The notes under the pieces: model-generated
Told to the model about the DNA's origin: nothing
The model's database searches: none
What the model saw: the letters and a program-made list of their open reading frames with translations, nothing else
Program-made: the position numbers and the translations under genes
In this document: positions 1-64,000 of the stretch, one piece after another
Position numbering within the stretch: position 1 is the stretch's first letter
Layout of the letters: every line of letters begins with the position of its first letter
IMG/VR virus record: IMGVR_UViG_3300049182_000044
Coordinates: 160,001 to 224,000 of that record
Reading direction: 5' to 3' (one strand)
Source: a virus
Lineage: Duplodnaviria > Caudoviricetes
DNA length: 64,000 bases

Positions 1-2791
1 CGCTGGTCATGTCCTCATACAGCAGCGTAGCAACGTTTCCGTTAGTAGCCAGCACAGCCGCACCATCATAGGCCACGAATGAAGCATCCCCCGGGATGTT
101 TTGCGGGTTTACCGTGAACGTGATCTGTTCAGGTGTCGAAGTGCCGTCTGCGTTGATACGGAAGATCTGCGACGTAGCGTTCAGGAACAAGGCCTTAGCG
201 TCTTCCCCTGTGCCACCTGGATCGGTAGGATCAATTCCACCACCTTCATTTGCTCCACCGCCTGGGCCACCTGTACCGCCAAACGACAAGGACATGATTT
301 CGTCACGAGTCATGTAGCGTTGCGAAAGCTCTTCGCGCGTAATCAGACGTGTCTTCGACTTACCTGTGAGGAATACGATTGCGGTTGCTTTGACCCCATC
401 TTCCTTGTCGATGCCGGGGATGATGAACTTGTACTGGTTGGTATTCGACACGTTGTAGTCGGTACCCATCTGCATCACAGTGTTGCCAAACAACAGCGTG
501 TTGTTCTCATTACCCACATCGAGAACCGGAACCGCATCGTAGAACGCATGGCGATAGTCCGACTGCCCACGCTTCAAGTTGAATTGCGAGAAGATAATCG
601 CGTTGCAGTACTCCTTACGCGGCTTCGAGATGTAACGCCATACTTCCACCTTAGAGCCAACTGGATGCTGCTCTGCAAACACAATCGTGCCGGACGAAGC
701 GTTGTACTGAGAAGCGTGAACGTACAGGCCACCTACTGAAATAATGTGTGCCTGTACGGAAGCACCTGCAGGAACTTCCGTGAGCGTGTACGTCTGCGTA
801 TTAGCGGCAATCGTGAACTGAGTACGATCACAGATCAACTCCTCACCGTCGTCTTCAACAGCCTCGAAAGCAACAATGTCGATTTCGTAGCCATCTGGTA
901 CAAACTGAGGCAGCGTAACAGTGCCGTTTGTCTTGTTCACCACGTTCAGCATCGGGTCTTGCAGCTGACCGCCCACGAACACCATTGCAAAGTCAGGACT
1001 CAAACCTGCGCTGTAGGTACGCGTAGCACCATTACCTACGAAGGTCGAGCGAGCCGAAATGATCTTGTTCGGGTACATATAGACGCCAGCAGGATCGACC
1101 CACTGAGGACCCGTATTCAGACCCAACGTTTCGCGTGCTTCGAGTTCAAGCGCTTCATTGACGAACGCGACTACTACGATCTTCGCACCGGCAGGAACCG
1201 TAACAGAGCTGCGAATCTCGATCTCGTTGACCGACACTTCGTACTTGTCTTTGGCGAGAAGCACGCCGTCAATCGTGACCAACGTGTTGCGCTTTTCAAC
1301 GTACAGAACGTCATTGAGCACAATCGGCTCAACCGGAGACGCTGCTACAACTTCCTTGCGTAGCGCACGGGTCGATGCACCAAGCTCTTCAAAGTTCACG
1401 TACTGAACGATGCTGACATTACCGATAGGTGCCGCTTCGGTGAACGTAATGGAGGTACCTGCGAAGATGTACCTGTTCGGGGAAACGAGCAAGCCATCAA
1501 CGAACACCATGATGTAGAGCGTGCTGTCTGGCACAACTGATGTGAAGAATTCCCAGTCTGATCCGTCAGCCACATACTCAGTCGTAGCAAACGTCAAGAA
1601 TGAACCGTTACTAGGAACACTACGGAAGCCTACGAACTCAACTGGAACTCCAGCTGCAGGAGCCGCACCCAACAGTGTAAGTTCACCATCAAGCGCCATG
1701 CTGTATTCGTTGCGGTTCAACAGCTTGCCGCCGACGAACACCATGTAGCGATCGCCTTGCTCAAACACGCTGCTTGGAATCGAAGCCGACAGCCGGAACG
1801 TCAAGCGTGCACCGTTACCTGTGAAGCTAGCCTTAACTGGAATGTAGTCAGCCGAAACGTTCTGATCTTCTTCACCGACACGGCGCCACGTATTGCGTCC
1901 GACACCGAGAACGTAGTTACGATCAATGTCAGACGTACGCGACGGCAACTGCTGGCGAGTTGCACGCCAGATGTTGATGATCGACTGCTTGGTGAGCGTG
2001 CTGAAGTTCTTTTCGAGGATCGTGAAGTAGTTCGTCTCTTTATCGAAACGTACACGACGCGATTCACCCGCGCCAGGGCCAGACACGATTTGCACGATCA
2101 CTACTTCCTGATCGTTCAGCCAGAAGCCACCTGTCTTCTCAACGTCGAGTATAAACTCATCTACTGCAGGAACATCTTCTACCTCGCCGTGATAGGTGAG
2201 ATCATAACCAAGGAAGCCCCAGTTGAGCGAGCCTGCACCATAACGAACAGCCAGGCTACCCGAAGTCAATATCAAGTTGTTTTCAGGATTGGTGGATTGA
2301 TCTTGCACGACCACCGCATTGGTGTACGACGACTGAGGCTTAACCAGTGTACGAACGCTAGCAGCAGAAGCCAGTGAAGCATTTGTTCCAACTGTGACAT
2401 TGATAACGTCACCCAGGCGAGCTGCGGTCACGTAAATGTACAGCTTCATGCCGTTGCCAACTTCTTTGACATACGGTACACGGAACGTTCCGTGTGCGAA
2501 CAGTTCCCCGCTCTCGAGGTACAGACCTACTTCGGTCAACGTCCAAGTACCACCAGCGATAGGCTCTTTAGACGGAATGAGAAGTGAGACCTTGACAGTG
2601 GACGCACTGACTACTTCGATAGACTCAACTTCACCCGCGTACACTGGATCTTGTGTCAGAGCGATGTCTCCAACGCTCAGCGTAACATCTGGTGCTTCAG
2701 TGACTGCGAATCGCGTCATGTTGACAAGGAATCCGCCAGCCTCAGCATTAGTGATTGCACTAAGCCCAAGGTCGGTTACTAAAATCGCCAT
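1..2791 (-). CDS. Tail fibre / baseplate-attached fibre protein, 5' part (runs off left edge, >930 aa)
   Basis: Not in ORF track; read by hand from ATG at 2791 (GGAG SD): MAILVTDLGLSAITNAEAGGFLVNMTRFAV...WTLTEVGLYLESGELFAHG, typical tail-fibre N-terminal collar motif; follows baseplate wedge genes. Openness of the frame all the way to base 1 was not checked codon by codon. Confidence 0.7.
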   Translation of the reverse strand, partial: MAILVTDLGLSAITNAEAGGFLVNMTRFAVTEAPDVTLSVGDIALTQDPVYAGEVESIEVVSASTVKVSLLIPSKEPIAGGTWTLTEVGLYLESGELFAHGTFRVPYVKEVGNGMKLYIYVTAARLGDVINVTVGTNASLASAASVRTLVKPQSSYTNAVVVQDQSTNPENNLILTSGSLAVRYGAGSLNWGFLGYDLTYHGEVEDVPAVDEFILDVEKTGGFWLNDQEVVIVQIVSGPGAGESRRVRFDKETNYFTILEKNFSTLTKQSIINIWRATRQQLPSRTSDIDRNYVLGVGRNTWRRVGEEDQNVSADYIPVKASFTGNGARLTFRLSASIPSSVFEQGDRYMVFVGGKLLNRNEYSMALDGELTLLGAAPAAGVPVEFVGFRSVPSNGSFLTFATTEYVADGSDWEFFTSVVPDSTLYIMVFVDGLLVSPNRYIFAGTSITFTEAAPIGNVSIVQYVNFEELGASTRALRKEVVAASPVEPIVLNDVLYVEKRNTLVTIDGVLLAKDKYEVSVNEIEIRSSVTVPAGAKIVVVAFVNEALELEARETLGLNTGPQWVDPAGVYMYPNKIISARSTFVGNGATRTYSAGLSPDFAMVFVGGQLQDPMLNVVNKTNGTVTLPQFVPDGYEIDIVAFEAVEDDGEELICDRTQFTIAANTQTYTLTEVPAGASVQAHIISVGGLYVHASQYNASSGTIVFAEQHPVGSKVEVWRYISKPRKEYCNAIIFSQFNLKRGQSDYRHAFYDAVPVLDVGNENNTLLFGNTVMQMGTDYNVSNTNQYKFIIPGIDKEDGVKATAIVFLTGKSKTRLITREELSQRYMTRDEIMSLSFGGTGGPGGGANEGGGIDPTDPGGTGEDAKALFLNATSQIFRINADGTSTPEQITFTVNPQNIPGDASFVAYDGAAVLATNGNVATLLYEDMTS

Positions 2792-2805
2792 TATAGACTC
2801 CAATC

Positions 2806-3468
2806 TTATTCAATAGTTATGTGATCTTCCCTGAACGGCCCTGCCGCACCGAAAGCGATATCTGACGTAGGAAACACCTCAATCAGATTGAATCGCTCGA
2901 TAACGAGTGCCGCTGGTGCGAAATCGTAGAATAGCTCTTTGATTCGTCCGATCAGCGAAACGCCTGGGCCGAGCTGAAGCTCTTCAAGTCCGAGAAGTGC
3001 TACGCCAAGCTCGATATGCGTTGTTTTAAACCAGACTCCACCTTCATCGACCAGTGGACCTTGCGGTTCGAGATAGAAGTTGACGTAGTCTTTCGTGTAC
3101 AGGTTTTCGACTTCCGTTGTAGCGTTCAGCACCAGGTCGATGAACTTGACGAATATCTCAGTACCATTTGAATCCGGGTACATCGAAAGCTGCGTAGCGA
3201 TCTTCGTCAAATTATCGGCATTTAGATTCAGAACGTCTTGCGTCAAGTCGAAGCCTAGCAGTCGCGCCGTGTACTGGAGGATGTTGTCATCCGAATTTTC
3301 GCCGATGAAGCGAATCTTCTCTAACTGTGCAACTGGATTCTCGACGTTCGTGTCCATAACCTGGGCAAACACGTCAAGCATGTCTGCCCAGGTAGGGTTA
3401 CTGGTAACAATCGGTACGGCTAGATCAAGCAAGTCGGCCTGCGGTTTATCCAGAAAGTCATCTGCCAT
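2806..3468 (-). CDS. Baseplate wedge protein (P2 gpI / T4 gp7-like)
   Basis: 220 aa, directly after baseplate J-like gene (1-nt overlap), LxxxARLLGFD segment; synteny. Confidence 0.6.
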   Translation of the reverse strand: MADDFLDKPQADLLDLAVPIVTSNPTWADMLDVFAQVMDTNVENPVAQLEKIRFIGENSDDNILQYTARLLGFDLTQDVLNLNADNLTKIATQLSMYPDSNGTEIFVKFIDLVLNATTEVENLYTKDYVNFYLEPQGPLVDEGGVWFKTTHIELGVALLGLEELQLGPGVSLIGRIKELFYDFAPAALVIERFNLIEVFPTSDIAFGAAGPFREDHITIE

Positions 3469-4928
3469 TATCGCCTCGACATAGCTGAAGGAGCACGCTC
3501 AGTGTATCGAGCACTAATGCTCAAAGTTCCTAACTCGAAGTACGCCAGTGGATCATGCTTTCCATCCTCGTCTAGTGCGACGAGGTCTTCCATTGGCTCT
3601 GCGATCTCCATGTAGTCAACATCAATCGTAGCGCAATCCATAATGTCGTACAACGAAACACGCTTGCCCAGTGTATCGGTCGTGCGATTGAACAGTGCCC
3701 GGATGTTTGCTTCAACTACTGGCACAACTTCTTCAGGCATCGCATTGGCTTTTAGAGCCAGCGTAACGTCAATGTCACGCACGATCTTCCTTGGGTTGAA
3801 CTTCTGAATCTTGATTGCAGCATGAGACTTCGTTCCGAACCACTCTAAGAATGATTCCCATTCGCTATCGGAGAAAGCCTCTCCCTCTTCAGGAAGAATG
3901 CAGATACGAATCACGTTCATCCAACGAAGGTCTTTTGGAGCAATGTCCTTCTGCGCCTGAATGGTCACCGACGCAACACCTGGATACGAGGATGTGATTG
4001 CTCGATAGTCCGGAGGATTCACTGCGCGCTTACGTGCCTTGTAGAGATGCGGTGCCAGGAATTTGTAGTAGGTCGAATCTTTTTGATCTGCTCCACCCGA
4101 AATTACGCTCGTCGTTACACCTTGAATGTCAGGCGCTGTACTAAGCTGAATTTCAAGACCACGGCCACCGTTGTTGCCCACACGACCGTTAGTCGTAGTG
4201 TACGTGATGACGATGTTACTGCCGATTGACGGGAGACGGCCTGAATGCCCGTCACCGAACGCCAACACCGTGTCACCCAAGCCTGACGTAGCATCGTAGT
4301 ACACAGGATCATCTGGCCCGGCTGTCCAGATACCGTCGTCGATCACTTCCCACAGCTCACTTGTGTTAAGCGATGGGTTGACCAGCTCGACTTGAACGTC
4401 TGTATTCGATACGATGAATCCTGGCTCATTGAGATAAATTTCGCGGAACGAAGTCGAATCAGCTGGAATGGTTTGCGTCTTCACAGTGCCTTCAAACAGC
4501 TTGCCATCTGCCGTGGTTGCCCCAGCATTGAACATAATGGCGTTGCGATTGAAGAACGGCTGCCCGTTGACAGTGAACTGCGTGAACTTGGGTATTAAGC
4601 GCGGATAGGCCGAATCGCCTCCACGACTCAGCCTAACATCACATCCAGCAGGATTCTTTCGATTGATACGCACACCCAACATACGGGTGATCGCGTAGAT
4701 CGAGCTTTCACGAACAGCGGTATGAAGGAAGCCTTCACGCGCTGCAACTTCAACTGCGAATTGGTTAAATGTGCCAACCGCAGCCATCATTTCGATCAAC
4801 GTTTGACCAGTGGACGAGGTAAGCAAGTCGTTCCACGTTGCGCGTGAGTTCAGGAACAGCTGCAACTGAACAACCAAGGACTCGAAGTCTGGTTTCGTTT
4901 GCGATAGTTGTAATGGTACGCCAGCCAC
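3468..4928 (-). CDS. Baseplate wedge subunit (T4 gp6 / baseplate J-like)
   Basis: 486 aa, GTG start with GGAGGA SD; DFESLVVQL, TAVRESSIYAITRMLG, LAFGDG, GGAD, RAVNPPDY motifs of gp6. Confidence 0.85.
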   Translation of the reverse strand: MAGVPLQLSQTKPDFESLVVQLQLFLNSRATWNDLLTSSTGQTLIEMMAAVGTFNQFAVEVAAREGFLHTAVRESSIYAITRMLGVRINRKNPAGCDVRLSRGGDSAYPRLIPKFTQFTVNGQPFFNRNAIMFNAGATTADGKLFEGTVKTQTIPADSTSFREIYLNEPGFIVSNTDVQVELVNPSLNTSELWEVIDDGIWTAGPDDPVYYDATSGLGDTVLAFGDGHSGRLPSIGSNIVITYTTTNGRVGNNGGRGLEIQLSTAPDIQGVTTSVISGGADQKDSTYYKFLAPHLYKARKRAVNPPDYRAITSSYPGVASVTIQAQKDIAPKDLRWMNVIRICILPEEGEAFSDSEWESFLEWFGTKSHAAIKIQKFNPRKIVRDIDVTLALKANAMPEEVVPVVEANIRALFNRTTDTLGKRVSLYDIMDCATIDVDYMEIAEPMEDLVALDEDGKHDPLAYFELGTLSISARYTERAPSAMSRR

Positions 4929-4930
4929 GT

Positions 4931-5338
4931 TTATCCTCCGCTCTTCAAGTTAAAAGTGAACGACGCCGTCTTGTTTCCAAGTGCCGGGATGACGTACACC
5001 AACTCGACGTAATATTGTTGATTCGGGTAATCGGGGAGTACCTCAGCCTTTTTCAGGATGATGCGGTTCTCCCACCGCTCAATCGCTTCGATCAGTTCGC
5101 GCTTGATGCGCAAAACCGTCATGTCGTCCATTGGGTCAAACAGGATGTCCTGTAGCTCGGACCCGAAGTCTCTGCGAAACACTCGCGAAAACTTCTTCGT
5201 ACCAAGGATCGTGATGATCGACTTGTTGATCGAGTCCTCGTTATAAACAAGCTCCAAAGGACTCTCGGTATTGACGTCTAGGTTGACGTCTGAAAACACC
5301 ACCGAAGTAGCGTTCTTTGTAGCAGTTAGGATTTCCAT
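4931..5338 (-). CDS. Baseplate wedge subunit gp25-like (sheath initiator)
   Basis: 135 aa; SINKSIITILGT...RVFRRDFGS.L..ILFDP...AIERWENRI, GPW/gp25 family signature. Confidence 0.9.
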   Translation of the reverse strand: MEILTATKNATSVVFSDVNLDVNTESPLELVYNEDSINKSIITILGTKKFSRVFRRDFGSELQDILFDPMDDMTVLRIKRELIEAIERWENRIILKKAEVLPDYPNQQYYVELVYVIPALGNKTASFTFNLKSGG

Positions 5339-5371
5339 TTGACACCCTAATACGTTTTCTTCACATACCCT

Positions 5372-5381
5372 AAATTACGAT
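5372..5381 (-). promoter_or_regulatory. Putative phage late promoter motif ATCGTAATTT (copy 1)
   Basis: Exact 10-mer also at 17902, 35261, 47952; all intergenic, same strand, 29-74 nt upstream of a start codon. Confidence 0.55.
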
Positions 5382-5389
5382 AAGCGACT

Positions 5390-5686
5390 CTACGCACCGT
5401 TGACTGTGCAATTCGAGCTGCCTTCCATGTTTGATGATCCGCACTCGATAGAATCACCAACCCTAGCCCGCGCTTTACCGCCGGACGTAGCGTTTGGGCT
5501 TCCAGTGGCCTGTACGCTGTCGTGGCAACTGTCGGGATCACAATGAGTTACCCAGTGATCACCGACGCGCACTACAGGCTTACCATTGACCGTATGATTC
5601 GTGCTAGCACTGTCACAAATTCGAGAAGGGAATCCTCCGTGTCCAGTGCACAGATCCACGTTTTGACGAACTTGAGCTGGACACAT
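5390..5686 (-). CDS. PAAR-repeat spike tip protein
   Basis: 98 aa; DLCTGHG, VNGKPVVRVGD..HC, KARARVGDSIECG motifs with Cys/His metal ligands. Confidence 0.9.
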   Translation of the reverse strand: MCPAQVRQNVDLCTGHGGFPSRICDSASTNHTVNGKPVVRVGDHWVTHCDPDSCHDSVQATGSPNATSGGKARARVGDSIECGSSNMEGSSNCTVNGA

Positions 5687-5688
5687 AG

Positions 5689-6552
5689 CTATATCCTTTT
5701 CTCACTTAATTTTCCTGAAGTCCAGCTTCGTTTAATTGCTGCACTTAAATTTTTAGAAATTTTTTCTCGTTGAGCTTGAGTTCTGTTAGCGCCGGCTTTC
5801 TTAGCTGCATCGGATCTGATTTTCCGCATCCGCGACTGGTAGTCAGGGTCAGCCTTTTTACAAACTATACAACTTACCGTATTACTACGAATCATACGCC
5901 AAGGTAGGCGTTCGATGACCGATGCACAGTCCGTGCATCTGTAGTTGTGCTTAATTCGAGCACCTTGATATTCACCTAGGAGTCTCCATTTTCCACACTG
6001 AGTCTCCTTCAGCTTTCTGGAATAGGTACGGGTAGTGTATTTTGTTTCAGTTGAACCACCACCTTTATGGCCAAGCTTCTTAGCACGTAATTCTTCTTTC
6101 TGCTCATCGCTCAAGGAGGCGTAGTGGCTCCGAGTGCGCTCTGCCTGAGCCGCTCTTTGAACCCTACTCCAAGAGTATCCAACGCATCCTTCACCACCAT
6201 TCGTATGGTTAGCTAGTGGCCCTTCTTTTAAGTCACGGCGGCCTATTACTGCTATAAGACGCTTTTCAAGATCAAAAGCTGCTTTTTCGGATACACATTT
6301 GAAGACCCTGTAGCTAGGTAGTTCCCCAGTTTCTTTCTGTATCTTCCGGATAATATTCAGCTTAAGTTTGTTGATTGTTTCTAGCCTAAGAGGATTATTG
6401 AAATGGGAGAACAAGCGTCCTCCCTTTCCCTTTCCGACGTAGAACGGCTCGTGTTCAAAACGATATTTCCCGTACTTACAAGAACCCTTGCGTGAGTCTA
6501 ACAGTACATAAACATAAAAGTCGTTCACGTCTTGTCGTACCTGAGCTGGCAT
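5689..6552 (-). mobile_element. Free-standing GIY-YIG-family homing endonuclease gene
   Basis: 287 aa; FYVYVL..YVGKGKGGR..H, E..LI..IGR.....GPLAN.T.GGEG (GIY-YIG/LEM3-like), C-terminal Zn-ribbons; visibly AT-richer than flanks; sits inside baseplate operon. Confidence 0.8.
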
Positions 6553-6553
6553 G

Positions 6554-6967
6554 TCATGTTACCTTTCCATTTGTTACGAATCCGTGCCAGCCGCAGCCGC
6601 CCATCAAAAGGACTGAGCGGGCGCCACCGCCTGGTACAGCAGGATTATCGCCGTTCAACGTCAAGTCGTGGTAGCCAGTTCCTTCCAGAGTCCAACGTCC
6701 TGGACGAGGACCAATCTCTTCTGGAGTACCTCGGCTACGCGACCAACACATGACGCGATGAGTACCTTTGTCGCCACCGTTCTTTGTGAAGCACACAGGG
6801 CACAGGAACTGAATGCCCTGTGCTTCCTCGATGCTATCTACTTTATGGATCAAGCTGACGGGGCGAGTAACTTCCTTGATTTCCCCGTCCTCGTGCACCT
6901 TGAAGGTGTCCATTTTGTATTCGTGACGAATGAAGCTCGGTTTCAAATCAGTAAGATTCAGTTCCAT
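6554..6967 (-). CDS. Small Cys/His (Zn-binding) protein, DUF6527-like
   Basis: 137 aa; FLCPVC...H...RW...GCGWHGFV pattern; family assignment from memory. Confidence 0.45.
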   Translation of the reverse strand: MELNLTDLKPSFIRHEYKMDTFKVHEDGEIKEVTRPVSLIHKVDSIEEAQGIQFLCPVCFTKNGGDKGTHRVMCWSRSRGTPEEIGPRPGRWTLEGTGYHDLTLNGDNPAVPGGGARSVLLMGGCGWHGFVTNGKVT

Positions 6968-6981
6968 GATTACCTCAGTGG

Positions 6982-7983
6982 TTAAATACCGCCGCCACCT
7001 CCGCCGCCTTGTTGCTGGTCATCTTCATCTTCAGGCTGATTTTCACCCTTCGCATTGCCTGGGAAGCCCGGCCAATCTTTTTCAGTAGTGAGATCAGGAG
7101 TTTCAGGAGTGTTTGCAGGATCTTGAGGTTGTGCAGGAGAATCAGGAGAAGGACTGCCCTCTTGATCTCGCATGAAGCCTGCGTTGTTGATCTGATCACC
7201 TGAAACTTCGATATTGGAGTTGCCTCCAGTTGAATGTTTCCAGTTACCACCAACAGACATCTTCGCGTCTGCGCCTACCGATTCTTCCTGCTTACCGCCA
7301 GTAGTCAGTACAACATCACCCTTGACTGTACCATTGAAGTTACCTTGAATGGTCTCAGCCTTATTGCCGCGAATGACTTCTGTCTGGTTACCGACGATGA
7401 ACTCTTCCTTGTTACCATGAATAATCTCTTTCAGATTACCCTTGATGTGAACTTCCTTGTTGCCTTCGATGACTTCAGTAACGTTGCCTGTGACTGTGAG
7501 CTGCGTGTTACCTTCGATGTACACCTTCATGTCACCTGGATTGCGAATGAACAGCTCATTCGTCTTGGTGTCATACAAGGTGATTGCTTTGTTTTGCAGA
7601 CGCATGGCGATAATACGATCAGGATAGTTGTGCTCCATCTCTTTCATCGCCGTTTTCTTGCTAACGGGATAGCCCATCCACATTGGATTGTCGTCCGATC
7701 CCTCCTGAAACACTAGCAGGACCTTCGATCCCACTTTAGGGATGTAGGCCATGCCAGAGTTTTTGGTAGCACCGTCCCAATGATCGAACATCGGGATGGC
7801 CCAAGGCAGGTGATCGTCTTCGATCCCATCGAACAGGATTGGTACACGCGCCTTGATTCGGCACATGTACTTTCCTTCCTTCTCCTTGCTATCGTCGTTC
7901 TTTACCACCGTGGCCTCGTACCGATATTCCTTAGTGAGGCCCTGGGGCATCGCCATGTCCCTGGAGATATTCAAGAGTGACAT
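6982..7983 (-). CDS. Baseplate central spike, gp5/gpV-like (OB fold + beta-helix, no lysozyme)
   Basis: 333 aa; RIKARVP..LPWA..YIPKVGSKVLLVFQEG...P.W.G OB-fold, then 8-residue E.I.GN repeats. Confidence 0.88.
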   Translation of the reverse strand: MSLLNISRDMAMPQGLTKEYRYEATVVKNDDSKEKEGKYMCRIKARVPILFDGIEDDHLPWAIPMFDHWDGATKNSGMAYIPKVGSKVLLVFQEGSDDNPMWMGYPVSKKTAMKEMEHNYPDRIIAMRLQNKAITLYDTKTNELFIRNPGDMKVYIEGNTQLTVTGNVTEVIEGNKEVHIKGNLKEIIHGNKEEFIVGNQTEVIRGNKAETIQGNFNGTVKGDVVLTTGGKQEESVGADAKMSVGGNWKHSTGGNSNIEVSGDQINNAGFMRDQEGSPSPDSPAQPQDPANTPETPDLTTEKDWPGFPGNAKGENQPEDEDDQQQGGGGGGGI

Positions 7984-7995
7984 GATGTTCCTTTC

Positions 7996-10185
7996 TTATG
8001 CCATTGGTGTAGACCAAGCCGCGTCGTACATCTGATCTTCACGACGCTTCGCTTGTTCAGCTTCCCATTCCATACGCTGCACTTTTTGTGCCATCGTATT
8101 CACGGATGTATCAACCGCCATGTTAATCGAGCCGCGTGGGATCCATCTTGGGATTCGGTCGTTCGACTTAGCCAGCATTGCGCTAGTTAGTGCGCGTGTA
8201 ACTTGCTGCAGCGGTGTTGACAGGTACGAACCGGAGCGAGGTTGTTGATACTGGTTGTTCACCACGTTCATCATGTACTGCGGATTGCCTGTTGTTATCC
8301 TTTGCGGAACCGGCTTGCCTGTGTACGTTGAGAGCGAGGAGTTCCAGATATCAACCGAAGCTGCGGTACATACATTGAGGTTGTCGTGTGCCTGAGCATT
8401 AAGATCAATGAAGCGATCATACGCATCGCCACCACCTGGGTACTGAGAAATGTCTGAGCGATACTCTGGAAGTTGATGCACGATTGGACCCAGCACTTGA
8501 GTCATGTTCATCTGATTGCGCATACCACTCAGAGAGGCCGTGTACGAGTCCATGATACCGCCTGGACGCGACATAAGAGCCTGACGAACGCCTGGGTTCA
8601 TCCCATTGCGCGGGTCAATCACATGACTGCACATACCTTGCAGTTGCGAAGCACAGCCTTGCATTTGCTGAGACATTTGCTGAGAAGCATTTATGTAGTG
8701 CAGCATCGAAGGAATTGCTCCTACGATTTGCGCACCGAGCATACGCTTCAACGAGTCCCTGTTCATACCCATTGCCATGCCAGCGAGTGTTGTCGTGAGC
8801 ATCTGCATTGGAGGTAGCGCAAACTTCACAGCATTGGTCAATGTGGGCAACGTGCCCTTCATCGTACTGAACTGCTGCTCAACTGGAGCCGCAACATTAG
8901 CGTAGTTACGAACAGCAGGCAGCGTGCTCTGAGAAGTGTTGACCGTTGGATTGATCTGACTATCAGGAACCGTAGAGGCTGCTGACTGAGATGGAGATGG
9001 TGAACAGGACAATTCAGTTGCTCCTTTAGTCGGTAGTGAACGGCGAACGATCTCAAAACGTTCTGCATATGAGGAACCGTTCTTAACGAAGATCGTTTTG
9101 GCCACTACGATATAAATATCAGAAATCGTCAAAGGCTCTTTAGGATCTGCGTTTGCCTGACGATACAGAACTGGATCGAGCAGCTCGAGATCGGTTACGT
9201 CACCAGTCAAGATCGAAACGTGCTCAGTGAACAGTGCCATTGTGCGAATGTTCTGGTACTGCGCCTTTTGGTAATTCTTGTGCGTGTTACCGCAGTCCAA
9301 TGGCGTGTACTCAATACGAGCACGATCAACCGTCTTCTTCACCTTCGCATTGATCGGCAAATACTCTGAGCTGGTCTTTACGTCTACCTTGTCGTGAATT
9401 TCATTCTTACCCGCCAGCGTATTCTCAACGCGAGTCGAGCCGTAATTTTGCCAAGTGTTCATCAAGCCGGCGGTCGAACGAGGGCGTGCCTCGGACACAT
9501 AGATCGGCTGAAGATTCTTTTCTTTGATTAGCTCTGTGTCTGTGTTATGCAGGAACACTCGCTTGATCTTGTCGATGGGTGTTTCAACCACATCATTTAG
9601 ATTGCGGTACTTCAGCTGCCCCAACGAAGTGAGCATCGCCACCATAGTAGACTGTTGATCTACGTAGGCATGTCGCGTGATCTCCTGCACAAACATAGCT
9701 CGTGACTTGCACACGTTCCGCCACACTTGTGAGTCGTCTGGGTTCTGGCCGTTGGCTTCTTCGGGGCCACTGTAGCACAGCTTGCATTTGTCAGCCACCT
9801 TCTTCAACACATCACCAGTGTTACCCTTGTACGCTTCACGTACCGATCCAGTGAGGTAGCCGGGTGCATCGTAGATGCCGATCACTTGCATACCTGGACC
9901 ATATCCAGTTGTTACCTGCCTAACACCGAACACACGATACTGGCGGCTAACGCCTTTGATGTCCTCAATGTCTTTGCCGACAGTGATAGTGATCTCATTA
10001 CCATCTGTCAGCGCTAGCTCTTTATTCAAAGCGCCAGCATAGTCGAACAAGACGAGTTCGATGGCAGGTGACAACGCTCCTCCTCCCTCAGTCATGGTGA
10101 TCTTATGCACCAGTCCTGGGGAGAAAGGAACGTCTCTGCCGTCGATCTGCAGCTTGATGAATATACGCCCTTTGATGATAATCAT
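7996..10185 (-). CDS. Baseplate hub (T4 gp27 / gpD-like) with long C-terminal extension
   Basis: 729 aa between gp53-like and gp5-like genes; N-terminal half has hub-like beta pattern; assignment mainly by synteny. Confidence 0.6.
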   Translation of the reverse strand: MIIIKGRIFIKLQIDGRDVPFSPGLVHKITMTEGGGALSPAIELVLFDYAGALNKELALTDGNEITITVGKDIEDIKGVSRQYRVFGVRQVTTGYGPGMQVIGIYDAPGYLTGSVREAYKGNTGDVLKKVADKCKLCYSGPEEANGQNPDDSQVWRNVCKSRAMFVQEITRHAYVDQQSTMVAMLTSLGQLKYRNLNDVVETPIDKIKRVFLHNTDTELIKEKNLQPIYVSEARPRSTAGLMNTWQNYGSTRVENTLAGKNEIHDKVDVKTSSEYLPINAKVKKTVDRARIEYTPLDCGNTHKNYQKAQYQNIRTMALFTEHVSILTGDVTDLELLDPVLYRQANADPKEPLTISDIYIVVAKTIFVKNGSSYAERFEIVRRSLPTKGATELSCSPSPSQSAASTVPDSQINPTVNTSQSTLPAVRNYANVAAPVEQQFSTMKGTLPTLTNAVKFALPPMQMLTTTLAGMAMGMNRDSLKRMLGAQIVGAIPSMLHYINASQQMSQQMQGCASQLQGMCSHVIDPRNGMNPGVRQALMSRPGGIMDSYTASLSGMRNQMNMTQVLGPIVHQLPEYRSDISQYPGGGDAYDRFIDLNAQAHDNLNVCTAASVDIWNSSLSTYTGKPVPQRITTGNPQYMMNVVNNQYQQPRSGSYLSTPLQQVTRALTSAMLAKSNDRIPRWIPRGSINMAVDTSVNTMAQKVQRMEWEAEQAKRREDQMYDAAWSTPMA

Positions 10186-10199
10186 TTCGACTAGCCTTT

Positions 10200-10544
10200 C
10201 TAAATCGTGATAGTGCGCTGTACCCGGCTTGGGCGAATAGCGTTGTCTGTCACGATGGTAATCACTGCTGACATATTAGGAATTTTGATCATCTTGCCTT
10301 CAACGAGATCGCGATAGCTCGAAATCCCATTGTACGCCATGAGGATCCACCAAAACTCGTCCGACCTGTACTCTCGCAATGAGATCAAGTCTGGAGCGCC
10401 ACGTTCATCCTGAGTTACCTCGTGTGGCGTCCAAGTCTTGATCTGGGTAATCAGCGGTACGAGTCTGTCCAGTAGCGGGTCAACTCCGTGAATGTCAGAT
10501 ACGACGGAGAAGAGCCTTTGATACCTTGAGTTCATGTCACCCAT
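10200..10544 (-). CDS. Baseplate wedge gp53-like (LysM-like) protein
   Basis: 114 aa from ATG 10544 (AAGGAG SD); APDLIS..Y....WWILM.YNGI motif. Confidence 0.8.
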   Translation of the reverse strand: MGDMNSRYQRLFSVVSDIHGVDPLLDRLVPLITQIKTWTPHEVTQDERGAPDLISLREYRSDEFWWILMAYNGISSYRDLVEGKMIKIPNMSAVITIVTDNAIRPSRVQRTITI

Positions 10545-10554
10545 GTTCTTCTCC

Positions 10555-11274
10555 TTACATACCCGACATCTTGAACATCGCCTCAATGTCTTCGACAGTG
10601 AAGCACGCGTAGAAGCTCTCTACTTCAATGTTAATTACCATTGACAGCGGAATACCTTTCTCGTCGAACAGGGTCACCACGTCTGAGGAGACTCCGGTGA
10701 TGATAACGTCATCCAAAAGAAGATAGCGGCCAATCATCAACGAAATGCGACGCGATCCTTCCTTGTCTGAAATCATCTTGTCGCCGATGATTGGACCAGG
10801 CTGAACGAGAATGCTTCCGGCTACAGTGCTAGGCGCAGCTAACTGCAACAAGGCTTTGTGGCGTGCTCTGATCTCACGCTCGGAGTTCTCTTTCGCGTAG
10901 AACACAAGGTCGATACTGAAACGCAGCGCCGAAGTGCTCTCCCACACCTGAGCAGACTGATGCTTGAACTTCGTCGATACACCGGCTACCGCTGCAGCAC
11001 CGGATACAGCTGCTTCAGCCATCGGACCGCCGAACTTGTTGGCCGCTTCTGCTACATAGTTTTTCGAGAAAGCTGGTGCCCACGACGAGCTAAAGTTGAT
11101 ATTGAATCGCTCAGGTAGAGCTGCCTTGATCGGGAAGACCCCTTGATTCAATTCAAGAATCTTAGAGTCCCCTCGAACACGCAACTCGACCTGGTAGTAG
11201 TCATGCACTACAGAGCCACCGGGACTTGACCCTGGCGGCTGTGCCGTACCAGCATTGAAGACTAAACCAGCCAT
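10555..11274 (-). CDS. Tail tube initiator / baseplate cap (gp48/gp54-like)
   Basis: 239 aa after tape measure; W.....LRFSIDLVF, I....SDVVTLFD..G.PLS...I.V tube-fold pattern. Confidence 0.55.
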   Translation of the reverse strand: MAGLVFNAGTAQPPGSSPGGSVVHDYYQVELRVRGDSKILELNQGVFPIKAALPERFNINFSSSWAPAFSKNYVAEAANKFGGPMAEAAVSGAAAVAGVSTKFKHQSAQVWESTSALRFSIDLVFYAKENSEREIRARHKALLQLAAPSTVAGSILVQPGPIIGDKMISDKEGSRRISLMIGRYLLLDDVIITGVSSDVVTLFDEKGIPLSMVINIEVESFYACFTVEDIEAMFKMSGM

Positions 11275-11285
11275 ACTACCTCCAA

Positions 11286-14153
11286 TTAGACATGCCCGAT
11301 GTTAAGCAGGACAAGTCCTAGATCGTTAATGTACATCGGCACTTCAGCCAGGGTAGGTTCACTCGAACCCCCGCCTTGACCGCTAGGTGCTGCTGCAGTC
11401 TGTTGAGCAGGAGGTGGAGCGTTCTCTACCGCTGCGATGCGCGCTGTCGATTGAGGCTCTGAAGGCGTTTGCGGGTTGACCATCGGCAATTGAGAAGGGC
11501 GAGCTTCGGCGACCGCTACATGGCCGACTTTAACATCGGAAGCCATCGGCGTCGTTGGGCTTGCAACCTGCTGAGGACGGGAAGCGGTAGGCGTAACACT
11601 GTTCAATTGCGCAGTGCGTGCTTCGTCGATCTTCCCTTCCTTCAATGCAACTGTCTTGCCGTTGACAGCACCTACTGCCTTTGCCTTCTTCTCCAGAGCC
11701 TCATCCTGAGCTGCAAGACGATCGTACTCTTTCTCTGCCCAAGTCTTAGGCTTGTCATCAGCCTTCATTGCAACCTTCGTACCTTCAGGAGGCGTCTCAC
11801 CAGACTTGTAGCCCTTCTGAGCGAGCTGAGTATCCGTCGGCGTATAACCCTTCGCTTTAGCATCATCAACCTTAGCGGCCAACGTAGTCATCGACTGTGC
11901 AGCACCCTTAGCATAGTCAGACACCTTCGTGCCGTTAGCATCTGTCGAGTCCTTGCCTTTGAGGAAGTAATCGTTTGCACCACCAGTGCCTTTCAAGTGA
12001 GCGGCCTTGGCATACGCAGCGATATCAGCAGGAGTTGAATTGGCAGTCAGTGCGCCGCTCTTGTAGCCAGCTTCGATGTTCGCATTCGTGTACTTAACGA
12101 ATGTGTCATCTTGCAGCTGCTTGTTCTTCAAGAACTCCTCACGCCCACCTTCATTCTTCCAGTTCTTGTTGTCGGCCATGAATTTTTCATGACCTCCATC
12201 CTTGTACCAGCTCTTACCCTGCTTCTTGTAGTCAGCCTTAGCTGCTGCAAGACGTTCCTTGTCGATAACTCCTTGGTCTGCCAGTGCATCTGCACCGAAC
12301 TGATACTGACCCGCGAAGCCGTACTGATTGACGATACCGAGCTTACCACCGCTCTCAGTCTTCATCACGTTACCAGCATAAGCCTTCGTTTCAGAGTCGG
12401 ACATACCTTTGAGGCCAGTCTTTGCAGAGAAGCCCATTGCAAGATCAAGAGAAGAAGCACTACCCTTCTTCATGTCGTATGCAACGGAGGAGCCTGCGTT
12501 CGCAACACCTTCTTTCAACGCACCACCGGCTTGGGCGAAGCCCTGTCCAACTTTGGTTGCTGTACCAGGAACGGATTTCAAAGCACCTGCAACACCTTCC
12601 TTCTGATAGCCTTCTTTAACTTGTGCTGCAGCGTTCTTGATACCGCCCCAAACAGCTGCGCCTGCATTGCGAATACCGTCTCCAAGTTTGCCACCAGCGT
12701 TCTCCACCATATCAGTGAAGTCGGTGATCTTCTCACCTAGTGCGCTGAAGGTTCCGGCTAAGGACGGGAGGATATTGTTCTGCCACTCGTTGACGAATGC
12801 ATTACGCGCATCTTCACTGAAAGGCGTCATTGCAGTAACAGCTGCGAAGCCCAACACCTTTGCGAAGCGGCTTTGTTTAACAGCGTCGGCCGCACTTGAG
12901 ACCGCATCAGAGGTACGGCTAACTATACCGTCCTTCTCATGCAGTTCTTTGTAGATATCAACGTTGTCTGCAACCTTACGGCCAAGCCATGCTGCTCCAT
13001 CTGCAACGTGACCACCTAGTGAGGCTCCGTATGCTGCACCTGCGCCACCGCCTAATACGCCGCCTATCACACCACCCGCACCTTGAATCGCCAAGTGAGC
13101 TGCTGAAGCTGCCTTAGTAGCGCCATCACTCGTGCTGTCCATCAAAGTGCCTACGTGAGGAGCCGCATTGTACGCCGCGTCAGCACCTGCAGCCCATGGA
13201 GCAATACGACCAAGTACCGACACACCGGGAATTCGGCCAACTACTTCAGCAGCTTTACCTAGTGCCTGCCCACCAGTCCTAAGCAGGCCTCCATTGTTAC
13301 TCACTCGACCCGCTACGTTTGTGGCGCCTTCAGCTACGGTGGTCATCGCCGAACGACCGAAGCCACGAGTTGCGTTCCAACCAGCCCTAATCTTTCCGCC
13401 GCGCGTAGTAGGAACACGGCTGCGTCCACGGCCTCGACCACCGCGGCGACGACGGCCACGTCCGCGATCACGATCATAGTCGTAATCAATATCGGGGTCA
13501 TCACCGTAGTCAATCGGGTCGAAGATATCAATTGCCTTATCGAGGATGCCGCCCTTTCCTTGGCGGCGACGCTGACGGCGCTTCTTGTCCAGCATACGAC
13601 CGAGAATGCTAGGCTTGTCGCTTCCAGAAGACTTGGATGAAGTGTCCTTCATATCCTTGCGCATCTTCTCGATAGCATCAACTATCGCCTTGCTCTGATC
13701 CTTGAAGATCGTATGCATACGGCTCAAGCCTTCATTGATCTGGCCATTGCCCTGCTTTTGAATCTTCAATTGAGCATCCGTAGCGCGCTGCTGCTTGCCT
13801 TCGTCTTTTGCCTTCTCACGACGCTGCTCTGCCCTTTGTGCGGTCTCTTTCGATTGCGCTTGCTTCTGCTGAAAACTCGCTAACTCTTTTGCAGCACGAG
13901 CCTCAACGCTAGCACGTTCCTTCGTGGCACGTCCTTCGATCTTAGCGCGTTGAGCATCCAGCTGACGCATCAATTCAGTTTGCTTCTTTGGGGAAGTTAC
14001 AGGCGCAGAAAGCGCCCCTGAGGACGCTCCCTGGTGCTTCTGCAAAGATGCGGATAGGCGCTTGACGTAGTTCTCAGGCTTGTTTTCGCGTTCTTGACGT
14101 AATTCTTCGGATCGTTCCCTGCGCTTTTCAAGAAACGTTTTCTCCCTAGCCAT
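11286..14153 (-). CDS. Tape measure protein with lytic transglycosylase/lysozyme-like domain
   Basis: 955 aa, coiled N-terminus, Gly/Ala-rich middle, VMKTESGG...FAGQYQFG catalytic-type motif; follows tail chaperone. Confidence 0.75.
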   Translation of the reverse strand: MAREKTFLEKRRERSEELRQERENKPENYVKRLSASLQKHQGASSGALSAPVTSPKKQTELMRQLDAQRAKIEGRATKERASVEARAAKELASFQQKQAQSKETAQRAEQRREKAKDEGKQQRATDAQLKIQKQGNGQINEGLSRMHTIFKDQSKAIVDAIEKMRKDMKDTSSKSSGSDKPSILGRMLDKKRRQRRRQGKGGILDKAIDIFDPIDYGDDPDIDYDYDRDRGRGRRRRGGRGRGRSRVPTTRGGKIRAGWNATRGFGRSAMTTVAEGATNVAGRVSNNGGLLRTGGQALGKAAEVVGRIPGVSVLGRIAPWAAGADAAYNAAPHVGTLMDSTSDGATKAASAAHLAIQGAGGVIGGVLGGGAGAAYGASLGGHVADGAAWLGRKVADNVDIYKELHEKDGIVSRTSDAVSSAADAVKQSRFAKVLGFAAVTAMTPFSEDARNAFVNEWQNNILPSLAGTFSALGEKITDFTDMVENAGGKLGDGIRNAGAAVWGGIKNAAAQVKEGYQKEGVAGALKSVPGTATKVGQGFAQAGGALKEGVANAGSSVAYDMKKGSASSLDLAMGFSAKTGLKGMSDSETKAYAGNVMKTESGGKLGIVNQYGFAGQYQFGADALADQGVIDKERLAAAKADYKKQGKSWYKDGGHEKFMADNKNWKNEGGREEFLKNKQLQDDTFVKYTNANIEAGYKSGALTANSTPADIAAYAKAAHLKGTGGANDYFLKGKDSTDANGTKVSDYAKGAAQSMTTLAAKVDDAKAKGYTPTDTQLAQKGYKSGETPPEGTKVAMKADDKPKTWAEKEYDRLAAQDEALEKKAKAVGAVNGKTVALKEGKIDEARTAQLNSVTPTASRPQQVASPTTPMASDVKVGHVAVAEARPSQLPMVNPQTPSEPQSTARIAAVENAPPPAQQTAAAPSGQGGGSSEPTLAEVPMYINDLGLVLLNIGHV

Positions 14154-14211
14154 GTCATTGCTCCAATTCTGTAAGTACCTTCGCCATTAAATTCCGGATA
14201 GCGTACTCTGT

Positions 14212-14403
14212 CTATCGTGATCCCGCCCGAGTGGGTTTGGCCGCAGCTGCTCTTGCGGCCAGTTCTTCCCGTTCCTTCTTATACTTCGAGTAGGAATACA
14301 ACAGGGTTTTACTAGGCATGTCATCGTTTGGCTGCATGTTGCGAAATTGCGCCAGCTCATTCTGCATGTCTAGTATGGCCTGTTCGGAATTTATCGGAAA
14401 AAA
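14212..14403 (-). CDS. -1 frame extension of tail assembly chaperone (G/GT-like), 61 aa
   Basis: Open -1 frame entered at slippery T TTT TTC (14397-14403); no SD for an independent start. Confidence 0.6.
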   Translation of the reverse strand, partial: FFPINSEQAILDMQNELAQFRNMQPNDDMPSKTLLYSYSKYKKEREELAARAAAAKPTRAGSR

Positions 14404-15227
14404 CTTAACGCGTCGATCTTCAGCGTGTGCGGAACGTTCTTGCGGCACCGGCGGCATGTGAGCTTAGTGGTCTCAACGATACCGTGAATCACCAGCTCGT
14501 TGATCGCAGCTGCATCGTCGAAGATCTGGCAGTCTTGCTGCTCTTCGAGGAATGCAATCTTGTCAACCAAAGTTTCGCACTTGACCGGCTGGCCGTTCTT
14601 CATGATCTCGTTGGTGGACGAAATCCATTGCGCAGCACCGATAATCAGTTGCAACTCCGGATTGGCCTTCGCTTCTTCGAGTTCACCGAGGATAGCCACA
14701 CGCGGGAAATCAAACAGCGTGCTGCCCTCTTCGTTGATGCCCTCAAAGTCATCCTCAATACACAGGATGTCCACATCGGTCATGTGAATGATTTCGCTGT
14801 TGTGGGTCTTGCAGACCTCAACGTCGTATGCGTCTTCATCCTCTTCGGCAGGCTCTTCAAACGTTTCATCGTTGAAGATCAGCGCCTTTGTCTCTTTGTG
14901 GATCAAGACCGGCGAATGGCAGTGCCACTCAATTATGTAGGGCGTCTTGGGCATCGAGTGAATGCGCAACCACATCAGGATGTAGTAGAAATCGCCAATG
15001 GTCAGCGAGTAAGCGTCTTCGGTCATCACCAGGTCAACAGCACGAATCAAGTGGCTGTAGTCTTTGAGCATGGCAGCCTTAGAGATCAGGCGCAGCTCTT
15101 TGACCGTAAATGGGCGAACGTAGAGTTTCTTGTATTCATACGGGAAAAAGTTCGACGGCAGATTGCCAATGTCTTGATAACGTCCATCGGTCAATACAGC
15201 ACGGAGTCCAGCTTCATCGTATTTCAT
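14391..15227 (-). CDS. Tail assembly chaperone / baseplate hub assembly protein (T4 gp26-like)
   Basis: 278 aa; LPSN.FPY...VRPFTVKE, LTIGDF.YI..WLRI.S, C-terminal CxxC; immediately upstream of tape measure. Confidence 0.75.
   Translation of the reverse strand: MKYDEAGLRAVLTDGRYQDIGNLPSNFFPYEYKKLYVRPFTVKELRLISKAAMLKDYSHLIRAVDLVMTEDAYSLTIGDFYYILMWLRIHSMPKTPYIIEWHCHSPVLIHKETKALIFNDETFEEPAEEDEDAYDVEVCKTHNSEIIHMTDVDILCIEDDFEGINEEGSTLFDFPRVAILGELEEAKANPELQLIIGAAQWISSTNEIMKNGQPVKCETLVDKIAFLEEQQDCQIFDDAAAINELVIHGIVETTKLTCRRCRKNVPHTLKIDALSFFR
14397..14403 (-). other. Putative programmed -1 ribosomal frameshift heptamer TTTTTTC
   Basis: X XXY YYZ in correct phase (AGT TTT TTC CGA TAA), one codon before the stop. 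Confidence 0.6.
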
Positions 15228-15242
15228 TTTGCGCTTCGCTTT

Positions 15243-15743
15243 CTATCGGTGGAATTCGATTTTTTGATCGTCAACTGAGAACGTCTGGGACACCGTAAGA
15301 CGACCATTATCGGTGTAGTTCAAACTCCAGTTACCTGTCTCCGCAGGCCAACACCGAATCAATGTCACAGTCATAATCGGATTGTTCTGCGAATCGAGCA
15401 ACTGAACTTTAATGTCTTTCTTGTAGTGCGAGGGCAGCCTGTACAAGCCTGTCTCGAAATTCTTAACTTCGTTCTTCCAGCCGTCGATCCATTTTACGCA
15501 CGAGGCTTTATCGTCCTCATAGAACGTCATTTGAAACGACGAGATGTCGTGCGGGCCAGGGAAGAAGTCGTACTTGCTTCCCTGGTACACACCCTCACCT
15601 ATGCGGATATTTCTCCACGGTAGGTCCACACCTTCGACAAAGTTACCGGGTAATCCAAATGGCAAGTCCTCCGGGCACACCCATTTGAAGCTAAGCAGTG
15701 GATCGCTGCGTTTAAGGAGATCCTTGATTTGAGTATTTGCCAT
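15243..15743 (-). CDS. Tail tube-like protein 2
   Basis: 166 aa, paralogous pattern to upstream tube (DPLL..., I.MTFYED, Y..D..VQL.D, WP.E). Confidence 0.65.
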   Translation of the reverse strand: MANTQIKDLLKRSDPLLSFKWVCPEDLPFGLPGNFVEGVDLPWRNIRIGEGVYQGSKYDFFPGPHDISSFQMTFYEDDKASCVKWIDGWKNEVKNFETGLYRLPSHYKKDIKVQLLDSQNNPIMTVTLIRCWPAETGNWSLNYTDNGRLTVSQTFSVDDQKIEFHR

Positions 15744-15762
15744 CTGAATTTACCCCGAACTA

Positions 15763-16284
15763 TTAGTTGTCTTGACCCTTCAGCGTGTAGTGGTCGAACT
15801 TGAACGTGACGCTGAGAGTAATGAGCGAGGAGCTCGTACCGTTGAAATTGATGTCCGGCACAACCGACGGCCACATATTGTGGATTTCGTACTCACGAAC
15901 AATCGTACCCTTGTTGTCGAAGATCGTGAAGTAGCCGTTACGAGCGTACTCAGCTTTGTACGCGCCGTGCTGGCTCTGGGTCGAGCGGCAGAAGTTGCCC
16001 CATTGTTCCAGCGTAGTCGTGATCTGAGCAGAACGATTCTCAACGTACTCAACCGTCATGTCGTGGTTGAACGTCTTGTTCGATGCGTACTCGAGCGTAT
16101 GACCGAACACCTGAACTTCAACGGCGTTGATGGTCATACCTGGCTTGACAGCGGACTGGCACTGAACGCGCAGCGGTTGCGGGTTACCACCGCCCGGAAC
16201 GTTAGGGATGTCCAGCAAGAAGTTATCCGACAGCATCGGATCGAGAACGCTTGCAGCGACGTCTCCCAGTGTTGGCTTGGGCAT
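15763..16284 (-). CDS. Major tail tube protein (T4 gp19-like)
   Basis: 173 aa after sheath; CQSAVKPG, MTVEYVE, Y.....WPS.VPDI.F, LSVTFKFD. Confidence 0.85.
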   Translation of the reverse strand: MPKPTLGDVAASVLDPMLSDNFLLDIPNVPGGGNPQPLRVQCQSAVKPGMTINAVEVQVFGHTLEYASNKTFNHDMTVEYVENRSAQITTTLEQWGNFCRSTQSQHGAYKAEYARNGYFTIFDNKGTIVREYEIHNMWPSVVPDINFNGTSSSLITLSVTFKFDHYTLKGQDN

Positions 16285-16307
16285 ATTACACCTCCAATAA
16301 AAATTGA

Positions 16308-17873
16308 TTAGTTACTGTTACCGGCCACGAAGCGTGCGCCAGTTTTCTGAATGATTGCGGTCAGATGGATACGCTTCGCCGGCAGTACCGGATCAATGTA
16401 CACATCCATAATCAAGTCGCCATTGGCGATGGTCTCGGGCAGGTTGTTCGACGAATCGCAGATCACACCGAACGAGTACATACCACGCGCGTCCTTGATA
16501 GGCTTGAGGAAGCGAGTAGCGAGCTCCGTGAGCTGTGCTTGCAAGACCGGGTCATTCGGATCGAAGACCGAGTACAGTGCAGCGCGCGACAAGCTCTTTT
16601 CGAGGAACATCATCAGGCGGCGTACTGATACATTCGACAAGGCGGAAGCCATAGTCTGCAAAGTATCTGCACCCCAAATCTTGATGCCTGCACCTTGGAT
16701 CACGCGAGTCGGATTGACCTGATTGTCAACCAGCATGTCACGATCACCTTGATTGTAGACGTGGCGTACACCCAGGACATTCAAGCGACCACGATTCATA
16801 CCTGCAGGAGCAAACCACAGCTCGAACTCCTCGTCGGTACGTGCGTATGCACCAGCGATGTGACCACTCGGCGGAACGTACAAGCGAAGATCGTTGTACT
16901 CGTCGAGGATCAGATAGTCAGGAGCGTACAGAGCTGCATAGGACGAATCAGCCATCAACGTGTTACGACGGTACGCAATGGCGTCCGATACCTTCTGGCT
17001 GAGTGCCGGGGTGTCGAGGATTGCGATACAGTCCATGCGGTCTTCGCAGATCGCTGTCATCTTGCGCTGAATTGCCGGAACAGTGTAACCACCGTTAATC
17101 AGCATGTTCACGTCGATGTGCTCTGGATCGGCATACAGATCCCAGGCGTTAGCGATATCTGAATGCGTTGCCTTTGTGCCGTTCGTGCCGCCTGCGAGGG
17201 AGACCACATTCAGCGCATTGACAAACTGGTGCTTCGGGTTGGCCATAAGACCAGAGTGTTCGTAGTTCTGCTTGATGCGGATCAGCGACGAACGCTTGTT
17301 GATATGCTCTTCGATGTTCAGCTGCACACCGTACCCGTCAACCTTGAAGTCCAGGTGAACGAGGAACGATTCGAGCGCACGGTTGATACCGTTCTGGTAC
17401 ACATCAACGTAGAACGTACCGTCAGCGACCTTGGTGTTCGGGTAGATGTAAACCTTCAAGTCAGAAGTCCATGTGCCTTGGTTTGCACCGTAGACAACGA
17501 ACAGCTCTTCCGGCTTGAACTCGTAAATCGTAGGGTCTGTCATACCCGCGGTGAACGAATCGGACTTGTTCAGCGAGTTCTCAATCGAAACGATTGCGCC
17601 ACCATACAGAGCGTTCGGTGCAACACGAGTCACATACAGGCGGTTACCATGCTCGAGGAATGCAAGAGCGCAGTAGTGCATGAATGACAGTGCCGCATTC
17701 GGCTTACCGAAGGTAGCGAGGAATTGCTTTGTGCTGGTAATGAGAGTACGCTCACCTACTGGCCCTTTCGCACTCTCACCGACGATTGCAGCGATAGAAG
17801 AAGAGGCAGCGGCAACACGCTGGGAAAGGTCAATCTCCCGGACGTAAACTCCAGCGGAGGAATGATTTGCCAT
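16308..17873 (-). CDS. Tail sheath protein (T4 gp18-like)
   Basis: 521 aa; SAGVYVREIDLS, KGPV, WFAPAGMNRG, GIKIWGADT, NVSVRRL motifs. Confidence 0.95.
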   Translation of the reverse strand: MANHSSAGVYVREIDLSQRVAAASSSIAAIVGESAKGPVGERTLITSTKQFLATFGKPNAALSFMHYCALAFLEHGNRLYVTRVAPNALYGGAIVSIENSLNKSDSFTAGMTDPTIYEFKPEELFVVYGANQGTWTSDLKVYIYPNTKVADGTFYVDVYQNGINRALESFLVHLDFKVDGYGVQLNIEEHINKRSSLIRIKQNYEHSGLMANPKHQFVNALNVVSLAGGTNGTKATHSDIANAWDLYADPEHIDVNMLINGGYTVPAIQRKMTAICEDRMDCIAILDTPALSQKVSDAIAYRRNTLMADSSYAALYAPDYLILDEYNDLRLYVPPSGHIAGAYARTDEEFELWFAPAGMNRGRLNVLGVRHVYNQGDRDMLVDNQVNPTRVIQGAGIKIWGADTLQTMASALSNVSVRRLMMFLEKSLSRAALYSVFDPNDPVLQAQLTELATRFLKPIKDARGMYSFGVICDSSNNLPETIANGDLIMDVYIDPVLPAKRIHLTAIIQKTGARFVAGNSN

Positions 17874-17901
17874 GTTTGCTCCTAAAAAGTTCTACTACGT
17901 T

Positions 17902-17911
17902 AAATTACGAT
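17902..17911 (-). promoter_or_regulatory. Putative late promoter motif ATCGTAATTT (copy 2) upstream of sheath
   Basis: Exact repeat of motif, intergenic. Confidence 0.55.
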
Positions 17912-17916
17912 TTACG

Positions 17917-18288
17917 CTAGGAGTACAAGTACGTTAAGCGTATCATCTTGCCTGCTACGGGAGACTTTACCTCGACCGAATCAAAAGACCCGTGCATGAG
18001 GAACAAGCCGTTGCAAGGGATATCCGAAATAGAGCCACTAGCGTTCGTCAGGGAAAGCAGAACCGGCTCATACGAATAAATAGCGACCACTGACTTGATG
18101 TTGTTCATCAACAGTGTCTGATTCTCAGTGATGTTGTAATCACCACTGATGAAATTCGAGTCACGCGATACCTTCGATGCGACTGCGCCTTTCAGCTGCT
18201 TGGCGCGTAGATGGATATCCGCAACCTCAATCTTGAACTCTGTTACTACCGATTTATCGAGTGGTAAGCTCTTCGTTGCTCGTACCAT
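17917..18288 (-). CDS. Hypothetical virion protein
   Basis: 123 aa ORF in structural operon with SD. Confidence 0.6.
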   Translation of the reverse strand: MVRATKSLPLDKSVVTEFKIEVADIHLRAKQLKGAVASKVSRDSNFISGDYNITENQTLLMNNIKSVVAIYSYEPVLLSLTNASGSISDIPCNGLFLMHGSFDSVEVKSPVAGKMIRLTYLYS

Positions 18289-18290
18289 GA

Positions 18291-18956
18291 TTAGCCTCGT
18301 CGAATGTCAGTATCGTCCTTCATTATGATCTCCATATTGAGCAGCGGATTGCCTTGATTGACAGCAGCTACGTCTCTGAAGAAACCGGAGTAGGTGTGAA
18401 TAATCAGCTGCGCTGACAGCTCGACACCTGAGGGCGATTGCGTGTTGCTCGTGTCCGCAAGAGGGATCGAAGTGTTTTCAGGGACCTCAATACGAACATC
18501 AAAGCGGATCTTGTCCGTCAGCTTGATCTCGAATGAAAGCCCACCTATCTGAGAAAGCAGCACCAAGGACTCCGCCATAATCATGGCGCGCTCCGGCTTG
18601 TCATCAATGTACTTAAACTCGATACCGATGTTGACCGGGAACATGAAGGCTTTACGCGCAGTTGCTTTCGTAGCTCCATCTGTCCCAGCGTGCAAGCCTA
18701 GACGTTGCATCACACGATTGTTGTTCTGATCTTTAACACCTATCAGTTCCGACATTGAGAGATACGCATATGGGAACTGTGGCTTCTGTTGCTGACCAGC
18801 CAGACGGTCGATCTCGCGCTTGATCGTTTCGTCAGTTGCGATTAACATGTTCTTTACTTCGAGTTGCTTCTCAAGCACATTACGCACACCGTGTAACGAC
18901 AGTAGGAGGATGCTCTTTTTCGCAAGCTCTTCAAACAAGCTGTTGTTAAGTGCCAT
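18291..18956 (-). CDS. Putative tail completion / neck protein
   Basis: 221 aa between head and sheath genes; PQFPYAYL segment; synteny only. Confidence 0.4.
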   Translation of the reverse strand: MALNNSLFEELAKKSILLLSLHGVRNVLEKQLEVKNMLIATDETIKREIDRLAGQQQKPQFPYAYLSMSELIGVKDQNNNRVMQRLGLHAGTDGATKATARKAFMFPVNIGIEFKYIDDKPERAMIMAESLVLLSQIGGLSFEIKLTDKIRFDVRIEVPENTSIPLADTSNTQSPSGVELSAQLIIHTYSGFFRDVAAVNQGNPLLNMEIIMKDDTDIRRG

Positions 18957-18978
18957 AATTTATCCCCAAATGAAGACG

Positions 18979-19010
18979 GCCCTAGTAGGAATGGTCTTCC
19001 GTACTAGGGC
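18979..19010 (-). terminator. Stem-loop after acidic protein gene
   Basis: GCCCTAGTA/TACTAGGGC arms with inner GGAA/TTCC pairing. Confidence 0.5.
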
Positions 19011-19018
19011 CAGTCAGG

Positions 19019-19567
19019 TTACTGCTTGAGTTTGATAGGAGAACTGATGCCGCTGATTATCAACTTCGGAGTACCTTTGCTCTTGACGGTTGTACCGGAA
19101 TCGCTTGAAATCGAGCTGGGCAGGATGCGTTCACCGCCTTCGTTGGGATCAATGTCGTCCGATTCCGATTCTTCATCGTCTTCATCGTCTTCATCGTCTT
19201 CATCTTCGGACTCATCTTCCTCGTCCTCGGAGTCTTCGTCCATGTCCTCGTCGTCCAGCTCTTCGTCATCCTCGTCTTCATCGTCAGAGCTGAGCGAAAC
19301 GCCTTCAACATCCTCCACCGTCTCTTCCATCGAGGCCGCAATTGCCTTTGCGATCTTCGACATAGGCATCTTCTCGCCTGCGACAGCTTCATCGGGAGCA
19401 TTAAGCTCTTCGCCGTCGATGGTCATCTTGTTCAGAGTTTCGAGGAACTCAGGTGCGTCAGCAGAAGACAGGGCACTGGCGAACAAAGCACCAGCGTTGT
19501 CGAATTGCTTGTTCTCAAATGCCACAGCGGCAAGCAGGAGCAAGTCCCGCGCAGTATTGGTTTTCAT
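19019..19567 (-). CDS. Acidic putative prohead core/internal protein
   Basis: 182 aa from ATG 19567 (AAGGAG); long D/E tract preceded by VSLSS. Confidence 0.55.
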   Translation of the reverse strand: MKTNTARDLLLLAAVAFENKQFDNAGALFASALSSADAPEFLETLNKMTIDGEELNAPDEAVAGEKMPMSKIAKAIAASMEETVEDVEGVSLSSDDEDEDDEELDDEDMDEDSEDEEDESEDEDDEDDEDDEESESDDIDPNEGGERILPSSISSDSGTTVKSKGTPKLIISGISSPIKLKQ

Positions 19568-19593
19568 CAAAAACTCCTTCTGGATTCATGTGA

Positions 19594-19764
19594 TTACTTC
19601 TTTAAGGCTTTCCGAAGCGCTGCACGGGCCTTGTCGATACGATGCAACGCTTTGTTACGTCTGTCCTTGTACTCTTGGTGCATCAGCATATTCAGCTTGA
19701 AGTCCGCTTCCACTTTGTCGAGATCATCGAGGGCATTCAGCAATTCGAGGGCGAGATTTTCCAT
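19594..19764 (-). CDS. Small helical hypothetical protein (56 aa)
   Basis: Below ORF-track cutoff; AAGGA SD, MENLALELLNALDDLDKVEADFKLNMLMHQEYKDRRNKALHRIDKARAALRKALKK fills the gap exactly. Confidence 0.65.
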   Translation of the reverse strand: MENLALELLNALDDLDKVEADFKLNMLMHQEYKDRRNKALHRIDKARAALRKALKK

Positions 19765-19772
19765 GACGTTCC

Positions 19773-20156
19773 TTACTGCACACGGCGAGTGAATGGGGCG
19801 TTAGCGAGAGCGTCCATATCCTCAGACGTAAGTTCGCCCTTGAATTCATATTCGGATTCTTCCTCTTCGTCCTCAGCTGCAATCTGCTCTTTCTTCTCGT
19901 CAGTCCGACGAATAGAGATAACGAATAAGCGCAATTCCTCGCCTTCCTCAACTCTCTCAAGAGTAAGTTCGATACCGCTCTTGGTGATAACGAGTGCTGT
20001 ATCTTCCTCGTCCTCAACGTCGAGTGCTTCATCGAACATCTGTGTGACTCGTTCAATATCCGCTGAAGTAGGTTCCCAGTCAGGAGTTCCTACCTTGATG
20101 TGGATAATGTCTCGCTTATTGTCATCCATGCTACCACCTCTCGAACGTAACAGCAT
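19773..20156 (-). CDS. Acidic hypothetical protein
   Basis: 127 aa ORF, coding-like codon pattern; true start may be the internal Met. Confidence 0.6.
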   Translation of the reverse strand: MLLRSRGGSMDDNKRDIIHIKVGTPDWEPTSADIERVTQMFDEALDVEDEEDTALVITKSGIELTLERVEEGEELRLFVISIRRTDEKKEQIAAEDEEEESEYEFKGELTSEDMDALANAPFTRRVQ

Positions 20157-20184
20157 TCTTTTAAGCTCAAAAACTTAAAAGAAT

Positions 20185-20205
20185 GCTAGGTGCTCAACAC
20201 CTAGC
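20185..20205 (-). terminator. Intrinsic terminator
   Basis: GCTAGGTG/CACCTAGC 8-bp stem followed by T-rich tail on minus strand. Confidence 0.75.
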
Positions 20206-20213
20206 TGAAGAGA

Positions 20214-20558
20214 TTAGCGTACCCCTCCTGGACCGTACTTTACGAACGTCCACGTCACGTCCGGAGCACAGTGACGCAGTAACTCGTGAGTCTTTCCCGG
20301 CTTCCAGTTCTTGATCGTCTCTTCCCAAATTTTCTTTCCATTCGGGATGGCGGGATCGTTCAAGATTGAAGTACTGCTCCAGGGAAAGTGTCCTCCAGGA
20401 ACTGAGGCGCTAACGCGCATCCCTGAAATAATGTCCTTACGCTTGCTGGAATCCCATTCAAAGTGAAGACGAAATTTCTTTCCGTCTTTCTTTTCGCCTT
20501 CCCATACTTCGGCAACGTTTGAAGAGTTCTCCACGCTTAAACTTATCTTGAGTTTCAT
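20214..20558 (-). CDS. Hypothetical protein with MKLKISLS N-terminal tag
   Basis: 114 aa directly downstream of major capsid gene. Confidence 0.65.
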   Translation of the reverse strand: MKLKISLSVENSSNVAEVWEGEKKDGKKFRLHFEWDSSKRKDIISGMRVSASVPGGHFPWSSTSILNDPAIPNGKKIWEETIKNWKPGKTHELLRHCAPDVTWTFVKYGPGGVR

Positions 20559-20610
20559 TTTGGAATCCGTATTTATCTAGGCTTTAGAAAAAAGCATACA
20601 TGAATACGAA

Positions 20611-20687
20611 CAAGGGCGGAGCCCTGAGGCCCCACCCTTGAGGTATTGCGAAATAATGGGAGCGGGATTTGCCCGCCCCGCATTATT
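20611..20687 (-). terminator. Tandem stem-loops after major capsid gene
   Basis: Hairpins 20652-20687 and 20611-20640 (CAAGGG.GGGGC/GCTCCGCCCTTG). Confidence 0.7.
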
Positions 20688-21804
20688 AGACGCGCTTGCC
20701 CTTGGAGACCGAACGCGGATTGCCCAGCACGAAGCTGAACATCTCGCTGAGCAGCCAGCCGCGAGTCGTGGTGCCGGTGTCGGCGCCGCTGGTCGGGGTC
20801 GAACGAACGCCACCGCGATCCGTGTAAGCTGCGTGGTTCTCCGGCGAGGAGACAACGTAGATTTCGCCACGGTTCAGGACCTTCTGGTTCGGCTGACGGA
20901 ATGCATCGGTGAGGAGCTGCATACCGATCAGGGTGCCCAGATGGCCGTTCAGTGCCAGGTCGTACTTGGTGACCGGGTCGAGGAACTGTGCGAAGTCCTG
21001 CGAACCGATAACGTCGGACCAGAAGTCGTTGGAGATGATCGCGGTCGTTGCCGGCAGGTTCCAGTCGGAAACGCCTTGACGAATCTGAGCCAGAATCTGG
21101 GTGGTCAGCTGGCCACCGATGTAGTTCAGCGGATTGGTGACGCCAACGGTCATGTCAGCGGCCTTCTTCCACAGGCGATCTTCTGCGACCATGATCGCGT
21201 CCAGACCTTGGTTGTACACGTCTTCCAGGATGTCACCGGAGACTTGTTCGATCTCGAGTTGCTCGACGCGGAGGTTTGCGTTGATCTCGAACTCGTCCGG
21301 TTGGAAGACCTTGTTACGGATCATCTGGTAGCCGACAGCTGCGCTGGAAGTAGCGACAACAGCGACTGCATCCCATGCCGGCATTGCGACACGAGCGATT
21401 TCACCTTGACGCAGGGTCTGGCCGACAGCGATACGACGCAGGAAGCCTTCGCGGTTGCGTTGCTCTTGCAGTTGCATTGCGATGTTGGCGCCGAGAGCTG
21501 CCCAGGACTTGCCCGAGGTGTCATTGTATGCTGCTGCCAGCACTTCACGACGCTCTTGCAGTTCCTTGGTGTACTGTTCGGACGATGCCATTGCGGACTG
21601 ATACTGGGGAACGATTTCGCCTTTCTGGACTTGGCCCATCAGCGCGGTGATCGCTTGCACCAGGTCTTTGCGGTCGTTCGCATTGAACTCACCGGTGGAG
21701 CTGGACAGAGCGAGCGAACGGTCTTTGCCGAAACGCAATTGTTCAATCGGGTCGCCGTTCTTCAGAACGAGTTGCGCACCAGCGAAAGGGTTAGAAGCTT
21801 TCAT
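20686..21804 (-). CDS. Major capsid protein (HK97 fold)
   Basis: 372 aa; strongly biased codons, FLRRIAVGQ.L..GE, P.EFEI.A.., IMVAEDRLW, G.LIGM.LLTD, RGGVRSTP; follows scaffold and decoration genes. Confidence 0.85.
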   Translation of the reverse strand: MKASNPFAGAQLVLKNGDPIEQLRFGKDRSLALSSSTGEFNANDRKDLVQAITALMGQVQKGEIVPQYQSAMASSEQYTKELQERREVLAAAYNDTSGKSWAALGANIAMQLQEQRNREGFLRRIAVGQTLRQGEIARVAMPAWDAVAVVATSSAAVGYQMIRNKVFQPDEFEINANLRVEQLEIEQVSGDILEDVYNQGLDAIMVAEDRLWKKAADMTVGVTNPLNYIGGQLTTQILAQIRQGVSDWNLPATTAIISNDFWSDVIGSQDFAQFLDPVTKYDLALNGHLGTLIGMQLLTDAFRQPNQKVLNRGEIYVVSSPENHAAYTDRGGVRSTPTSGADTGTTTRGWLLSEMFSFVLGNPRSVSKGKRV

Positions 21805-21858
21805 GAGTTTCTCCTGTACTTCGATTGTGAAATGTGGTTACGAGATCAGCTGGCGCGA

Positions 21859-22548
21859 TTAAGCAACCTGGATGCTGAGGACCAGGAACGGATTGCTCGC
21901 GTTCGGGGCATTCTTGACCACGACGTTCGGGATGTGGTCAGCTTCGGTACCAACGGTGAACGTACCTGCGGCGCCGAGCTTGGCGTACAGTGCGTCCGAC
22001 CAGTCAGCCGATGCGTCGAACATATTGGTAGCGAACTGTGCGTCTTTGATCGTGCCGATCACGGACTGAGCCGTCGAGGACAGGCCACCAATCGGGGTGT
22101 CGCCGATGACGGTGCGTGCTTCGGTAACGGTCGGTGCGTACAGGAACTGAACGAAAACGTTCTTGCCCTTTTCGCCAGCTGCGAACACGAGGTTGCGGCC
22201 AACGAGTTGTACTTCACCAGCGTTTGCCGGTGCTGCGTTCACGACGGTCTTCTGTGCGCCGCCGACCTTAACCAGCAGTTGGCCAGTGATCGGGGTGCGC
22301 GGCAGTTCCAGAACTTCAGCGGCAGGGACAGCTTGGTCCATAACGAAAGGCAGAGCAGCCGGCGGGCTGTTACGGGACTGGGAAACGCCAGCGAACACTT
22401 CGCCGTCAGCGCCGGACGAAAGGGTTACTTTGGTTTCGCCGTCTTCCTTGGCGTACACCAGGGCCATACCTTCTTCCGACACGATGGTGCCGGACAGGAC
22501 GTTCTCGTGTTTGGAACGAACGATGCGAGTTTCACGAAGTTGCAACAT
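21859..22548 (-). CDS. Head decoration/cement protein
   Basis: 229 aa, highly biased codons, immediately upstream of capsid gene; beta-rich with FAGVS motif. Confidence 0.6.
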   Translation of the reverse strand: MLQLRETRIVRSKHENVLSGTIVSEEGMALVYAKEDGETKVTLSSGADGEVFAGVSQSRNSPPAALPFVMDQAVPAAEVLELPRTPITGQLLVKVGGAQKTVVNAAPANAGEVQLVGRNLVFAAGEKGKNVFVQFLYAPTVTEARTVIGDTPIGGLSSTAQSVIGTIKDAQFATNMFDASADWSDALYAKLGAAGTFTVGTEADHIPNVVVKNAPNASNPFLVLSIQVA

Positions 22549-22596
22549 GGTATCTTACTCCTTGATAGGGTATAAGTTGATTGACGAATACAGCTA

Positions 22597-24612
22597 TTAA
22601 CGACGACGACCAAGACCTGCGACTACGCTTGAAATACGTGCGCCGCTGCTCAAGGATTCTTGCTTATCTTCTTGCTGTTCCGGTTCTGCTGTCGTTGTAG
22701 CAGAAGCGGTTACTGTGCCCATACCTGCCAGTCGATCTTCGAGCTGGTTGGAGGTAGAAGACGATTCAGAAGCACCCATGTAGTTCGTGCCCAGGATTGC
22801 CTTTGCGAGGCTCTCTTGAACTTCCAGCGGCTTTGCAACAATGTCGCAAGCCATTGCGAACAACGACTGGTGATACGCGTCTGCCGATTCACGGAACGCA
22901 TTGTGGATAACCACTTCTGCGTTTTTCACGCCGACTGCACTGAGTGCGTCGAACAGTGCGGCCTTGACCGGATTGCCTTTGCCTGGGAAGAAACCACGAT
23001 TCAGGCCGATTGCAGCGGATGCCATTGCCGAAAGCAGGCGCTCGCTGTATTCTTTCTGATCGCGTTCCAGATTGGACTTCGCTTCAGCAACTTGCTCGGC
23101 AACCTTGTCGTTGACGATGGAGCTGACCGAAACGCTGTGCTTGATGCCCTTGAAGCCCATATCGGCGAGAATGTTCTTCACGCCAACATGCTTTGCACCT
23201 GCGATGATCGCATGACCGAAAGCAGCATCGTTGAAGATGTCAGCGTTCTTGCCGGCGTCAGCTGCAGTTGCGATAGCAACAGGAGTACCGTTGTAGAATG
23301 CAGTCCAAGTTGCTTGGCCTGCGATGCTGGAGCTGAAAGAAACGTCCAGAGCTTTGTGAGCATCTTCACCGCCGTCATTCAGGCGTTGCAGCATGTCCAC
23401 TTCGATCTGTTCGACTTCGGTCTGACCAGCCTGAGCCGTTTCAGCGGCCGGGGTCTCAGCAGCGGGAGTAGTGGTTTCAGGAGTGGTCACGGTTTCGCTT
23501 TCAGTTTGAGTTTCGACAGAAGCTTCAGCCGATTCGGTAGCCGGAGTAGCAGCAGCTTCAGGAGCAGCTGTCTCAGTGGTTTCCGTAGTAGCTGCAGCCG
23601 ACGATTCAGACTCTTCGTCTTCATCTTCCTCGTCCTCGCCTTCTTCGTCTTCATCTTCCGGCAGGACTTCCAGATCCGACTCGTCTTCCTCTTCGTCCTC
23701 TTCCTCGGACTCTTCGTCCTCGCATTCGGCCTTGCTACCTGCAGTTGCAGGAGTTGCGGCAGGAGCGGCTTCAGTGGTAGCGGCTTGGGTCTGAGTTTCG
23801 GTTTCTGCGGTTGGCTCTTTCAGAGCGGACTCACATGCTGGGCAGGAGCTCAACGAAGCATCTTCGGAGAGGATATGTGCACCGCACTCGCTGGACGAGC
23901 AAACCAGGTAGTCGACTTCGACGGTCGTGGCTGCCGTAGCGATGCCATGACGTTGCGACTGGTAAATTTCGATAGCTTTGTCTTTCGAGTCAGCTGCGAT
24001 TACCAGCGGAGAAGAATCGTCGTCCTCATCTTCCTCGTCGTCCTCGGACTCATCTTCGTCGTCTTCGGAATCATCTTCCTCGTCGTCTTCGTCTTCGTCC
24101 TCGTCGTCTTCCTCGTCCTCATCCGACTCTTCATCCTCGTCGGACTCTTCGTCTTCATCGGACTCGTCTTCTTCGTCCGACTCGTCTTCCTCCTCTTCTT
24201 CGTCGTCAGCCGACAGCGATGCATGCTTGTCTTCTTCGGATTCATCGGAAGCGATTGCAGTCGTGCAGGACGGGCAATGTTTTACCAAAGTCTCGGAATC
24301 ATATACGATGTGAACACCGCAGCCTGCTTCGCAGCAGAAATGATTGGCTTCGACTTCACCTGCTTTTGCTTCAAACTCGAGGCTGTCAAGAATCGATTCG
24401 TCTTTAACGAGGTCGAGTTCGCCAGTCTGCGGATTGAACATTTCAGGGATTTTGCTGTTGGCGTTAGAGACAAAAGCGAGCGTCTTGCTTTGGTCCACGA
24501 ACGCAGAAACACCCTTGCCCAAAGCCAGCAACCGATAACGGTTAACAGCCTCGTCCTTAGTGCTTCCTACAGCGACAATTCCATGAAACGGTACAGCGTT
24601 GGAATTACGCAT
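22597..24612 (-). CDS. Acidic scaffold / prohead core protein with Zn-ribbon motifs
   Basis: 671 aa from ATG 24612 (AGGAG); long D/E tracts, CxxxC/CPSC/CPAC motifs, C-terminal coiled region; upstream of capsid genes. Confidence 0.6.
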   Translation of the reverse strand: MRNSNAVPFHGIVAVGSTKDEAVNRYRLLALGKGVSAFVDQSKTLAFVSNANSKIPEMFNPQTGELDLVKDESILDSLEFEAKAGEVEANHFCCEAGCGVHIVYDSETLVKHCPSCTTAIASDESEEDKHASLSADDEEEEEDESDEEDESDEDEESDEDEESDEDEEDDEDEDEDDEEDDSEDDEDESEDDEEDEDDDSSPLVIAADSKDKAIEIYQSQRHGIATAATTVEVDYLVCSSSECGAHILSEDASLSSCPACESALKEPTAETETQTQAATTEAAPAATPATAGSKAECEDEESEEEDEEEDESDLEVLPEDEDEEGEDEEDEDEESESSAAATTETTETAAPEAAATPATESAEASVETQTESETVTTPETTTPAAETPAAETAQAGQTEVEQIEVDMLQRLNDGGEDAHKALDVSFSSSIAGQATWTAFYNGTPVAIATAADAGKNADIFNDAAFGHAIIAGAKHVGVKNILADMGFKGIKHSVSVSSIVNDKVAEQVAEAKSNLERDQKEYSERLLSAMASAAIGLNRGFFPGKGNPVKAALFDALSAVGVKNAEVVIHNAFRESADAYHQSLFAMACDIVAKPLEVQESLAKAILGTNYMGASESSSTSNQLEDRLAGMGTVTASATTTAEPEQQEDKQESLSSGARISSVVAGLGRRR

Positions 24613-24797
24613 AGTCAAACTCCTGTTGGGATTATCAATGACAAAACCTGTATTAAGGTGTCTGCATTAAATTGATATTTTCAAATATTTTGCAAGAAAT
24701 CGTGATTTCCACAGGATCGCGCAAAACACATGAAAACGGTCTTTGAGTAACAAAACCTACAAACTTAAGGCTGGTTTTGTGGTATATTCGGAGTTGG

Positions 24798-25355
24798 CTA
24801 ATCCCATAGATCCGAAAAGGAAACTGACGAAAACATCAGAGGAAGCGGCCTACGCTGCAAGGCTGAATTTACTTGTTCCAGCCAATAGCCTAGCCTAGGT
24901 GTAAGTGCGCCGATCTTGGCCGCAAGGGTTATATGTGGTTCGTAGGTCGGAAACGAATGCTGCGCACCGAGCTTAACCAATATATCATGTAAATTAACGA
25001 GTCCATCACTTTTCACATTCAAAACGAGATAGCCTACGTTATCGTGACCTGGCCAGTAATCCGCGCCAACTACACTGGCTGGAAATCTCTGGCACACAGC
25101 ATCACATACGCCCAGTATTTCACTCTTCCTAACAGGAACCCGTGACCAGATAACTGTTATGTGAGCGTCGTCCAAGTAATCACCTGGCCGTACTGGGCAT
25201 GGAATTTGTTGGAGGATCAAATCCGTTACTGCACGTTTTTCCTTACCCTTCACGGGAACTAGCTTCACGTACATTCCGGCATTACCGGAAAACCTCGAAA
25301 AGTCGATACTTGGGTTTTCCTTCAATCTTTGGCCCAAGCTAAACATTGAGGTCAT
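24798..25355 (-). CDS. acb1: Acb1-like 2H phosphoesterase (anti-CBASS candidate), copy 2
   Basis: 185 aa; GMYV, AHITVIWSR, YLVL...S..L..LH..L..LGA.HSF..YEPHITL match the T4 gp57B/Acb1 pattern (two HxT motifs). Confidence 0.75.
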   Translation of the reverse strand: MTSMFSLGQRLKENPSIDFSRFSGNAGMYVKLVPVKGKEKRAVTDLILQQIPCPVRPGDYLDDAHITVIWSRVPVRKSEILGVCDAVCQRFPASVVGADYWPGHDNVGYLVLNVKSDGLVNLHDILVKLGAQHSFPTYEPHITLAAKIGALTPRLGYWLEQVNSALQRRPLPLMFSSVSFSDLWD

Positions 25356-25363
25356 GACTCCCT

Positions 25364-25993
25364 CTATGTCAGCTGTTTGACGTCTTTCGCTACCTCGATC
25401 AGTAACGAATCCATCGGTTTCTTGACCGCTGCGATGGCCTTGTTTTCCTTACGTGCTTGAATCAAGTTCGTCACATAAGGAGCGATTTCACTTTCCCATT
25501 CAGGGTGCAGGCGCATAGTTGCGAAGTGATCTGCCGGAATATAGCCTTGCGCCCCAATGAAGTTCTCAGCCCGAGTAAGAAGTTCATACTTCCATTCTTC
25601 TTGCTGCGCTAACTGGTGAGCTTCGTGATCCGGCAGATCCTTATGCTTACAGTGCGGTCGAACCCGCTTAATCAGCATAGTCAGGAAATCGAGTTCCCGC
25701 TCTGCTTCGTCAATACAGTCCTGTCCGTGAGATTTCATCAACTCGATTTCGAGTATATCTGCCTCCGCTTTCAGGACCTTACCTTTTGAGAACATACGCA
25801 TCAAGGTGCTGCTTACGATGCGCTTTGCCTCCACCAGTTTCGCCTGAGCACGCTTGTCTGCCACCTGAGCGTTATTCAGTGCTAGCTGCCTTTCCTCTCG
25901 CAGTTCACATAGAACGCGATAAGCCTCGTCTGGCGTGTGCGTCTTTCCTACAAGGAAATAAAGCACCTGGAAACGTGAGTTTCGCCAATGCAT
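25364..25993 (-). CDS. Helical protein, partner of Kelch-repeat gene (possible assembly chaperone)
   Basis: 209 aa; NSRFQV.YF..G..HTPDEAY motif; coiled-coil character. Confidence 0.5.
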   Translation of the reverse strand: MHWRNSRFQVLYFLVGKTHTPDEAYRVLCELREERQLALNNAQVADKRAQAKLVEAKRIVSSTLMRMFSKGKVLKAEADILEIELMKSHGQDCIDEAERELDFLTMLIKRVRPHCKHKDLPDHEAHQLAQQEEWKYELLTRAENFIGAQGYIPADHFATMRLHPEWESEIAPYVTNLIQARKENKAIAAVKKPMDSLLIEVAKDVKQLT

Positions 25994-26047
25994 GATGTAC
26001 TGCCTTTCTTTTCGATTCGTATGTCAGAAAATTATGAATAGCAATCA

Positions 26048-26968
26048 TCACAAACCGCCATGGCTGTCGCCAACCGCAGCGTGCTGACGAACAGGAGTAC
26101 TAAGAGCAGTACCGGAAGAAACCGTGTTCGAGGCATACGTGTAGATATCCGTAGCACCTGAATAGTAAGGATCTGTGGCCTGCTGACCGCCGTTGATAAC
26201 CGCGATAGTGGCATCACCTGTTCCAGCACGATACTGCAAAGCATTACCCAACGCGGTTCCAGCTGTAACAGCCAGGGTCGAGAAGTTGAATCGGTCGGTA
26301 TAGGTTGAATACACACCGCCCGTATGGCCGCCGGCAAACAGAGCTTGATGCCCTGTCGAGGCCGCAGCCAAGCCATTACGTCCTAAACCGAGGCTCGTTG
26401 TCTGAGCTGCGCTCATAGAAGCGTAGGTCCACAAATCGGTAAAGATCGTACTAGTGGCCGTGATGCCGCCGCCGAATACGCCAACCAGTGGATTGCCAGC
26501 GGCTGCGAGCTCGCGTCGATTACGAGCCAGATTGCCGCTAGGGCTACTAGACTGCGACGCGAAGGTATACTTGTCGGTTGAGCCAAGCGGTGATCCGTTA
26601 TAGCCACCACCCACAATGCCGATTTCAGAGTTGCTGATACCTGCGCCATACGCCCGCGCAACGCTGAGATTCGCAGTATAGTTCCACGCAGATGTAGCGA
26701 ACTCGACTCGCTCTGCAATCGTAGAGTAATTGCCACCGAAACCGCCTGCTGCGATACCGTGAGTCTGATTGGAAATACCTGCAGCGCCACGACGAGCAGT
26801 ACCCAACTTCGTGGCCGCAGTGACAGCGTGGTTATCGAATTGATAGCGTCGTACTGTATCTAAGTTGGTGTTAAAATAACCGCCAACGAAAAGCCCAATG
26901 CCCAACTCACCCGGGTTGCCAATTGGGATCAAGTTCATGATGGCTGGCTGAAACATGATAATGGACAT
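26048..26968 (-). CDS. Kelch-like beta-propeller protein (possible receptor-binding/fibre tip)
   Basis: 306 aa with ~6 repeats of ~46 aa: L..AR...AG.......G...GG........TD.Y.F. Confidence 0.7.
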   Translation of the reverse strand: MSIIMFQPAIMNLIPIGNPGELGIGLFVGGYFNTNLDTVRRYQFDNHAVTAATKLGTARRGAAGISNQTHGIAAGGFGGNYSTIAERVEFATSAWNYTANLSVARAYGAGISNSEIGIVGGGYNGSPLGSTDKYTFASQSSSPSGNLARNRRELAAAGNPLVGVFGGGITATSTIFTDLWTYASMSAAQTTSLGLGRNGLAAASTGHQALFAGGHTGGVYSTYTDRFNFSTLAVTAGTALGNALQYRAGTGDATIAVINGGQQATDPYYSGATDIYTYASNTVSSGTALSTPVRQHAAVGDSHGGL

Positions 26969-26979
26969 TGGAACTCCGC

Positions 26980-27342
26980 TTATGTTCGTTTTTCGCCGTT
27001 GTACGGTTTTGCGTGACCGGCGTCAATCATTTGTTGGTTAAGGCTGACAGAATTATCAGGTAGATACAGCACAGCAAGATAACGGCCATACTTCTCTTTT
27101 TCGTCCTTGTAGGTCTTGATGATGATTTCGTCGTAGCCCATCAGTAGGCGTGCGAGGAAGGCTTTTGCGTCTTTGCCTTCCGGAGTATTCTTTTCGGGAG
27201 CGTTGATTCCGCTCAACCGACATTTCATTTTGATACGCAGATCACAACCTAGGTCTGCGTCGAGGATAACCGTATCCCCATCTGTGATTTCGACGACTAC
27301 TGCCTTACGCACGTACTCGTCTTTTGGAACTCGCTTAGCCAT
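26980..27342 (-). CDS. Thermonuclease (SNase-like) family protein
   Basis: 120 aa; V.EITDGDT, RLSGINAPE, KYGRYLA, LNQQMI..G.A. Confidence 0.88.
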   Translation of the reverse strand: MAKRVPKDEYVRKAVVVEITDGDTVILDADLGCDLRIKMKCRLSGINAPEKNTPEGKDAKAFLARLLMGYDEIIIKTYKDEKEKYGRYLAVLYLPDNSVSLNQQMIDAGHAKPYNGEKRT

Positions 27343-27401
27343 GATCTATAACTCCAATGGAGAACAGGCTCGCACTCCTGAGAATGCGAGCCCGGTACTA
27401 C

Positions 27402-27851
27402 TTAATCGACGAAGCTCAGGATCGCCTTGCCTGCGATAGGCATGGAGAACTTAAGTTCGACGGTATCGTTGTCCACCAACTTGATAAGGTCGGGGATGAC
27501 CGATTGGTACGAACCGTCAACGTTCAGCTGGTAGGCTTGCACCACACAGTTGAACGAAGCCAGATTGTGTACCAGCGTCCAAGTGGACATTTCGCTACCT
27601 TCCGCCACATCGGCGATGAAGTGGCGAACGCCGCCTGCGTTGCCGTTACCGTCCAGGTTGTTGAGAGTCACACCTTGCAGCTGGCCATTGACACGAGCCA
27701 GCACTTGGCCGTCCGTAAGATCAATGAATTGCAGCTGACGAGGACCCTGACCGCGACGAACCGGGATAGATTCCAGATTGCCGTCAGTCGGAGTAAATGG
27801 ACGTAACGGTAACTCTTGTTGTACAAACTGTTCAAAAGCTGAGCCGGCCAT
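27402..27851 (-). CDS. Virion structural protein
   Basis: 149 aa; W...HNL.S.N..VQ.Y motif seen in fibre-associated domains. Confidence 0.5.
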   Translation of the reverse strand: MAGSAFEQFVQQELPLRPFTPTDGNLESIPVRRGQGPRQLQFIDLTDGQVLARVNGQLQGVTLNNLDGNGNAGGVRHFIADVAEGSEMSTWTLVHNLASFNCVVQAYQLNVDGSYQSVIPDLIKLVDNDTVELKFSMPIAGKAILSFVD

Positions 27852-27852
27852 G

Positions 27853-29517
27853 TTACATTACCTCCTCGACTTCGACCTGGAGTGTACCCGTCGTGTTGGA
27901 ACCAGCGAACGCCGCATCCGTCAGATAGAGGTAACCGCCAGCCGGGTTGTAATTGCCGTCCGCATCGGTGATCGTGAAACCGCCAATGAAGTCAGTGGTA
28001 TCGGTACGACGAGTCAGATCACCAGAGGTGCCTGCGTACTTCGCAGTTACCTTGCTGAAGTCTGCGACCACGGTGCCGATTGCAGCAGTGCGCGAGAACG
28101 CTGCGAACGTCAAGGTACGGCGCTCGAAACCACCAACGGTGTAAGCTGCGCCGCTAGTGATAGTGCTGCCAACCACGTCTGCAAGGCCGGTCATCGACAA
28201 GCCGCTGAAGGTTTGTGCGCCATCAGCATCAGCATCGGTGATCGTGAGTGTGCGCGACCATACGTTGCCAGACAGAGTCCACGAACCACTGAACGTACCG
28301 GACGAAGCGTTGAGCGTCGGAGCCGATTTGAGCACTTGGTTCGGGGTGATGTTGACCGTGTAGGTCTTGCCGGCTGCGCTGCCCACCAGACGAGTCGGGT
28401 TGCCCGTGATCGTGATCGCTGCGGTTGCTGCTGCATCTGCGATGTTGATCTGAGCTTGAGCCGTCGAGACTGCACCGTTCGAGGCCTTGGTAGCCGTGAT
28501 AGTGTAGTTGTTGACGTTGCGAACGTAGCCGCTTGTGCCGGCCAGACGGGTGACGGTCTTCGTAGCTGCATACGTGTTCGGGTCAGTTACTGACAAGTCC
28601 GAACTGGAGCTGTACACCACCGTGTCCGCATTGGTGATCGTAGAAGCAACTGCAACAGATTCCGTGCCCTTGATAGCCAGCTGAGTACCAGGGTAGGTAA
28701 TCGTGCGAGCGCCAATGGTCGGATAGGTCTGGTTCAGCGTAACAGTGTTGCCAGACAGGACGTTGTTACCGTAAGTGCCAAGAGCATTACGAGCACGAGC
28801 CGAAACACGCTGTGCGCCCGTACCAGAACCGACAGTGAAAGTACCGCTAAAAGTACGCAGACCTGCACCAGCAGAATCCACTGCACCCAACGTCTGAGCA
28901 GACAGGGAACCGGCTGCACCGCCAGAAATGATTTCAACATAGGCCGCTGCATTAGGAACAACGCCCGATACTTGAACCACGTCACCGGACTTGACTTCAG
29001 TTTGCGAGCCAGGCAATGCCCCGATGGTGACAGAAGTCACGTCAGGGCCAGCCACTGCACGACGTACCGTAGTGGAAGTCGTAACGCCAGTGCTGGACGT
29101 TGCGGTCACAACTACGTCTTCGGTGATACCAGTCATGGCGAACGAACCGGTGAAGAAACGTTTGTCGTTTGCGTCTTCGGCGAGTGCCACGGTGCCTGGA
29201 GTACCTGGGAGAGGCGGAACCGTCGTGATGGTAATGGTTGGAGAATAGAAGGCGGAACCACCTTCGCACACCAGAGTCACAGTGACATTGTTAGTGTCGG
29301 CTGTACCTTCGGTGATGACCTTGTTTGCAGGAATCGTGTTGGGAGCATACTGCTTGTTCCCGACAATACCTGCGCCGGTAGGAGCGATGTTCGTGAAGAA
29401 CACACCGCCACCACCCGCTGCTGCTGACTGCACTACCTGATCGACATACTGTTTGTTCACCAGATGGTCGTTCGCGGTAGGAGTGTCAGCGCATTCAATT
29501 AGACCTTGTACGCGCAT
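27853..29517 (-). CDS. Thr/Gly/Ala-rich virion fibre protein with Ig-like repeats
   Basis: 554 aa; PT..DHLVNKQYVD fibre motif at N-terminus, beta-rich T/G/A composition. Confidence 0.65.
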   Translation of the reverse strand: MRVQGLIECADTPTANDHLVNKQYVDQVVQSAAAGGGGVFFTNIAPTGAGIVGNKQYAPNTIPANKVITEGTADTNNVTVTLVCEGGSAFYSPTITITTVPPLPGTPGTVALAEDANDKRFFTGSFAMTGITEDVVVTATSSTGVTTSTTVRRAVAGPDVTSVTIGALPGSQTEVKSGDVVQVSGVVPNAAAYVEIISGGAAGSLSAQTLGAVDSAGAGLRTFSGTFTVGSGTGAQRVSARARNALGTYGNNVLSGNTVTLNQTYPTIGARTITYPGTQLAIKGTESVAVASTITNADTVVYSSSSDLSVTDPNTYAATKTVTRLAGTSGYVRNVNNYTITATKASNGAVSTAQAQINIADAAATAAITITGNPTRLVGSAAGKTYTVNITPNQVLKSAPTLNASSGTFSGSWTLSGNVWSRTLTITDADADGAQTFSGLSMTGLADVVGSTITSGAAYTVGGFERRTLTFAAFSRTAAIGTVVADFSKVTAKYAGTSGDLTRRTDTTDFIGGFTITDADGNYNPAGGYLYLTDAAFAGSNTTGTLQVEVEEVM

Positions 29518-29545
29518 TTTCAGATCCTATAGGGTTGATGAAACT

Positions 29546-29564
29546 GGGCAGGAGCGACCTGCCC
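29546..29564 (-). terminator. Stem-loop after protease gene
   Basis: GGGCAGG/CCTGCCC 7-bp stem. Confidence 0.45.
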
Positions 29565-29585
29565 TACTTATACCACACCGACCGA

Positions 29586-30332
29586 TCAGAACTGTGAAGG
29601 GTTCAGCAGATGCGGACCGATCGCTGTGACGTAAGAGGGATTCGCAACGACGCTTGTCTCGAAGCCCACAATGTCGTGGCACTGGCGATAGGACAAACGG
29701 CCTTGCGGAGTTTGATACGTTGGACGACGCGGGTAGGTGTGTTCGCACGGCTTGCTGTTCATGCCTTGACCGACATGCGCGTTGCAGATCGAGCAAGTGT
29801 ACGACTTGAAGTAGAAGCCTACCGAGTATGCATTGTTGTCTTTCTTGAGAATCGAGTTGACCAGCAGTGGATCCTTCGTGCGGTCATAAGCCATCAGCTC
29901 GACCAGCTTGTAGTAACGACCGCCGCCGAAACGCTTGAGCGGACGCAGAAACACATCGAGGATCACGCCCTTGGCTTTCTCGATGATCTTGTTGTCGTGT
30001 TCCAGATGGCAGGGCTTGCCACGGAATGTCTTAAACGCCTGCATACCCATTTCAGGGTTGAATTGCATGAACTCTTGCAGGGTCACGCTATCACCATTGG
30101 TATTGGGAATTTCTGAAAACATTACCGGAACAGGAACGAGAACATAGTCGCGAATGTCGGTGGACAAATTGTACTTCTTCGCAGCCCAGGGCAACCATAA
30201 GTTTGCCTCAATAGTACCGCCTTCGCTCATACCCGCTTGCTTTGCAGCCTGCTCCGGATCTTTGTACATCTCTACGGCTGGCTCACCAAATCCAAAACAT
30301 TGGCTAATGAATTGCTCACTTACGTTTTTCAT
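29586..30332 (-). CDS. Prohead (capsid maturation) protease
   Basis: 248 aa; PNTNGD, HLEHD (His), KGVILD, YSVG (Ser), CSIC...CEH insert, FETSVVANP: HK97/U35-type fold pattern. Confidence 0.7.
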   Translation of the reverse strand: MKNVSEQFISQCFGFGEPAVEMYKDPEQAAKQAGMSEGGTIEANLWLPWAAKKYNLSTDIRDYVLVPVPVMFSEIPNTNGDSVTLQEFMQFNPEMGMQAFKTFRGKPCHLEHDNKIIEKAKGVILDVFLRPLKRFGGGRYYKLVELMAYDRTKDPLLVNSILKKDNNAYSVGFYFKSYTCSICNAHVGQGMNSKPCEHTYPRRPTYQTPQGRLSYRQCHDIVGFETSVVANPSYVTAIGPHLLNPSQF

Positions 30333-31281
30333 CTAGGGTTCCTCTTCTAGAAATCTTAAAGTCGTGTTCCCACATAACTATTAAATTATAGCCCAAGGAT
30401 CGGATCAGATCTTCCCGTTCAAGTGTTTCCTTGTACAGGCGGCCAGCGGTTTTATTGCTAAACGGGTTTGGTTTTGATCTAGGTGAATGCTTCCTCGGAT
30501 TGCCGTGAAAGTCGTCACCGTGAAATTCAAATACGGTCTTACTTAACGCATGGTATCCATCTACTCTAATTCGCGTTCCTGGAATGCGAAACTCTCCGCC
30601 CTTTCTAGCGTGTTGCACCTTACGCAACTTCCTACGGCGCGCTTCAGCTTCAATCCAAGCTATCGCCATTGAGGAACTTCCATTGCAGCATCCTTGACAA
30701 CCGTGACCAGCTAAATGCGAATAGGTGTATTGATAGAAGGGTCCATGCTTTTCACAAATGATCTTTACCTTCGTATCTGAGTTCTTGTACTCTGTTTCTG
30801 AGTAGTCGTATCTTGAGCCATGCTTTTTCTTAGCGGCTCTAATGAATTCTTCCAGACTACCTGAACGATGCTTTGAAACTGATTCATACCCACATGACGG
30901 ACAGCCGAACCCAGCTAAATGGTCACTGGGGGTTTGAGGAAATGATCCGTGCTTTTTGCAAACGATCTCAACCTTAACAGAATTCTTTCGGTAGTCTACC
31001 TTTCGATAGTCATATTTAGATCCATGCACCTCTACAGCCTTCTTTATGAAAGCCGGAGTCGAAGACCTTAACTTACTAGATATGGAAAGCTTCTTACACT
31101 CGGGGCATCCGCTTCCACCCAAATGGTTCGTAGGTGATTGCCAGAAGGCTCCGTGGCTCCTGCAAATTATTTCAACTTTCACGGCGGCGCCAAGGTAATC
31201 TGTCTTAGCATAAGAATATTGCGTCCCATGCTTTTCCTTAGCTCTGCCTATCCACTCTTTAGTGGTTATCACTTTAGGCAT
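30316..31281 (-). mobile_element. Homing-endonuclease-like gene: DUF723-type Zn repeats + C-terminal Vsr/PD-(D/E)XK nuclease
   Basis: 321 aa from ATG 31281 (GGAG); three HG..YDY....Y......V.IIC..HG.F.Q....HL.G.GC..C repeats, RVDGY...FEFHGD.FHG...GYNL..MWE; AT-richer. Confidence 0.8.
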
Positions 31282-31287
31282 CTTATA

Positions 31288-31372
31288 CTCCACACAGTTA
31301 AAGGGAATAGCTATGACAGTATCTGCAGTGTGGTGCAGAAGGGCTGGCCGGCCTTTTCCTGTCAAAGCTATT
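31288..31372 (-). ncRNA. Structured cis-RNA leader (three-way junction, possible SD pseudoknot)
   Basis: 14-bp outer inverted repeat (1 mismatch) 31306-31319/31359-31372 enclosing two hairpins; loop CCACAC complementary to GTGTGG overlapping SD. Confidence 0.45.
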
Positions 31373-31383
31373 TTGATACTCTG

Positions 31384-31782
31384 TTATAGATCGATCTTGA
31401 TCTTGATCTTGTTCGAGGACATTGAAGGATGCGGACTAATCTTCATTGTCGGGAAATGTTCAATCGGCCTGAGACCGAAGTAGCGATTGTCTTCAGACGG
31501 AAGCTTGTGCTTTGCAGGGCCACTTCCAGAAGAAGGAGTACCGAAGGCTTTAGCACGTTTACGCTTCGTTTCTTTCTTCTTCGGTGAGGTCTCGATGTTG
31601 ATATTTTCGTCCTTTTCAGGAGGATTCAGCTGATCGTTTGTGCGCCTGAACTTAGGATTGTGCGTGATCGGGTTGTCACCGAAGTAATGAAAGTCACCAT
31701 TCGGCACCACATTCTTCAATGTCTCCAGATCGCTTTCAGGTCGTGCGTAACCAGCGAGTGAAATTCTGATCTTACTCTTCAT
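31384..31782 (-). CDS. Basic hypothetical protein with MKSKIRISLA tag
   Basis: 132 aa, ATGA overlap with upstream gene. Confidence 0.6.
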   Translation of the reverse strand: MKSKIRISLAGYARPESDLETLKNVVPNGDFHYFGDNPITHNPKFRRTNDQLNPPEKDENINIETSPKKKETKRKRAKAFGTPSSGSGPAKHKLPSEDNRYFGLRPIEHFPTMKISPHPSMSSNKIKIKIDL

Positions 31783-32375
31783 TTCTTTTTGCCCTGGAAC
31801 AGATCGACGAAATCCTTAACGTCGTCCTCACTCCAATCCTTGGAGAACAGGATCGTGTAGTAATCAGGTAACGTCAGGCGCTTGGGATCGAGCATTTGCT
31901 CGTACTGATCTTTCTTTCCCGAACTGCCGTCCTTTAACGACAAGTAGCGGTACTCCTTAATCAGACGTTGCAGCAACTGATTGGTGCCCTCGGAATGCCA
32001 GTCATCGGAAATCAAATTGATCCCGTTGTCCAACACCCAGCGATAGAGCGGAATGAACAGACCTCGACCACGATACTCTGGACGCATGAACAGCGTCGGG
32101 TGGTAGAACTTCGGCTTGATACCGGTGCGCATCGTCTTCGGATCGAGCAACATGAAACCAACGAACTTGTCGGTCTTGCTCTCCACTAGATAAACACGAT
32201 ATTTGCTCTTCGTGTGCTGCACCAGGATGTGCAACTCAGAAGTGTACCCAACAGCTCGCCAAACGCCTGTGCCCTGCTTATAGGCTTTCTCACCCAAATC
32301 GAGCAGTCCCAGAAAATCCTCGTCGAGATGGCTCATGTCTCGAATTTCTGCACTAAGGCTGATCTTTATTTTCAT
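31779..32375 (-). CDS. GNAT-family acetyltransferase with MKIKISLS tag
   Basis: 198 aa from ATG 32375 (GGAG); VGF, MRPEYRGRGL (acetyl-CoA motif A), LISD..HS.G. Confidence 0.75.
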   Translation of the reverse strand: MKIKISLSAEIRDMSHLDEDFLGLLDLGEKAYKQGTGVWRAVGYTSELHILVQHTKSKYRVYLVESKTDKFVGFMLLDPKTMRTGIKPKFYHPTLFMRPEYRGRGLFIPLYRWVLDNGINLISDDWHSEGTNQLLQRLIKEYRYLSLKDGSSGKKDQYEQMLDPKRLTLPDYYTILFSKDWSEDDVKDFVDLFQGKKK

Positions 32376-32386
32376 CACAAACTCCA

Positions 32387-32420
32387 ATAGGGGACGTCCC
32401 ATTTCTGAGGCGTCCCCTAT
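32387..32420 (-). terminator. Stem-loop after topoisomerase IB-like gene
   Basis: ATAGGGGACG/CGTCCCCTAT 10-bp stem. Confidence 0.6.
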
Positions 32421-32425
32421 CTAAA

Positions 32426-34105
32426 TTATCGGCGATCCTGCTTCTTCAGCAGCTTCGGAGAGCGCAGTCCAAGCTTGTCGATAAAGAACTCATTGATCAC
32501 TTCGGGGTCGATGTACGAACCAATCGAAGTGCTCGGCTGAGGCTTATCACCAGAGCGATGGTGCAGACGATTTGCAATGTCAATCACCTGCTCTTTGAAC
32601 CACTTCTCAACTTCAGTCTGCTTCGGCTGGTGAGACTTCTTGAAGGGCGACTTGGCGATAAACTCTTGAGCCATCTTCGTACCTTCAACCGCACGAAGGC
32701 TATGGACACGCATCGGAGTGCCTACGTTGCTCTTGAAGTATGTACGAGCTGCACCGTCACCGATTGGCTTACCTTCAATCGAGAATACCAGATCGTCCTC
32801 TCCCTTACCGTCGATCAGCTTCTGAACGATCTTCTGCACCTTCTTAGCTACTGTGCTGTTGATCTTGTACTGAGCGGACTGCGGTGTCAGTTTCTTACCG
32901 GTGTAATCGAACTGAATATAGCCAGACTTGACGGCCATGTGGCTCACGCGAATCGTAGACATGCCGTATGTCGGCTCGCCCTTGGTCGAATTGCCTTTAC
33001 CGCCGATACGGGACGAAGTAGCCCACAGAAGCTCGAACATTGCAGCTAGAGCTTGAGTACGGAACTTCTTCGAGTCCAGATCCTTCACCCACTTGGCGCG
33101 ATACGTGTCTTCCTTCTCGATGAAGTCTTTAACGTCGCTGAAACGAGCTTTCTTCTTGCCTTTCAGGAACTCAACCGTGCGATACGTCACACGATGGTCA
33201 GTACCCTTCGCAGCATAAGTGTTGTCAGAATCCGGATCGTACTTTGGGTTCATCGCCACTGTGCCATACGGCTGCTTCTCCAGCTCACGACCTTCAGCGG
33301 TGAAGTAAGTTTGTTCGGCGGTGACTTGAATACCTGGGAAGCCTTTGACGAGGTTGTGCGGGATGCCCTTCTTGTCCAGATGCTTCTTAACTTCTTCAAG
33401 ATCGACCATCTTCTTACCGGATGCCCGAACGAAGTTGGTGATTTCACGATCACGAATCGCCTTCAGCTTCTTGTTGAGCGGGGCTATCTGCTCCATCAGC
33501 TTTTTCTTCTTTGGATCAGCAGCCAGTTCAGCACGTTCATCGTTGTTCTGATAGAAGCAGGTATCACGACCCGTGAGCTGCTTCATCACCTTGCGGATTT
33601 CAGTGGTGAGCTTGCTCAGATCGCCAGTGACTTCCTTGCCCTTCTTGTCAACCACAGGCTTTGCGTGGTCTTCGTCGAGCGTGAACGCAGCATGCAGCTT
33701 CGTGCTTTCGAGCATACTCACAGCCTTGTGAATACGCTTCCACGAAGTCGGCTTCGCGTCACGAAGGTTTGCGCCAATGTCTTTAATCAGGTTGTAGTAC
33801 TCAAAGCTGATCTTGTTATCCTGATTGATCTTTGGCATCGCGTCTTTCATTGCATAGCCCAATTCATCAGCGTGGTCTTCGCTCAGATCACCTTTGACCA
33901 CGAACGAGTTCATAGCTTTGGTGAACTCTTTACCAAAGCCGAACTTCTTGGCGAATGCGGATGCTTCCGATGCCCAGCCTTTAACATCGGCTTTGAACGA
34001 ATCCGTCTTCTCACCGTTGAGGTCAAGCAGCATAACGAGCATGACCGAGGCGAATGCTTCTGCCTCAGGATGCTTTGCTGCTGCGAGTGCAATATTAAGT
34101 TTCAT
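32426..34105 (-). CDS. Type IB topoisomerase-like protein (long, divergent) with MKLNIALA tag
   Basis: 559 aa; SSRIG (R), TYG..T....H, FDYTGKK (K), HSLR (R), HH, SIGSYIDP (catalytic Y). Confidence 0.75.
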   Translation of the reverse strand: MKLNIALAAAKHPEAEAFASVMLVMLLDLNGEKTDSFKADVKGWASEASAFAKKFGFGKEFTKAMNSFVVKGDLSEDHADELGYAMKDAMPKINQDNKISFEYYNLIKDIGANLRDAKPTSWKRIHKAVSMLESTKLHAAFTLDEDHAKPVVDKKGKEVTGDLSKLTTEIRKVMKQLTGRDTCFYQNNDERAELAADPKKKKLMEQIAPLNKKLKAIRDREITNFVRASGKKMVDLEEVKKHLDKKGIPHNLVKGFPGIQVTAEQTYFTAEGRELEKQPYGTVAMNPKYDPDSDNTYAAKGTDHRVTYRTVEFLKGKKKARFSDVKDFIEKEDTYRAKWVKDLDSKKFRTQALAAMFELLWATSSRIGGKGNSTKGEPTYGMSTIRVSHMAVKSGYIQFDYTGKKLTPQSAQYKINSTVAKKVQKIVQKLIDGKGEDDLVFSIEGKPIGDGAARTYFKSNVGTPMRVHSLRAVEGTKMAQEFIAKSPFKKSHQPKQTEVEKWFKEQVIDIANRLHHRSGDKPQPSTSIGSYIDPEVINEFFIDKLGLRSPKLLKKQDRR

Positions 34106-34120
34106 TTTCTTTCCTGCTTC

Positions 34121-34909
34121 TTATCCAGTGATGTTTTCAGAAGATACCTGAATCGCATTAGAAGGAACTTGTCCGATGTAGAAATAACCAGCGGAACGGG
34201 CGGAACCCTGCATAAGGTCATTCTGCGTGAAGAACACATCGCCGTTCATGACCAGCTTCGAGGTCTCGAATTGCACGAGCGTATGACTAAGCAGGTCTGT
34301 CTTCGAGATCATCTGGTGATTTGCTCGGAACAGATGCTTGTGCAGATCAGCACGAGCTTCTTCCACAGTGAGATGCAGACGGTATGGCTTGTCATGCTCA
34401 ACTGCCGGAAGCCCTTCATGCAACATCGACGGCACCCATTCGTTAGGGGCCTCGAAGTAGAAGAACTCCGGAAGGAACTGATAAACCACAAAGTTCTGGT
34501 ACAGCTCTTTCTCAGCTGGGATCGTGCGCACTGAACCTTCGTTGTGAGTGTTCGTGTTCTTGCCCATCGGAACTTGCGGAACGCCAGACTCGTAAAATCG
34601 ACGCTCACGATAATGCGGCTCCAAACGAGACGGGGTGAACAGTGGTCCTTCAGGGTTCAGGAATTTCATGTACTCCTTAGGAACCTGCGTCCACACAATG
34701 TAGTCACCCCAGCGCTCTGCAAAGAATGTCTGCATCTCCTGGGTATCAGGAATTTGAAGGAAACCAAGGTAGTCAGCGAACTTAGATGAAGCGTACGGTT
34801 CGGTCATGCCCTTGATTTTCTGTAAGTCGATGTAGGAGATCAGCTTCTGAGCAATCTCAGGAGATAGTCCGAAGAACCCTACAGCCCGATCTATAATCGC
34901 CTGTAACAT
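34121..34909 (-). CDS. Hypothetical protein
   Basis: 262 aa ORF, no recognised motif. Confidence 0.65.
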   Translation of the reverse strand: MLQAIIDRAVGFFGLSPEIAQKLISYIDLQKIKGMTEPYASSKFADYLGFLQIPDTQEMQTFFAERWGDYIVWTQVPKEYMKFLNPEGPLFTPSRLEPHYRERRFYESGVPQVPMGKNTNTHNEGSVRTIPAEKELYQNFVVYQFLPEFFYFEAPNEWVPSMLHEGLPAVEHDKPYRLHLTVEEARADLHKHLFRANHQMISKTDLLSHTLVQFETSKLVMNGDVFFTQNDLMQGSARSAGYFYIGQVPSNAIQVSSENITG

Positions 34910-34923
34910 GGTTCGCCTTTCGA

Positions 34924-35187
34924 TTAGAGGTGACTGAAATCTTTCTTGGATGCTTGTTCGGCAACGTTATCCGCGATTTCGCGCATCTTGGCTTTGAAGG
35001 CCTTGTCGTCACCTTTAACCAGCATTTCAGCAACTTCGTTGCCAGTGTCACCGGCCAGTTCTTTCATCAGCAAGGAGAAGAATGCTTGACGCGGGGTGTG
35101 GTGCTTCTTGCCTTTGGATTCGGAGACCTGAACATCGCCTTTGATAGCGATAGGGCTAGTGCTGGAAGCAGTAACGATGGTTTTCAT
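34924..35187 (-). CDS. Small hypothetical protein
   Basis: 87 aa, AAGGA SD. Confidence 0.65.
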   Translation of the reverse strand: MKTIVTASSTSPIAIKGDVQVSESKGKKHHTPRQAFFSLLMKELAGDTGNEVAEMLVKGDDKAFKAKMREIADNVAEQASKKDFSHL

Positions 35188-35260
35188 GGAAATTCTTCCT
35201 TAACTGGATAGATTAGAGACGTAAGATGACACGCAAGACCTAGTTTTGCGTTATGTGGAT

Positions 35261-35270
35261 AAATTACGAT
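35261..35270 (-). promoter_or_regulatory. Putative late promoter motif ATCGTAATTT (copy 3)
   Basis: Exact repeat, intergenic after ligase terminator. Confidence 0.5.
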
Positions 35271-35337
35271 TTTTGAGTTTCGGCGAGGATGTTACGTGCC
35301 GATTTGACGCGCATTTCTGCGGTGTAGAAAGGTAAGG

Positions 35338-35371
35338 AAAGGGCGATACCCACTGAGGAATACCGCCCTTT
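35338..35371 (-). terminator. Intrinsic terminator after ligase
   Basis: AAAGGGCG..CGCCCTTT stem, 14 bp including GU pairs, pyrimidine-rich tail. Confidence 0.7.
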
Positions 35372-35374
35372 GGA

Positions 35375-37399
35375 TTACAGCTTTTCGATACGTTTAGCGA
35401 ACTCACCACGTTGCATGGTGGCCACGCCCATCTTCTTGGCTTTCTCAATCTTCGCAAAGCTCTTCTGCGGATCATTGAAGACCAAAAGTGATGTGTCCTT
35501 CTTGACGCCTTCACCCATGGTACCGCCCTGCTCTTCGACCTTGGCCGCCCACTCAGGATCACGGAAGCCGGTGAACACAATGGTCTGACCGGAAAACGCA
35601 TCACCCTTAGCTTTGGCCTTTTTCTTCTCTTCTGGCATCTTAGCTTCGATGCCCAGCTTGTCGTAGAATTCCTTGAAGGCGGGGAATCGTTCAGCAAACT
35701 GTTTCGACAAGACGTTGGAGAAGCCTTCGATACCCATAGCCATATCCGTCAACTGTTTCTGACTGTACTTGCCCGTCATAAGTTTCGGGAAAGCCTTGAC
35801 CAGCGGGACTAGGCGTTTCTCACCAAGACCTTGTCCGAACTTACCGCTAGCTTCCATGAGGGCCGGGAGCGTAGCGTTCTTCAAAGCCGCATCCATGTTG
35901 TCGCGCATCTTCGAGGCCGTCTTATCCTGAATCCCCTCGATTGCAAGGAACTTGGATTTCTTGGCCTTAGCGATCTTGAAGATGTTGTCCAGGCCAGCAT
36001 CATACAGCTTCTGAATCATGCCCTGCTTGACGCCATCAACACCGAGCTTCGTGAAGAAGTAGGTAATGCGTTTCACCTTGTTCAGGTCCGTCTTGACCGA
36101 TTGCTTGATCTCGACTTTGTTCTTACCGTAGGTGTATTCTACTTCGGGCATCTGCGGGGTCTTCGCTGCCTTCAGTACCTGAACGATGTGTGGGATAACG
36201 TCACCTGAACGGGTAATCAAGATCTTCGCACCGGGGCCAATTGGCATGACCGGCATTCCCTTAGTGCGATCCTTGTAGCGATAACCGTGTTCGATGAAGT
36301 ACGCATTGTGTCCGGTTGCGAACGTCACAGTCACACCCGCAAGACGCACAGGCTCAATCTCAACACGCGGCTTCAAAGTACCGTGGCGTGATTCTTCCCA
36401 CACCACTTGCTTGACCTTGACTTCTACGATGTCTTCAGCTGCCGTTTCCTTGTAGGCTACAGCGTGATCGGGATTCGAGCCTTCCGCGAGAGGAACCTTC
36501 TTATCCAGAACAACTACGAGGCCGTCAATTGCACGCTTCGTCTTCTTCTTGCGTACTTTCAGGATTTTGCTCAACTGCTCAGGAGTCAGATCCTTGTACA
36601 CCTTGTACGGCACTACGTTGAAGCCCAACTTCTTCAGCAGCTTCAACTGATCGCTGGGCTTGCCACGAGGTGTGAGGACTTCGTACACAACCACATGGAC
36701 GTCCTTGACTGCTGGGTGAACGTCTTTGCGATTGGCCATGCCGGCCACCATGTTGCGAGCGTTCTCGAAGCCTTCCTTCTTGCCCAGCTTCTCTGTTGAC
36801 CACTTTGCCTTGAAGGTAGCTTCAGGCATAATGATCTCGCCGCGAATGTCGATAGCGATCTTCAACGTCTGCGGAATGTCGAGATGCGGAACCAAGTGGG
36901 AAATATCCTGGCCCTTCATACCGTCACCGCGAGTAAATGCCTTGGCGACCTGTTTCGGCAAGTAGTTCAACTGAATCGAAACACCGTCTTCCTTGTTGGA
37001 GACAACGTAGGGTCCCTCGTGATCCATCAACCACTGAACTGCGGTAGCAGGCTTGATCTTATCGAGAGAGCCCATATAATGCTTGAGCTTGACCTTCGGT
37101 GCCTTGCCTTTGCCTGCCTGTACTGGGGCACCGATTTGCTTCAGCACCTTGGATTTCGGATTCAGGCGCTTCAGTTCCGCAGTGAGTTCGTCGAATGTTT
37201 CATCGTCGATCTTCATCCTCGTCTTAGGCATGTGGAACTCTGCGTCCAACAGCTTAAACAAAGCCGGATACTCTTTCGAGATATTGATGTTCAGGAACTT
37301 ACCTTTGTTGTAGTAAGAATCTGCAGCCTGAGTCATCAACTCTTCTAACTGTTTGATAGCCTTGCCTGACGAGGACAGGCTTATCATTATTTTAGCCAC
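35375..37399 (-). CDS. ligA: NAD+-dependent DNA ligase (BRCT, no Zn finger)
   Basis: 674 aa from GTG 37399 (AAGGA); KEDG, TRGDG, IRGE, RNMVAG, IDGLVV, AYK, RSGDVIP, C-terminal BRCT (VFTG..GG..KDTSLLV); starts MAKIMISLS. Confidence 0.95.
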   Translation of the reverse strand: MAKIMISLSSSGKAIKQLEELMTQAADSYYNKGKFLNINISKEYPALFKLLDAEFHMPKTRMKIDDETFDELTAELKRLNPKSKVLKQIGAPVQAGKGKAPKVKLKHYMGSLDKIKPATAVQWLMDHEGPYVVSNKEDGVSIQLNYLPKQVAKAFTRGDGMKGQDISHLVPHLDIPQTLKIAIDIRGEIIMPEATFKAKWSTEKLGKKEGFENARNMVAGMANRKDVHPAVKDVHVVVYEVLTPRGKPSDQLKLLKKLGFNVVPYKVYKDLTPEQLSKILKVRKKKTKRAIDGLVVVLDKKVPLAEGSNPDHAVAYKETAAEDIVEVKVKQVVWEESRHGTLKPRVEIEPVRLAGVTVTFATGHNAYFIEHGYRYKDRTKGMPVMPIGPGAKILITRSGDVIPHIVQVLKAAKTPQMPEVEYTYGKNKVEIKQSVKTDLNKVKRITYFFTKLGVDGVKQGMIQKLYDAGLDNIFKIAKAKKSKFLAIEGIQDKTASKMRDNMDAALKNATLPALMEASGKFGQGLGEKRLVPLVKAFPKLMTGKYSQKQLTDMAMGIEGFSNVLSKQFAERFPAFKEFYDKLGIEAKMPEEKKKAKAKGDAFSGQTIVFTGFRDPEWAAKVEEQGGTMGEGVKKDTSLLVFNDPQKSFAKIEKAKKMGVATMQRGEFAKRIEKL

Positions 37400-37452
37400 T
37401 GGCTTTTTCCTTCGTTCTAGCACGATTATTCCTTTATAGGGACATTTGTACT

Positions 37453-37461
37453 TATTTACAG
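37453..37461 (-). promoter_or_regulatory. Putative late promoter variant CTGTAAATA
   Basis: Same 9-mer at 51844 and 61368, all intergenic; resembles T4 late TATAAATA. Confidence 0.45.
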
Positions 37462-37947
37462 TTACGGGTCGAGTTCCTGAATGGCTTGTTCACCGAACGT
37501 CAGCACGATGGGCTTGCCGCCTAGTGCACCATTGAGGACCTCCAGAGCCGCATAAGCGTCTTCAGTACTAACATCTTTCTTAACCGTGATGTGCGGACGA
37601 TACTCTGGGAAGTCAACGGTGTAGCCCAATTCACGCCAGTCTGCATGAAGCTTCTGAAGACCTGGGCTATCCAGTAGGCACACAAGATACGGCTTGCCGT
37701 TGTGACCATCCCATTTAACGAACTCTGAGATACGGGCGACGTACACGTTCTTGCTCTTCGCCTCGCCAGTTGCTTTGTTCAAGTTCTTGGAGTAGAGGAC
37801 GGTGCAGTGCAGATCGTCGTAGTTCGGTTCGAGGAAGTCAACGAGCTTGAACAGCTCTACCAACTTGTCGTGCGACAGTCCAAGAGGATAGACTGCCGCG
37901 TAAGTGCCATTCTCGAATCCAGCAGATAGACTGATTTGAATTTTCAC
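37462..37947 (-). CDS. acb1: Acb1-like 2H phosphoesterase (anti-CBASS candidate), copy 1, with MKIQISLS tag
   Basis: 161 aa; GTYAA, LHCTVLYS, LVCLLDS..L..LH....LG..DF..YRPHITV match the T4 gp57B/Acb1 pattern. Confidence 0.8.
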   Translation of the reverse strand: MKIQISLSAGFENGTYAAVYPLGLSHDKLVELFKLVDFLEPNYDDLHCTVLYSKNLNKATGEAKSKNVYVARISEFVKWDGHNGKPYLVCLLDSPGLQKLHADWRELGYTVDFPEYRPHITVKKDVSTEDAYAALEVLNGALGGKPIVLTFGEQAIQELDP

Positions 37948-38141
37948 GATTTTCCTTTCTTGACCACGGTCTTCGTTTTCTTCTTCGGATCGAAGCCGAG
38001 CATACGTCGAACATCCTTAGGTGTACGCTCCAGCTCTTCGTCATCAGGATCATCATCAGTGAACTTCGTCCAGTCCACTGGCTTGCCACCCACCTTACCA
38101 AAGTGAGCATTCGGCAAATGTTTCTTCAGGTTGCTTGGCAT
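37944..38141 (-). CDS. Small hypothetical protein
   Basis: 65 aa, DDPDDEEL..TP.DV..MLGFDP; GTGA overlap with next gene. Confidence 0.65.
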   Translation of the reverse strand: MPSNLKKHLPNAHFGKVGGKPVDWTKFTDDDPDDEELERTPKDVRRMLGFDPKKKTKTVVKKGKS

Positions 38142-38150
38142 GATAGACCT

Positions 38151-38618
38151 TTACGTGCGATGAATGCTGTGAATGACAGCGTTCAGCCATTTAGGCATCG
38201 ACTGATGCAGAGCATGAATTTTTGGGATGCTGTCGAGCACCGGCCGGAAGTAAGCCGTGTCCGTCTTTTCTTCCGTATAGGAGACGCCACCATTCGGGCC
38301 AATGACTTGTGCGTTCAGGAGCGGAGCCGGTGACAGTTCCTCGTACTTCATTTTCGCCACGTTACGGAAGCCAAACAGGAGTTCAACTGTCCAGTCTGCA
38401 TCGACTGTGTGACGATACACCCAGACCTTACCTTCTTTGGTTTCCTGAGGGTAGACCTGATCACCACGATTCGAGTCTTTAGCGATCTTGCGAAGAGTCT
38501 CACGCAACGTCATAATCATTTCTTGCTGCTCTTGCGTGGTACGCAGACGGGCACCGGCCTCAGCACCAGCAGAAGGTTTCGGTGGACGGGTAGCACTCAG
38601 GCTTACTTTGATCTTCAT
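38151..38618 (-). CDS. Hypothetical protein with MKIKVSLS tag
   Basis: 155 aa from ATG 38618 (GGAG, ATGA overlap). Confidence 0.65.
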   Translation of the reverse strand: MKIKVSLSATRPPKPSAGAEAGARLRTTQEQQEMIMTLRETLRKIAKDSNRGDQVYPQETKEGKVWVYRHTVDADWTVELLFGFRNVAKMKYEELSPAPLLNAQVIGPNGGVSYTEEKTDTAYFRPVLDSIPKIHALHQSMPKWLNAVIHSIHRT

Positions 38619-39577
38619 GGCATTCTCCACTCTGCAAATACAGCTGGACTGATGTAGCTTTGCAGAGCAATTGTTGGGGTGTTACCGAGCTTGGCAGCAA
38701 CCTTCTTGGCCACCGCGAGCACCATCTTGCGGTACTCTTTCTCGTTCGCCGGTTTCTTTTCGGACTTACGCACTTCGTCCAGTGCGGTGGCGGTACCCAA
38801 ATGAGTCCGGAAGTCCTTGGTCTTGAAATGCCCACCATCGAGTGTATGGGTATAATCAAGCAACTTCTTCTCGTTCAAATTCGGGAACAGCTTTCCGTCC
38901 GGGCCGGCTTCCTTGGCACGACGTTTCAGCATGTTGATCGCATCTTTGTCATCGACCTCGATATTGAGATCAACACCCTTCTTGCCAGTGAAGCGCAGGA
39001 AGACCTTGCCGTCCTCGATCACAACATGCTCGCCTTTCAGATTGGAAGCGCCGTATGCTTTCTTTTCAGCACCGGTGTCTGCGTCTGATCCTGGACGAAG
39101 GCCGGTCTTCATAATCAGCATCATGCAATCAGCACAGTCCTTCTTACGCGGAGTCTTAGAACGTCGTGCCTTCTCGTTCTGTTCGTGAATCGCATCGAAC
39201 TCTTCAGCGAGTGCTTGTACACGAAGGAACTTGGCTTCAGCCTGAGTCTTCATGAAGGCATCCGAATAGATCGGTTGCAGACGTCCTTTTGCATCACGCC
39301 CGGTAACGAGCAGGTCAGCATTCGGATCGGGATTGATACGCACATCACTCCAGCCGGGTGGAATGCCCAGCTTCTGGATGTGCTCAGGCAGCGGAGAACC
39401 ATCTGCCATCACGCGCTTCCCATCCACGACTTGCGTTTCATGTTCAGGACGAGCTGCGCGACGGCTCTTAGCGTACTTGGAGTTAGGATGTTCCGTAACG
39501 TACTTATCCTGCTCTTCTTTGGTCAACTCCTCAAACCAATTCTCGTTTTCTTTTGAAAGTGCGATTTGGATTTTCAT
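38615..39577 (-). CDS. DNA topoisomerase IB (bacterial/poxviral type) with MKIQIALS tag
   Basis: 320 aa; IPPGWSDV.I, GRDAKGR.Q.IY, GLRPG, FTGKKG, KDFRT, LGNT....QSYI: full catalytic pentad. Confidence 0.93.
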   Translation of the reverse strand: MKIQIALSKENENWFEELTKEEQDKYVTEHPNSKYAKSRRAARPEHETQVVDGKRVMADGSPLPEHIQKLGIPPGWSDVRINPDPNADLLVTGRDAKGRLQPIYSDAFMKTQAEAKFLRVQALAEEFDAIHEQNEKARRSKTPRKKDCADCMMLIMKTGLRPGSDADTGAEKKAYGASNLKGEHVVIEDGKVFLRFTGKKGVDLNIEVDDKDAINMLKRRAKEAGPDGKLFPNLNEKKLLDYTHTLDGGHFKTKDFRTHLGTATALDEVRKSEKKPANEKEYRKMVLAVAKKVAAKLGNTPTIALQSYISPAVFAEWRMP

Positions 39578-40128
39578 AATTCGTATTCTTGTAAGCTCAA
39601 AACTCTAACGACCTCAATAGGGCTTTCAGAATAAGCGATAACTTCCTTCTGACCTAGGTAGGCATTAGCCATCTCGTCTAGTTTAGCAACCATACGATTA
39701 CCCGGCAATCGTTTTTTAACAAACGGAAGCACGCGCTTTACTACCCAGCTACCATTCACGACTTCATGCACACGGTCTTCGACCTTCATAACGTAGCAGC
39801 ATTCATAGCCATCAAGAGCACCTATCGAATCCGCTAAGTCTCTCCAGAATGCTTTTCCCGTACCGAACGTAAAACTCAAAACACGATTCGACTCAAGCGT
39901 CATCTTTTCAGGAAGAGGTGTATAGGAACCTATTACTCGGTACAGAGGCTTGTCAATCGGCACGTATGGAACGCTGTCAACTAGTGGCTTGAGGATTTTC
40001 TGCACTTCCACAGGATGTCTATAGCGCTCGTCTAGTCTGTATGACCCTTCAAAGAAGGAAGACAGCCAATCGCAAGCTCTATCTAAAGCGATATCTTGTG
40101 AGGAACTTAAACTGATTTTGATCTTCAT
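39574..40128 (-). CDS. ADP-ribosyltransferase-like protein with MKIKISLS tag
   Basis: 184 aa; LYR, SFT, QKEV in R-S-E order. Confidence 0.5.
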   Translation of the reverse strand: MKIKISLSSSQDIALDRACDWLSSFFEGSYRLDERYRHPVEVQKILKPLVDSVPYVPIDKPLYRVIGSYTPLPEKMTLESNRVLSFTFGTGKAFWRDLADSIGALDGYECCYVMKVEDRVHEVVNGSWVVKRVLPFVKKRLPGNRMVAKLDEMANAYLGQKEVIAYSESPIEVVRVLSLQEYEL

Positions 40129-41265
40129 TTAGAAACCCTGTTTTGCTATCAATTCTTCTTTGCCGAAACTTGTGTAGTAGTCGGTAGCCGACATCCACAC
40201 TTCCTTTTCCTGCGCTTGCGTTGTCTTGATCTTGAACGTGTCCACCAGCTTCGAGAAGTCCAAAACGAAATCAGCTGGTCGCAGTTCTTTCTTGAATACC
40301 GCAATCGCCTCACCGGACTCCAAGTCCTTCACCGCGTTCAACGCAATGTGTGGATCAAGAGAATACGGAAGTTGTTTGCCTTTGCGTCCATCGAAGCCAT
40401 TCACGCGACCTTTGAGGCGACCTGACCGATCAAACTTCTTCAAGTCCTCTTCGGTCATAATGACAGCGCGATAGATACTCTTAACCCTGGGTGGTGAGCG
40501 GAACTTGTCTGCCAGTTCGTGCTTGGTAATCCTCGTCATCGAGGCGGTAACGTCACCGAACATATCGAGATACGTCTGCACATCGGATTCAAAGTTCTCG
40601 TCGAAGTCGGGAACCAAGGTTGCTGCCACCGCGTCCATCGGCACCTTGTACTTTGCAAACAGCTTGTGCAAGTAATCGTCCTGAGCTTTCGTTAAGGTCT
40701 TACCTTTGCTCAACTGTTCGCCAATGTTCTTCACGAACTTGGTATCGTAGTCATTGAACTTTGTATGGTGCATCTTCCACAGGAAGCGTGTTCGTGGGTA
40801 CAACGTCTTCGGGTCTTTCGAGACGTATGCCTGCTCCTTCGTGTATGGAACGTGTTCTTTGACAGGCATCGCATACCGATACTTCGCTGCGTTCTCAAAC
40901 TCAGCTGGCTCGATGTGGATGGTCTTCAACGTGCGTCCTGTACCTGCAAGGCGTTGCTCGATTTCCGGCAGCTTGTGATACGGGCTAGTGACGAACACCA
41001 ACACGTTACCCAAACGCAGACGACGCAGTTTCTCCGGTTGCCAATCCCAGCCTACAAAAGACTGTTTCGACAAGTAAGCAATGTCTCCGCCGTTATCGCT
41101 ATCTCGTTCCTGATGCGGGACAAGGATGTACGAATCAGATGGGTAATCAATGCCCCAAGCGACGGGTACCTTGAATACGTGAATCAGACGCTCCTTCTCA
41201 GGTACCCAATAGAAGAAGTCCGGCTTATTCTGTGGCGCAGAAGCTAGCGCAACTTTGATTTTCAT
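40129..41265 (-). CDS. Two-domain protein, C-terminal ADP-ribosyltransferase-like, with MKIKVALA tag
   Basis: 378 aa from ATG 41265 (GGAG, ATGA overlap); IYR, YSLD..IA, QEKEV (E-x-E). Confidence 0.5.
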   Translation of the reverse strand: MKIKVALASAPQNKPDFFYWVPEKERLIHVFKVPVAWGIDYPSDSYILVPHQERDSDNGGDIAYLSKQSFVGWDWQPEKLRRLRLGNVLVFVTSPYHKLPEIEQRLAGTGRTLKTIHIEPAEFENAAKYRYAMPVKEHVPYTKEQAYVSKDPKTLYPRTRFLWKMHHTKFNDYDTKFVKNIGEQLSKGKTLTKAQDDYLHKLFAKYKVPMDAVAATLVPDFDENFESDVQTYLDMFGDVTASMTRITKHELADKFRSPPRVKSIYRAVIMTEEDLKKFDRSGRLKGRVNGFDGRKGKQLPYSLDPHIALNAVKDLESGEAIAVFKKELRPADFVLDFSKLVDTFKIKTTQAQEKEVWMSATDYYTSFGKEELIAKQGF

Positions 41266-41759
41266 GGTGTTCTCCAAAGAGGCCCTGGGATGAAATGTCC
41301 CGATTGAGCTATTACACCGTTGCTCAAATGACCTTCTAGTTCTTTGCCGATGTCTTGTACTTTGTAGGGTGGGAAGAACAGGTGAACCAACACCTCAACG
41401 TCACCACGTACTGCACGAATAGCCTTTACACGATTGAGCCCTTCGTAATCTCGGACCTTTGCATCGTCCCAGATCGGCTTCATTTCGTTGCTCTTCAGTT
41501 CAATGTCGATCCAAGGGCTCGCAATGGCGTCACCCTTTTCAATACTCTCACGATAGAACTCTTCAGTGAGCGTCTCCTTGTTATCGACAGGGAGAACCAG
41601 TTCGATGAAAGTATTGGCCTTCATCAGCACGGTCAGACCAACCGCAGCTTCCTTATTGCGTTGGGTCGTACCGTAGCCAGCTTCCTGATCGTAGCGAATG
41701 CCATACACGAAGGCTTCTTTCGACAACGAGGTAGAGAATAATGGAATTTTGATCTTCAT
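41262..41759 (-). CDS. ParB/Srx-like protein, paralogue A (MKIKIPLF..SLS tag variant)
   Basis: 165 aa; IASPW..IEL, EGLNRVKA (GxxRxxA). Confidence 0.45.
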   Translation of the reverse strand: MKIKIPLFSTSLSKEAFVYGIRYDQEAGYGTTQRNKEAAVGLTVLMKANTFIELVLPVDNKETLTEEFYRESIEKGDAIASPWIDIELKSNEMKPIWDDAKVRDYEGLNRVKAIRAVRGDVEVLVHLFFPPYKVQDIGKELEGHLSNGVIAQSGHFIPGPLWRTP

Positions 41760-41761
41760 GA

Positions 41762-42310
41762 TTATTGCCAGAGTGGACCACGAACGAAACGACCATGTTG
41801 CCCTTTGATGCCTTTACGCAGCCCTTCGATCATTCCTTCTGTGAGGTGTTTGTTATTGTCCAAATTACTGAAAGTGATGTGAACAAGCACGGGAACACCG
41901 CCGTGAATATCGGATATGGCTTTCATGCGATTGCGTCCTTCGTGCCCCGAAATGTAGGCGCCGTCCACAACCTTGTCACGGCCGTCTTCACCCAGTTCAA
42001 TGCGCAGCCATGGACTTGCGATTGCACCACCGTTTTGAATATGCTCTTTGATGTGCGTCAAATTAGTTGCCTCTGCGCTACCGATCAACAGAGGGTAGCA
42101 CAAATCAAGGAACGTACTCGGAGCCATCAACACCGAGAAACCCTTATGCCCCACTTCCTGATTGTGCGGTATGGCACCGAGACCTTTTACTTGATCGTAC
42201 TGGATACCGTGCAGCTCGTGGCGCAGAGCACGGTTCAGAACTTCAGCCATAGTTAGGAAACGGCCTTGACCGGGCTTCGTATCAGAGGAGAGGGCGATTT
42301 TGAGTTTCAT
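41762..42310 (-). CDS. ParB/Srx-like protein, paralogue B (MKLKIALS tag)
   Basis: 182 aa; IASPW..IEL, HEGRNRMKA, ends GPLW like paralogue A. Confidence 0.45.
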   Translation of the reverse strand: MKLKIALSSDTKPGQGRFLTMAEVLNRALRHELHGIQYDQVKGLGAIPHNQEVGHKGFSVLMAPSTFLDLCYPLLIGSAEATNLTHIKEHIQNGGAIASPWLRIELGEDGRDKVVDGAYISGHEGRNRMKAISDIHGGVPVLVHITFSNLDNNKHLTEGMIEGLRKGIKGQHGRFVRGPLWQ

Positions 42311-42326
42311 GATGTTCTAATGGGAA

Positions 42327-42350
42327 TGGGTGACCCCGAAGAGCCACCCA
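42327..42350 (-). terminator. Stem-loop with cUUCGg tetraloop
   Basis: TGGGTGGCTC TTCG GGGTCACCCA on minus strand. Confidence 0.7.
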
Positions 42351-42356
42351 AGTTTC

Positions 42357-42731
42357 TTAATTGCCGGACTGCGCATCCTTGGCGTCTGCCTTCATCATAA
42401 CGGCGTCTGCTTTGTGCTTGTCTTTGAATGCAGTCAGTGTACTGAGTGCATCATGCCACACGTTCGAACCTGCAGACCCCAACAGACCTACGATCAGGAT
42501 CGACTGGAGGAACGGCAAGTCCTTCAGGAAGATGATTGTGTCAGGAGGATTCAGTACAGCAGCGAGCGCTGAAGTGGCGAACGTGATGCCTTGCAGAACA
42601 GCGACACGTACTTTTTCGTTTTGCAGCTTGTTCAGATCAACAACTGCTTTGATGGACGCGGTAATGCGTTCAGCAACAGCTGCGATCAGACCGAGATACA
42701 CAACGATTTCAGTGATAGACGATTCAAACAT
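42357..42731 (-). CDS. Putative holin-like membrane protein
   Basis: 124 aa, three hydrophobic helices, GLLGSAGSNVWHD motif, charged C-terminus. Confidence 0.45.
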   Translation of the reverse strand: MFESSITEIVVYLGLIAAVAERITASIKAVVDLNKLQNEKVRVAVLQGITFATSALAAVLNPPDTIIFLKDLPFLQSILIVGLLGSAGSNVWHDALSTLTAFKDKHKADAVMMKADAKDAQSGN

Positions 42732-42771
42732 AGTTACCTCTCAAGTTATGCTCAACTAGAGCAATTCGTTA

Positions 42772-43017
42772 CTACTTAGGACGGTATCCTTGCTCGTCTT
42801 CATCATCGTACCACGCGACGATCTCTCCATTTGCGGCGTTGCGAATGATGTTCAGAGGAGGATCTTTAACGTCGTTCTTCACATGGATGTGCAAACGTGT
42901 CTTCACATACTCAATAAAATCAAGAAGGTCTTCACCATGAGTATTGGGTGGATGACGATCCATGAAATCGTCAATGTCATCTTCACGTTTGCCGGAGAGT
43001 GCGATTCTGAGCTTCAT
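42772..43017 (-). CDS. Small acidic protein with MKLRIALS tag
   Basis: 81 aa. Confidence 0.65.
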   Translation of the reverse strand: MKLRIALSGKREDDIDDFMDRHPPNTHGEDLLDFIEYVKTRLHIHVKNDVKDPPLNIIRNAANGEIVAWYDDEDEQGYRPK

Positions 43018-43032
43018 AAAAATCTCTGCTGA

Positions 43033-44079
43033 TTAAATGTCCAACTTGACCTTACCTACGATCACGTTAGGATGGAATAGCGCCATCGAGTTGCCAGTCG
43101 GCCCTTCGACAACGTACATGCTGTCATAGCTAAGATCGACCAGATAGTCTCTCAGCCTTTCTACAAACTCAACTCGCGGCACTCCGGTATGCGGCCAAGT
43201 AAGAGCCGGATCATTGATCGTCGGCAGCTTCAAGTCCGGATTGCTTTCACGAATGACGTTGTAATCCTCTTTGCACTGAGGCTTGCGCAAATCGAAGATG
43301 TGGCGAGGGTTGACCGTAAGTTGATGGATAGGAATACCCATCTTCTTCGCCATCATCTTGGCTTTCGCAGTTTCAAGATCGTCAGTGACGACCAAGAAGT
43401 TGCTGCGACGCAATTCAGCAGCCGGGTCATAGCTGACGCAGTACACTGGAGTGCTGCTCATACTGCGATATGACTTCGGGATCGGCAAATCCAACCAGCT
43501 GAGGTCCTCGTCGATCTCCAGCTCATCAGGCGTAATCAACTTGCCGCCATGCAGGACATGTCCGGCTGGCACGGGGTCTTCATCCTCAATTGTCGGACGT
43601 ACCTGCACCTTGACCTTTGAGGGCTTGGTAGTCTTCTTCAGTTCCTTCTCTTTCTTCACCGCCAGCTTCTTCGATTCAACGTCAGGCTGTACCGGCTTAG
43701 AAGGCTTCGCAGGCTTTTTCGGTTTGGTCAGATCGACCTTGATCTTCGTCGGCTTAGTAGCTTTTACCGGATCACCTAGATCGGACTGCTTGATCTTGCC
43801 CTTGTATTCCTTCGACCGATCCATGATCTTATCTGAACGAGGAATGTCGACCTTGAAGATCACATTAGGCATCTTCAAAACCAAGTAACGATCTTGGGTA
43901 CGTGTAGCTTCTTTCACGCCATACAAGTCACCCTTGCTGAGCTTGACCGATCGTCCTCGTTCATCGACGAGCTTAACGCCTTTGTCACCCGTGTACTTGT
44001 GCCAGGTGTAATCCTTTACTTTGAAGTGCTTGCCCGTTGCAGCAAGCGCTACCCCTTCTACGAGTGTTCGAGTCAACAT
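43033..44079 (-). CDS. Lys/Pro-rich protein with degenerate ART-PolyVal-like C-terminus
   Basis: 348 aa; C-terminal VY...VTDD...A...L.V.P..IFDL...SYDSM......ALFHPN.I pattern. Confidence 0.4.
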   Translation of the reverse strand: MLTRTLVEGVALAATGKHFKVKDYTWHKYTGDKGVKLVDERGRSVKLSKGDLYGVKEATRTQDRYLVLKMPNVIFKVDIPRSDKIMDRSKEYKGKIKQSDLGDPVKATKPTKIKVDLTKPKKPAKPSKPVQPDVESKKLAVKKEKELKKTTKPSKVKVQVRPTIEDEDPVPAGHVLHGGKLITPDELEIDEDLSWLDLPIPKSYRSMSSTPVYCVSYDPAAELRRSNFLVVTDDLETAKAKMMAKKMGIPIHQLTVNPRHIFDLRKPQCKEDYNVIRESNPDLKLPTINDPALTWPHTGVPRVEFVERLRDYLVDLSYDSMYVVEGPTGNSMALFHPNVIVGKVKLDI

Positions 44080-44088
44080 GGTTCTACC

Positions 44089-44721
44089 TTAATGGTGTAC
44101 GTGGACGTAGTGCATATGGTCGTTGCCGTCCGGATGCTTGTCGTCTTTCGTCAGCTTCTCACCGTTCAACATCTGCGTCTGCACTACTGCTCTGTTCTGT
44201 TTCACAAGTGCTTGTGCGTCCTCAGAAGTCATGTCAGCAATATGGGACATGTCCTTCACTTCATCCCAGAATGCCATGAACTCCTTGAATGGGAAGTTAT
44301 GCAGATGCGAGTAGGACGAGCCCAAACGTCTATGTGTTAAGTCCACGACGAGGCCGTGAATCTTCACAACACCGTGCGAAAGCTCTTTCACCACACAGCT
44401 CTCACCGTGCTTCTTCATGTCCTCAAGAATCTGAGGAGAAGGTGAAGTAAGACGTTTGCGGAAACCGTAGCCCACCATCAGTGCTGGGTAGAAATCCTGT
44501 GCTTTGAGGAACTTATACAAGGCACGAGTGAGCGAGGCATTAGATTCGCCAGCGACGCCGGAATTGGTCAGTGCTACCTTGGCGACCGGATTCTCGTCGA
44601 TGAAGTAACGCACTGCACCTGCAAGCGAAAACGCCCCGCATTCACAGGGCGTACCTCGTCGCAGATCTACACTACGTTTGCCTTTGAGGTCAATGATGAC
44701 CTTGCTATAGCTAGTGTACAT
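44089..44721 (-). CDS. Papain-like Cys-His-Asp fold protein (putative peptidase/deamidase)
   Basis: 210 aa; ECGAFS, HGVVKIHGLVVDLT. Confidence 0.4.
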   Translation of the reverse strand: MYTSYSKVIIDLKGKRSVDLRRGTPCECGAFSLAGAVRYFIDENPVAKVALTNSGVAGESNASLTRALYKFLKAQDFYPALMVGYGFRKRLTSPSPQILEDMKKHGESCVVKELSHGVVKIHGLVVDLTHRRLGSSYSHLHNFPFKEFMAFWDEVKDMSHIADMTSEDAQALVKQNRAVVQTQMLNGEKLTKDDKHPDGNDHMHYVHVHH

Positions 44722-44735
44722 CTTGTTCTTCCTTA

Positions 44736-46607
44736 TTAAACGTGTACCGTCTTCGGCTTCTTGTTGAAATCGCCACGAACATGGGCGGCTTTCATTGCAC
44801 GGACGATGTTGAGGTTGATCTTCTCGTTAGCTGCCTTCTGATTGCGAACGTATTTGGGCTTGCCAGTCTTCGACGATGCCTTCACTTCACCGGCTTCACC
44901 GAACTTACGGCTCAACAGAGGAACCTTACCTCCACGCGCATGAACAGCCGAACGTGTCTTGCCAGAAGGAGCATCCGAAGCCAACGCAACGAGGGCGCTT
45001 GCTGTAGCTTCTTCGTCGCCCTCTTCCGCAGCGCGCGGGTTGATCGCCTCCAGCTTATCCAGGTAGTCCTTGATCTTCTTGCGTGTTTCAATGTCATCAT
45101 CCTGCTGGCGCAGCAAATCGTCGATGTTCAACCCACCTGCAGCTGCCATAACACGCAGCGGGACTGGGACACCCTTCTCGGTCATGCTGTTGAGCATTTC
45201 GAGATACGCCGAATCGCCCTCAGGCTTCAACTGTTTTGCCCAGTGAATCGTCGGGATCAGCAACTTCGAGCCGTCATTCAGCCTGAACATTGCGTCTTCC
45301 GGAGTCATCTCACTCATCAAGTTTTCGCGAATGGAGACCTTGCCCTTCGATGTAAGCGTGTAGCCATTCAGCATCGAAATAAGCGGGAACAGCTTATCGT
45401 AGAAGAGCTTGCGCGTCAGCATTTCACGATAGGCACGCATTTGTTCGATGAAGACCGTCAGCGATGTGTCTGCTGTGTTGTAGTTGGCATCGCCACTGAG
45501 GAAGCCTTCCGAAATTCCCAACGCACGAAGCTTGTGCGCGAGGACAGAATCCGCGAAATCGCCGTGCTTCCAAAACTCACCGCCTTGGCGAAGTTCCTCG
45601 ACCGACACGCCCAGACGAGTTGCAATGATCGCTCCCAGCGGGTCGCTATCGGCGTTCATGAACAGGTCTGTAATGAATTCCAAGTCCTGTACAGTCGGTG
45701 TCCACTCCTCGCCGTCGCCCAGAGAGATATGCATGATGCCCCGTTGACGGCGAGCCGATTCGATCAGCGTGCCACGGAACAAGTTCTTTTCGATCAAGTA
45801 GATAGGGAGAATACGGCGGAAGTACGACGTACCGGAATCCGTTGTCGAGAACGTCTTACGCGGGATGTACATCGTGGACAGCGGATCGAGTTCAAGCGTA
45901 CCTGAAGTAATCTTCTCGATCACGGTCTTGCCGATCTGTTCCCGAATACGCTTCATGCGAGGCGTATCGCGTTTGAGCAGTTCCTGCACTTGCTCATTGA
46001 ACTTGACAGTAATGAAAGGGTCTTGCGAATAGAAAGGAAGGTTCTCGAAGGTCAAGTTCTCGATAGCATGAGGCATGATATCCGTGAACAGCTTCTTCTC
46101 TTTGTTGTACAGCAAAGACGAGGTATGCGCACCGAGTACCAGATAATCAACACTGATTTCCGGCAACAGGGTACGCAATGACAGACGTTCGAGCGTCTCT
46201 GCGAAAGTGTTTGCAATCTTTGGATCGCTAATACCACCCAGGGTGAATTCACTGAACGGCAAGGATGAGATAAGATCAACGGCCGATCCAGCTACGGGAT
46301 CGTGGTAGTACATGTCTCGATACAGGCGATGAAAATACGCTTGTTCAATCTGAGGCGTGATGCCCGTCAGCATCGGATCGAGATCGATGCTGATCGGGTT
46401 GTTCGACATGCTGGTGTTCTGCATACCGTTGACAGGGCCGGAGCTCAAGCTCGTGAACGGCGCTGCACCGCCTTGCTCTTCACTCTTGGTCTTTCTCACT
46501 GCGCGTGAGTTTGTGCCTAGCGACGTGTTACGTGCTGGCTTGTCTGAAGTGCCTACAGCGGGCCTCAGACCAAAGGCCACATTAGCACTCTTCTTAACCG
46601 TAATCAT
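44736..46607 (-). CDS. Portal protein
   Basis: 623 aa downstream of terminase; YYHDPVAGSAVDL, GTSY.RR.LP.Y..EK, F.EQM..YR. Confidence 0.8.
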   Translation of the reverse strand: MITVKKSANVAFGLRPAVGTSDKPARNTSLGTNSRAVRKTKSEEQGGAAPFTSLSSGPVNGMQNTSMSNNPISIDLDPMLTGITPQIEQAYFHRLYRDMYYHDPVAGSAVDLISSLPFSEFTLGGISDPKIANTFAETLERLSLRTLLPEISVDYLVLGAHTSSLLYNKEKKLFTDIMPHAIENLTFENLPFYSQDPFITVKFNEQVQELLKRDTPRMKRIREQIGKTVIEKITSGTLELDPLSTMYIPRKTFSTTDSGTSYFRRILPIYLIEKNLFRGTLIESARRQRGIMHISLGDGEEWTPTVQDLEFITDLFMNADSDPLGAIIATRLGVSVEELRQGGEFWKHGDFADSVLAHKLRALGISEGFLSGDANYNTADTSLTVFIEQMRAYREMLTRKLFYDKLFPLISMLNGYTLTSKGKVSIRENLMSEMTPEDAMFRLNDGSKLLIPTIHWAKQLKPEGDSAYLEMLNSMTEKGVPVPLRVMAAAGGLNIDDLLRQQDDDIETRKKIKDYLDKLEAINPRAAEEGDEEATASALVALASDAPSGKTRSAVHARGGKVPLLSRKFGEAGEVKASSKTGKPKYVRNQKAANEKINLNIVRAMKAAHVRGDFNKKPKTVHV

Positions 46608-46627
46608 TTCTATCCCTTTGCTTTGTC

Positions 46628-47206
46628 CTACTTAGTCAGTTTTTCGACAACTGCGTCCTTGGCTTTTTCGATGCTCACTCTGCGATGCAGTTCTTTCAGA
46701 CCGCACTCAGGACACAGGCAATCAAATACGAACCTGTAATTCGGATCGTTGTCCATCTTTCTCGCACGATTGTCCTTCTGCGTTTGCTGGTCAGTGCCGA
46801 GGACACCCCAACGCTCTACCTCCAGAAGTCCTGCACGACTCGGATGTGGGTCCCAGACTGGCTCGCCCATGTGCCCGACAATTGCATGGTGCGTGTGTAG
46901 ACGACCGGCCTTACGGTGCTCTTCTGTCCGCACTGTTGGGCCTGCAAGCAGGTGGAAAGGATTGGTTGGGCGCACACCGCCGAACTGATATCCATGAATC
47001 TCGAAGTAGCACAAGCCGTGGTGCTTCGACAAATACCCGTTCAGCACATTCATGTAGGAACCCCAGCCTCCGAAGAACTTGTGATTATCAAGAACTTCGA
47101 TCTCGTGCTGGGGTGGAAGCTTCTCTGGATCGATTTCCAGAATACAGGCAATCACGGTCTGCCAACAATTGCCCGGAGAGAGATTTGATTGCGTGTATTC
47201 TTTCAT
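46628..47206 (-). CDS. Cys-peptidase-like (C39-like) hypothetical protein
   Basis: 192 aa; GNCWQTVIACIL, HHAIV...VWDPHP. Confidence 0.4.
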   Translation of the reverse strand: MKEYTQSNLSPGNCWQTVIACILEIDPEKLPPQHEIEVLDNHKFFGGWGSYMNVLNGYLSKHHGLCYFEIHGYQFGGVRPTNPFHLLAGPTVRTEEHRKAGRLHTHHAIVGHMGEPVWDPHPSRAGLLEVERWGVLGTDQQTQKDNRARKMDNDPNYRFVFDCLCPECGLKELHRRVSIEKAKDAVVEKLTK

Positions 47207-47213
47207 GGTCGTC

Positions 47214-47669
47214 TTAATAGTGAAGTTTAGCTTCGAGTTGTGCTTTCGCCTTCGTGTATTTCACAATCTCGTCTTGATAGTGTTTCTTCTTCGCAGCGCG
47301 TTGATCCTTGTTCAAGGACTTGTTGCCGGCCAGGCTTCTCAGGAGCTTGCGATTGCCGCTAAGGATTCGCTTAACGGTACGCAGCTTCTTCTTCAGGATC
47401 GACAGTTTGTCTGCATCGAGCTTCTTTGCAAGAGCTACTTTCTCCGCTACCGGCTTTGCCTTAGATTTCGGGTCGGCCGATTTCCCGAGCTTGAACGCCT
47501 TTCCGAACTTAGAATTCGGGTGCCGTTTCAAGTAAGCGGCCTTCTGCGTCTTGGTTAGCAGCTCCCACCAATGGACGCTCTTTGCAGAGCTCTTCTTGGT
47601 GGGATTCAGCAGCTTCTTTTTCTTAGCAGCCACTTCCTTGCTAGCCTTTTTCGATTTATCGCTGGCCAT
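47214..47669 (-). CDS. Very basic protein with W..LTK.Q..YL..HPNSK motif
   Basis: 151 aa, Lys-rich. Confidence 0.6.
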   Translation of the reverse strand: MASDKSKKASKEVAAKKKKLLNPTKKSSAKSVHWWELLTKTQKAAYLKRHPNSKFGKAFKLGKSADPKSKAKPVAEKVALAKKLDADKLSILKKKLRTVKRILSGNRKLLRSLAGNKSLNKDQRAAKKKHYQDEIVKYTKAKAQLEAKLHY

Positions 47670-47681
47670 GATCGGCCTCCG

Positions 47682-47915
47682 TTAGACGCAGGGTGTGCAC
47701 TGGTCATCCGGCAGCGGAACAGAAACGCGATCTGCCTGACAGTAGAACACGGTGTCGTTGTTAGCGATAACCGCACGGGTCATCGTGGTCTTGCACTTCG
47801 GACAGACACCGACTTCTTCGTTATACAGTGAAGCGGTTGCTGTATGCCTCGCCTCTACGTCCGCTGTGGAAGACAGGGCCTCCAGCGGATTGAAGATTTT
47901 ACGTGGTTGGTTCAT
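47682..47915 (-). CDS. Small Zn-ribbon protein
   Basis: 77 aa; CPKC...YC..D. Confidence 0.6.
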   Translation of the reverse strand: MNQPRKIFNPLEALSSTADVEARHTATASLYNEEVGVCPKCKTTMTRAVIANNDTVFYCQADRVSVPLPDDQCTPCV

Positions 47916-47951
47916 GATTTCCTCGAAAGTGAGTACTATGTTGATTCCTCA

Positions 47952-47961
47952 AAATTACGAT
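47952..47961 (-). promoter_or_regulatory. Putative late promoter motif ATCGTAATTT (copy 4)
   Basis: Exact repeat 9 nt after terminase stop, upstream of portal operon. Confidence 0.55.
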
Positions 47962-47969
47962 TTCTTGCG

Positions 47970-50183
47970 TTAGCGAGCTTTCTTAATGACACCCATCGCC
48001 TGCGGGGAAACCGATTCTGCTGTAAGCTGGCCACCGCCTCTGGCGCTGCCACCGCCCGAAGCACCGCGATAAACCGCACCTTGAGAGATATCTACGCGGC
48101 TCTTAACCGCGCTATCAGCCTGATTAAACAGGTCTTCGTACTCGGGATTCAGCAGCATGGTGACCGCAAGCATTGCCGCCCGCATCAGATCGTCAGTAAG
48201 CTGGTCGCCTTTGATGACCTGAGAACCCGTGTCTTGAACTGTCAGGCATTGCAGGATGAAATGCTCTACCGGCCTGCCCTTGAAAATCTCAGGATACTTG
48301 GATTGGTCATATTCAAGAATCTGCTGCATTTCCCATTCCGGTTGTGGGAAACTCAACTGATTGTCGAGAACATAGGATTTGAAATTCTGCATGTCCGCGT
48401 ATTTCAGCGAATACTGCTTCGTCTCAATATCACAATCCTCTTCTGCATCGGACAGAATCTTCAAGGAGTTCCAACGGTCAGCTGCCATGAGTTTGACGTT
48501 CCGGTCGTCAATGATCGGGACAATGATCTCGTCGTAGATCTTCCTGTAGTTTAGAGGGATACCGGGAAGGGGCATTACCTCAGCCAACAGGGCGATATGC
48601 GGGAACTTGTGATCCTTGAGATATGCAACACAGCACGCAAAGCTGTTATTCGAGTAGCCTGCGTCTATGCAAAGAACACTGGGCTTGCCCGAAGGCTTCA
48701 TCTTGTCGATTTTGGCGAATCGAGTGGTCGTTCCGTCCTTGGCCTTCTTTTGAGCGTGGCTGATCTTGATCGGATTCTTCTTCTCGCCGATACACTCTTC
48801 AACTGCTGCCTGACTGCTGATAAACGGATTGCTGGTGAGAGGAGGTTGTGCTCCATAGTCACGCATCGCCGCGACAGGGTCTTTGCGGAACTCCTCTTCT
48901 AGCGCCTGACGCGAAACCGTGGGGTTCATTTCCCACGTAGGCTTCACCACACCATAGATCTTTTTGGAACCCTGGGAGGTACGAACCAACTCCATGATCT
49001 TATCGCGCACCGAAGACGGAGACGAAATGTTCAGGAAGTAACCAGTCGGCACCATGTCAAAGCCGCGTTCAATCAACTTGTCTGCAGAGGCACGGACGGT
49101 AAGGAGAGAACGCTCCAACGCGATATAGACCTCGTTCGCGTTCATCTTCACGTTTTTCAGCGCCGCAACGTCATTCGGGAACCAGCCCAATTCGTCGATT
49201 GAGGCAAAGAAGCGTGTACGACCACGAAGTGTACGTTTATCCGGACCTGCGGGATAGACCAGCAAGCGACGGTGACGATACATGACGAAGGTGTCTTTCA
49301 GCTTGACCAGCTCTTCGCCGAAACGCTCACCAGTCTCAATAAGCATTTGATGATACGTGGAGAACCACGGGCTGTCAGTCAAGTGACCGTAGTACGGCTC
49401 CCACAGAGTATCCTTAGCCTGCGCATAGGTAAGAGCAGCGAACGTACCGTGAAGCACGTTCGCATTCATTAACCCGTACACTTCGTTTGGCTTTTGCAGC
49501 TTGATCTGAAGGTGGGTCAGGTACGAAGCCATCATACCCAGCCATGCGGACTTACCTGAACGTTGGCCGGCGGAGATAGCTCCTTCGTAATAGAAGTTCT
49601 GCTTGCCCTTCTTGACGTAGTGCGCACGGCCTTTCTTGCAATGCGGGCACACGCCTTTGTCGTACAGAGCAACCTTGCGCTCGAAGGTATTGAGAGAGTC
49701 ATCAACCTTATGGGTGTGATCGAACCACTCCATGTCAGTACAGTTCGGGCAATACTCTGCCAGAATACGTGTACCGAGAATTGCCTGCTCGATGTACGGC
49801 TTCTGTTTCAGGAACTTGTCCGAAACGCAGAAGGTGTAGAAATTCGGTGCTTGTAGGAAGTCACGATCATTGATCTTAATGTCAGACGACACCGGAGTGT
49901 CGGACGCGAGAACATCATCAATGACCTTAGAGATATCGAAGCCCGCGTTATCTTCCGGCATCAAAATAGGAGGACCGTCCAGTTCGTCTTGAACCTGACG
50001 GTAGTTGCCGATGTCAATTTCTGCGAAGTTGAACAGGCGTTCGATTGCGTCTACCTTCGATTGCTTGGTTTCGCTGAAACGAGGGCAAACGTAAATAACC
50101 GACTTGAGATTATCCTTACACTCGAAATACTTAGAGCAGCCTAAGCAGTTCTTGGTTGGTGGTGAGCCTGATAGCGTTAGCAT
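47970..50183 (-). CDS. terL: Terminase large subunit
   Basis: 737 aa; Q motif PYIEQ, Walker A AGQRSGKS, Walker B IDELGW, ISSP, C-terminal RNase H-like (IDAG, ADRWN, DDL). Confidence 0.9.
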   Translation of the reverse strand: MLTLSGSPPTKNCLGCSKYFECKDNLKSVIYVCPRFSETKQSKVDAIERLFNFAEIDIGNYRQVQDELDGPPILMPEDNAGFDISKVIDDVLASDTPVSSDIKINDRDFLQAPNFYTFCVSDKFLKQKPYIEQAILGTRILAEYCPNCTDMEWFDHTHKVDDSLNTFERKVALYDKGVCPHCKKGRAHYVKKGKQNFYYEGAISAGQRSGKSAWLGMMASYLTHLQIKLQKPNEVYGLMNANVLHGTFAALTYAQAKDTLWEPYYGHLTDSPWFSTYHQMLIETGERFGEELVKLKDTFVMYRHRRLLVYPAGPDKRTLRGRTRFFASIDELGWFPNDVAALKNVKMNANEVYIALERSLLTVRASADKLIERGFDMVPTGYFLNISSPSSVRDKIMELVRTSQGSKKIYGVVKPTWEMNPTVSRQALEEEFRKDPVAAMRDYGAQPPLTSNPFISSQAAVEECIGEKKNPIKISHAQKKAKDGTTTRFAKIDKMKPSGKPSVLCIDAGYSNNSFACCVAYLKDHKFPHIALLAEVMPLPGIPLNYRKIYDEIIVPIIDDRNVKLMAADRWNSLKILSDAEEDCDIETKQYSLKYADMQNFKSYVLDNQLSFPQPEWEMQQILEYDQSKYPEIFKGRPVEHFILQCLTVQDTGSQVIKGDQLTDDLMRAAMLAVTMLLNPEYEDLFNQADSAVKSRVDISQGAVYRGASGGGSARGGGQLTAESVSPQAMGVIKKAR

Positions 50184-50194
50184 AGTGGTTCATT

Positions 50195-51289
50195 CTAGAA
50201 TCCTCCTGCCATCGGCTTGGCTGAATCAGTACGTGTACGCTTTGTCGCTCGAGCGCCGTCAGTAGTCATACCGATTCGCTTGTCTTTGGCGTTGTGTGTA
50301 CGCACCGCTCCCTGCTTAGCCTGATGTTCGGAGTGTTTGACCAACACGCCTTCCAGCTCGCGCAATTGCGAACTAATGGCATCCGATTTGTTTGTCTTTT
50401 GCATAGTCTCTAATGAGGCTTTGGAGAGTTCGTCGATGAAGCGTTGCATGTAGCGTTTCTTCAAGGAGCGAGGGAGTGACAAGCGTTTGAGGTAGAAGAA
50501 CACAACATCGAGTCGTGCCAGTTCTTTTACTACCTCTAGTACACCGCGGTCAATGTCTACGTCAATCTTCAAACCATCTGCGAGGACGGTTTTGACGTAA
50601 TTAGAAGCTGCGTCGTAAGACAGCAGCGAAGGTGCTGAATTGGTCAACAAGAGCTGACTCAAATCCTTTGTGCGGCGTTCTGTCTTACGCGCCACACTCT
50701 TCAATAGTGATTCGGGAATACTCACCACGTTTTGCAGGGCGAGGCCCTCAGCCTCACGCGGCATCATACTCGCGTAATTGATTTCCAACTGAGGCATAAC
50801 ACCAGGCGTTCGTTTCGGCACCGGCTTAGGAGGCTTGATCGGCTCTACGGTCAGCTTGGCCTTCTTCTTTTTCTTCTTAGGTTTGTCAGCCTTCTTCGGT
50901 ACACCAACCTTTGCAATGTCTTCTTCAGTGGTTTTTATTTTGACCTTGTCCTTCGTACCCTTTTTCTTTTTCTTCTGTGCATCAGGCAAAGGTGCGGGCG
51001 GAGCCGCAGGTGCGGCCCCAATGATTACTGGCTCGACGGTCTTGGCTTTCGTCTTAGGCTTCTCAGCTTGTTCTGCCAATTTCTTCTTCGACGGTTTGTA
51101 GATGTCTGATAGCACTTGCTCAGGCTCGCGCTTCTTTTTCTTTTTCTTCTTTTTGGGAGTATCAACGATCCCGAAGATGCCCTCGGGAATTTCAGTATTG
51201 ACTCCGAACTTTTCAGGCTTCTTATGTTTGCTAATCACCTTAGTTCCCACTTTCTTCGTCTTCAATGAAATGACGTACTCGACGGCCAT
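50195..51289 (-). CDS. Lys-rich hypothetical protein upstream of terL (terminase small subunit candidate)
   Basis: 364 aa; basic low-complexity N-half, helical C-half; function by position only. Confidence 0.35.
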   Translation of the reverse strand: MAVEYVISLKTKKVGTKVISKHKKPEKFGVNTEIPEGIFGIVDTPKKKKKKKKREPEQVLSDIYKPSKKKLAEQAEKPKTKAKTVEPVIIGAAPAAPPAPLPDAQKKKKKGTKDKVKIKTTEEDIAKVGVPKKADKPKKKKKKAKLTVEPIKPPKPVPKRTPGVMPQLEINYASMMPREAEGLALQNVVSIPESLLKSVARKTERRTKDLSQLLLTNSAPSLLSYDAASNYVKTVLADGLKIDVDIDRGVLEVVKELARLDVVFFYLKRLSLPRSLKKRYMQRFIDELSKASLETMQKTNKSDAISSQLRELEGVLVKHSEHQAKQGAVRTHNAKDKRIGMTTDGARATKRTRTDSAKPMAGGF

Positions 51290-51731
51290 CCCTCTTTGAG
51301 AAGCCGCTGCGCCAGGCCATACGGACGACTAAATTCTTTTTAGTCTTGCCTGCCATCTTCCGATTCTTCGAGCTGATTACGCTTTTCAGGTATCCGGTTT
51401 TCGGGCAGAGGATAAGTACACCGACGCCTGACCCTTTCAGATCTACTTTCAAGCGGTCCTTCAGCTTTTCGTAGACAGGCTCGGAAAATACGAAATACAT
51501 CTTGTTGGAGTATTCGAGATAGTGCCGCCATTTGGTATCGGTAGCGTAATCCTGAACACTCGATTTGATCTCGAACAAAAGTATGTGACAGCGCAGATTC
51601 AGGCAGATCACGTCTCCACGCAGCTTACCCCAGGAATTGAGGCCCAGCTCAGTGAAGCAGGAATAGCCCTTCTTCAATGCATAGGAACATGCCGCGGCCT
51701 TTAGAACATCCGCAACCTGACGCCGTTTCAT
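51240..51731 (-). CDS. mmcB: MmcB-family PD-(D/E)XK DNA repair nuclease
   Basis: 163 aa from ATG 51731; RGDV, LFEIKSSVQDY..D.KW..Y..Y.NKMYF. Confidence 0.8.
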   Translation of the reverse strand: MKRRQVADVLKAAACSYALKKGYSCFTELGLNSWGKLRGDVICLNLRCHILLFEIKSSVQDYATDTKWRHYLEYSNKMYFVFSEPVYEKLKDRLKVDLKGSGVGVLILCPKTGYLKSVISSKNRKMAGKTKKNLVVRMAWRSGFSKRDGRRVRHFIEDEESGN

Positions 51732-51796
51732 CTTATTCTCTCGTTCTGACAATGATGCTACTAAATTGTCATTTTCAACGAGAAAATGAAAAGTGA

Positions 51797-51840
51797 GCCC
51801 CAAAGGGCAAAAGGCCAATACCCGTGAAGATATTGGCCTT
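51797..51840 (-). terminator. Tandem stem-loops
   Basis: AAGGCCAATA/TATTGGCCTT 10-bp stem plus GCCC/GGGC hairpin and T-rich tail. Confidence 0.65.
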
Positions 51841-51854
51841 GTCTATTTACAGTA

Positions 51855-52211
51855 TCAGCGTGCGTGTGGATCAAATGATTTGTGGGTTTCGACGTATGTA
51901 CGAACCTTGACCGGCATCATACCCAGGCGTACTGCCAGAGCCGTCACTACAGCATCGTAGAAGGTCGCCATCTGCGGGTAACGATTTTCTGGATTGTACC
52001 AACAGCTCTTGTCGCTGTCAAAATCAACGCCCACCCAGTTGTACCCAAACTGCACAACCGACAACTTGTGCGTGAAGCTCGTGTCCCGAGCGTTGTAGGC
52101 AATCAGCAACTGCATAGCCTCTTCATGCTGACGATTCTCTATCGGACCCGGCGTACGGCCTAGGTCACTGTAGATACGCAGAATGTCAGTTGTGGTTAGT
52201 GTTGTCATCAT
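51855..52211 (-). CDS. Hypothetical protein
   Basis: 118 aa from ATG 52211 (AAAGGA, ATGA overlap). Confidence 0.6.
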   Translation of the reverse strand: MMTTLTTTDILRIYSDLGRTPGPIENRQHEEAMQLLIAYNARDTSFTHKLSVVQFGYNWVGVDFDSDKSCWYNPENRYPQMATFYDAVVTALAVRLGMMPVKVRTYVETHKSFDPHAR

Positions 52212-52408
52212 GTGCTTTCCTTTAAACCAACCCAAAAGAAACGCATCATCTTGCCTTGATTCGCAGGTCCCACCTCAACTTTTTTATCATGCTTGTGCCG
52301 CACAACTATCGACTGCGGATACGTCTTCATCGTAGCCGGGTCTTGTACGGAACCCTCACTAATGAGCTGTATCTCAACTTGCTCACCCGCCTTTAAGAAG
52401 ATAATCAT
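52208..52408 (-). CDS. Small hypothetical protein
   Basis: 66 aa, ATGA overlaps both sides. Confidence 0.55.
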   Translation of the reverse strand: MIIFLKAGEQVEIQLISEGSVQDPATMKTYPQSIVVRHKHDKKVEVGPANQGKMMRFFWVGLKEST

Positions 52409-52605
52409 ATCTTGCCTTGTAAAAAGTCACCCATCAAACGGCGAAATACCTTGACTGGATCTCGCATCGTGTGCTGCATACAGACGTCATGCGGCTCATC
52501 CTTGAACATATAGCAGTGAAGCTTCTGCTCTTCAGGCTTGGAAGCTTCAATTGCGCGCTGTGTTTTGTGATGATCGCACTCGGGACAGTTATTTGGATTT
52601 GGCAC
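52405..52605 (-). CDS. Small Cys-rich protein
   Basis: 66 aa; CPECDHH, HC, C.QH. Confidence 0.55.
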   Translation of the reverse strand: MPNPNNCPECDHHKTQRAIEASKPEEQKLHCYMFKDEPHDVCMQHTMRDPVKVFRRLMGDFLQGKI

Positions 52606-53020
52606 GCTTTACCTTGTCTTTCTCAAGCGCAGCTTGCAGCTTGGTGACTTGCTTCTCAAGAGCTGCGATGCGCTTGTTCGCCTTCACTAATTCCGAGTCA
52701 GCCTTTTTAGCGAAGAGTAGGGTATTCATACCCGTTGCTGTTGCAAGGCCATGGGCACCAGCACTCATTTCAACAAGCTTGCCCATGAAGTCGCAAATGT
52801 GCTTACTGGTCTCTGAGCTACGAAGGAGCGATTCATAGTAAGCGCGTTCAGCGTCCGGGATATCTTTTTTGCTCAAATGCTTTTTGCAAGTGCCCATGTC
52901 CTCAGAGGTACGAAGGCGCAAAACCTGAAGGTGCTTCAGCAGCAGCATACGAAGCTGTTGACCTTCCTGCCTCGGGTCTGCCATAACACCTTTCTTGCTT
53001 GCGGGTTTCGGGGTAGCCAT
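52589..53020 (-). CDS. Hypothetical coiled-coil protein
   Basis: 143 aa, AAGGA SD. Confidence 0.6.
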   Translation of the reverse strand: MATPKPASKKGVMADPRQEGQQLRMLLLKHLQVLRLRTSEDMGTCKKHLSKKDIPDAERAYYESLLRSSETSKHICDFMGKLVEMSAGAHGLATATGMNTLLFAKKADSELVKANKRIAALEKQVTKLQAALEKDKVKRAKSK

Positions 53021-53031
53021 GATAGATCCTT

Positions 53032-53358
53032 TCAGTTATTGATTGAATGTTCTGGTTGACCATAGGTTTCCCCAATGGCTATCAGCTCTACAACCTCTTG
53101 GTCGAGTTCCAAAACGTACTGGTCGTCCATGTGAAATTTGTCCTCGCCTGGATGTCCTGCCCGTACTTTGTCCTTACCTATGCGATACACGATCAGCAAA
53201 ACGTGGTCGATGTAGGTTTCCGGATCGAGTTCTTCAACGAACTTGGCTATCACCAGTGTTCCGGGAACAACGTCTTTCGCTTTAAGCTTCTTCCCGTGCT
53301 CGTACATCTTGTCGAGGGCTCCAAACAGGATTTCACGCTCTTTCAGGTTTGCAATCAT
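53032..53358 (-). CDS. Hypothetical protein
   Basis: 108 aa, ATGA overlap. Confidence 0.6.
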   Translation of the reverse strand: MIANLKEREILFGALDKMYEHGKKLKAKDVVPGTLVIAKFVEELDPETYIDHVLLIVYRIGKDKVRAGHPGEDKFHMDDQYVLELDQEVVELIAIGETYGQPEHSINN

Positions 53359-54266
53359 TTACGTCCCCACTTTGCTTTCATGTAAGTCGCAACGCCTCGC
53401 TCCGCAGCTACCAACCATTTCGGGTTGATGGACTTGAGCCTGTACGGTTCTAGCTGCAACGCATGGCCTTCGTAAACCTTTTCCTCAATTGGAAAGCTGT
53501 CGATGATGATCTTCACACAGCTAGCTAGTGCTTGGTCGCCGTACTTTACTTCTTCAACAAGATCAGTCGGTATCGATGCTGACGGCCTAGGCTTGCCTGA
53601 TACCGCCTCCATCATTTCGTCACTGAGGTACGAAAGTTTATAGCGTTGATACCAGTCATGCGGCATTTGGGCTGAACGACGAGTGCCTCCATACGCTAGG
53701 GAGTGCAGTGTAGACAAACCTGTCATACGGCCACCGCTGCTGATCGGTGCCTCGCCGGCTCTAATCATGTCGAACGCACTTGACCAAGTATTGGCCTTAT
53801 ACCACTCAGCAGGTAGAGCCTTGAGCGTCTTACCGCAGAACTGCGCACATGCCTTGCGAATCGAAAGCGTGTAGTTACGGAGATTGAAGATACGACTGAG
53901 TGGGCGATCACGTTCCTCGATATTAGAGTTGAAGCCAGACACGCGGCCAGTAACAGTACCATGTATGTTCAAGTCCTTGCTCGAAGTGCGCCCCGTCTCA
54001 ACACTAGAGAAACCGAACAGACTCCGGGGCCACTCACGCATCAGTTCAGGACTTTCAAGGTTGACCATGTTCTTCGGCAACACATAGTCTGCAAACGCCA
54101 TGAGACTCTCGTAGCTCGGCTCGAAGTCAGTGCTCTCGCAATTCATCCAGGAAATTACGGAGTCAGGTTTTAGATTCATCTTGATGAACATTGCCTGCGT
54201 CAAGAAGGACATGGTCTTCGGGTGACCGCTCGGCATGGGCTTGCCGTCTATATAAAGCCAGGACAT
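53355..54266 (-). CDS. Hypothetical protein
   Basis: 303 aa from ATG 54266 (AAAGGAGG, TAATG overlap). Confidence 0.6.
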   Translation of the reverse strand: MSWLYIDGKPMPSGHPKTMSFLTQAMFIKMNLKPDSVISWMNCESTDFEPSYESLMAFADYVLPKNMVNLESPELMREWPRSLFGFSSVETGRTSSKDLNIHGTVTGRVSGFNSNIEERDRPLSRIFNLRNYTLSIRKACAQFCGKTLKALPAEWYKANTWSSAFDMIRAGEAPISSGGRMTGLSTLHSLAYGGTRRSAQMPHDWYQRYKLSYLSDEMMEAVSGKPRPSASIPTDLVEEVKYGDQALASCVKIIIDSFPIEEKVYEGHALQLEPYRLKSINPKWLVAAERGVATYMKAKWGRK

Positions 54267-54697
54267 TACATGCCTCCTTTCGGTTGCGGTCCACGAATGC
54301 ACTTTGTAGCCATGTTAGGCCAGATGACTGTCGCTTGCTCGCACATGAGTGCTTTCAGCTTTTCATCGTCCTTGAAAGGAGTGCCAGTCAAGAACATGGC
54401 TACGTGTTCGAGGATGATCGCGTCAGTGCAGGTATCGCCTACGCCATTGATAGCGATTTCGATTTGAACGACAGGGAACAACTGGAGGAACTGCTGGAGA
54501 AAAATTGTGTGTACGTCGAGGCCGATTGTCTCTTGAAGCATCTGACGCAATGCGTAGATGTCGTTGGTGTGTGCTTTAGCCTGACGATTTTCGAGATAAA
54601 ATTTGGCGCGGACTTGCTGGCGTATCATGAGGTCTGAGAGACCTTCCTCGGTGCGTCCGTCGCGGAACAGTTCTTCAACTGTGCAGATGGGAGTCAT
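54266..54697 (-). CDS. Hypothetical protein
   Basis: 143 aa, AAGGA SD. Confidence 0.6.
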   Translation of the reverse strand: MTPICTVEELFRDGRTEEGLSDLMIRQQVRAKFYLENRQAKAHTNDIYALRQMLQETIGLDVHTIFLQQFLQLFPVVQIEIAINGVGDTCTDAIILEHVAMFLTGTPFKDDEKLKALMCEQATVIWPNMATKCIRGPQPKGGM

Positions 54698-54761
54698 TCT
54701 AGTTCCTTCCTTTGATTAGCCGTAGCTAATAGTTTGCATTTCACTGAAATGATTTGTGGAA

Positions 54762-54782
54762 TGGGGAGCGCGAGGCTCCCCA
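54762..54782 (-). terminator. Stem-loop after dnaB
   Basis: TGGGGAGC/GCTCCCCA 8-bp stem; two more small hairpins at 54737-54751 and 54715-54730. Confidence 0.6.
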
Positions 54783-54788
54783 CCCAAG

Positions 54789-56213
54789 TTAGCTTACATC
54801 ATACTCGACGGTCTCTTCCTTCAACGGGTCAACGTCATCGTCGCCTATCTTGGTCGTACCGCCTGAGCTACCTCCGCCTACTGAGGTATCATGTAGATCG
54901 GCAACCTCGGGGGTTGGATCGTCCATGTTCAACACTGTCATGATCTCGAAATGCTCCTTGAGATCGAAGCCGAACAACTCTTGGTCACGTGCCTTCAACT
55001 GCTTGATCGGTAGTACCTTCAAGTCGCGCTGCTCTTGCTTCGAGTAGTTCCAGATCCACGCATTGTCAGCGTGCTCCAGGATACCCTTTGAATAACGAAT
55101 GCGATCGTCTTCGCTGTCCAACTGCGCCAACAGAATCACCAGGCACTTATTTTCAGCTGAAAACACCTTGCACTCGCGTGTCACCGCCGACAACACCTTC
55201 CACTGATCTGCACCATCAACACCTTCGAGCAGGCCAATGTAGTCGATTGCCAGCACTTTGAACTTGTACGGCTTCATCAACAGCAGAAGCTGCTGAATAC
55301 TGAGGCCGCGTGTCGGACACATGAGCGAGTACCGACAATCGTTCTTGACACCGAACTTGTGAAACTTCTTCCACGCCTCGTGCGCCTTTTCCTTCTCCGC
55401 CGGCTTGAGACGCTTCTTGTTGAACTTCCAAAACGCTATGCCTGTCAGATTAGACAGCAAGCGGCGAGTCTCCTTCTTCGCATTCATTTCAAGAGAGACT
55501 GTAGCCACTGACACCTTGTTCAGCTTATACAGGTTCTTCATGAGGTTCATACGAGTAACTGACTTACCGCCAGATGTAGTCGCCGCGAGAAGCATAACGC
55601 CTTCGTTAGGCAAACCACCGTTGCGTTCATCGAACTCTTTGAAACCCGACTTCAACAGCAGATCGTCTTCCGGGCTCAAGGCCTGGTCGATCAAGTCAAC
55701 GGCGTTTCCATCCGCACCGACTGACAAGATTAGGTCTGCCATCGACTCGCGTGACCTGGTCTGTGTCAACCTATCAGTCGTGTCGTCCAACAAGGTGTCA
55801 ATGTCTACTTCCGGCTCTTTGAGCGTGTCGATGACATTTTTTGCCATGTAGTACAGGGCACGAGTCTTGCGATAGTTGTCCAGCGATTCGAGCAACTGAG
55901 CTGCTTGGTCCTGCGTCTTGAGCGGCTTCTTCTTGTACTCCCTGAGGATGTCACGAAATTCCTCGTTGAGTGCTGGGTCTTCGACTAGGTCGTCATACGA
56001 CAAAATCTTTGACCGTTTGCGCGACACTGTAATGAGTCGCTTGAATGCAGCTTTTGCAGGTTCATAATGAAAGAACGATTCATCAACAGACGCCATCAGG
56101 TATGAGCTGATCTGCGTCTTACCGTTCACTTCCAGCTTCGTCTTCTCACCGCCGTTTGCCACAGCCATGGACTTAATGGCTTTGAGCTCTAAGCTCTGGC
56201 TATACAGCTTCAT
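54789..56213 (-). CDS. dnaB: Replicative DNA helicase (DnaB family)
   Basis: 474 aa; Walker A AATTSGGKS, SLEM, IDYIGL, LAQL, ILEHAD, KAR motifs. Confidence 0.92.
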   Translation of the reverse strand: MKLYSQSLELKAIKSMAVANGGEKTKLEVNGKTQISSYLMASVDESFFHYEPAKAAFKRLITVSRKRSKILSYDDLVEDPALNEEFRDILREYKKKPLKTQDQAAQLLESLDNYRKTRALYYMAKNVIDTLKEPEVDIDTLLDDTTDRLTQTRSRESMADLILSVGADGNAVDLIDQALSPEDDLLLKSGFKEFDERNGGLPNEGVMLLAATTSGGKSVTRMNLMKNLYKLNKVSVATVSLEMNAKKETRRLLSNLTGIAFWKFNKKRLKPAEKEKAHEAWKKFHKFGVKNDCRYSLMCPTRGLSIQQLLLLMKPYKFKVLAIDYIGLLEGVDGADQWKVLSAVTRECKVFSAENKCLVILLAQLDSEDDRIRYSKGILEHADNAWIWNYSKQEQRDLKVLPIKQLKARDQELFGFDLKEHFEIMTVLNMDDPTPEVADLHDTSVGGGSSGGTTKIGDDDVDPLKEETVEYDVS

Positions 56214-56221
56214 GATTCACC

Positions 56222-56677
56222 TCACGCGAGTTTCGATTGAGGTGCACTCGTCGAGGGTTGTTTCGGGGTGAACACCGGCGGCTGGAAGTGAGCGAACTCA
56301 GGATACTCCTGCATAGCCCTTTCGAGCCACTTGGTGAACTCCGGTGAGTCTTCAGTCTTCGCACGTAGGTGTACTGTGCCTGCATTGCGTTTGGCCTGCT
56401 GCGCTCGGTTGCCGTTGACTGGCGTCTTACCAGACAATGCCCAACGGCTTACGCTGTTGAACAAAGTCTTGGATGTGAGCGAGGCGACTGCACCATCGAC
56501 TACCTGCCCATCGAGCATGTACTCGGTCTGCAGGAGCCATTTCAGCTGATTCAGCGTTATGCTGTTGTTACGCTCGATCGTCTTGTAGACAATGAACATA
56601 ACGGTTACGTCAAACGCCCTTTCTGTAGGATGGAGAAGATTGAAGCTAAACTTCTCTTTCGCTTGCAAGGTGTCCAT
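56222..56677 (-). CDS. Hypothetical (winged-helix-like) protein
   Basis: 151 aa in replication cluster. Confidence 0.5.
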   Translation of the reverse strand: MDTLQAKEKFSFNLLHPTERAFDVTVMFIVYKTIERNNSITLNQLKWLLQTEYMLDGQVVDGAVASLTSKTLFNSVSRWALSGKTPVNGNRAQQAKRNAGTVHLRAKTEDSPEFTKWLERAMQEYPEFAHFQPPVFTPKQPSTSAPQSKLA

Positions 56678-56698
56678 GATTCAAATCCATTTCATTTT

Positions 56699-57892
56699 CT
56701 ATTTGTCGATGCTGGACGGCACTCGCTTAATATGCAAACGCGATTTGCCGGCCTTGATCGAGGGCAATGCTAGGTCCCTACGCAGCTTAAGGATGAAGGC
56801 GTTAACCTTGTCCTCGGCTACGTTCAGGAACTGACTAAGCAGTTTATTGAACTCCGTGGTGGTCAGTTTGAGCTGCACATCAACATTGTCCTCGCTCCGT
56901 GTAGCGATCTTCCTAGCCTGCAACCAAGTTGTGAACTCGGAGTCCTCGTGCCCCATTAAGAGTTTCAGGAAGCGATACTTCTTCGAGGTTTGTTGCAACC
57001 GGCTGAGAATCTCCGACACCGAAAATTCGAGCTCGAACTTCTCCAGATTGTTGGACGTGTCACCATGAACTTCATCGTAGGATGCATCCGACCCATCGAC
57101 AGGCAAAGCCATCTGATTTTCGGATACCATCAACAGTGAGAATACTCGATTTTGCTCCTTGTCTGTTCCTACGCTCACCAGCCTGCCCTTCTTCAATGAA
57201 GTCTCAGCCTTGATAATGTTCATTGCATGATTGTGTGCTACACGCTTCAGGTAGTTGATAACGTGAAGTTCCGTCTTCGTGATCGGCACCATCATGTAGT
57301 ACGCCTGCACAACCTTCGACAGCAGTTCGTTTTCCAAATCCCGCAGCTCAACGTTCGAGCTCTTTGCGATGAAGCGAAGTTTCTTGTAGGCCAAGAACTT
57401 GATCTTCTTATACACATCGGGATAGATTTCGTTGAAAAACAAATTGAGGCCTGATTCGGTCAACAAGTACGTCTGACTCTTGTGAACCGCCTTGGCCTCT
57501 GCCTTCATGCGCTTGCGAAACAGTGGATGTTGATTCCAAACCTGCAGCATGCGCTTTGCATCTATTACTTTGATTTTGAGTTCTGCACACAACTCCTTAA
57601 CCATTTCGAGCGTGACCGACCTGTAGCGTGCGATGCGAAACAGGAACAGCTTAAGGCTCAACGAGAGGTACCTTGACTCGTGCAGCTTGAGCCGGAACTG
57701 CTTGGCACTCATACCAGTGCCTTTACAGAAAACCTTGATCTCGTCTTGATACCGGAATGCTTTCATACCCTTCGTTAGGTACGAAATGCTTACTGCGTAG
57801 ATAGTGTGAAAGTCATTACTATCGAGCTCTACCCCGAAACAGCGGCAGATAGTATGGGCTAGTGAGCTAGCCTCTGAAGGTGTGGCGTTCAA
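56699..57892 (-). CDS. Sigma-70-like RNA polymerase sigma factor (candidate late sigma)
   Basis: 397 aa, TTG start with AAGGAG; DLENELLSKVVQAY...INYLKRVAHNHAMNII resembles region 2; helical C-terminus may be region 4. Confidence 0.5.
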   Translation of the reverse strand: MNATPSEASSLAHTICRCFGVELDSNDFHTIYAVSISYLTKGMKAFRYQDEIKVFCKGTGMSAKQFRLKLHESRYLSLSLKLFLFRIARYRSVTLEMVKELCAELKIKVIDAKRMLQVWNQHPLFRKRMKAEAKAVHKSQTYLLTESGLNLFFNEIYPDVYKKIKFLAYKKLRFIAKSSNVELRDLENELLSKVVQAYYMMVPITKTELHVINYLKRVAHNHAMNIIKAETSLKKGRLVSVGTDKEQNRVFSLLMVSENQMALPVDGSDASYDEVHGDTSNNLEKFELEFSVSEILSRLQQTSKKYRFLKLLMGHEDSEFTTWLQARKIATRSEDNVDVQLKLTTTEFNKLLSQFLNVAEDKVNAFILKLRRDLALPSIKAGKSRLHIKRVPSSIDK

Positions 57893-57958
57893 GATTGCTC
57901 CTTAGTGCTATACAATATATTATTGGTCTTTATGACGTATTGGTCTAGCTGCTAAGGT

Positions 57959-58690
57959 TTACTCCCAATTGATCCGAACCTCGTCGTTCGTCGCTTCCTT
58001 CTTCTCCTTCTTACCGCGAAGATGTCCACGACCCATACGAGCTACGAGACTGACTAGGTCATCCTTAGCTGCCTTGTTCTTCAACGCCTTCTTGTCAATA
58101 ATACCTTCCTCGACCGCTTGATCGAGAGGTATAACACCAGCTGCCCTACGCTTCAAACGTGCTTCCTCTTCCTTGATCGCCGGATCGACATAGCGATTGT
58201 TCGCAGCCATTTCGATACGCAGCTTGTTGAATCGCTCGACCGTGTACACGGTCTCGCTGTCCTTGTCGTTGATCGCGCTGATCGCTGTCGCGCCCGACTC
58301 GCCAACCACACGAATCGTATCCTTCGTAACGTCCAGAATGCGACCGACTACGAAATTACTGAAGTAGTTCGAGTTCGACGAACCCCGGAAACGAACATAC
58401 ACCTTCTGGAAGAACTGATAACCTTGCTTGCGCGTGTGCTTCTCACGCAAGAGCAATGCACCCAAGATTTGCAGGTCGTTCGGACTCATCTGCCCCATCA
58501 TCTCGGCAACCTTTGCGAGGCTACCGAGCGCGTCTTCACGAATGAGCGTGAACACATCAGGAACATGACTGCCGCATGCCTTCGATACTGGGAGACGACC
58601 CAGGTCCGAACACCTTGTCTCAAGAATCTTAACCCTGTGAAGTCCCTCGCACGAACCACAATTGAGACTCTTCTTTGGCTTTTCTGACAT
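57959..58690 (-). CDS. Hypothetical protein with N-terminal Cys cluster
   Basis: 243 aa; CGSCEG...C...C. Confidence 0.6.
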   Translation of the reverse strand: MSEKPKKSLNCGSCEGLHRVKILETRCSDLGRLPVSKACGSHVPDVFTLIREDALGSLAKVAEMMGQMSPNDLQILGALLLREKHTRKQGYQFFQKVYVRFRGSSNSNYFSNFVVGRILDVTKDTIRVVGESGATAISAINDKDSETVYTVERFNKLRIEMAANNRYVDPAIKEEEARLKRRAAGVIPLDQAVEEGIIDKKALKNKAAKDDLVSLVARMGRGHLRGKKEKKEATNDEVRINWE

Positions 58691-59132
58691 TTGTTATTCC
58701 TTTACTGTGCAAAGTATAAGCGATGCAGTAATCGAACGTCTTCTCCATTGAGGAGAGCCCGAGGTCGCACTGAAGCATTTTTATATCCTCGAACGTGGAC
58801 GTCTTTACTGAGGTTGTTATCGGATGGTTCCTTTCAAAACCAGCCGGAAGTGGCGTCATTAACGCCTTGACTAGAATCTCTAGCCAATGTTGGGCGCGTT
58901 GCTCATCCTCGGCGCGTTTCCAAAAGCGCTTCGGTTCACGAACCTTATTGCGACGTATCTGAGACACGAGGAACACCGCGTGGGCGTGCAACGAGTTGTG
59001 ACACGTAGGGCACAATATGATCTGCAGCGAGTTGTCTCCACCTCGAGAGCGAGGCACAGTGTGATGACTGTGCATGATCGCCTCATTCTGCGTACATATC
59101 CTGCAAGGTTCGTTTGATTGGACGGCACCCAT
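58629..59132 (-). CDS. HNH endonuclease
   Basis: 167 aa; CRIC...HHTVPRSRGG.N.....LCPTCHN.LH. Confidence 0.88.
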   Translation of the reverse strand: MGAVQSNEPCRICTQNEAIMHSHHTVPRSRGGDNSLQIILCPTCHNSLHAHAVFLVSQIRRNKVREPKRFWKRAEDEQRAQHWLEILVKALMTPLPAGFERNHPITTSVKTSTFEDIKMLQCDLGLSSMEKTFDYCIAYTLHSKGITNVRKAKEESQLWFVRGTSQG

Positions 59133-59141
59133 GATTACACC

Positions 59142-61151
59142 TTACTTGTCCGGACGTTTGGGGTTAGCAATACGCTTCGATTTCCATCCGTGCGGGTAGA
59201 ACTTTTCCCGATACTCCGCGTTGTGCGGATACTCCAAGAACTCGTCAACCTGAGCCATGTCGTAGCGTGCAACCTTATCACCGATCTTTACCAGACGGCC
59301 TTTCGGGTCCTGCATGTCTTCGAGTGGGCGGCGACTGATGTGAGTCCAGCCTGTACGCTTCTCAGTCTTACCCGATACATGGTACGCATCGTCCCAGGGG
59401 AACGACCACTGACGAACCTTCGCCTTACCACCGGATGCTTTCAGCAGCGCTGCGAGCTTGCCTTTCGGCATGATCCAGAAGCAGATGATGTCTTGCAGGT
59501 TGCGAGGATTCGGCATGTGAATCTTCGTCACCAGCTCGTACTGCGTTGCACCGCGTTCGTTGATGATCGACAGCACGGTCTGTGCGTAGTCTTCCGGCTT
59601 CATCACCGGAGCTTTCTTCACAGCCTTGCGGCCCTGCTCTAGGTTTTGCTCTTCCTTATCTAGCTTCTCCTGAAGTGCCTTGCGCTTCTCTTCGAGTTTG
59701 CGTACAACGGCTGTGTTCGCGTCTTCCTCTTTGCGCAATTCCTCAATCTTCTTCAGGCGCACTTCGTTCTTGGCCAACAGCGTGCGATCAGCTGCGTCCA
59801 TACGGGCTTCGCGAAGCTTGTTCAGTTGCCTGTTCAGCTTGATGTAGCGTGCTTCAGCTTCTTCCAGTGTCTTCAGAATCTGAGGATCAATGCCTGTGCG
59901 CTTATCGACCGGCAATGCCTTCTGAGCATCTTCAGCGCGCTTGAATGCATTACGCGCTGCCAACAGGAAGCCCTGTTCGTGCGATTCTTTCTCGGTCTTG
60001 TCGGCCTTGAAAATCTCACGCGAAAGCTCGCGCTCTTTGTCGGTACGACCTTTAACCAACTTCGCATTCAGTGAGCGATTCGCCTCGTCGATCTTCTTCT
60101 GAATTTCAACGATCTTCGGCAGCTTACTCTTCTTCTGCTTTTTGCGCTCTACTTTCAACTCTTCGTCGATTGCAGTAAGTTGCTCCTGCAGCTCGCCGAT
60201 AATACCGCGCTTGTTCTTTGAAAACCCGCGCACGAACTTCTGACGGCCTTTGACCTGCGCTTCAATCGAAGCGTTGATAGCCGAACGCGATACAAGCATG
60301 ATGATCTGTTGCTCGAAGATCACATATCGCTCCATGCCTGCATACGGCATCGGAACTTCCGTGAACGGTACGTGTGCCTTTTGAAGAGCATACGGGTTCG
60401 ATGCGTTGCTCGTCTCGAAGATTGGGGCGACCGGCAAACGAATCAGTTCGTAGGGCGCTTTCAAGCTCTGAGGCAGCAAGCTACGCATTGCCCGCATACG
60501 TGCAAACCTGCGTTTGACGTCCTTCTCTTCTTGCGACAGGCGAACAATACGCTCGTTATCGCGTCGAGCTTCGCGCTCGTCCTCGTCCTCCGGCTTATCG
60601 TCCTCTTCGTCCTCGGAGTCTTCACCAGGAACAACTGCAGCTTCGACCTGGCGAATCGTGTTCGCGGCTTCCGCCAGCTTTTCCTTCCACTCCGCGTTGG
60701 CCGCGATTGCAGCTTTAGCGCGTGACTGAACGTCGGTCAGAGTCGCATCTGCTTCGACAGGCGCAGGTGCGGATACGTCGGACTCACCGGCCGAACGCGA
60801 GATGATTTTTTCAGATTCTGAGCTTAAGGATTCTACGAACTTCGGAACGAACTTCGTTTGAAGATTCGAGCAAACAGAGCGAAACTCCTTGACGGAGAGT
60901 TCCTTGGATGCCAAACCTTCGAGTAGTCCAGAGAAAGTGTTGTCGATGGAGACAAGCGCCTTCTTGGTTTGTGTGAGGCTGCGTCTCTTTTTAGACTCGG
61001 AGATGCTCTCGAGTGTTTTGCCAATTTCGCCTTTGGTGGAGGCCAAGGTGGATTGTAACACCTTGCTCTTATTGGATTTCTGGCACAGCTCAACCGTTGA
61101 TAGGATGAGTGCTTGCACATTGTCCAATTGTGCGAGTACCCTACGTTTCAT
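59142..61151 (-). CDS. Large coiled-coil protein
   Basis: 669 aa from ATG 61151; extended K/E/R heptad regions. Confidence 0.65.
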   Translation of the reverse strand: MKRRVLAQLDNVQALILSTVELCQKSNKSKVLQSTLASTKGEIGKTLESISESKKRRSLTQTKKALVSIDNTFSGLLEGLASKELSVKEFRSVCSNLQTKFVPKFVESLSSESEKIISRSAGESDVSAPAPVEADATLTDVQSRAKAAIAANAEWKEKLAEAANTIRQVEAAVVPGEDSEDEEDDKPEDEDEREARRDNERIVRLSQEEKDVKRRFARMRAMRSLLPQSLKAPYELIRLPVAPIFETSNASNPYALQKAHVPFTEVPMPYAGMERYVIFEQQIIMLVSRSAINASIEAQVKGRQKFVRGFSKNKRGIIGELQEQLTAIDEELKVERKKQKKSKLPKIVEIQKKIDEANRSLNAKLVKGRTDKERELSREIFKADKTEKESHEQGFLLAARNAFKRAEDAQKALPVDKRTGIDPQILKTLEEAEARYIKLNRQLNKLREARMDAADRTLLAKNEVRLKKIEELRKEEDANTAVVRKLEEKRKALQEKLDKEEQNLEQGRKAVKKAPVMKPEDYAQTVLSIINERGATQYELVTKIHMPNPRNLQDIICFWIMPKGKLAALLKASGGKAKVRQWSFPWDDAYHVSGKTEKRTGWTHISRRPLEDMQDPKGRLVKIGDKVARYDMAQVDEFLEYPHNAEYREKFYPHGWKSKRIANPKRPDK

Positions 61152-61473
61152 GTAAAACCCCTTAAGGAACTTACCCAAGTTGTAGTGACAGGACAGCTTC
61201 TATCCTGTAGGATGCGTGATCTATAACTGAAACGATCACAGATGTAAATTATCATCTTCAACATGAAAATGACAACCTAAATTTTCGCCTCAGCTTTTGC
61301 CTGGCGTTTATTCTTTGTCGTGCTGGCGCATGATTCCTCCCATGGACTGCGCCTTGTTCATACCACATATTTACAGTTTTCACTTCATTGATAAATACCG
61401 CGAATACGGTCTTGCGGCTTGGATTGACGGCTTGCTGCAATTCGATTTCCTTGTGTGCGTTGCCCACAAACGT

Positions 61474-61502
61474 AGTATATCACACATCAAAATCGTTGTC
61501 AA
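61474..61502 (-). promoter_or_regulatory. Host sigma-70 promoter (extended -10)
   Basis: TTGACA-17 bp-TATACT with TGn; predicted +1 at about G61467. Confidence 0.8.
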
Positions 61503-61517
61503 CCCCATGCATTTTTG

Positions 61518-61931
61518 TCATGTCTGCGATGATGCAGACTCGACCAACTTTTGCACCTTTGCGTACAGTGCTGGCGACACACTTAACACCTTCGGCTCAC
61601 CTTTGATCTTGTCTGTCTCAAACCCGAAGCGTTTGCTCCACTTCTTCTGAATACGCTCGTGATATTGATTACTCATCCAGCGTTTCTTCTTGTGCAGGCG
61701 TTTCGGTGTCAGCGGCTCCAACTCGACGGCAGGCATAAACCTGATGATGCGCTTGTACCCATGCGCGAACACGGGATGAACGCCTTCACTGTGAGGCCCG
61801 CATAGAGCTCGTGCGTTTGCACCAGCTATGTCTGGCTTGGTTGGAGCTTTGATGTAGTGCTTGAAGATGTGGGGTTCGGGCGGTGCGAGGATGCGAACAC
61901 TCTCACCCGGCTTCGGTTGGTAGAACTTCAT
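61518..61931 (-). CDS. Hypothetical protein
   Basis: 137 aa. Confidence 0.6.
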   Translation of the reverse strand: MKFYQPKPGESVRILAPPEPHIFKHYIKAPTKPDIAGANARALCGPHSEGVHPVFAHGYKRIIRFMPAVELEPLTPKRLHKKKRWMSNQYHERIQKKWSKRFGFETDKIKGEPKVLSVSPALYAKVQKLVESASSQT

Positions 61932-61934
61932 GGC

Positions 61935-62207
61935 TTATCTCCTCTTAACGAGTACGCCAAGTGTGTAGCCATCCCAGCTGTAGTGGTATGGGCCATACTC
62001 CGGGATGAGATCCGGAGCCCAAATCTCTACCTCGTCGAAGCCCTTCTTTGACTCAGGGTACTCCAACATTGCGAGTGCCGCTACAGCTGCGAGGCCGTAT
62101 TCCCCAGTGCGCACTGCAACCTGCTGCTCCGGGCCGCCATTGATTTTTACATGGAAGGTGTTGAGTTGTACTTCAGATGTTGGATTCTTCTTTGGCTTAG
62201 TAGCCAT
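61935..62207 (-). CDS. Hypothetical protein
   Basis: 90 aa, AGGAG SD. Confidence 0.65.
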   Translation of the reverse strand: MATKPKKNPTSEVQLNTFHVKINGGPEQQVAVRTGEYGLAAVAALAMLEYPESKKGFDEVEIWAPDLIPEYGPYHYSWDGYTLGVLVKRR

Positions 62208-62237
62208 GATATTCTCCTAGTGAGAAAGGTTGAAGGC

Positions 62238-62253
62238 TGGGGCCGAAGCCCCA
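62238..62253 (-). terminator. Stem-loop with cUUCGg loop after topoisomerase II gene
   Basis: TGGGGC TTCG GCCCCA. Confidence 0.7.
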
Positions 62254-62267
62254 AACCTTAGTGTTGC

Positions 62268-63896
62268 TTATTCGTCGCTGGCCTTCTTGTCCTTCTTGGA
62301 CTTCTTGCTCTTCGACTTTTCCTTGGCTGTCGCAATTGCCTTGGCCTTCTTCGCCGCAGCTGCTGCCAACTGCTCTTCGATGCTGTCAATATGCTCCAGC
62401 ACGTACTTCGCAGGATTCTTCTTGCGGCCTTCGTAGGTCTTGTACTCTTTCTCCAAGTCCTTGATCTTCGCAACAAGTGCCTTGTCTTCCAGCGCGCGCA
62501 ATTGGCGAACTTTCAAATCAAGGATTTGGTTTGCCTGATCGACCGTGATCTTCAAACCTTTTGCAATGTACTTTGCGAGTTCATCTTCCGAGCATTCTTT
62601 CTTCAATGCCTTGAGGATGAAGTCCCGCATCTTCACTGCGAGGCGCATCAGCTCGAGCTTCGCGATCTCTTCCTTGCGCTTCTTGATCCAGTACGTACAC
62701 GCATCTTGTTCGAGCTTGATGCGATAGTCGATCCAGTGCTGAATCAATGCCGGCACCGTTGTCGGACGCAGCTTCGCGCCTTCAGTGCCATCGGGGTTCA
62801 GGAAGCGATCAGTGACCTGCACACTGAAACGCCACGACGCTGAGAACGCCTCGTTGACCTTCTTGAGCGCTGTTTTGAGCGCATCGCCTTTGCACGACTT
62901 GGCGAACTGCACGACATACGCAACCTGATGTTTGTCATGCTTGTCCGAATCGTCACGCGTCTTGACCACGCCTGCAACGCCTTCAACCTTGGCGAGTACC
63001 TTCTCGATATCGCTGATCGGTGCGAACTCGTCGAAACGAATCTCGTTCCTCACATCAACATCGGTGTGCGTCGAGCGGAATGTAACAGCGCCGCGTCCGG
63101 TCTTGTAGAAGCGCTTGAACTCTTCCTTGTCGTACACAGCCTTGCCGCCGTACTTGGTAGTGAACTCCAAGTCCATGCACATCTTAGCCGTGCAAGCGCC
63201 TTCCTTGATTGCCTTGCGCACGACTGCGAGCGTAGACTTCAGACCGAAGGACGGGGTTCGAGTATTCACACCAGGCGTGATACCGAAGTTGCCGTTCAGG
63301 ATTGTGTTCGGCAACAGGGCTGGCAGAATCAGCGGCTCCATCTTCGACCCGTCGTAGTTCGGGACGTAGTCGATTGTCGGCAAGTAGAACGGATCGAAGA
63401 ACACGAGGTCCGAATACAGACTGAGGCGCATGTTCGTGTAACGATACGCCGCTGCGCCGTCGTTCATCGTACCCCAGTTGCCCTCGCCGTCAACGAGGTT
63501 CATCGGGGACTTGGCTGCCGTGATGATCGCTCCGTAACAGGCCATGTCACCGTGCGGGTGGTAGTTAGCGAGCGTGTCGCCTACAACCTTCGCCGACTTG
63601 TCTGCCTTGACGTTGTGCCGCAAACCCGCTTTGTGAGCCGACCACAATGCACGACGCGCAACCGGCTTCAATCCGTCAATCGACCCGAAGATCGCTCGGT
63701 CTTCGATGACCGCGATACCGTACTTGTAGTACTCCTCGTTGGCTTTGTCCTCGAGGTGCACATCAGTAACAGTCTTGGCCATCGCTACGATTGAACGCAT
63801 GTCGCTGGCGAAATCAATCGGGGCGCCTTTGCCCTTCTTGACTTTCTTGGCCTTCTTCTCAGGCTTGTCGGCCTTCGCCTTTACCTTCTTGACCAT
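62268..63896 (-). CDS. gyrA: Type IIA topoisomerase subunit A (GyrA/ParC/T4 gp52-like), lacking beta-pinwheel CTD
   Basis: 542 aa; DGLKPVARR, KSAKVVG...YHPHGD, DGEGNWG, AYRYT (catalytic Tyr), LP.LL.NG. Confidence 0.93.
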   Translation of the reverse strand: MVKKVKAKADKPEKKAKKVKKGKGAPIDFASDMRSIVAMAKTVTDVHLEDKANEEYYKYGIAVIEDRAIFGSIDGLKPVARRALWSAHKAGLRHNVKADKSAKVVGDTLANYHPHGDMACYGAIITAAKSPMNLVDGEGNWGTMNDGAAAYRYTNMRLSLYSDLVFFDPFYLPTIDYVPNYDGSKMEPLILPALLPNTILNGNFGITPGVNTRTPSFGLKSTLAVVRKAIKEGACTAKMCMDLEFTTKYGGKAVYDKEEFKRFYKTGRGAVTFRSTHTDVDVRNEIRFDEFAPISDIEKVLAKVEGVAGVVKTRDDSDKHDKHQVAYVVQFAKSCKGDALKTALKKVNEAFSASWRFSVQVTDRFLNPDGTEGAKLRPTTVPALIQHWIDYRIKLEQDACTYWIKKRKEEIAKLELMRLAVKMRDFILKALKKECSEDELAKYIAKGLKITVDQANQILDLKVRQLRALEDKALVAKIKDLEKEYKTYEGRKKNPAKYVLEHIDSIEEQLAAAAAKKAKAIATAKEKSKSKKSKKDKKASDE

Positions 63897-64000
63897 CAGT
63901 TACCCCTTTTCTTTTTGCCGGCGTCTTTCTTCGCCTTGCCTTTCACGACAACCTTGGACTCATTGTCCTTGGATGCCTTCTTGACCTTCTTTTCCTTGGC
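63896..64000 (-). CDS. C-terminal fragment of Lys-rich-tailed protein (probably topoisomerase II subunit B)
   Basis: AKEKKVKKASKDNESKVVVKGKAKKDAGKKKRGN*, TGATG coupling to subunit A; identity is inference. Confidence 0.4.
   Translation of the reverse strand, partial: AKEKKVKKASKDNESKVVVKGKAKKDAGKKKRGN

Follow-up and report, generated by a model that had tools for sequence, protein, structure and literature searches.

The window discussed here, the whole 64,000-nt stretch of DNA that was analysed, is contained in a 281.6-kb (281,566-nt) jumbo phage record. Its minus strand carries a run of tail genes in the order gp5-like spike, gene X, GIY-YIG open reading frame (ORF), PAAR spike tip, gp25 and gp6-like wedge.

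Organisation of the locus

The gp5-like central spike gene (6982..7983; like all genes of this run, on the minus strand) combines an OB fold with Gp5_C repeats (Pfam PF04717, PF22178 and PF06715). Between it and the PAAR gene lies gene X (6554..6967), which encodes a Cys-containing protein of 137 aa and has homologues directly 5' of PAAR in relatives that lack the nuclease. Together with its counterpart in a relative (L015:153-802), it represents a fast-evolving, Cys-rich protein without a family. The GIY-YIG ORF (6552..5689, 287 aa) starts with MPAQVRQDV and continues with NDFYVY. It is followed by an intact, gp5.4-like PAAR spike-tip gene (5390..5686, 98 aa; PF05488, phrog_281), which starts with MCPAQVRQNV and continues with DLCTGH, and by the gp25-like baseplate wedge gene (4931..5338; PF04965).

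The genes are tightly packed, with 1 nt between the stop codon of gene X and the ATG of the nuclease ORF and 2 nt between the nuclease stop codon and the ATG of PAAR. A Shine-Dalgarno-like AAGGT is embedded in the last codons of gene X, 8 nt 5' of the ATG at 6552, and a similar AAGGA lies in the last codons of the nuclease ORF, 7 nt 5' of the PAAR ATG. Both motifs may work as ribosome-binding sites, and translational coupling of the nuclease to gene X is plausible. No match to a sigma-70 promoter was found in 5300-7100. The G+C content of the nuclease gene is 44%, compared with 49-54% in its neighbours. A 10-nt motif, TCGTAATTTA, occurs three times on the minus strand of the window (5371-5380, 17901-17910 and 35260-35269) against an expectation of 0.05 copies; it is intergenic at the inspected sites, is kept between PAAR and gp25 in relatives, and is likely to be a late promoter.

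A duplicated gene start

Codons 2-9 of the nuclease ORF and codons 3-10 of PAAR are identical at 20 of 24 nt, and the repeat stops exactly after a Val codon (GTG) common to both. Three of the four mismatches, in the Gln, Val and Arg codons, are synonymous, and the fourth separates Asp from Asn. In a six-frame scan of the 281,566-nt genome, no other stretch of this length matched the octapeptide at more than 5/8 residues. The two starts also form the sole 7/8 pair among 5,529 neighbouring ORF-start pairs, those at 6/8 coming from one paralogue family. The repeat is therefore not a product of chance, and its description in an earlier, purely sequence-based note on this DNA (four mismatches in 24, three of them synonymous) is confirmed, with the addition that it is unique in the genome. 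A separate Logan assembly carries an identical nuclease protein, with the genes in the same order and at the same distances, so an assembly artefact is improbable and was rejected. Elsewhere in the window (~38600-43000, minus strand), neighbouring ORFs have a common N-terminal motif, MKIKIxLS, with similar starts at 31782 and 34105; these are apparently a paralogue family or have a shared leader.

The locus can be divided into the following parts, all on the minus strand. Nine codons at 6526..6552 form an in-frame leader of the nuclease, followed by the nuclease gene body at 5689..6525. The downstream copy, with an extra Cys and an Asp-to-Asn change, occupies ten codons at 5657..5686. The register distance between the copies delimits a putative cassette of 869 nt (5657..6525), comprising the nuclease and the downstream start.

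The ancestral start of the PAAR gene

To which gene the duplicated codons originally belonged can be judged from alleles that lack the nuclease. The closest PAAR relatives were traced to their contigs, which gave nine distinct loci with PAAR proteins of 96-98 aa that are 71-81% identical to that of this phage. The nuclease is absent from all nine, and PAAR starts between -16 and +3 nt from the upstream stop codon. It lies directly 3' of a gene X homologue in eight loci and of gp5 in one; in L027, gene X is missing altogether. The PAAR proteins of L016 and L035 begin with MPAQVRQDV and match the nuclease leader in all nine residues; in L035, the PAAR gene follows gene X after 1 nt, just as the nuclease ORF does in this phage. 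These two loci are also the closest to this phage in gp5, gp25 and gp6 (72-75%), with a support of 100/100 for the gp6 clade.

The nuclease homologues give the complementary picture. Neither PAQ nor QVR occurs in the first 40 residues of any of 71 homologues, and in 29 of 64 the first strand follows within five residues of the start. Five begin with MNDFY, so that leader codon 9 (GTG) occupies the position of the nuclease's own Met (ATG). In the AlphaFold model of the nuclease, residues 1-8 have pLDDT values below 50 and the first strand starts at residue 12. Taken together, comparison of the alleles shows the leader to be of the ancestral PAAR type, an original start that would have been stranded in front of the nuclease, with the downstream copy as its apparent replacement. 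Exact removal of the 869 nt (6525-5657) yields a PAAR of 97 aa, the length found in most relatives.

Several proposals of the earlier note are borne out by these alleles. It had placed the insertion about nine codons into PAAR, and nuclease-free phages do start PAAR at this position. That the nuclease took over the original start position of PAAR is supported by the nine nuclease-free loci and by the L016 and L035 starts, and that a second 5' end keeps PAAR intact agrees with the complete 98-aa gene and its own start. Its title, however, described the nuclease N-terminus as a recoded copy of the PAAR start, which inverts the relationship (its own reasoning had it right), because the PAAR proteins of L016 and L035 share the leader peptide and the nuclease homologues do not have it. 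Neither of the two observations that the note had named as refuting its proposal was made.

The nuclease

The nuclease belongs to the LEM-3-like GIY-YIG family (PF22945, above cut-off, E 1e-11), an assignment accompanied by conserved columns and fold matches. Its catalytic domain spans approximately residues 12-122, and Y13, Y15, Y38, G40, R46, E96 and N115 are intact at invariant or near-invariant columns. The modelled fold is like that of the GIY-YIG domains in both PD-T4-3 and UvrC. Of the solved structures, the defence nuclease PD-T4-3 comes closest, with a similarity confined to the catalytic domain (30% over ~100 residues). The C-terminal region, a possible counterpart of the variable DNA-binding part of such nucleases, is basic and helical with CxxC pairs, a sub-threshold Zn-ribbon match and low pLDDT at residues 163-234. 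Many homologues carry NUMOD3 tails, which are typical of homing endonucleases, and the annotation of some phage homologues names a homing or intron endonuclease. The ORF itself combines several features of a free-standing homing endonuclease: a GIY-YIG domain, optional presence in relatives, no intron or intein, and its own stop codon.

Start capture is not a family trait, since four loci with homologous nucleases (BcepSaruman, BCSR5, BcepSauron and L032) have no duplicated downstream start, and none of them adjoins PAAR. A scan of 5' starts likewise found no duplication at the other nuclease genes of this genome (the second GIY-YIG gene, an HNH gene at G000 ~90.6-91.1 kb and the gene at 30316-31281 of the window). 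The second LEM-3-like GIY-YIG gene lies outside the window (G000:C1 ~149800-148949, minus strand), has similar C-terminal repeats, and is frameshifted between the first strands and the FYVGKG motif. The gene at 30316-31281 (minus strand) encodes a repeat array of CxxHG zinc fingers (DUF4379) with a PD-(D/E)XK-like domain at the C-terminus, overlaps the start of the next gene, and is a probable further homing endonuclease gene.

A second occupied allele was sought in several ways. A protein search and tblastn of phage GenBank found the nuclease at this site in no second phage. Scans of IMG/VR for the nuclease, for gene X and for two degenerate patterns of the junction, as well as a nuclease-HMM scan of ~100 PAAR loci, produced no further occupied allele, and a profile search of protein representatives returned distant PAARs only.

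Origin of the arrangement

The earlier note described the new 5' end of PAAR as recoded. PAAR starts of the same MC type (MCPAQVR) are present in two relatives (P0098 and P0099), both at nuclease-free loci; as such starts occur naturally without the nuclease, de novo recoding by the element was rejected. The divergence pattern instead favours a second natural allele, which the replacement start probably is. The donor could not be placed, as no PAAR branch is well supported in the trees, and the DNA does not allow either copy to be traced to a lineage, given PAAR identities of only 70-81% even to the nearest relatives. Gene X and, weakly, PAAR group with L015 and gp6 groups with L016 and L035, which implies that the X-PAAR patch has been exchanged between lineages, probably by transfer into L015.

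The main competing account of the repeat is a local duplication, in which illegitimate recombination placed the nuclease gene into PAAR codon 9, duplicated a target of ~27-30 nt, and the copies then drifted. Each copy finds its best match in the other (20/24, compared with at most 19/24 for any sampled relative, all of which are distant), and the extra Cys could have arisen in place, given that MP and MC starts alternate among relatives as close as L028 and L034. An unconstrained leader should, however, have accumulated amino-acid changes. The leader has none relative to the L016 and L035 starts, and it differs synonymously from the working copy in three of seven otherwise identical codons. 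In a toy simulation, the best probability was 0.31 for two constrained working alleles and 0.017 for a neutral leader that arose by local duplication (~18:1), a ratio that presupposes the ancestor and the neutral leader of the model and would shrink with selection on the translation-start region. The insertion would also have had to create, at once, a correctly spaced ribosome-binding site and start. On balance, we regard local duplication as unlikely, although it is the strongest of the competing accounts.

It is still less probable that the locus is a static scar, formed once by ordinary mosaic recombination, with a nuclease that cuts elsewhere, is inactive or has been domesticated. Such a history would suit the single known occurrence, the exchange of the X-PAAR patch between lineages even without the nuclease, and the resemblance to PD-T4-3, by which the domain family is seen to have other roles. 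It sits poorly with the intact catalytic residues and with the absence of the nuclease from each of the nine related loci, which is what a selfish gene would show; moreover, many homologues carry NUMOD3 tails, and the likeness to PD-T4-3 is limited to the catalytic domain. A spliced intron or a bypassed insert, whose removal would restore the original PAAR frame, is the least credible of all. The 97-aa product of an exact removal would indeed start like the PAAR of L016 and L035. However, there is no Rfam group I or II match in 4800-7400, and there is no non-coding room for a ribozyme core because the ORF fills the whole insert. Only one register within the repeat would satisfy the group I rule (exon ending in U, intron ending in G), and it abolishes the ATG; RNA folds at both junctions are no better than shuffles, and PAAR is already complete with its own start. 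The intron was rejected on the missing Rfam match and the failed splice-site rule, in keeping with the earlier note, which had seen no group I or II intron structure.

The reading that we favour, with somewhat better than even confidence, is an intron-less homing cassette of 869 nt, consisting of the nuclease and a donor PAAR start, that made a gene hybrid. The donor phage would have carried a free-standing GIY-YIG gene just 5' of an intact PAAR, as segC is carried in T4. A mixed infection may then have brought it together with a related phage carrying the empty allele, whose PAAR gene would have been cut by the nuclease, or have recombined with its gene, in the 5' portion. On the downstream side, homology-directed repair inside PAAR would have brought in the donor PAAR start along with the ribosome-binding site that the last nuclease codons contain. 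The upstream side would have been joined at a TG microhomology between recipient PAAR codon 9 (GTG) and the nuclease start codon, without further homology because gene X is very divergent among these phages (25-47% identity, compared with 70-80% for PAAR in the same relatives). For homing in T4, one-sided repair with junctions at microhomologies has been described (PMC2988022). The nine PAAR codons of the recipient would thereby have been stranded in frame and become the nuclease start site beside the stop codon of gene X, from which translation would begin at 6552, and PAAR would be translated from the donor start without splicing. From then on, the layout could spread by homing with ordinary two-sided repair to alleles that share this gene X.

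A stronger version holds that the 869-nt unit is an active and precise homing cassette directed at the first PAAR codons, which cuts the empty allele, repairs it with a start that is immune to cutting and is itself expressed from the host start. We regard this as possible but rather doubtful. Immunity of the resident allele to re-cutting is plausible. A cut site within PAAR would be one candidate, and free-standing nucleases of T4 often cut hundreds of bases away (PMC2988022). The earlier note had also called the spike tip essential, which is overstated: gp5.4 of T4 is dispensable for assembly, and keeping PAAR whole matters because gp5.4 confers a ~1.55-fold fitness advantage per cycle (PMC12407873). 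As such, the interpretation first offered for this locus is partly supported.

Comparison with known elements

The closest parallels come from fungal mitochondria, where mobile endonuclease ORFs (mORFs) make gene hybrids in atp6 of Allomyces macrogynus and in atp6, atp9, cox2 and nad3 of Glomus (PMC3630166). Furthermore, free GIY-YIG genes are found duplicated with the atp9 N-terminus (PMC7487136), and N-terminal duplications have been described in Tremella fuciformis (reviewed in PMC8393795). As at the present locus, an intron-less endonuclease gene lies in a coding sequence between a stranded native end and a replacement end, the host gene stays functional, and the two ends differ mostly at synonymous sites. 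The replacement end of the fungal mORFs is foreign; here a foreign origin is favoured by the synonymous-rich divergence and the natural MC starts. In contrast to the fungal cases, most of which replace the C-terminus, the host is a structural gene of a jumbo phage, the 5' end is duplicated over nine codons only, and the stranded end is reused as the nuclease start. The mobility of mORFs has been demonstrated, whereas here it is proposed from sequence. The suggestion in the earlier note of a splicing-free way to occupy a coding sequence therefore holds in that there is no intron and PAAR is whole, but the layout itself had already been described in these fungal mitochondria.

Among phages, the nearest counterpart is segC of T4, a free-standing GIY-YIG gene whose product cleaves in genes 5.1 and 5.3 (PMC2988022). 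It resembles the present gene in being free-standing and apparently promoter-less and in filling the same slot, between the gene after gp5 and PAAR (5.4), and the Seg genes in general likewise borrow the translation signals of their neighbours and are patchy among relatives. The subfamilies differ (PF22945 here, PF19835/PF01541 in T4), and T4 has no stranded copy of the PAAR start (best match 4/9). At the T4 locus (L033:1697-2292, segC and 5.3), gene 5.3 matches the I-TevI DNA-binding/NUMOD1 domain, so that segC and 5.3 together look like one split endonuclease gene directly 5' of 5.4. Homing endonuclease genes also occupy coding sequences without splicing in the gene-splitting insertions of mobE in nrdA of Aeh1 and of mobA in gene 39/60 of T4 (PMC2988022). 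These insertions leave two fragments that reassemble as proteins, whereas here the replacement start rebuilds the whole gene. Keyword look-ups showed no mention of the layout in a T4 review or in a survey of phage homing endonuclease genes, and keyword searches of the open-access literature, a scope outside which most subscription journals fall, found no description of it in phages.

Implications

To summarize, the locus is, as judged by comparison of alleles, a real phage variant of an element type known from fungal mitochondria, and the empty alleles support this well. A single locus by itself changes little. It nevertheless offers a clean and short example of how a free-standing homing endonuclease may enter a gene at a new position and leave that gene alive, and its scar suggests what an as yet uncharacterised GIY-YIG subfamily may target. 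Because the window itself yields the empty allele once the 869 nt are taken out, a test of cleavage and immunity would be direct. If the cassette proves to be active, it might represent a general third route, besides introns and inteins, into prokaryotic and phage coding sequences, in which the duplicated codons mark the target.

Follow-up and report, generated by a model that had tools for sequence, protein, structure and literature searches.

Several phage-injected proteins are already known, such as the T4 internal proteins, the N4 vRNAP and the phiKZ inner body. In T4, whose gene order is 20-67-68-21-22-23, the core genes 67 and 68 lie between the portal (20) and protease (21) genes, and, to our knowledge, the receptor of the capsid-targeting sequence (CTS) has still not been identified even in this phage. 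Encapsulins load diverse enzymes by means of short, system-conserved and transferable peptides that attach to the inside surface of an HK97-fold shell, and poxvirus virions carry a type IB topoisomerase (TopIB) for immediate use on the incoming genome. The N-terminal CTSs of the T4 internal proteins, 10–19 residues long, are enough for a foreign protein to be packaged, and T4-related phages have various proteins that begin in a CTS-like way (PMC9026906). In the phiKZ-like giants, such as phiKZ, 201phi2-1 and SPN3US, many proteins are packaged with the DNA, and N-terminal propeptides may target them to the prohead (PMC10052503, PMC13282480).

The 64,000-nt window analysed here is part of a 281,566-bp jumbo phage genome of the PaBG/Lu11 ("Lupandier") group. 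Thirteen minus-strand ORFs of this window begin, at their very N-terminus, with M-K-[ILS]-[KQNRM]-[IV]-[SAP]-L-[SAF], the core consensus of this tag being the eight residues M-K-[IL]-x-[IV]-[SA]-L-[SA]. The tagged ORFs, together with one carrying a degenerate tag, are as follows.

20214..20558, minus strand: tagged ORF, 114 aa, MKLKISLSV, immediately downstream of the capsid gene
31384..31782, minus strand: tagged ORF, 132 aa, MKSKIRISLA; the orthologue in relative L131 begins MKLKIALSG
31779..32375, minus strand: tagged ORF, 198 aa, MKIKISLSA, weak acetyltransferase similarity (phrog_1249, E 5.8e-4)
32426..34105, minus strand: TopIB-like protein, tagged, 559 aa, MKLNIALAA (Pfam Topoisom_I, 2.5e-14)
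35375..37399, minus strand: NAD-dependent DNA ligase (LigA), tagged, 674 aa, GTG start, (M)AKIMISLSS (Pfam DNA_ligase_aden, OB, BRCT)
37462..37947, minus strand: Acb1-like 2H phosphodiesterase, anti-CBASS family, 161 aa, GTG start, (M)KIQISLSA (Pfam Acb1, 1.3e-19)
38151..38618, minus strand: tagged ORF, 155 aa, MKIKVSLSA, without known family
38615..39577, minus strand: TopIB, tagged, 320 aa, MKIQIALSK (Pfam Topoisom_I, 2.3e-25; Top1B_N_bact, 5e-09)
39574..40128, minus strand: tagged ORF, 184 aa, MKIKISLSS, ADP-ribosyltransferase (ART)-like as a lead
40129..41265, minus strand: tagged ORF, 378 aa, MKIKVALAS, C-terminal part ART-like as a weak lead
41262..41759, minus strand: tagged ORF, 165 aa, MKIKIPLF..SLS, paralogue of 41762..42310
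41762..42310, minus strand: tagged ORF, 182 aa, MKLKIALSS, ParB_N-like as a lead (Atlas feature score 0.94, ParB_N clusters)
42772..43017, minus strand: tagged ORF, 81 aa, MKLRIALSG, without known family
43033..44079, minus strand: KMPT-N domain protein, degenerate and slightly internal tag ..EGVALAATGK (Pfam KMPT-N, 2.2e-08)

As with the T4 CTSs of IPI, IPII, IPIII and Alt, unrelated proteins share a short peptide at the N-terminus, of about 8–10 residues here and about 10 in T4; in both cases the carrier genes vary between related phages and lie in or near the head module, a prohead protease of gp21 fold is encoded alongside, and the cargo includes ART-type and anti-defence proteins, here by prediction and with the ART type as a lead. 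The lineage differs, since this phage belongs to the PaBG/Lu11 group and has an HK97-like capsid protein of 372 aa, and so does the scale, with three to four carriers plus Alt in T4 against about 18 per genome here, and small basic cargo in T4 against large enzymes (TopIB, the 674-aa LigA, Acb1). The T4 IPIII CTS also seems to differ in sequence from the present consensus, which alternates hydrophobic and small residues after Lys2, and no conserved (L/I)-x-E site closes the tag in this genome. Most likely, the tag is a capsid-loading address comparable to the T4 CTS, but placed on many more enzymes. The phiKZ-like phages share jumbo size and a gp21-related protease with this phage, but their propeptides are mostly 111–254 residues long, protein-specific and terminated by A/S/G-x-E, in contrast to the common octapeptide found here; no short motif common to their cargo is known to have been described, and cleavage spares about 80% of the SPN3US head proteins. 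Encapsulin peptides differ in being usually C-terminal, with another motif and with cargo that is not injected into cells, whereas the tag described here is N-terminal. Poxviruses are eukaryotic viruses without a shared N-terminal tag, and their analogy is limited to why a TopIB should be pre-packaged.

The initial annotation had claimed that at least 13 unrelated proteins share this tag, and all 13 starts were confirmed. Six-frame translation of the window placed the motif 13 times at N-termini, plus two chance matches, whereas 50 shuffles averaged 0.72 matches and never gave more than 3. Two of the ORFs (starting at 37399 and 37947) use GTG, and five tagged starts are supported as true because they overlap the upstream stop by 4 nt or directly abut the preceding gene. 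Searches of the whole proteome and of relatives, as had been suggested, uncovered a second cluster and relatives with their own tag consensus. Over the whole genome, a strict N-terminal regex matched 17 genes among 7,699 candidate starts; ORF 41262..41759 (MKIKIPLF) falls outside this strict pattern, and the total with a looser count is about 18. Twelve of these genes lie in the portal-to-protease cluster, one beside the capsid gene and five in the second cluster (genome 34.8–47 kb). The strict pattern was found nowhere else among the candidate starts, and no replication or tail gene was tagged, a claim made for the window that thus held genome-wide. When the first 12 residues of the 18 proteins were removed, similarity was detected in two pairs only, the two TopIB and ORFs 41262..41759 and 41762..42310 (39% identity, E 5e-30), in agreement with the divergence past the tag reported earlier; about 16 unrelated families are therefore represented among the tagged proteins of one phage.

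The codons of the tag are mixed both at the Ser (AGT/AGC/TCA/TCC/TCT) and at the Leu positions (TTA/CTC/CTT/CTG/CTA), and therefore conservation acts on the peptide and not on the DNA, as first proposed. This bears on the proposal that the shared start is a translation feature, such as an initiation or early-elongation ramp, or a mobile cassette copied with its 5′ end. A Lys codon (AAA/AAG) at position 2 and A/T-rich codons 2–5 favour expression, which would suit such a feature, and many tagged starts overlap an upstream stop, so that translational coupling matters. However, residues 6–8 (S-L-S) are kept across the AGY/TCN and TTA/CTN codon families, which rules out RNA-level selection and recent DNA copying; the DNA upstream of the tagged starts is not conserved; the capsid gene and other highly expressed head genes are untagged; and tags differ between phages while being uniform within each, though ribosomes are conserved. 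This proposal is consequently considered very improbable. The tag is thus a detachable module under selection at the peptide level and confined to virion-morphogenesis modules. It may form a beta-strand, as suggested by its alternating hydrophobic/small pattern. Megablast of the portal-to-protease cluster against the phage collection returned zero matches, and the literature searched on these peptide strings and on jumbo-phage capsid-targeting signals did not describe the tag.

The placement of the main cluster between portal and prohead protease, stated in the initial annotation, was borne out by the first two of the following features.

44736..46607, minus strand: portal protein, upstream boundary of the cluster (tblastn, 53% identical to the annotated PaBG portal, with 87% of the query aligned)
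29586..30332, minus strand: prohead protease sharing the assemblin fold of T4 gp21, closing the cluster on its downstream side (phrog_18299, 1.5e-87)
20686..21804, minus strand: major capsid protein (62–64% identity to Lu11 and 59–60% to PaBG capsid genes)
37453..37462, minus strand: promoter-like motif ACTGTAAATA, upstream of the ligase gene, matching the annotated Lu11 middle/late promoter core
35338..35371, minus strand: terminator-like hairpin with a 14-bp stem and T-rich tail, directly after the ligase gene

The portal matched 95 jumbo-phage records by tblastn. The cluster and the head genes share one strand; stop/start overlaps and five interspersed untagged genes occur within the cluster, and it occupies the slot that in T4 holds the core genes 67 and 68. 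The motif matching the annotated Lu11 promoter suggests that the tagged genes may be expressed late. The second cluster adjoins homologues of PaBG gp194 and gp198 and lies upstream of a homologue of the PaBG virion protein gp202; PaBG gp195, in the block matching this cluster, carries the annotation of a head-to-tail joining protein. Because the greedy ORF set behind some of the BLAST tables omits genes beneath long antisense ORFs, the capsid gene among them, absences were re-checked by tblastn.

ORF 29586..30332 has a gp21/assemblin fold with conserved His and Ser and is a predicted protease. Its AF2 model (pLDDT 81) aligned with 5jbl_B at Z 9.4 (rmsd 2.4 Å over 124 residues), the next unrelated rows being at about 6, and with herpesvirus proteases at Z 5–6.5; Foldseek alone gave a weak match (E about 0.1). 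There was no Pfam match, and the PDB sequence search was empty. H112 and S170 were invariant across 44 homologues, and more than 200 homologues were found in all. Complex prediction of the protease (44-row alignment) with residues 1–40 of tagged ORF 31779..32375 gave a score of 0.11 (mark, 0.32).

The function labels first given to the tagged proteins held for the two TopIB, LigA and Acb1, all assigned by Pfam, while the GNAT label (a weak PHROG match) and the ART-like labels (Atlas leads) were not established. ORF 37462..37947 is a member of the Acb1 family (PF23474, scoring 70.8 bits where the curated cut-off is 27) and a predicted anti-CBASS phosphodiesterase; its residues 13–130 align with profile positions 1–116, and therefore the tag is an added N-terminal module. 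For ORF 39574..40128, the Atlas structure rows Mod_ADP_RT, ART and ADPrib_exo_Tox had TM values of 0.47–0.54 and the feature row Arr-ms had 0.90; ORF 40129..41265 matched ART families at low TM (0.33–0.36).

In the relatives, each genome was found to have its own version of the tag: ISLS in the window, ISIS in L051, IS[LM][AS] in L045, where position 4 is aromatic, LAVA in Lu11 (MKIQLAVA) and [IV]SIS in NCTB. Tag identity was 0.55 within genomes versus 0.38 between them, a difference reached in none of 5,000 label shuffles, and this concerted evolution implies one common receptor. Orthologous ligases and TopIB-like proteins bear the local version of each genome, and in the Lu11 gp208 family the segment ..VLYHIT.. 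is kept after LAVAG in Lu11 and after SLSAT in L132. The Lu11 head module also holds a tagged ORF of 120 aa (MKVYLAIAA), and the KMPT-N relatives begin with MIISLAAAA (Lu11), MLISLSAA (NCTB) and MLFFVSVSA (JA29). Only degenerate candidates (MLFFVSVSA, ..KSISAS) were seen in Dickeya phage JA29. A provisional view that NCTB was devoid of the tag system proved wrong: its tags lie near the protease and capsid genes, away from the portal.

The carriers themselves turn over fast, while the portal, protease and capsid genes are conserved (57–86% identical in closer relatives, 42–64% in Lu11 and PaBG). Of the 13 tagged window genes, eight lacked a homologue in every relative checked by tblastn, among them ORF 42772..43017. 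Ligase orthologues are tagged in L132, L044 and L045 and untagged in Lu11 and PaBG, and most metagenomic orthologues of the TopIB-like protein (32426..34105) have a local tag and an acidic linker, a few being without. In PaBG, gp83, which starts with the tag-like MLIKINLLEA, is among the virion bands seen with Coomassie (PMC7412058, Table 1); as the one of about nine tag-like PaBG proteins to appear among the 14 identified bands, it is statistically weak evidence. The giant PaBG virion protein gp202 starts with ..TLNSLSAA, and its homologue here (genome 50058–55832) has no clear tag at its N-terminus, which indicates that not all virion proteins use the tag.

Cleavage at SLS/ALS, as initially suggested, found no support. 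Proteases of gp21 type cleave after Glu (PMC9026906, PMC10052503), and a hydrophobic/small-x-Glu motif was sought in residues 6–22 of tagged proteins and untagged controls. Tagged proteins showed no enrichment of the motif here (8/18 versus 0.42 of controls) or in Lu11 (4/15), and the idea that the tag closes in a Glu cleavage site was rejected on these grounds. Consequently, the pattern departs from the T4 scheme, in which cleavage follows targeting, and the tag may be retained uncleaved here; any cut would fall after a downstream Glu, in a subset of the cargo, and not at SLS/ALS. PaBG alone was enriched, its tags being often followed by x-E-A, a gp21/phiKZ-type site (5/9 versus 0.16 of controls). 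This PaBG pattern and the adjoining protease of gp21 fold would also fit a stability or latency signal, that is, a degron or a chaperone/protease motif that would keep potentially toxic enzymes inactive or quickly degraded in the producer cell, whether or not they are packaged, and many tagged proteins (topoisomerases, ARTs, nucleases) are plausibly toxic. Nevertheless, an octapeptide is unlikely to inhibit about 16 different folds, conserved host proteases would not drive genome-specific tag variants, the Glu motif is unenriched in this genome and in Lu11, and the restriction to head modules would be left unexplained, making such a signal decidedly unlikely.

The concerted evolution requires a common phage-encoded reader and does not specify which. 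The tag could therefore address another phage assembly or compartment through a phage adaptor, such as a replication/DNA compartment, a site of assembly at the membrane, or the lumen or "hairs" of the tail. A number of the cargo proteins work on DNA (TopIB, LigA, ParB_N-like), and the PaBG/Lu11 group is known for hairy tails (PMC6143709). On the other hand, a replication-compartment signal should mark the replication proteins, all of which are untagged, both clusters lie in virion modules outside the replication modules, and DNA- or NAD-acting enzymes would have no plausible role on the tail exterior. Such a destination is accordingly regarded as unlikely.

Capsid targeting is the best reading because of the modular tag, its confinement to virion modules, the tags of the relatives, the gp21-fold protease and the gp83 band of PaBG. 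The eight-residue N-terminal peptide would thus be a modular T4-CTS-like signal, a proposal to which we give slightly better than an even chance. In the original interpretation, the parts that stood were the modular signal on unrelated proteins, its restriction to virion modules and its occurrence in relatives, whereas cleavage at SLS/ALS was left without support. During prohead assembly, the tag would attach these unrelated and late-made proteins to a single receptor that the phage encodes and that lies within the head, for which the scaffold/core, the inner capsid surface, the portal and the protease are candidates, and the docked proteins would be enclosed with the DNA and reach the next host cell by ejection. 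Such cargo would form a fast-changing toolkit with two TopIB, LigA, Acb1, and ART-like, ParB_N-like, NUDIX and GNAT-like proteins. A more specific version, in which an uncleaved octapeptide co-evolves across the PaBG/Lu11 group with a head-internal receptor and loads about 5% of the proteome for co-injection (topology/repair enzymes, ADP-ribosyltransferases and an anti-CBASS nuclease), is tentative and rather doubtful.

If the tag is a capsid address, a widespread group of jumbo phages, from the environment and associated with plants or Pseudomonas, would load a large and rapidly changing enzyme set in advance, and TopIB, the NAD-dependent ligase, ARTs and Acb1 would act as the DNA enters, extending the injected repertoire beyond those of T4, N4 and phiKZ. 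Moreover, a simple sequence rule would allow the injected proteome to be read from genomes and metagenomes, and the tag dialects would open a way to the CTS receptor and might supply short orthogonal tags with which proteins could be loaded into phage heads. Should the uncleaved-address version be true, no phage would be known to inject a larger enzyme toolkit addressed by a tag, and the ISLS, ISIS and LAVA dialects would be naturally orthogonal cargo-loading codes. Were packaging to be disproved, a sorting signal carried by about 18 proteins in each genome would still call for an explanation.

A tag-like segment, SLALSSSTGE, occupies capsid residues about 30–39 and is conserved across the group. 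It was considered as a model site mimicked by the tags and rejected: Lu11 has SLALSSATGE yet LAVA tags, and this lack of co-variation means that the segment gives no clue to the receptor. The occurrence of the same cargo family under different local tags, and of orthologues with and without a tag, constitutes a suggestive set of natural experiments on tag transferability.

The tagged region was composed of successive minus-strand genes, and all 13 starts for which the initial annotation had claimed a shared N-terminal tag encoded the motif M-K-[ILS]-[KQNRM]-[IV]-[SAP]-L-[SAF] as their first residues, two of them (37399 and 37947) from a GTG start codon. Five of the 13 starts overlapped the preceding stop by 4 nt or abutted it directly. 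The six-frame translation of the window contained the motif 13 times at N-termini, together with two chance matches, whereas in 50 shuffles it was found 0.72 times on average and never more than 3 times. The Ser and Leu positions of the tag were encoded from both codon families (AGY/TCN and TTA/CTN), indicating that selection acts on the peptide, as had been proposed, and the DNA upstream of the tagged genes was devoid of conservation. These codon data exclude a translational or cassette-copying origin of the shared start for residues 6–8.

The window spans bases 160001–224000 of a single 281,566-bp contig, whose portal, capsid and protease were 42–64% identical to those of the Pseudomonas phages PaBG and Lu11 (a group named "Lupandier" in the PaBG paper, PMC7412058), phage NCTB and the Dickeya/Erwinia "hairy" myoviruses, and the genome is that of a jumbo phage related to all of these. 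The strict N-terminal pattern was searched over 7,699 candidate starts of the whole genome, where it matched 17 genes and nothing else. Replication genes were absent from the whole-genome matches, in agreement with the initial annotation. The strict-pattern genes were distributed as follows:

Portal-to-protease cluster: 12 genes
Adjoining the capsid gene: 1 gene
Second cluster, genome 34.8–47 kb: five genes

The second cluster, which also held looser tag variants, including a NUDIX protein, adjoined the counterparts of gp194 and gp198 of PaBG, from the block in which PaBG gp195 is annotated as a head-to-tail joining protein, and was placed immediately upstream of the gene homologous to gp202, a PaBG virion protein; this cluster, too, lies within a virion module.

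The main cluster was bounded by the portal gene and ORF 29586-30332, which matched a head-maturation-protease PHROG. The model of this ORF (44 homologues used; pLDDT 81) superposed on T4 gp21, the prohead protease, with Z 9.4 and an rmsd of 2.4 Å over 124 residues, clearly above every other entry compared, and H112 and S170 were invariant among its homologues, so that the location claimed between portal and prohead protease was upheld. In all, 223 homologues of this protease were retrieved. In T4, the interval from portal (20) to protease (21) is occupied by genes for prohead core proteins. Another ORF separated the protease gene from the cargo cluster:

30316-31365, minus strand: 349-aa ORF in which a treble-clef zinc-finger motif (DUF4379) recurs

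Its only homologue (49%) was found in a complete relative, and it looks like a homing-endonuclease-type insertion; the second cluster held a similar, DUF7487/TnsA-like protein (genome 45173-45982).

Among the tagged proteins, Pfam recognized two type IB topoisomerases (TopIB), an NAD-dependent DNA ligase and an Acb1-family phosphodiesterase, as had been annotated. The GNAT label was matched only by a weak acetyltransferase PHROG hit in one tagged protein, and the ADP-ribosyltransferase labels only by Atlas look-ups, taken as leads (39574-40128 and 40129-41265); 41762-42310 was ParB_N-like by the same kind of lead. When the first 12 residues were removed, the 18 tagged proteins showed similarity in two pairs only. 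Moreover, the Acb1 profile match began at residue 13, so that the tag is an add-on before a complete domain. A second Acb1/2H-phosphoesterase paralogue, untagged, lay in the interval separating the protease from the capsid module (24798-25355, minus strand), giving one tagged and one untagged copy in this genome; its homologues in two related contigs (L131 and L132) carried Pfam Acb1.

The comparison of relatives was the most informative result. Lu11 carried at least 14 nearly consecutive genes downstream of its portal starting with MKIQLAVA or close variants, including its TopIB-like gene, and one further tagged gene in the head module. In NCTB, starts such as MKIVSISA, MKIISISA and MLISLSAA surrounded the protease and capsid genes, and PaBG presented a looser set (MLIKINLLEA, MAAIKINLAEA, MQIKVAMYSAEA and others). 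Closer contigs were taken from IMG/VR and metagenomes (protease 66–80% identical): ISLS recurred in L044, L131 and L132, L045 used IS[LM][AS], position 4 of the tag being aromatic, and L051 used ISIS. Tag identity was 0.55 within genomes versus 0.38 between them, a difference reached by none of 5,000 label shuffles. For example, the ligase orthologues started with AKIMISLS in the window, TKIMISLS in L132, SKIQVSLS in L044 and KLLISLAS in L045, and those of Lu11 and PaBG were untagged; orthologous cargo bears the dialect of its own genome. In the TopIB-like family, likewise, the tag came in many dialects and preceded a short acidic linker and a conserved helix; a few members began directly at this helix. 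One cargo family kept ..VLYHIT.. after LAVAG in Lu11 and after SLSAT in L132. The portal, protease and capsid genes retained 57–86% identity in the closer relatives and 42–64% in Lu11 and PaBG; for 8 of the 13 tagged genes, a homologue was not detectable in any relative examined. The tag has been placed on, and lost from, a fast-changing gene set. Together, dialects, swapped cargo and gene turnover mark it as a detachable module and imply that a single partner, encoded by the phage, reads it. A degron or latency signal would suit toxic enzymes, but would account neither for phage-specific dialects nor for the limitation to head modules. In the more distant Mieseafarmvirus lineage, three small ORFs downstream of the head-tail connector gene of Ralstonia phage RSL1 (L155:22991-25255) started with MTYNISAATKRL, MAYDITAAVSRL and MISISAALLRL, which may represent another dialect or simply paralogues.

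Within the tagged cluster, upstream of the ligase gene, the motif ACTGTAAATA was identical to the core of the annotated middle/late promoter of Lu11. The form (A)CTGTAAATA occurred at 10 sites genome-wide, all in the local transcription direction. Most were in non-coding stretches, with a likely start codon following some 45–70 nt downstream (by visual inspection, two sites being ambiguous). Those in the window were:

37453-37462, minus strand: (A)CTGTAAATA site
51844-51853, minus strand: (A)CTGTAAATA site
61368-61377, minus strand: (A)CTGTAAATA site

The Lu11 element is annotated as a 16-nt 'putative middle/late promoter' whose core equals the CTGTAAATA motif, which resembles the T4 late promoter TATAAATA. 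A strong terminator-like hairpin with a 14-bp stem and a T-rich tail followed directly after the ligase gene (35338-35371, minus strand), so that the cargo cluster comprises two or more transcription units.

The best explanation of the tag, held with moderate confidence, is an address resembling the T4 capsid-targeting sequence (CTS), which would direct its carriers into the capsid through that single partner. The placement between portal and gp21-fold protease and the promoter motif argue for it, as does the T4 precedent, in which internal proteins reach the core via N-terminal CTSs of 10–19 residues that are functional on foreign proteins too (PMC9026906). Moreover, PaBG gp83, which starts with MLIKINLLEA and whose gene has the TopIB-like gene on one side and the capsid module on the other, was recovered from purified virions as one of 14 proteins identified in Coomassie-visible bands (PMC7412058, Table 1), the sole experimental evidence for a capsid address in the group. 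The need for a common reader would also fit some other destination, for instance the tail or a compartment for replication, but the tag was absent from all replication proteins and both tagged clusters were in virion modules.

The cleavage at SLS/ALS that had been claimed for such a capsid address was not supported. Proteases of the gp21 type cleave after Glu (PMC9026906), the motif in SPN3US being A-x-E (PMC10052503), and small/hydrophobic-x-Glu within residues 6–22 showed no excess in this genome (8/18 tagged proteins versus 0.42 of the untagged). It was present in 4/15 tagged proteins of Lu11 and enriched only in PaBG (5/9 versus 0.16, by residue 12). Given this lack of enrichment, the tag may be retained on most cargo, as in SPN3US, where about 80% of head proteins are uncleaved (PMC10052503), or be removed in some phages only.

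The tag was not described in the literature searched for its peptide strings and for jumbo-phage capsid-targeting signals, and the underlying principle is already known from T4. Compared with the T4 CTS, the window phage differs in lineage and motif, in the number and nature of carriers (large DNA/NAD enzymes and an anti-CBASS nuclease), in a tag apparently without a built-in cleavage site, and in the genome-specific dialects of its group. The main interest is that, for a widespread group of jumbo phages, the injected proteome could be read from sequence and tested directly.

Very long Asp/Glu-rich low-complexity stretches were present in two proteins encoded on either side of the capsid gene:

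22597-24618, minus strand: 673-aa acidic protein with two zinc-ribbon-like CxxC pairs, conserved in Lu11 and PaBG (gp82)
19019-19570, minus strand: second acidic protein

Both are candidate scaffold proteins and might serve as receptors for the tag; PaBG gp82 was not among the PaBG virion bands. The capsid protein itself (20686-21804, minus strand) carried SLALSSSTGE at residues ~30–39, within a segment nearly invariant groupwide (L-A-L-S-S-S-T-G-E-[FIV]-N-A), which resembles the tag plus a Glu site and showed no co-variation with the tag dialect; a mass loss of ~20% on maturation was reported for the PaBG capsid protein. Long antisense plus-strand ORFs of up to 671 aa (e.g., 20638-22575) overlapped the capsid and scaffold-like genes and are composition artefacts, misleading to naive longest-ORF gene calling.
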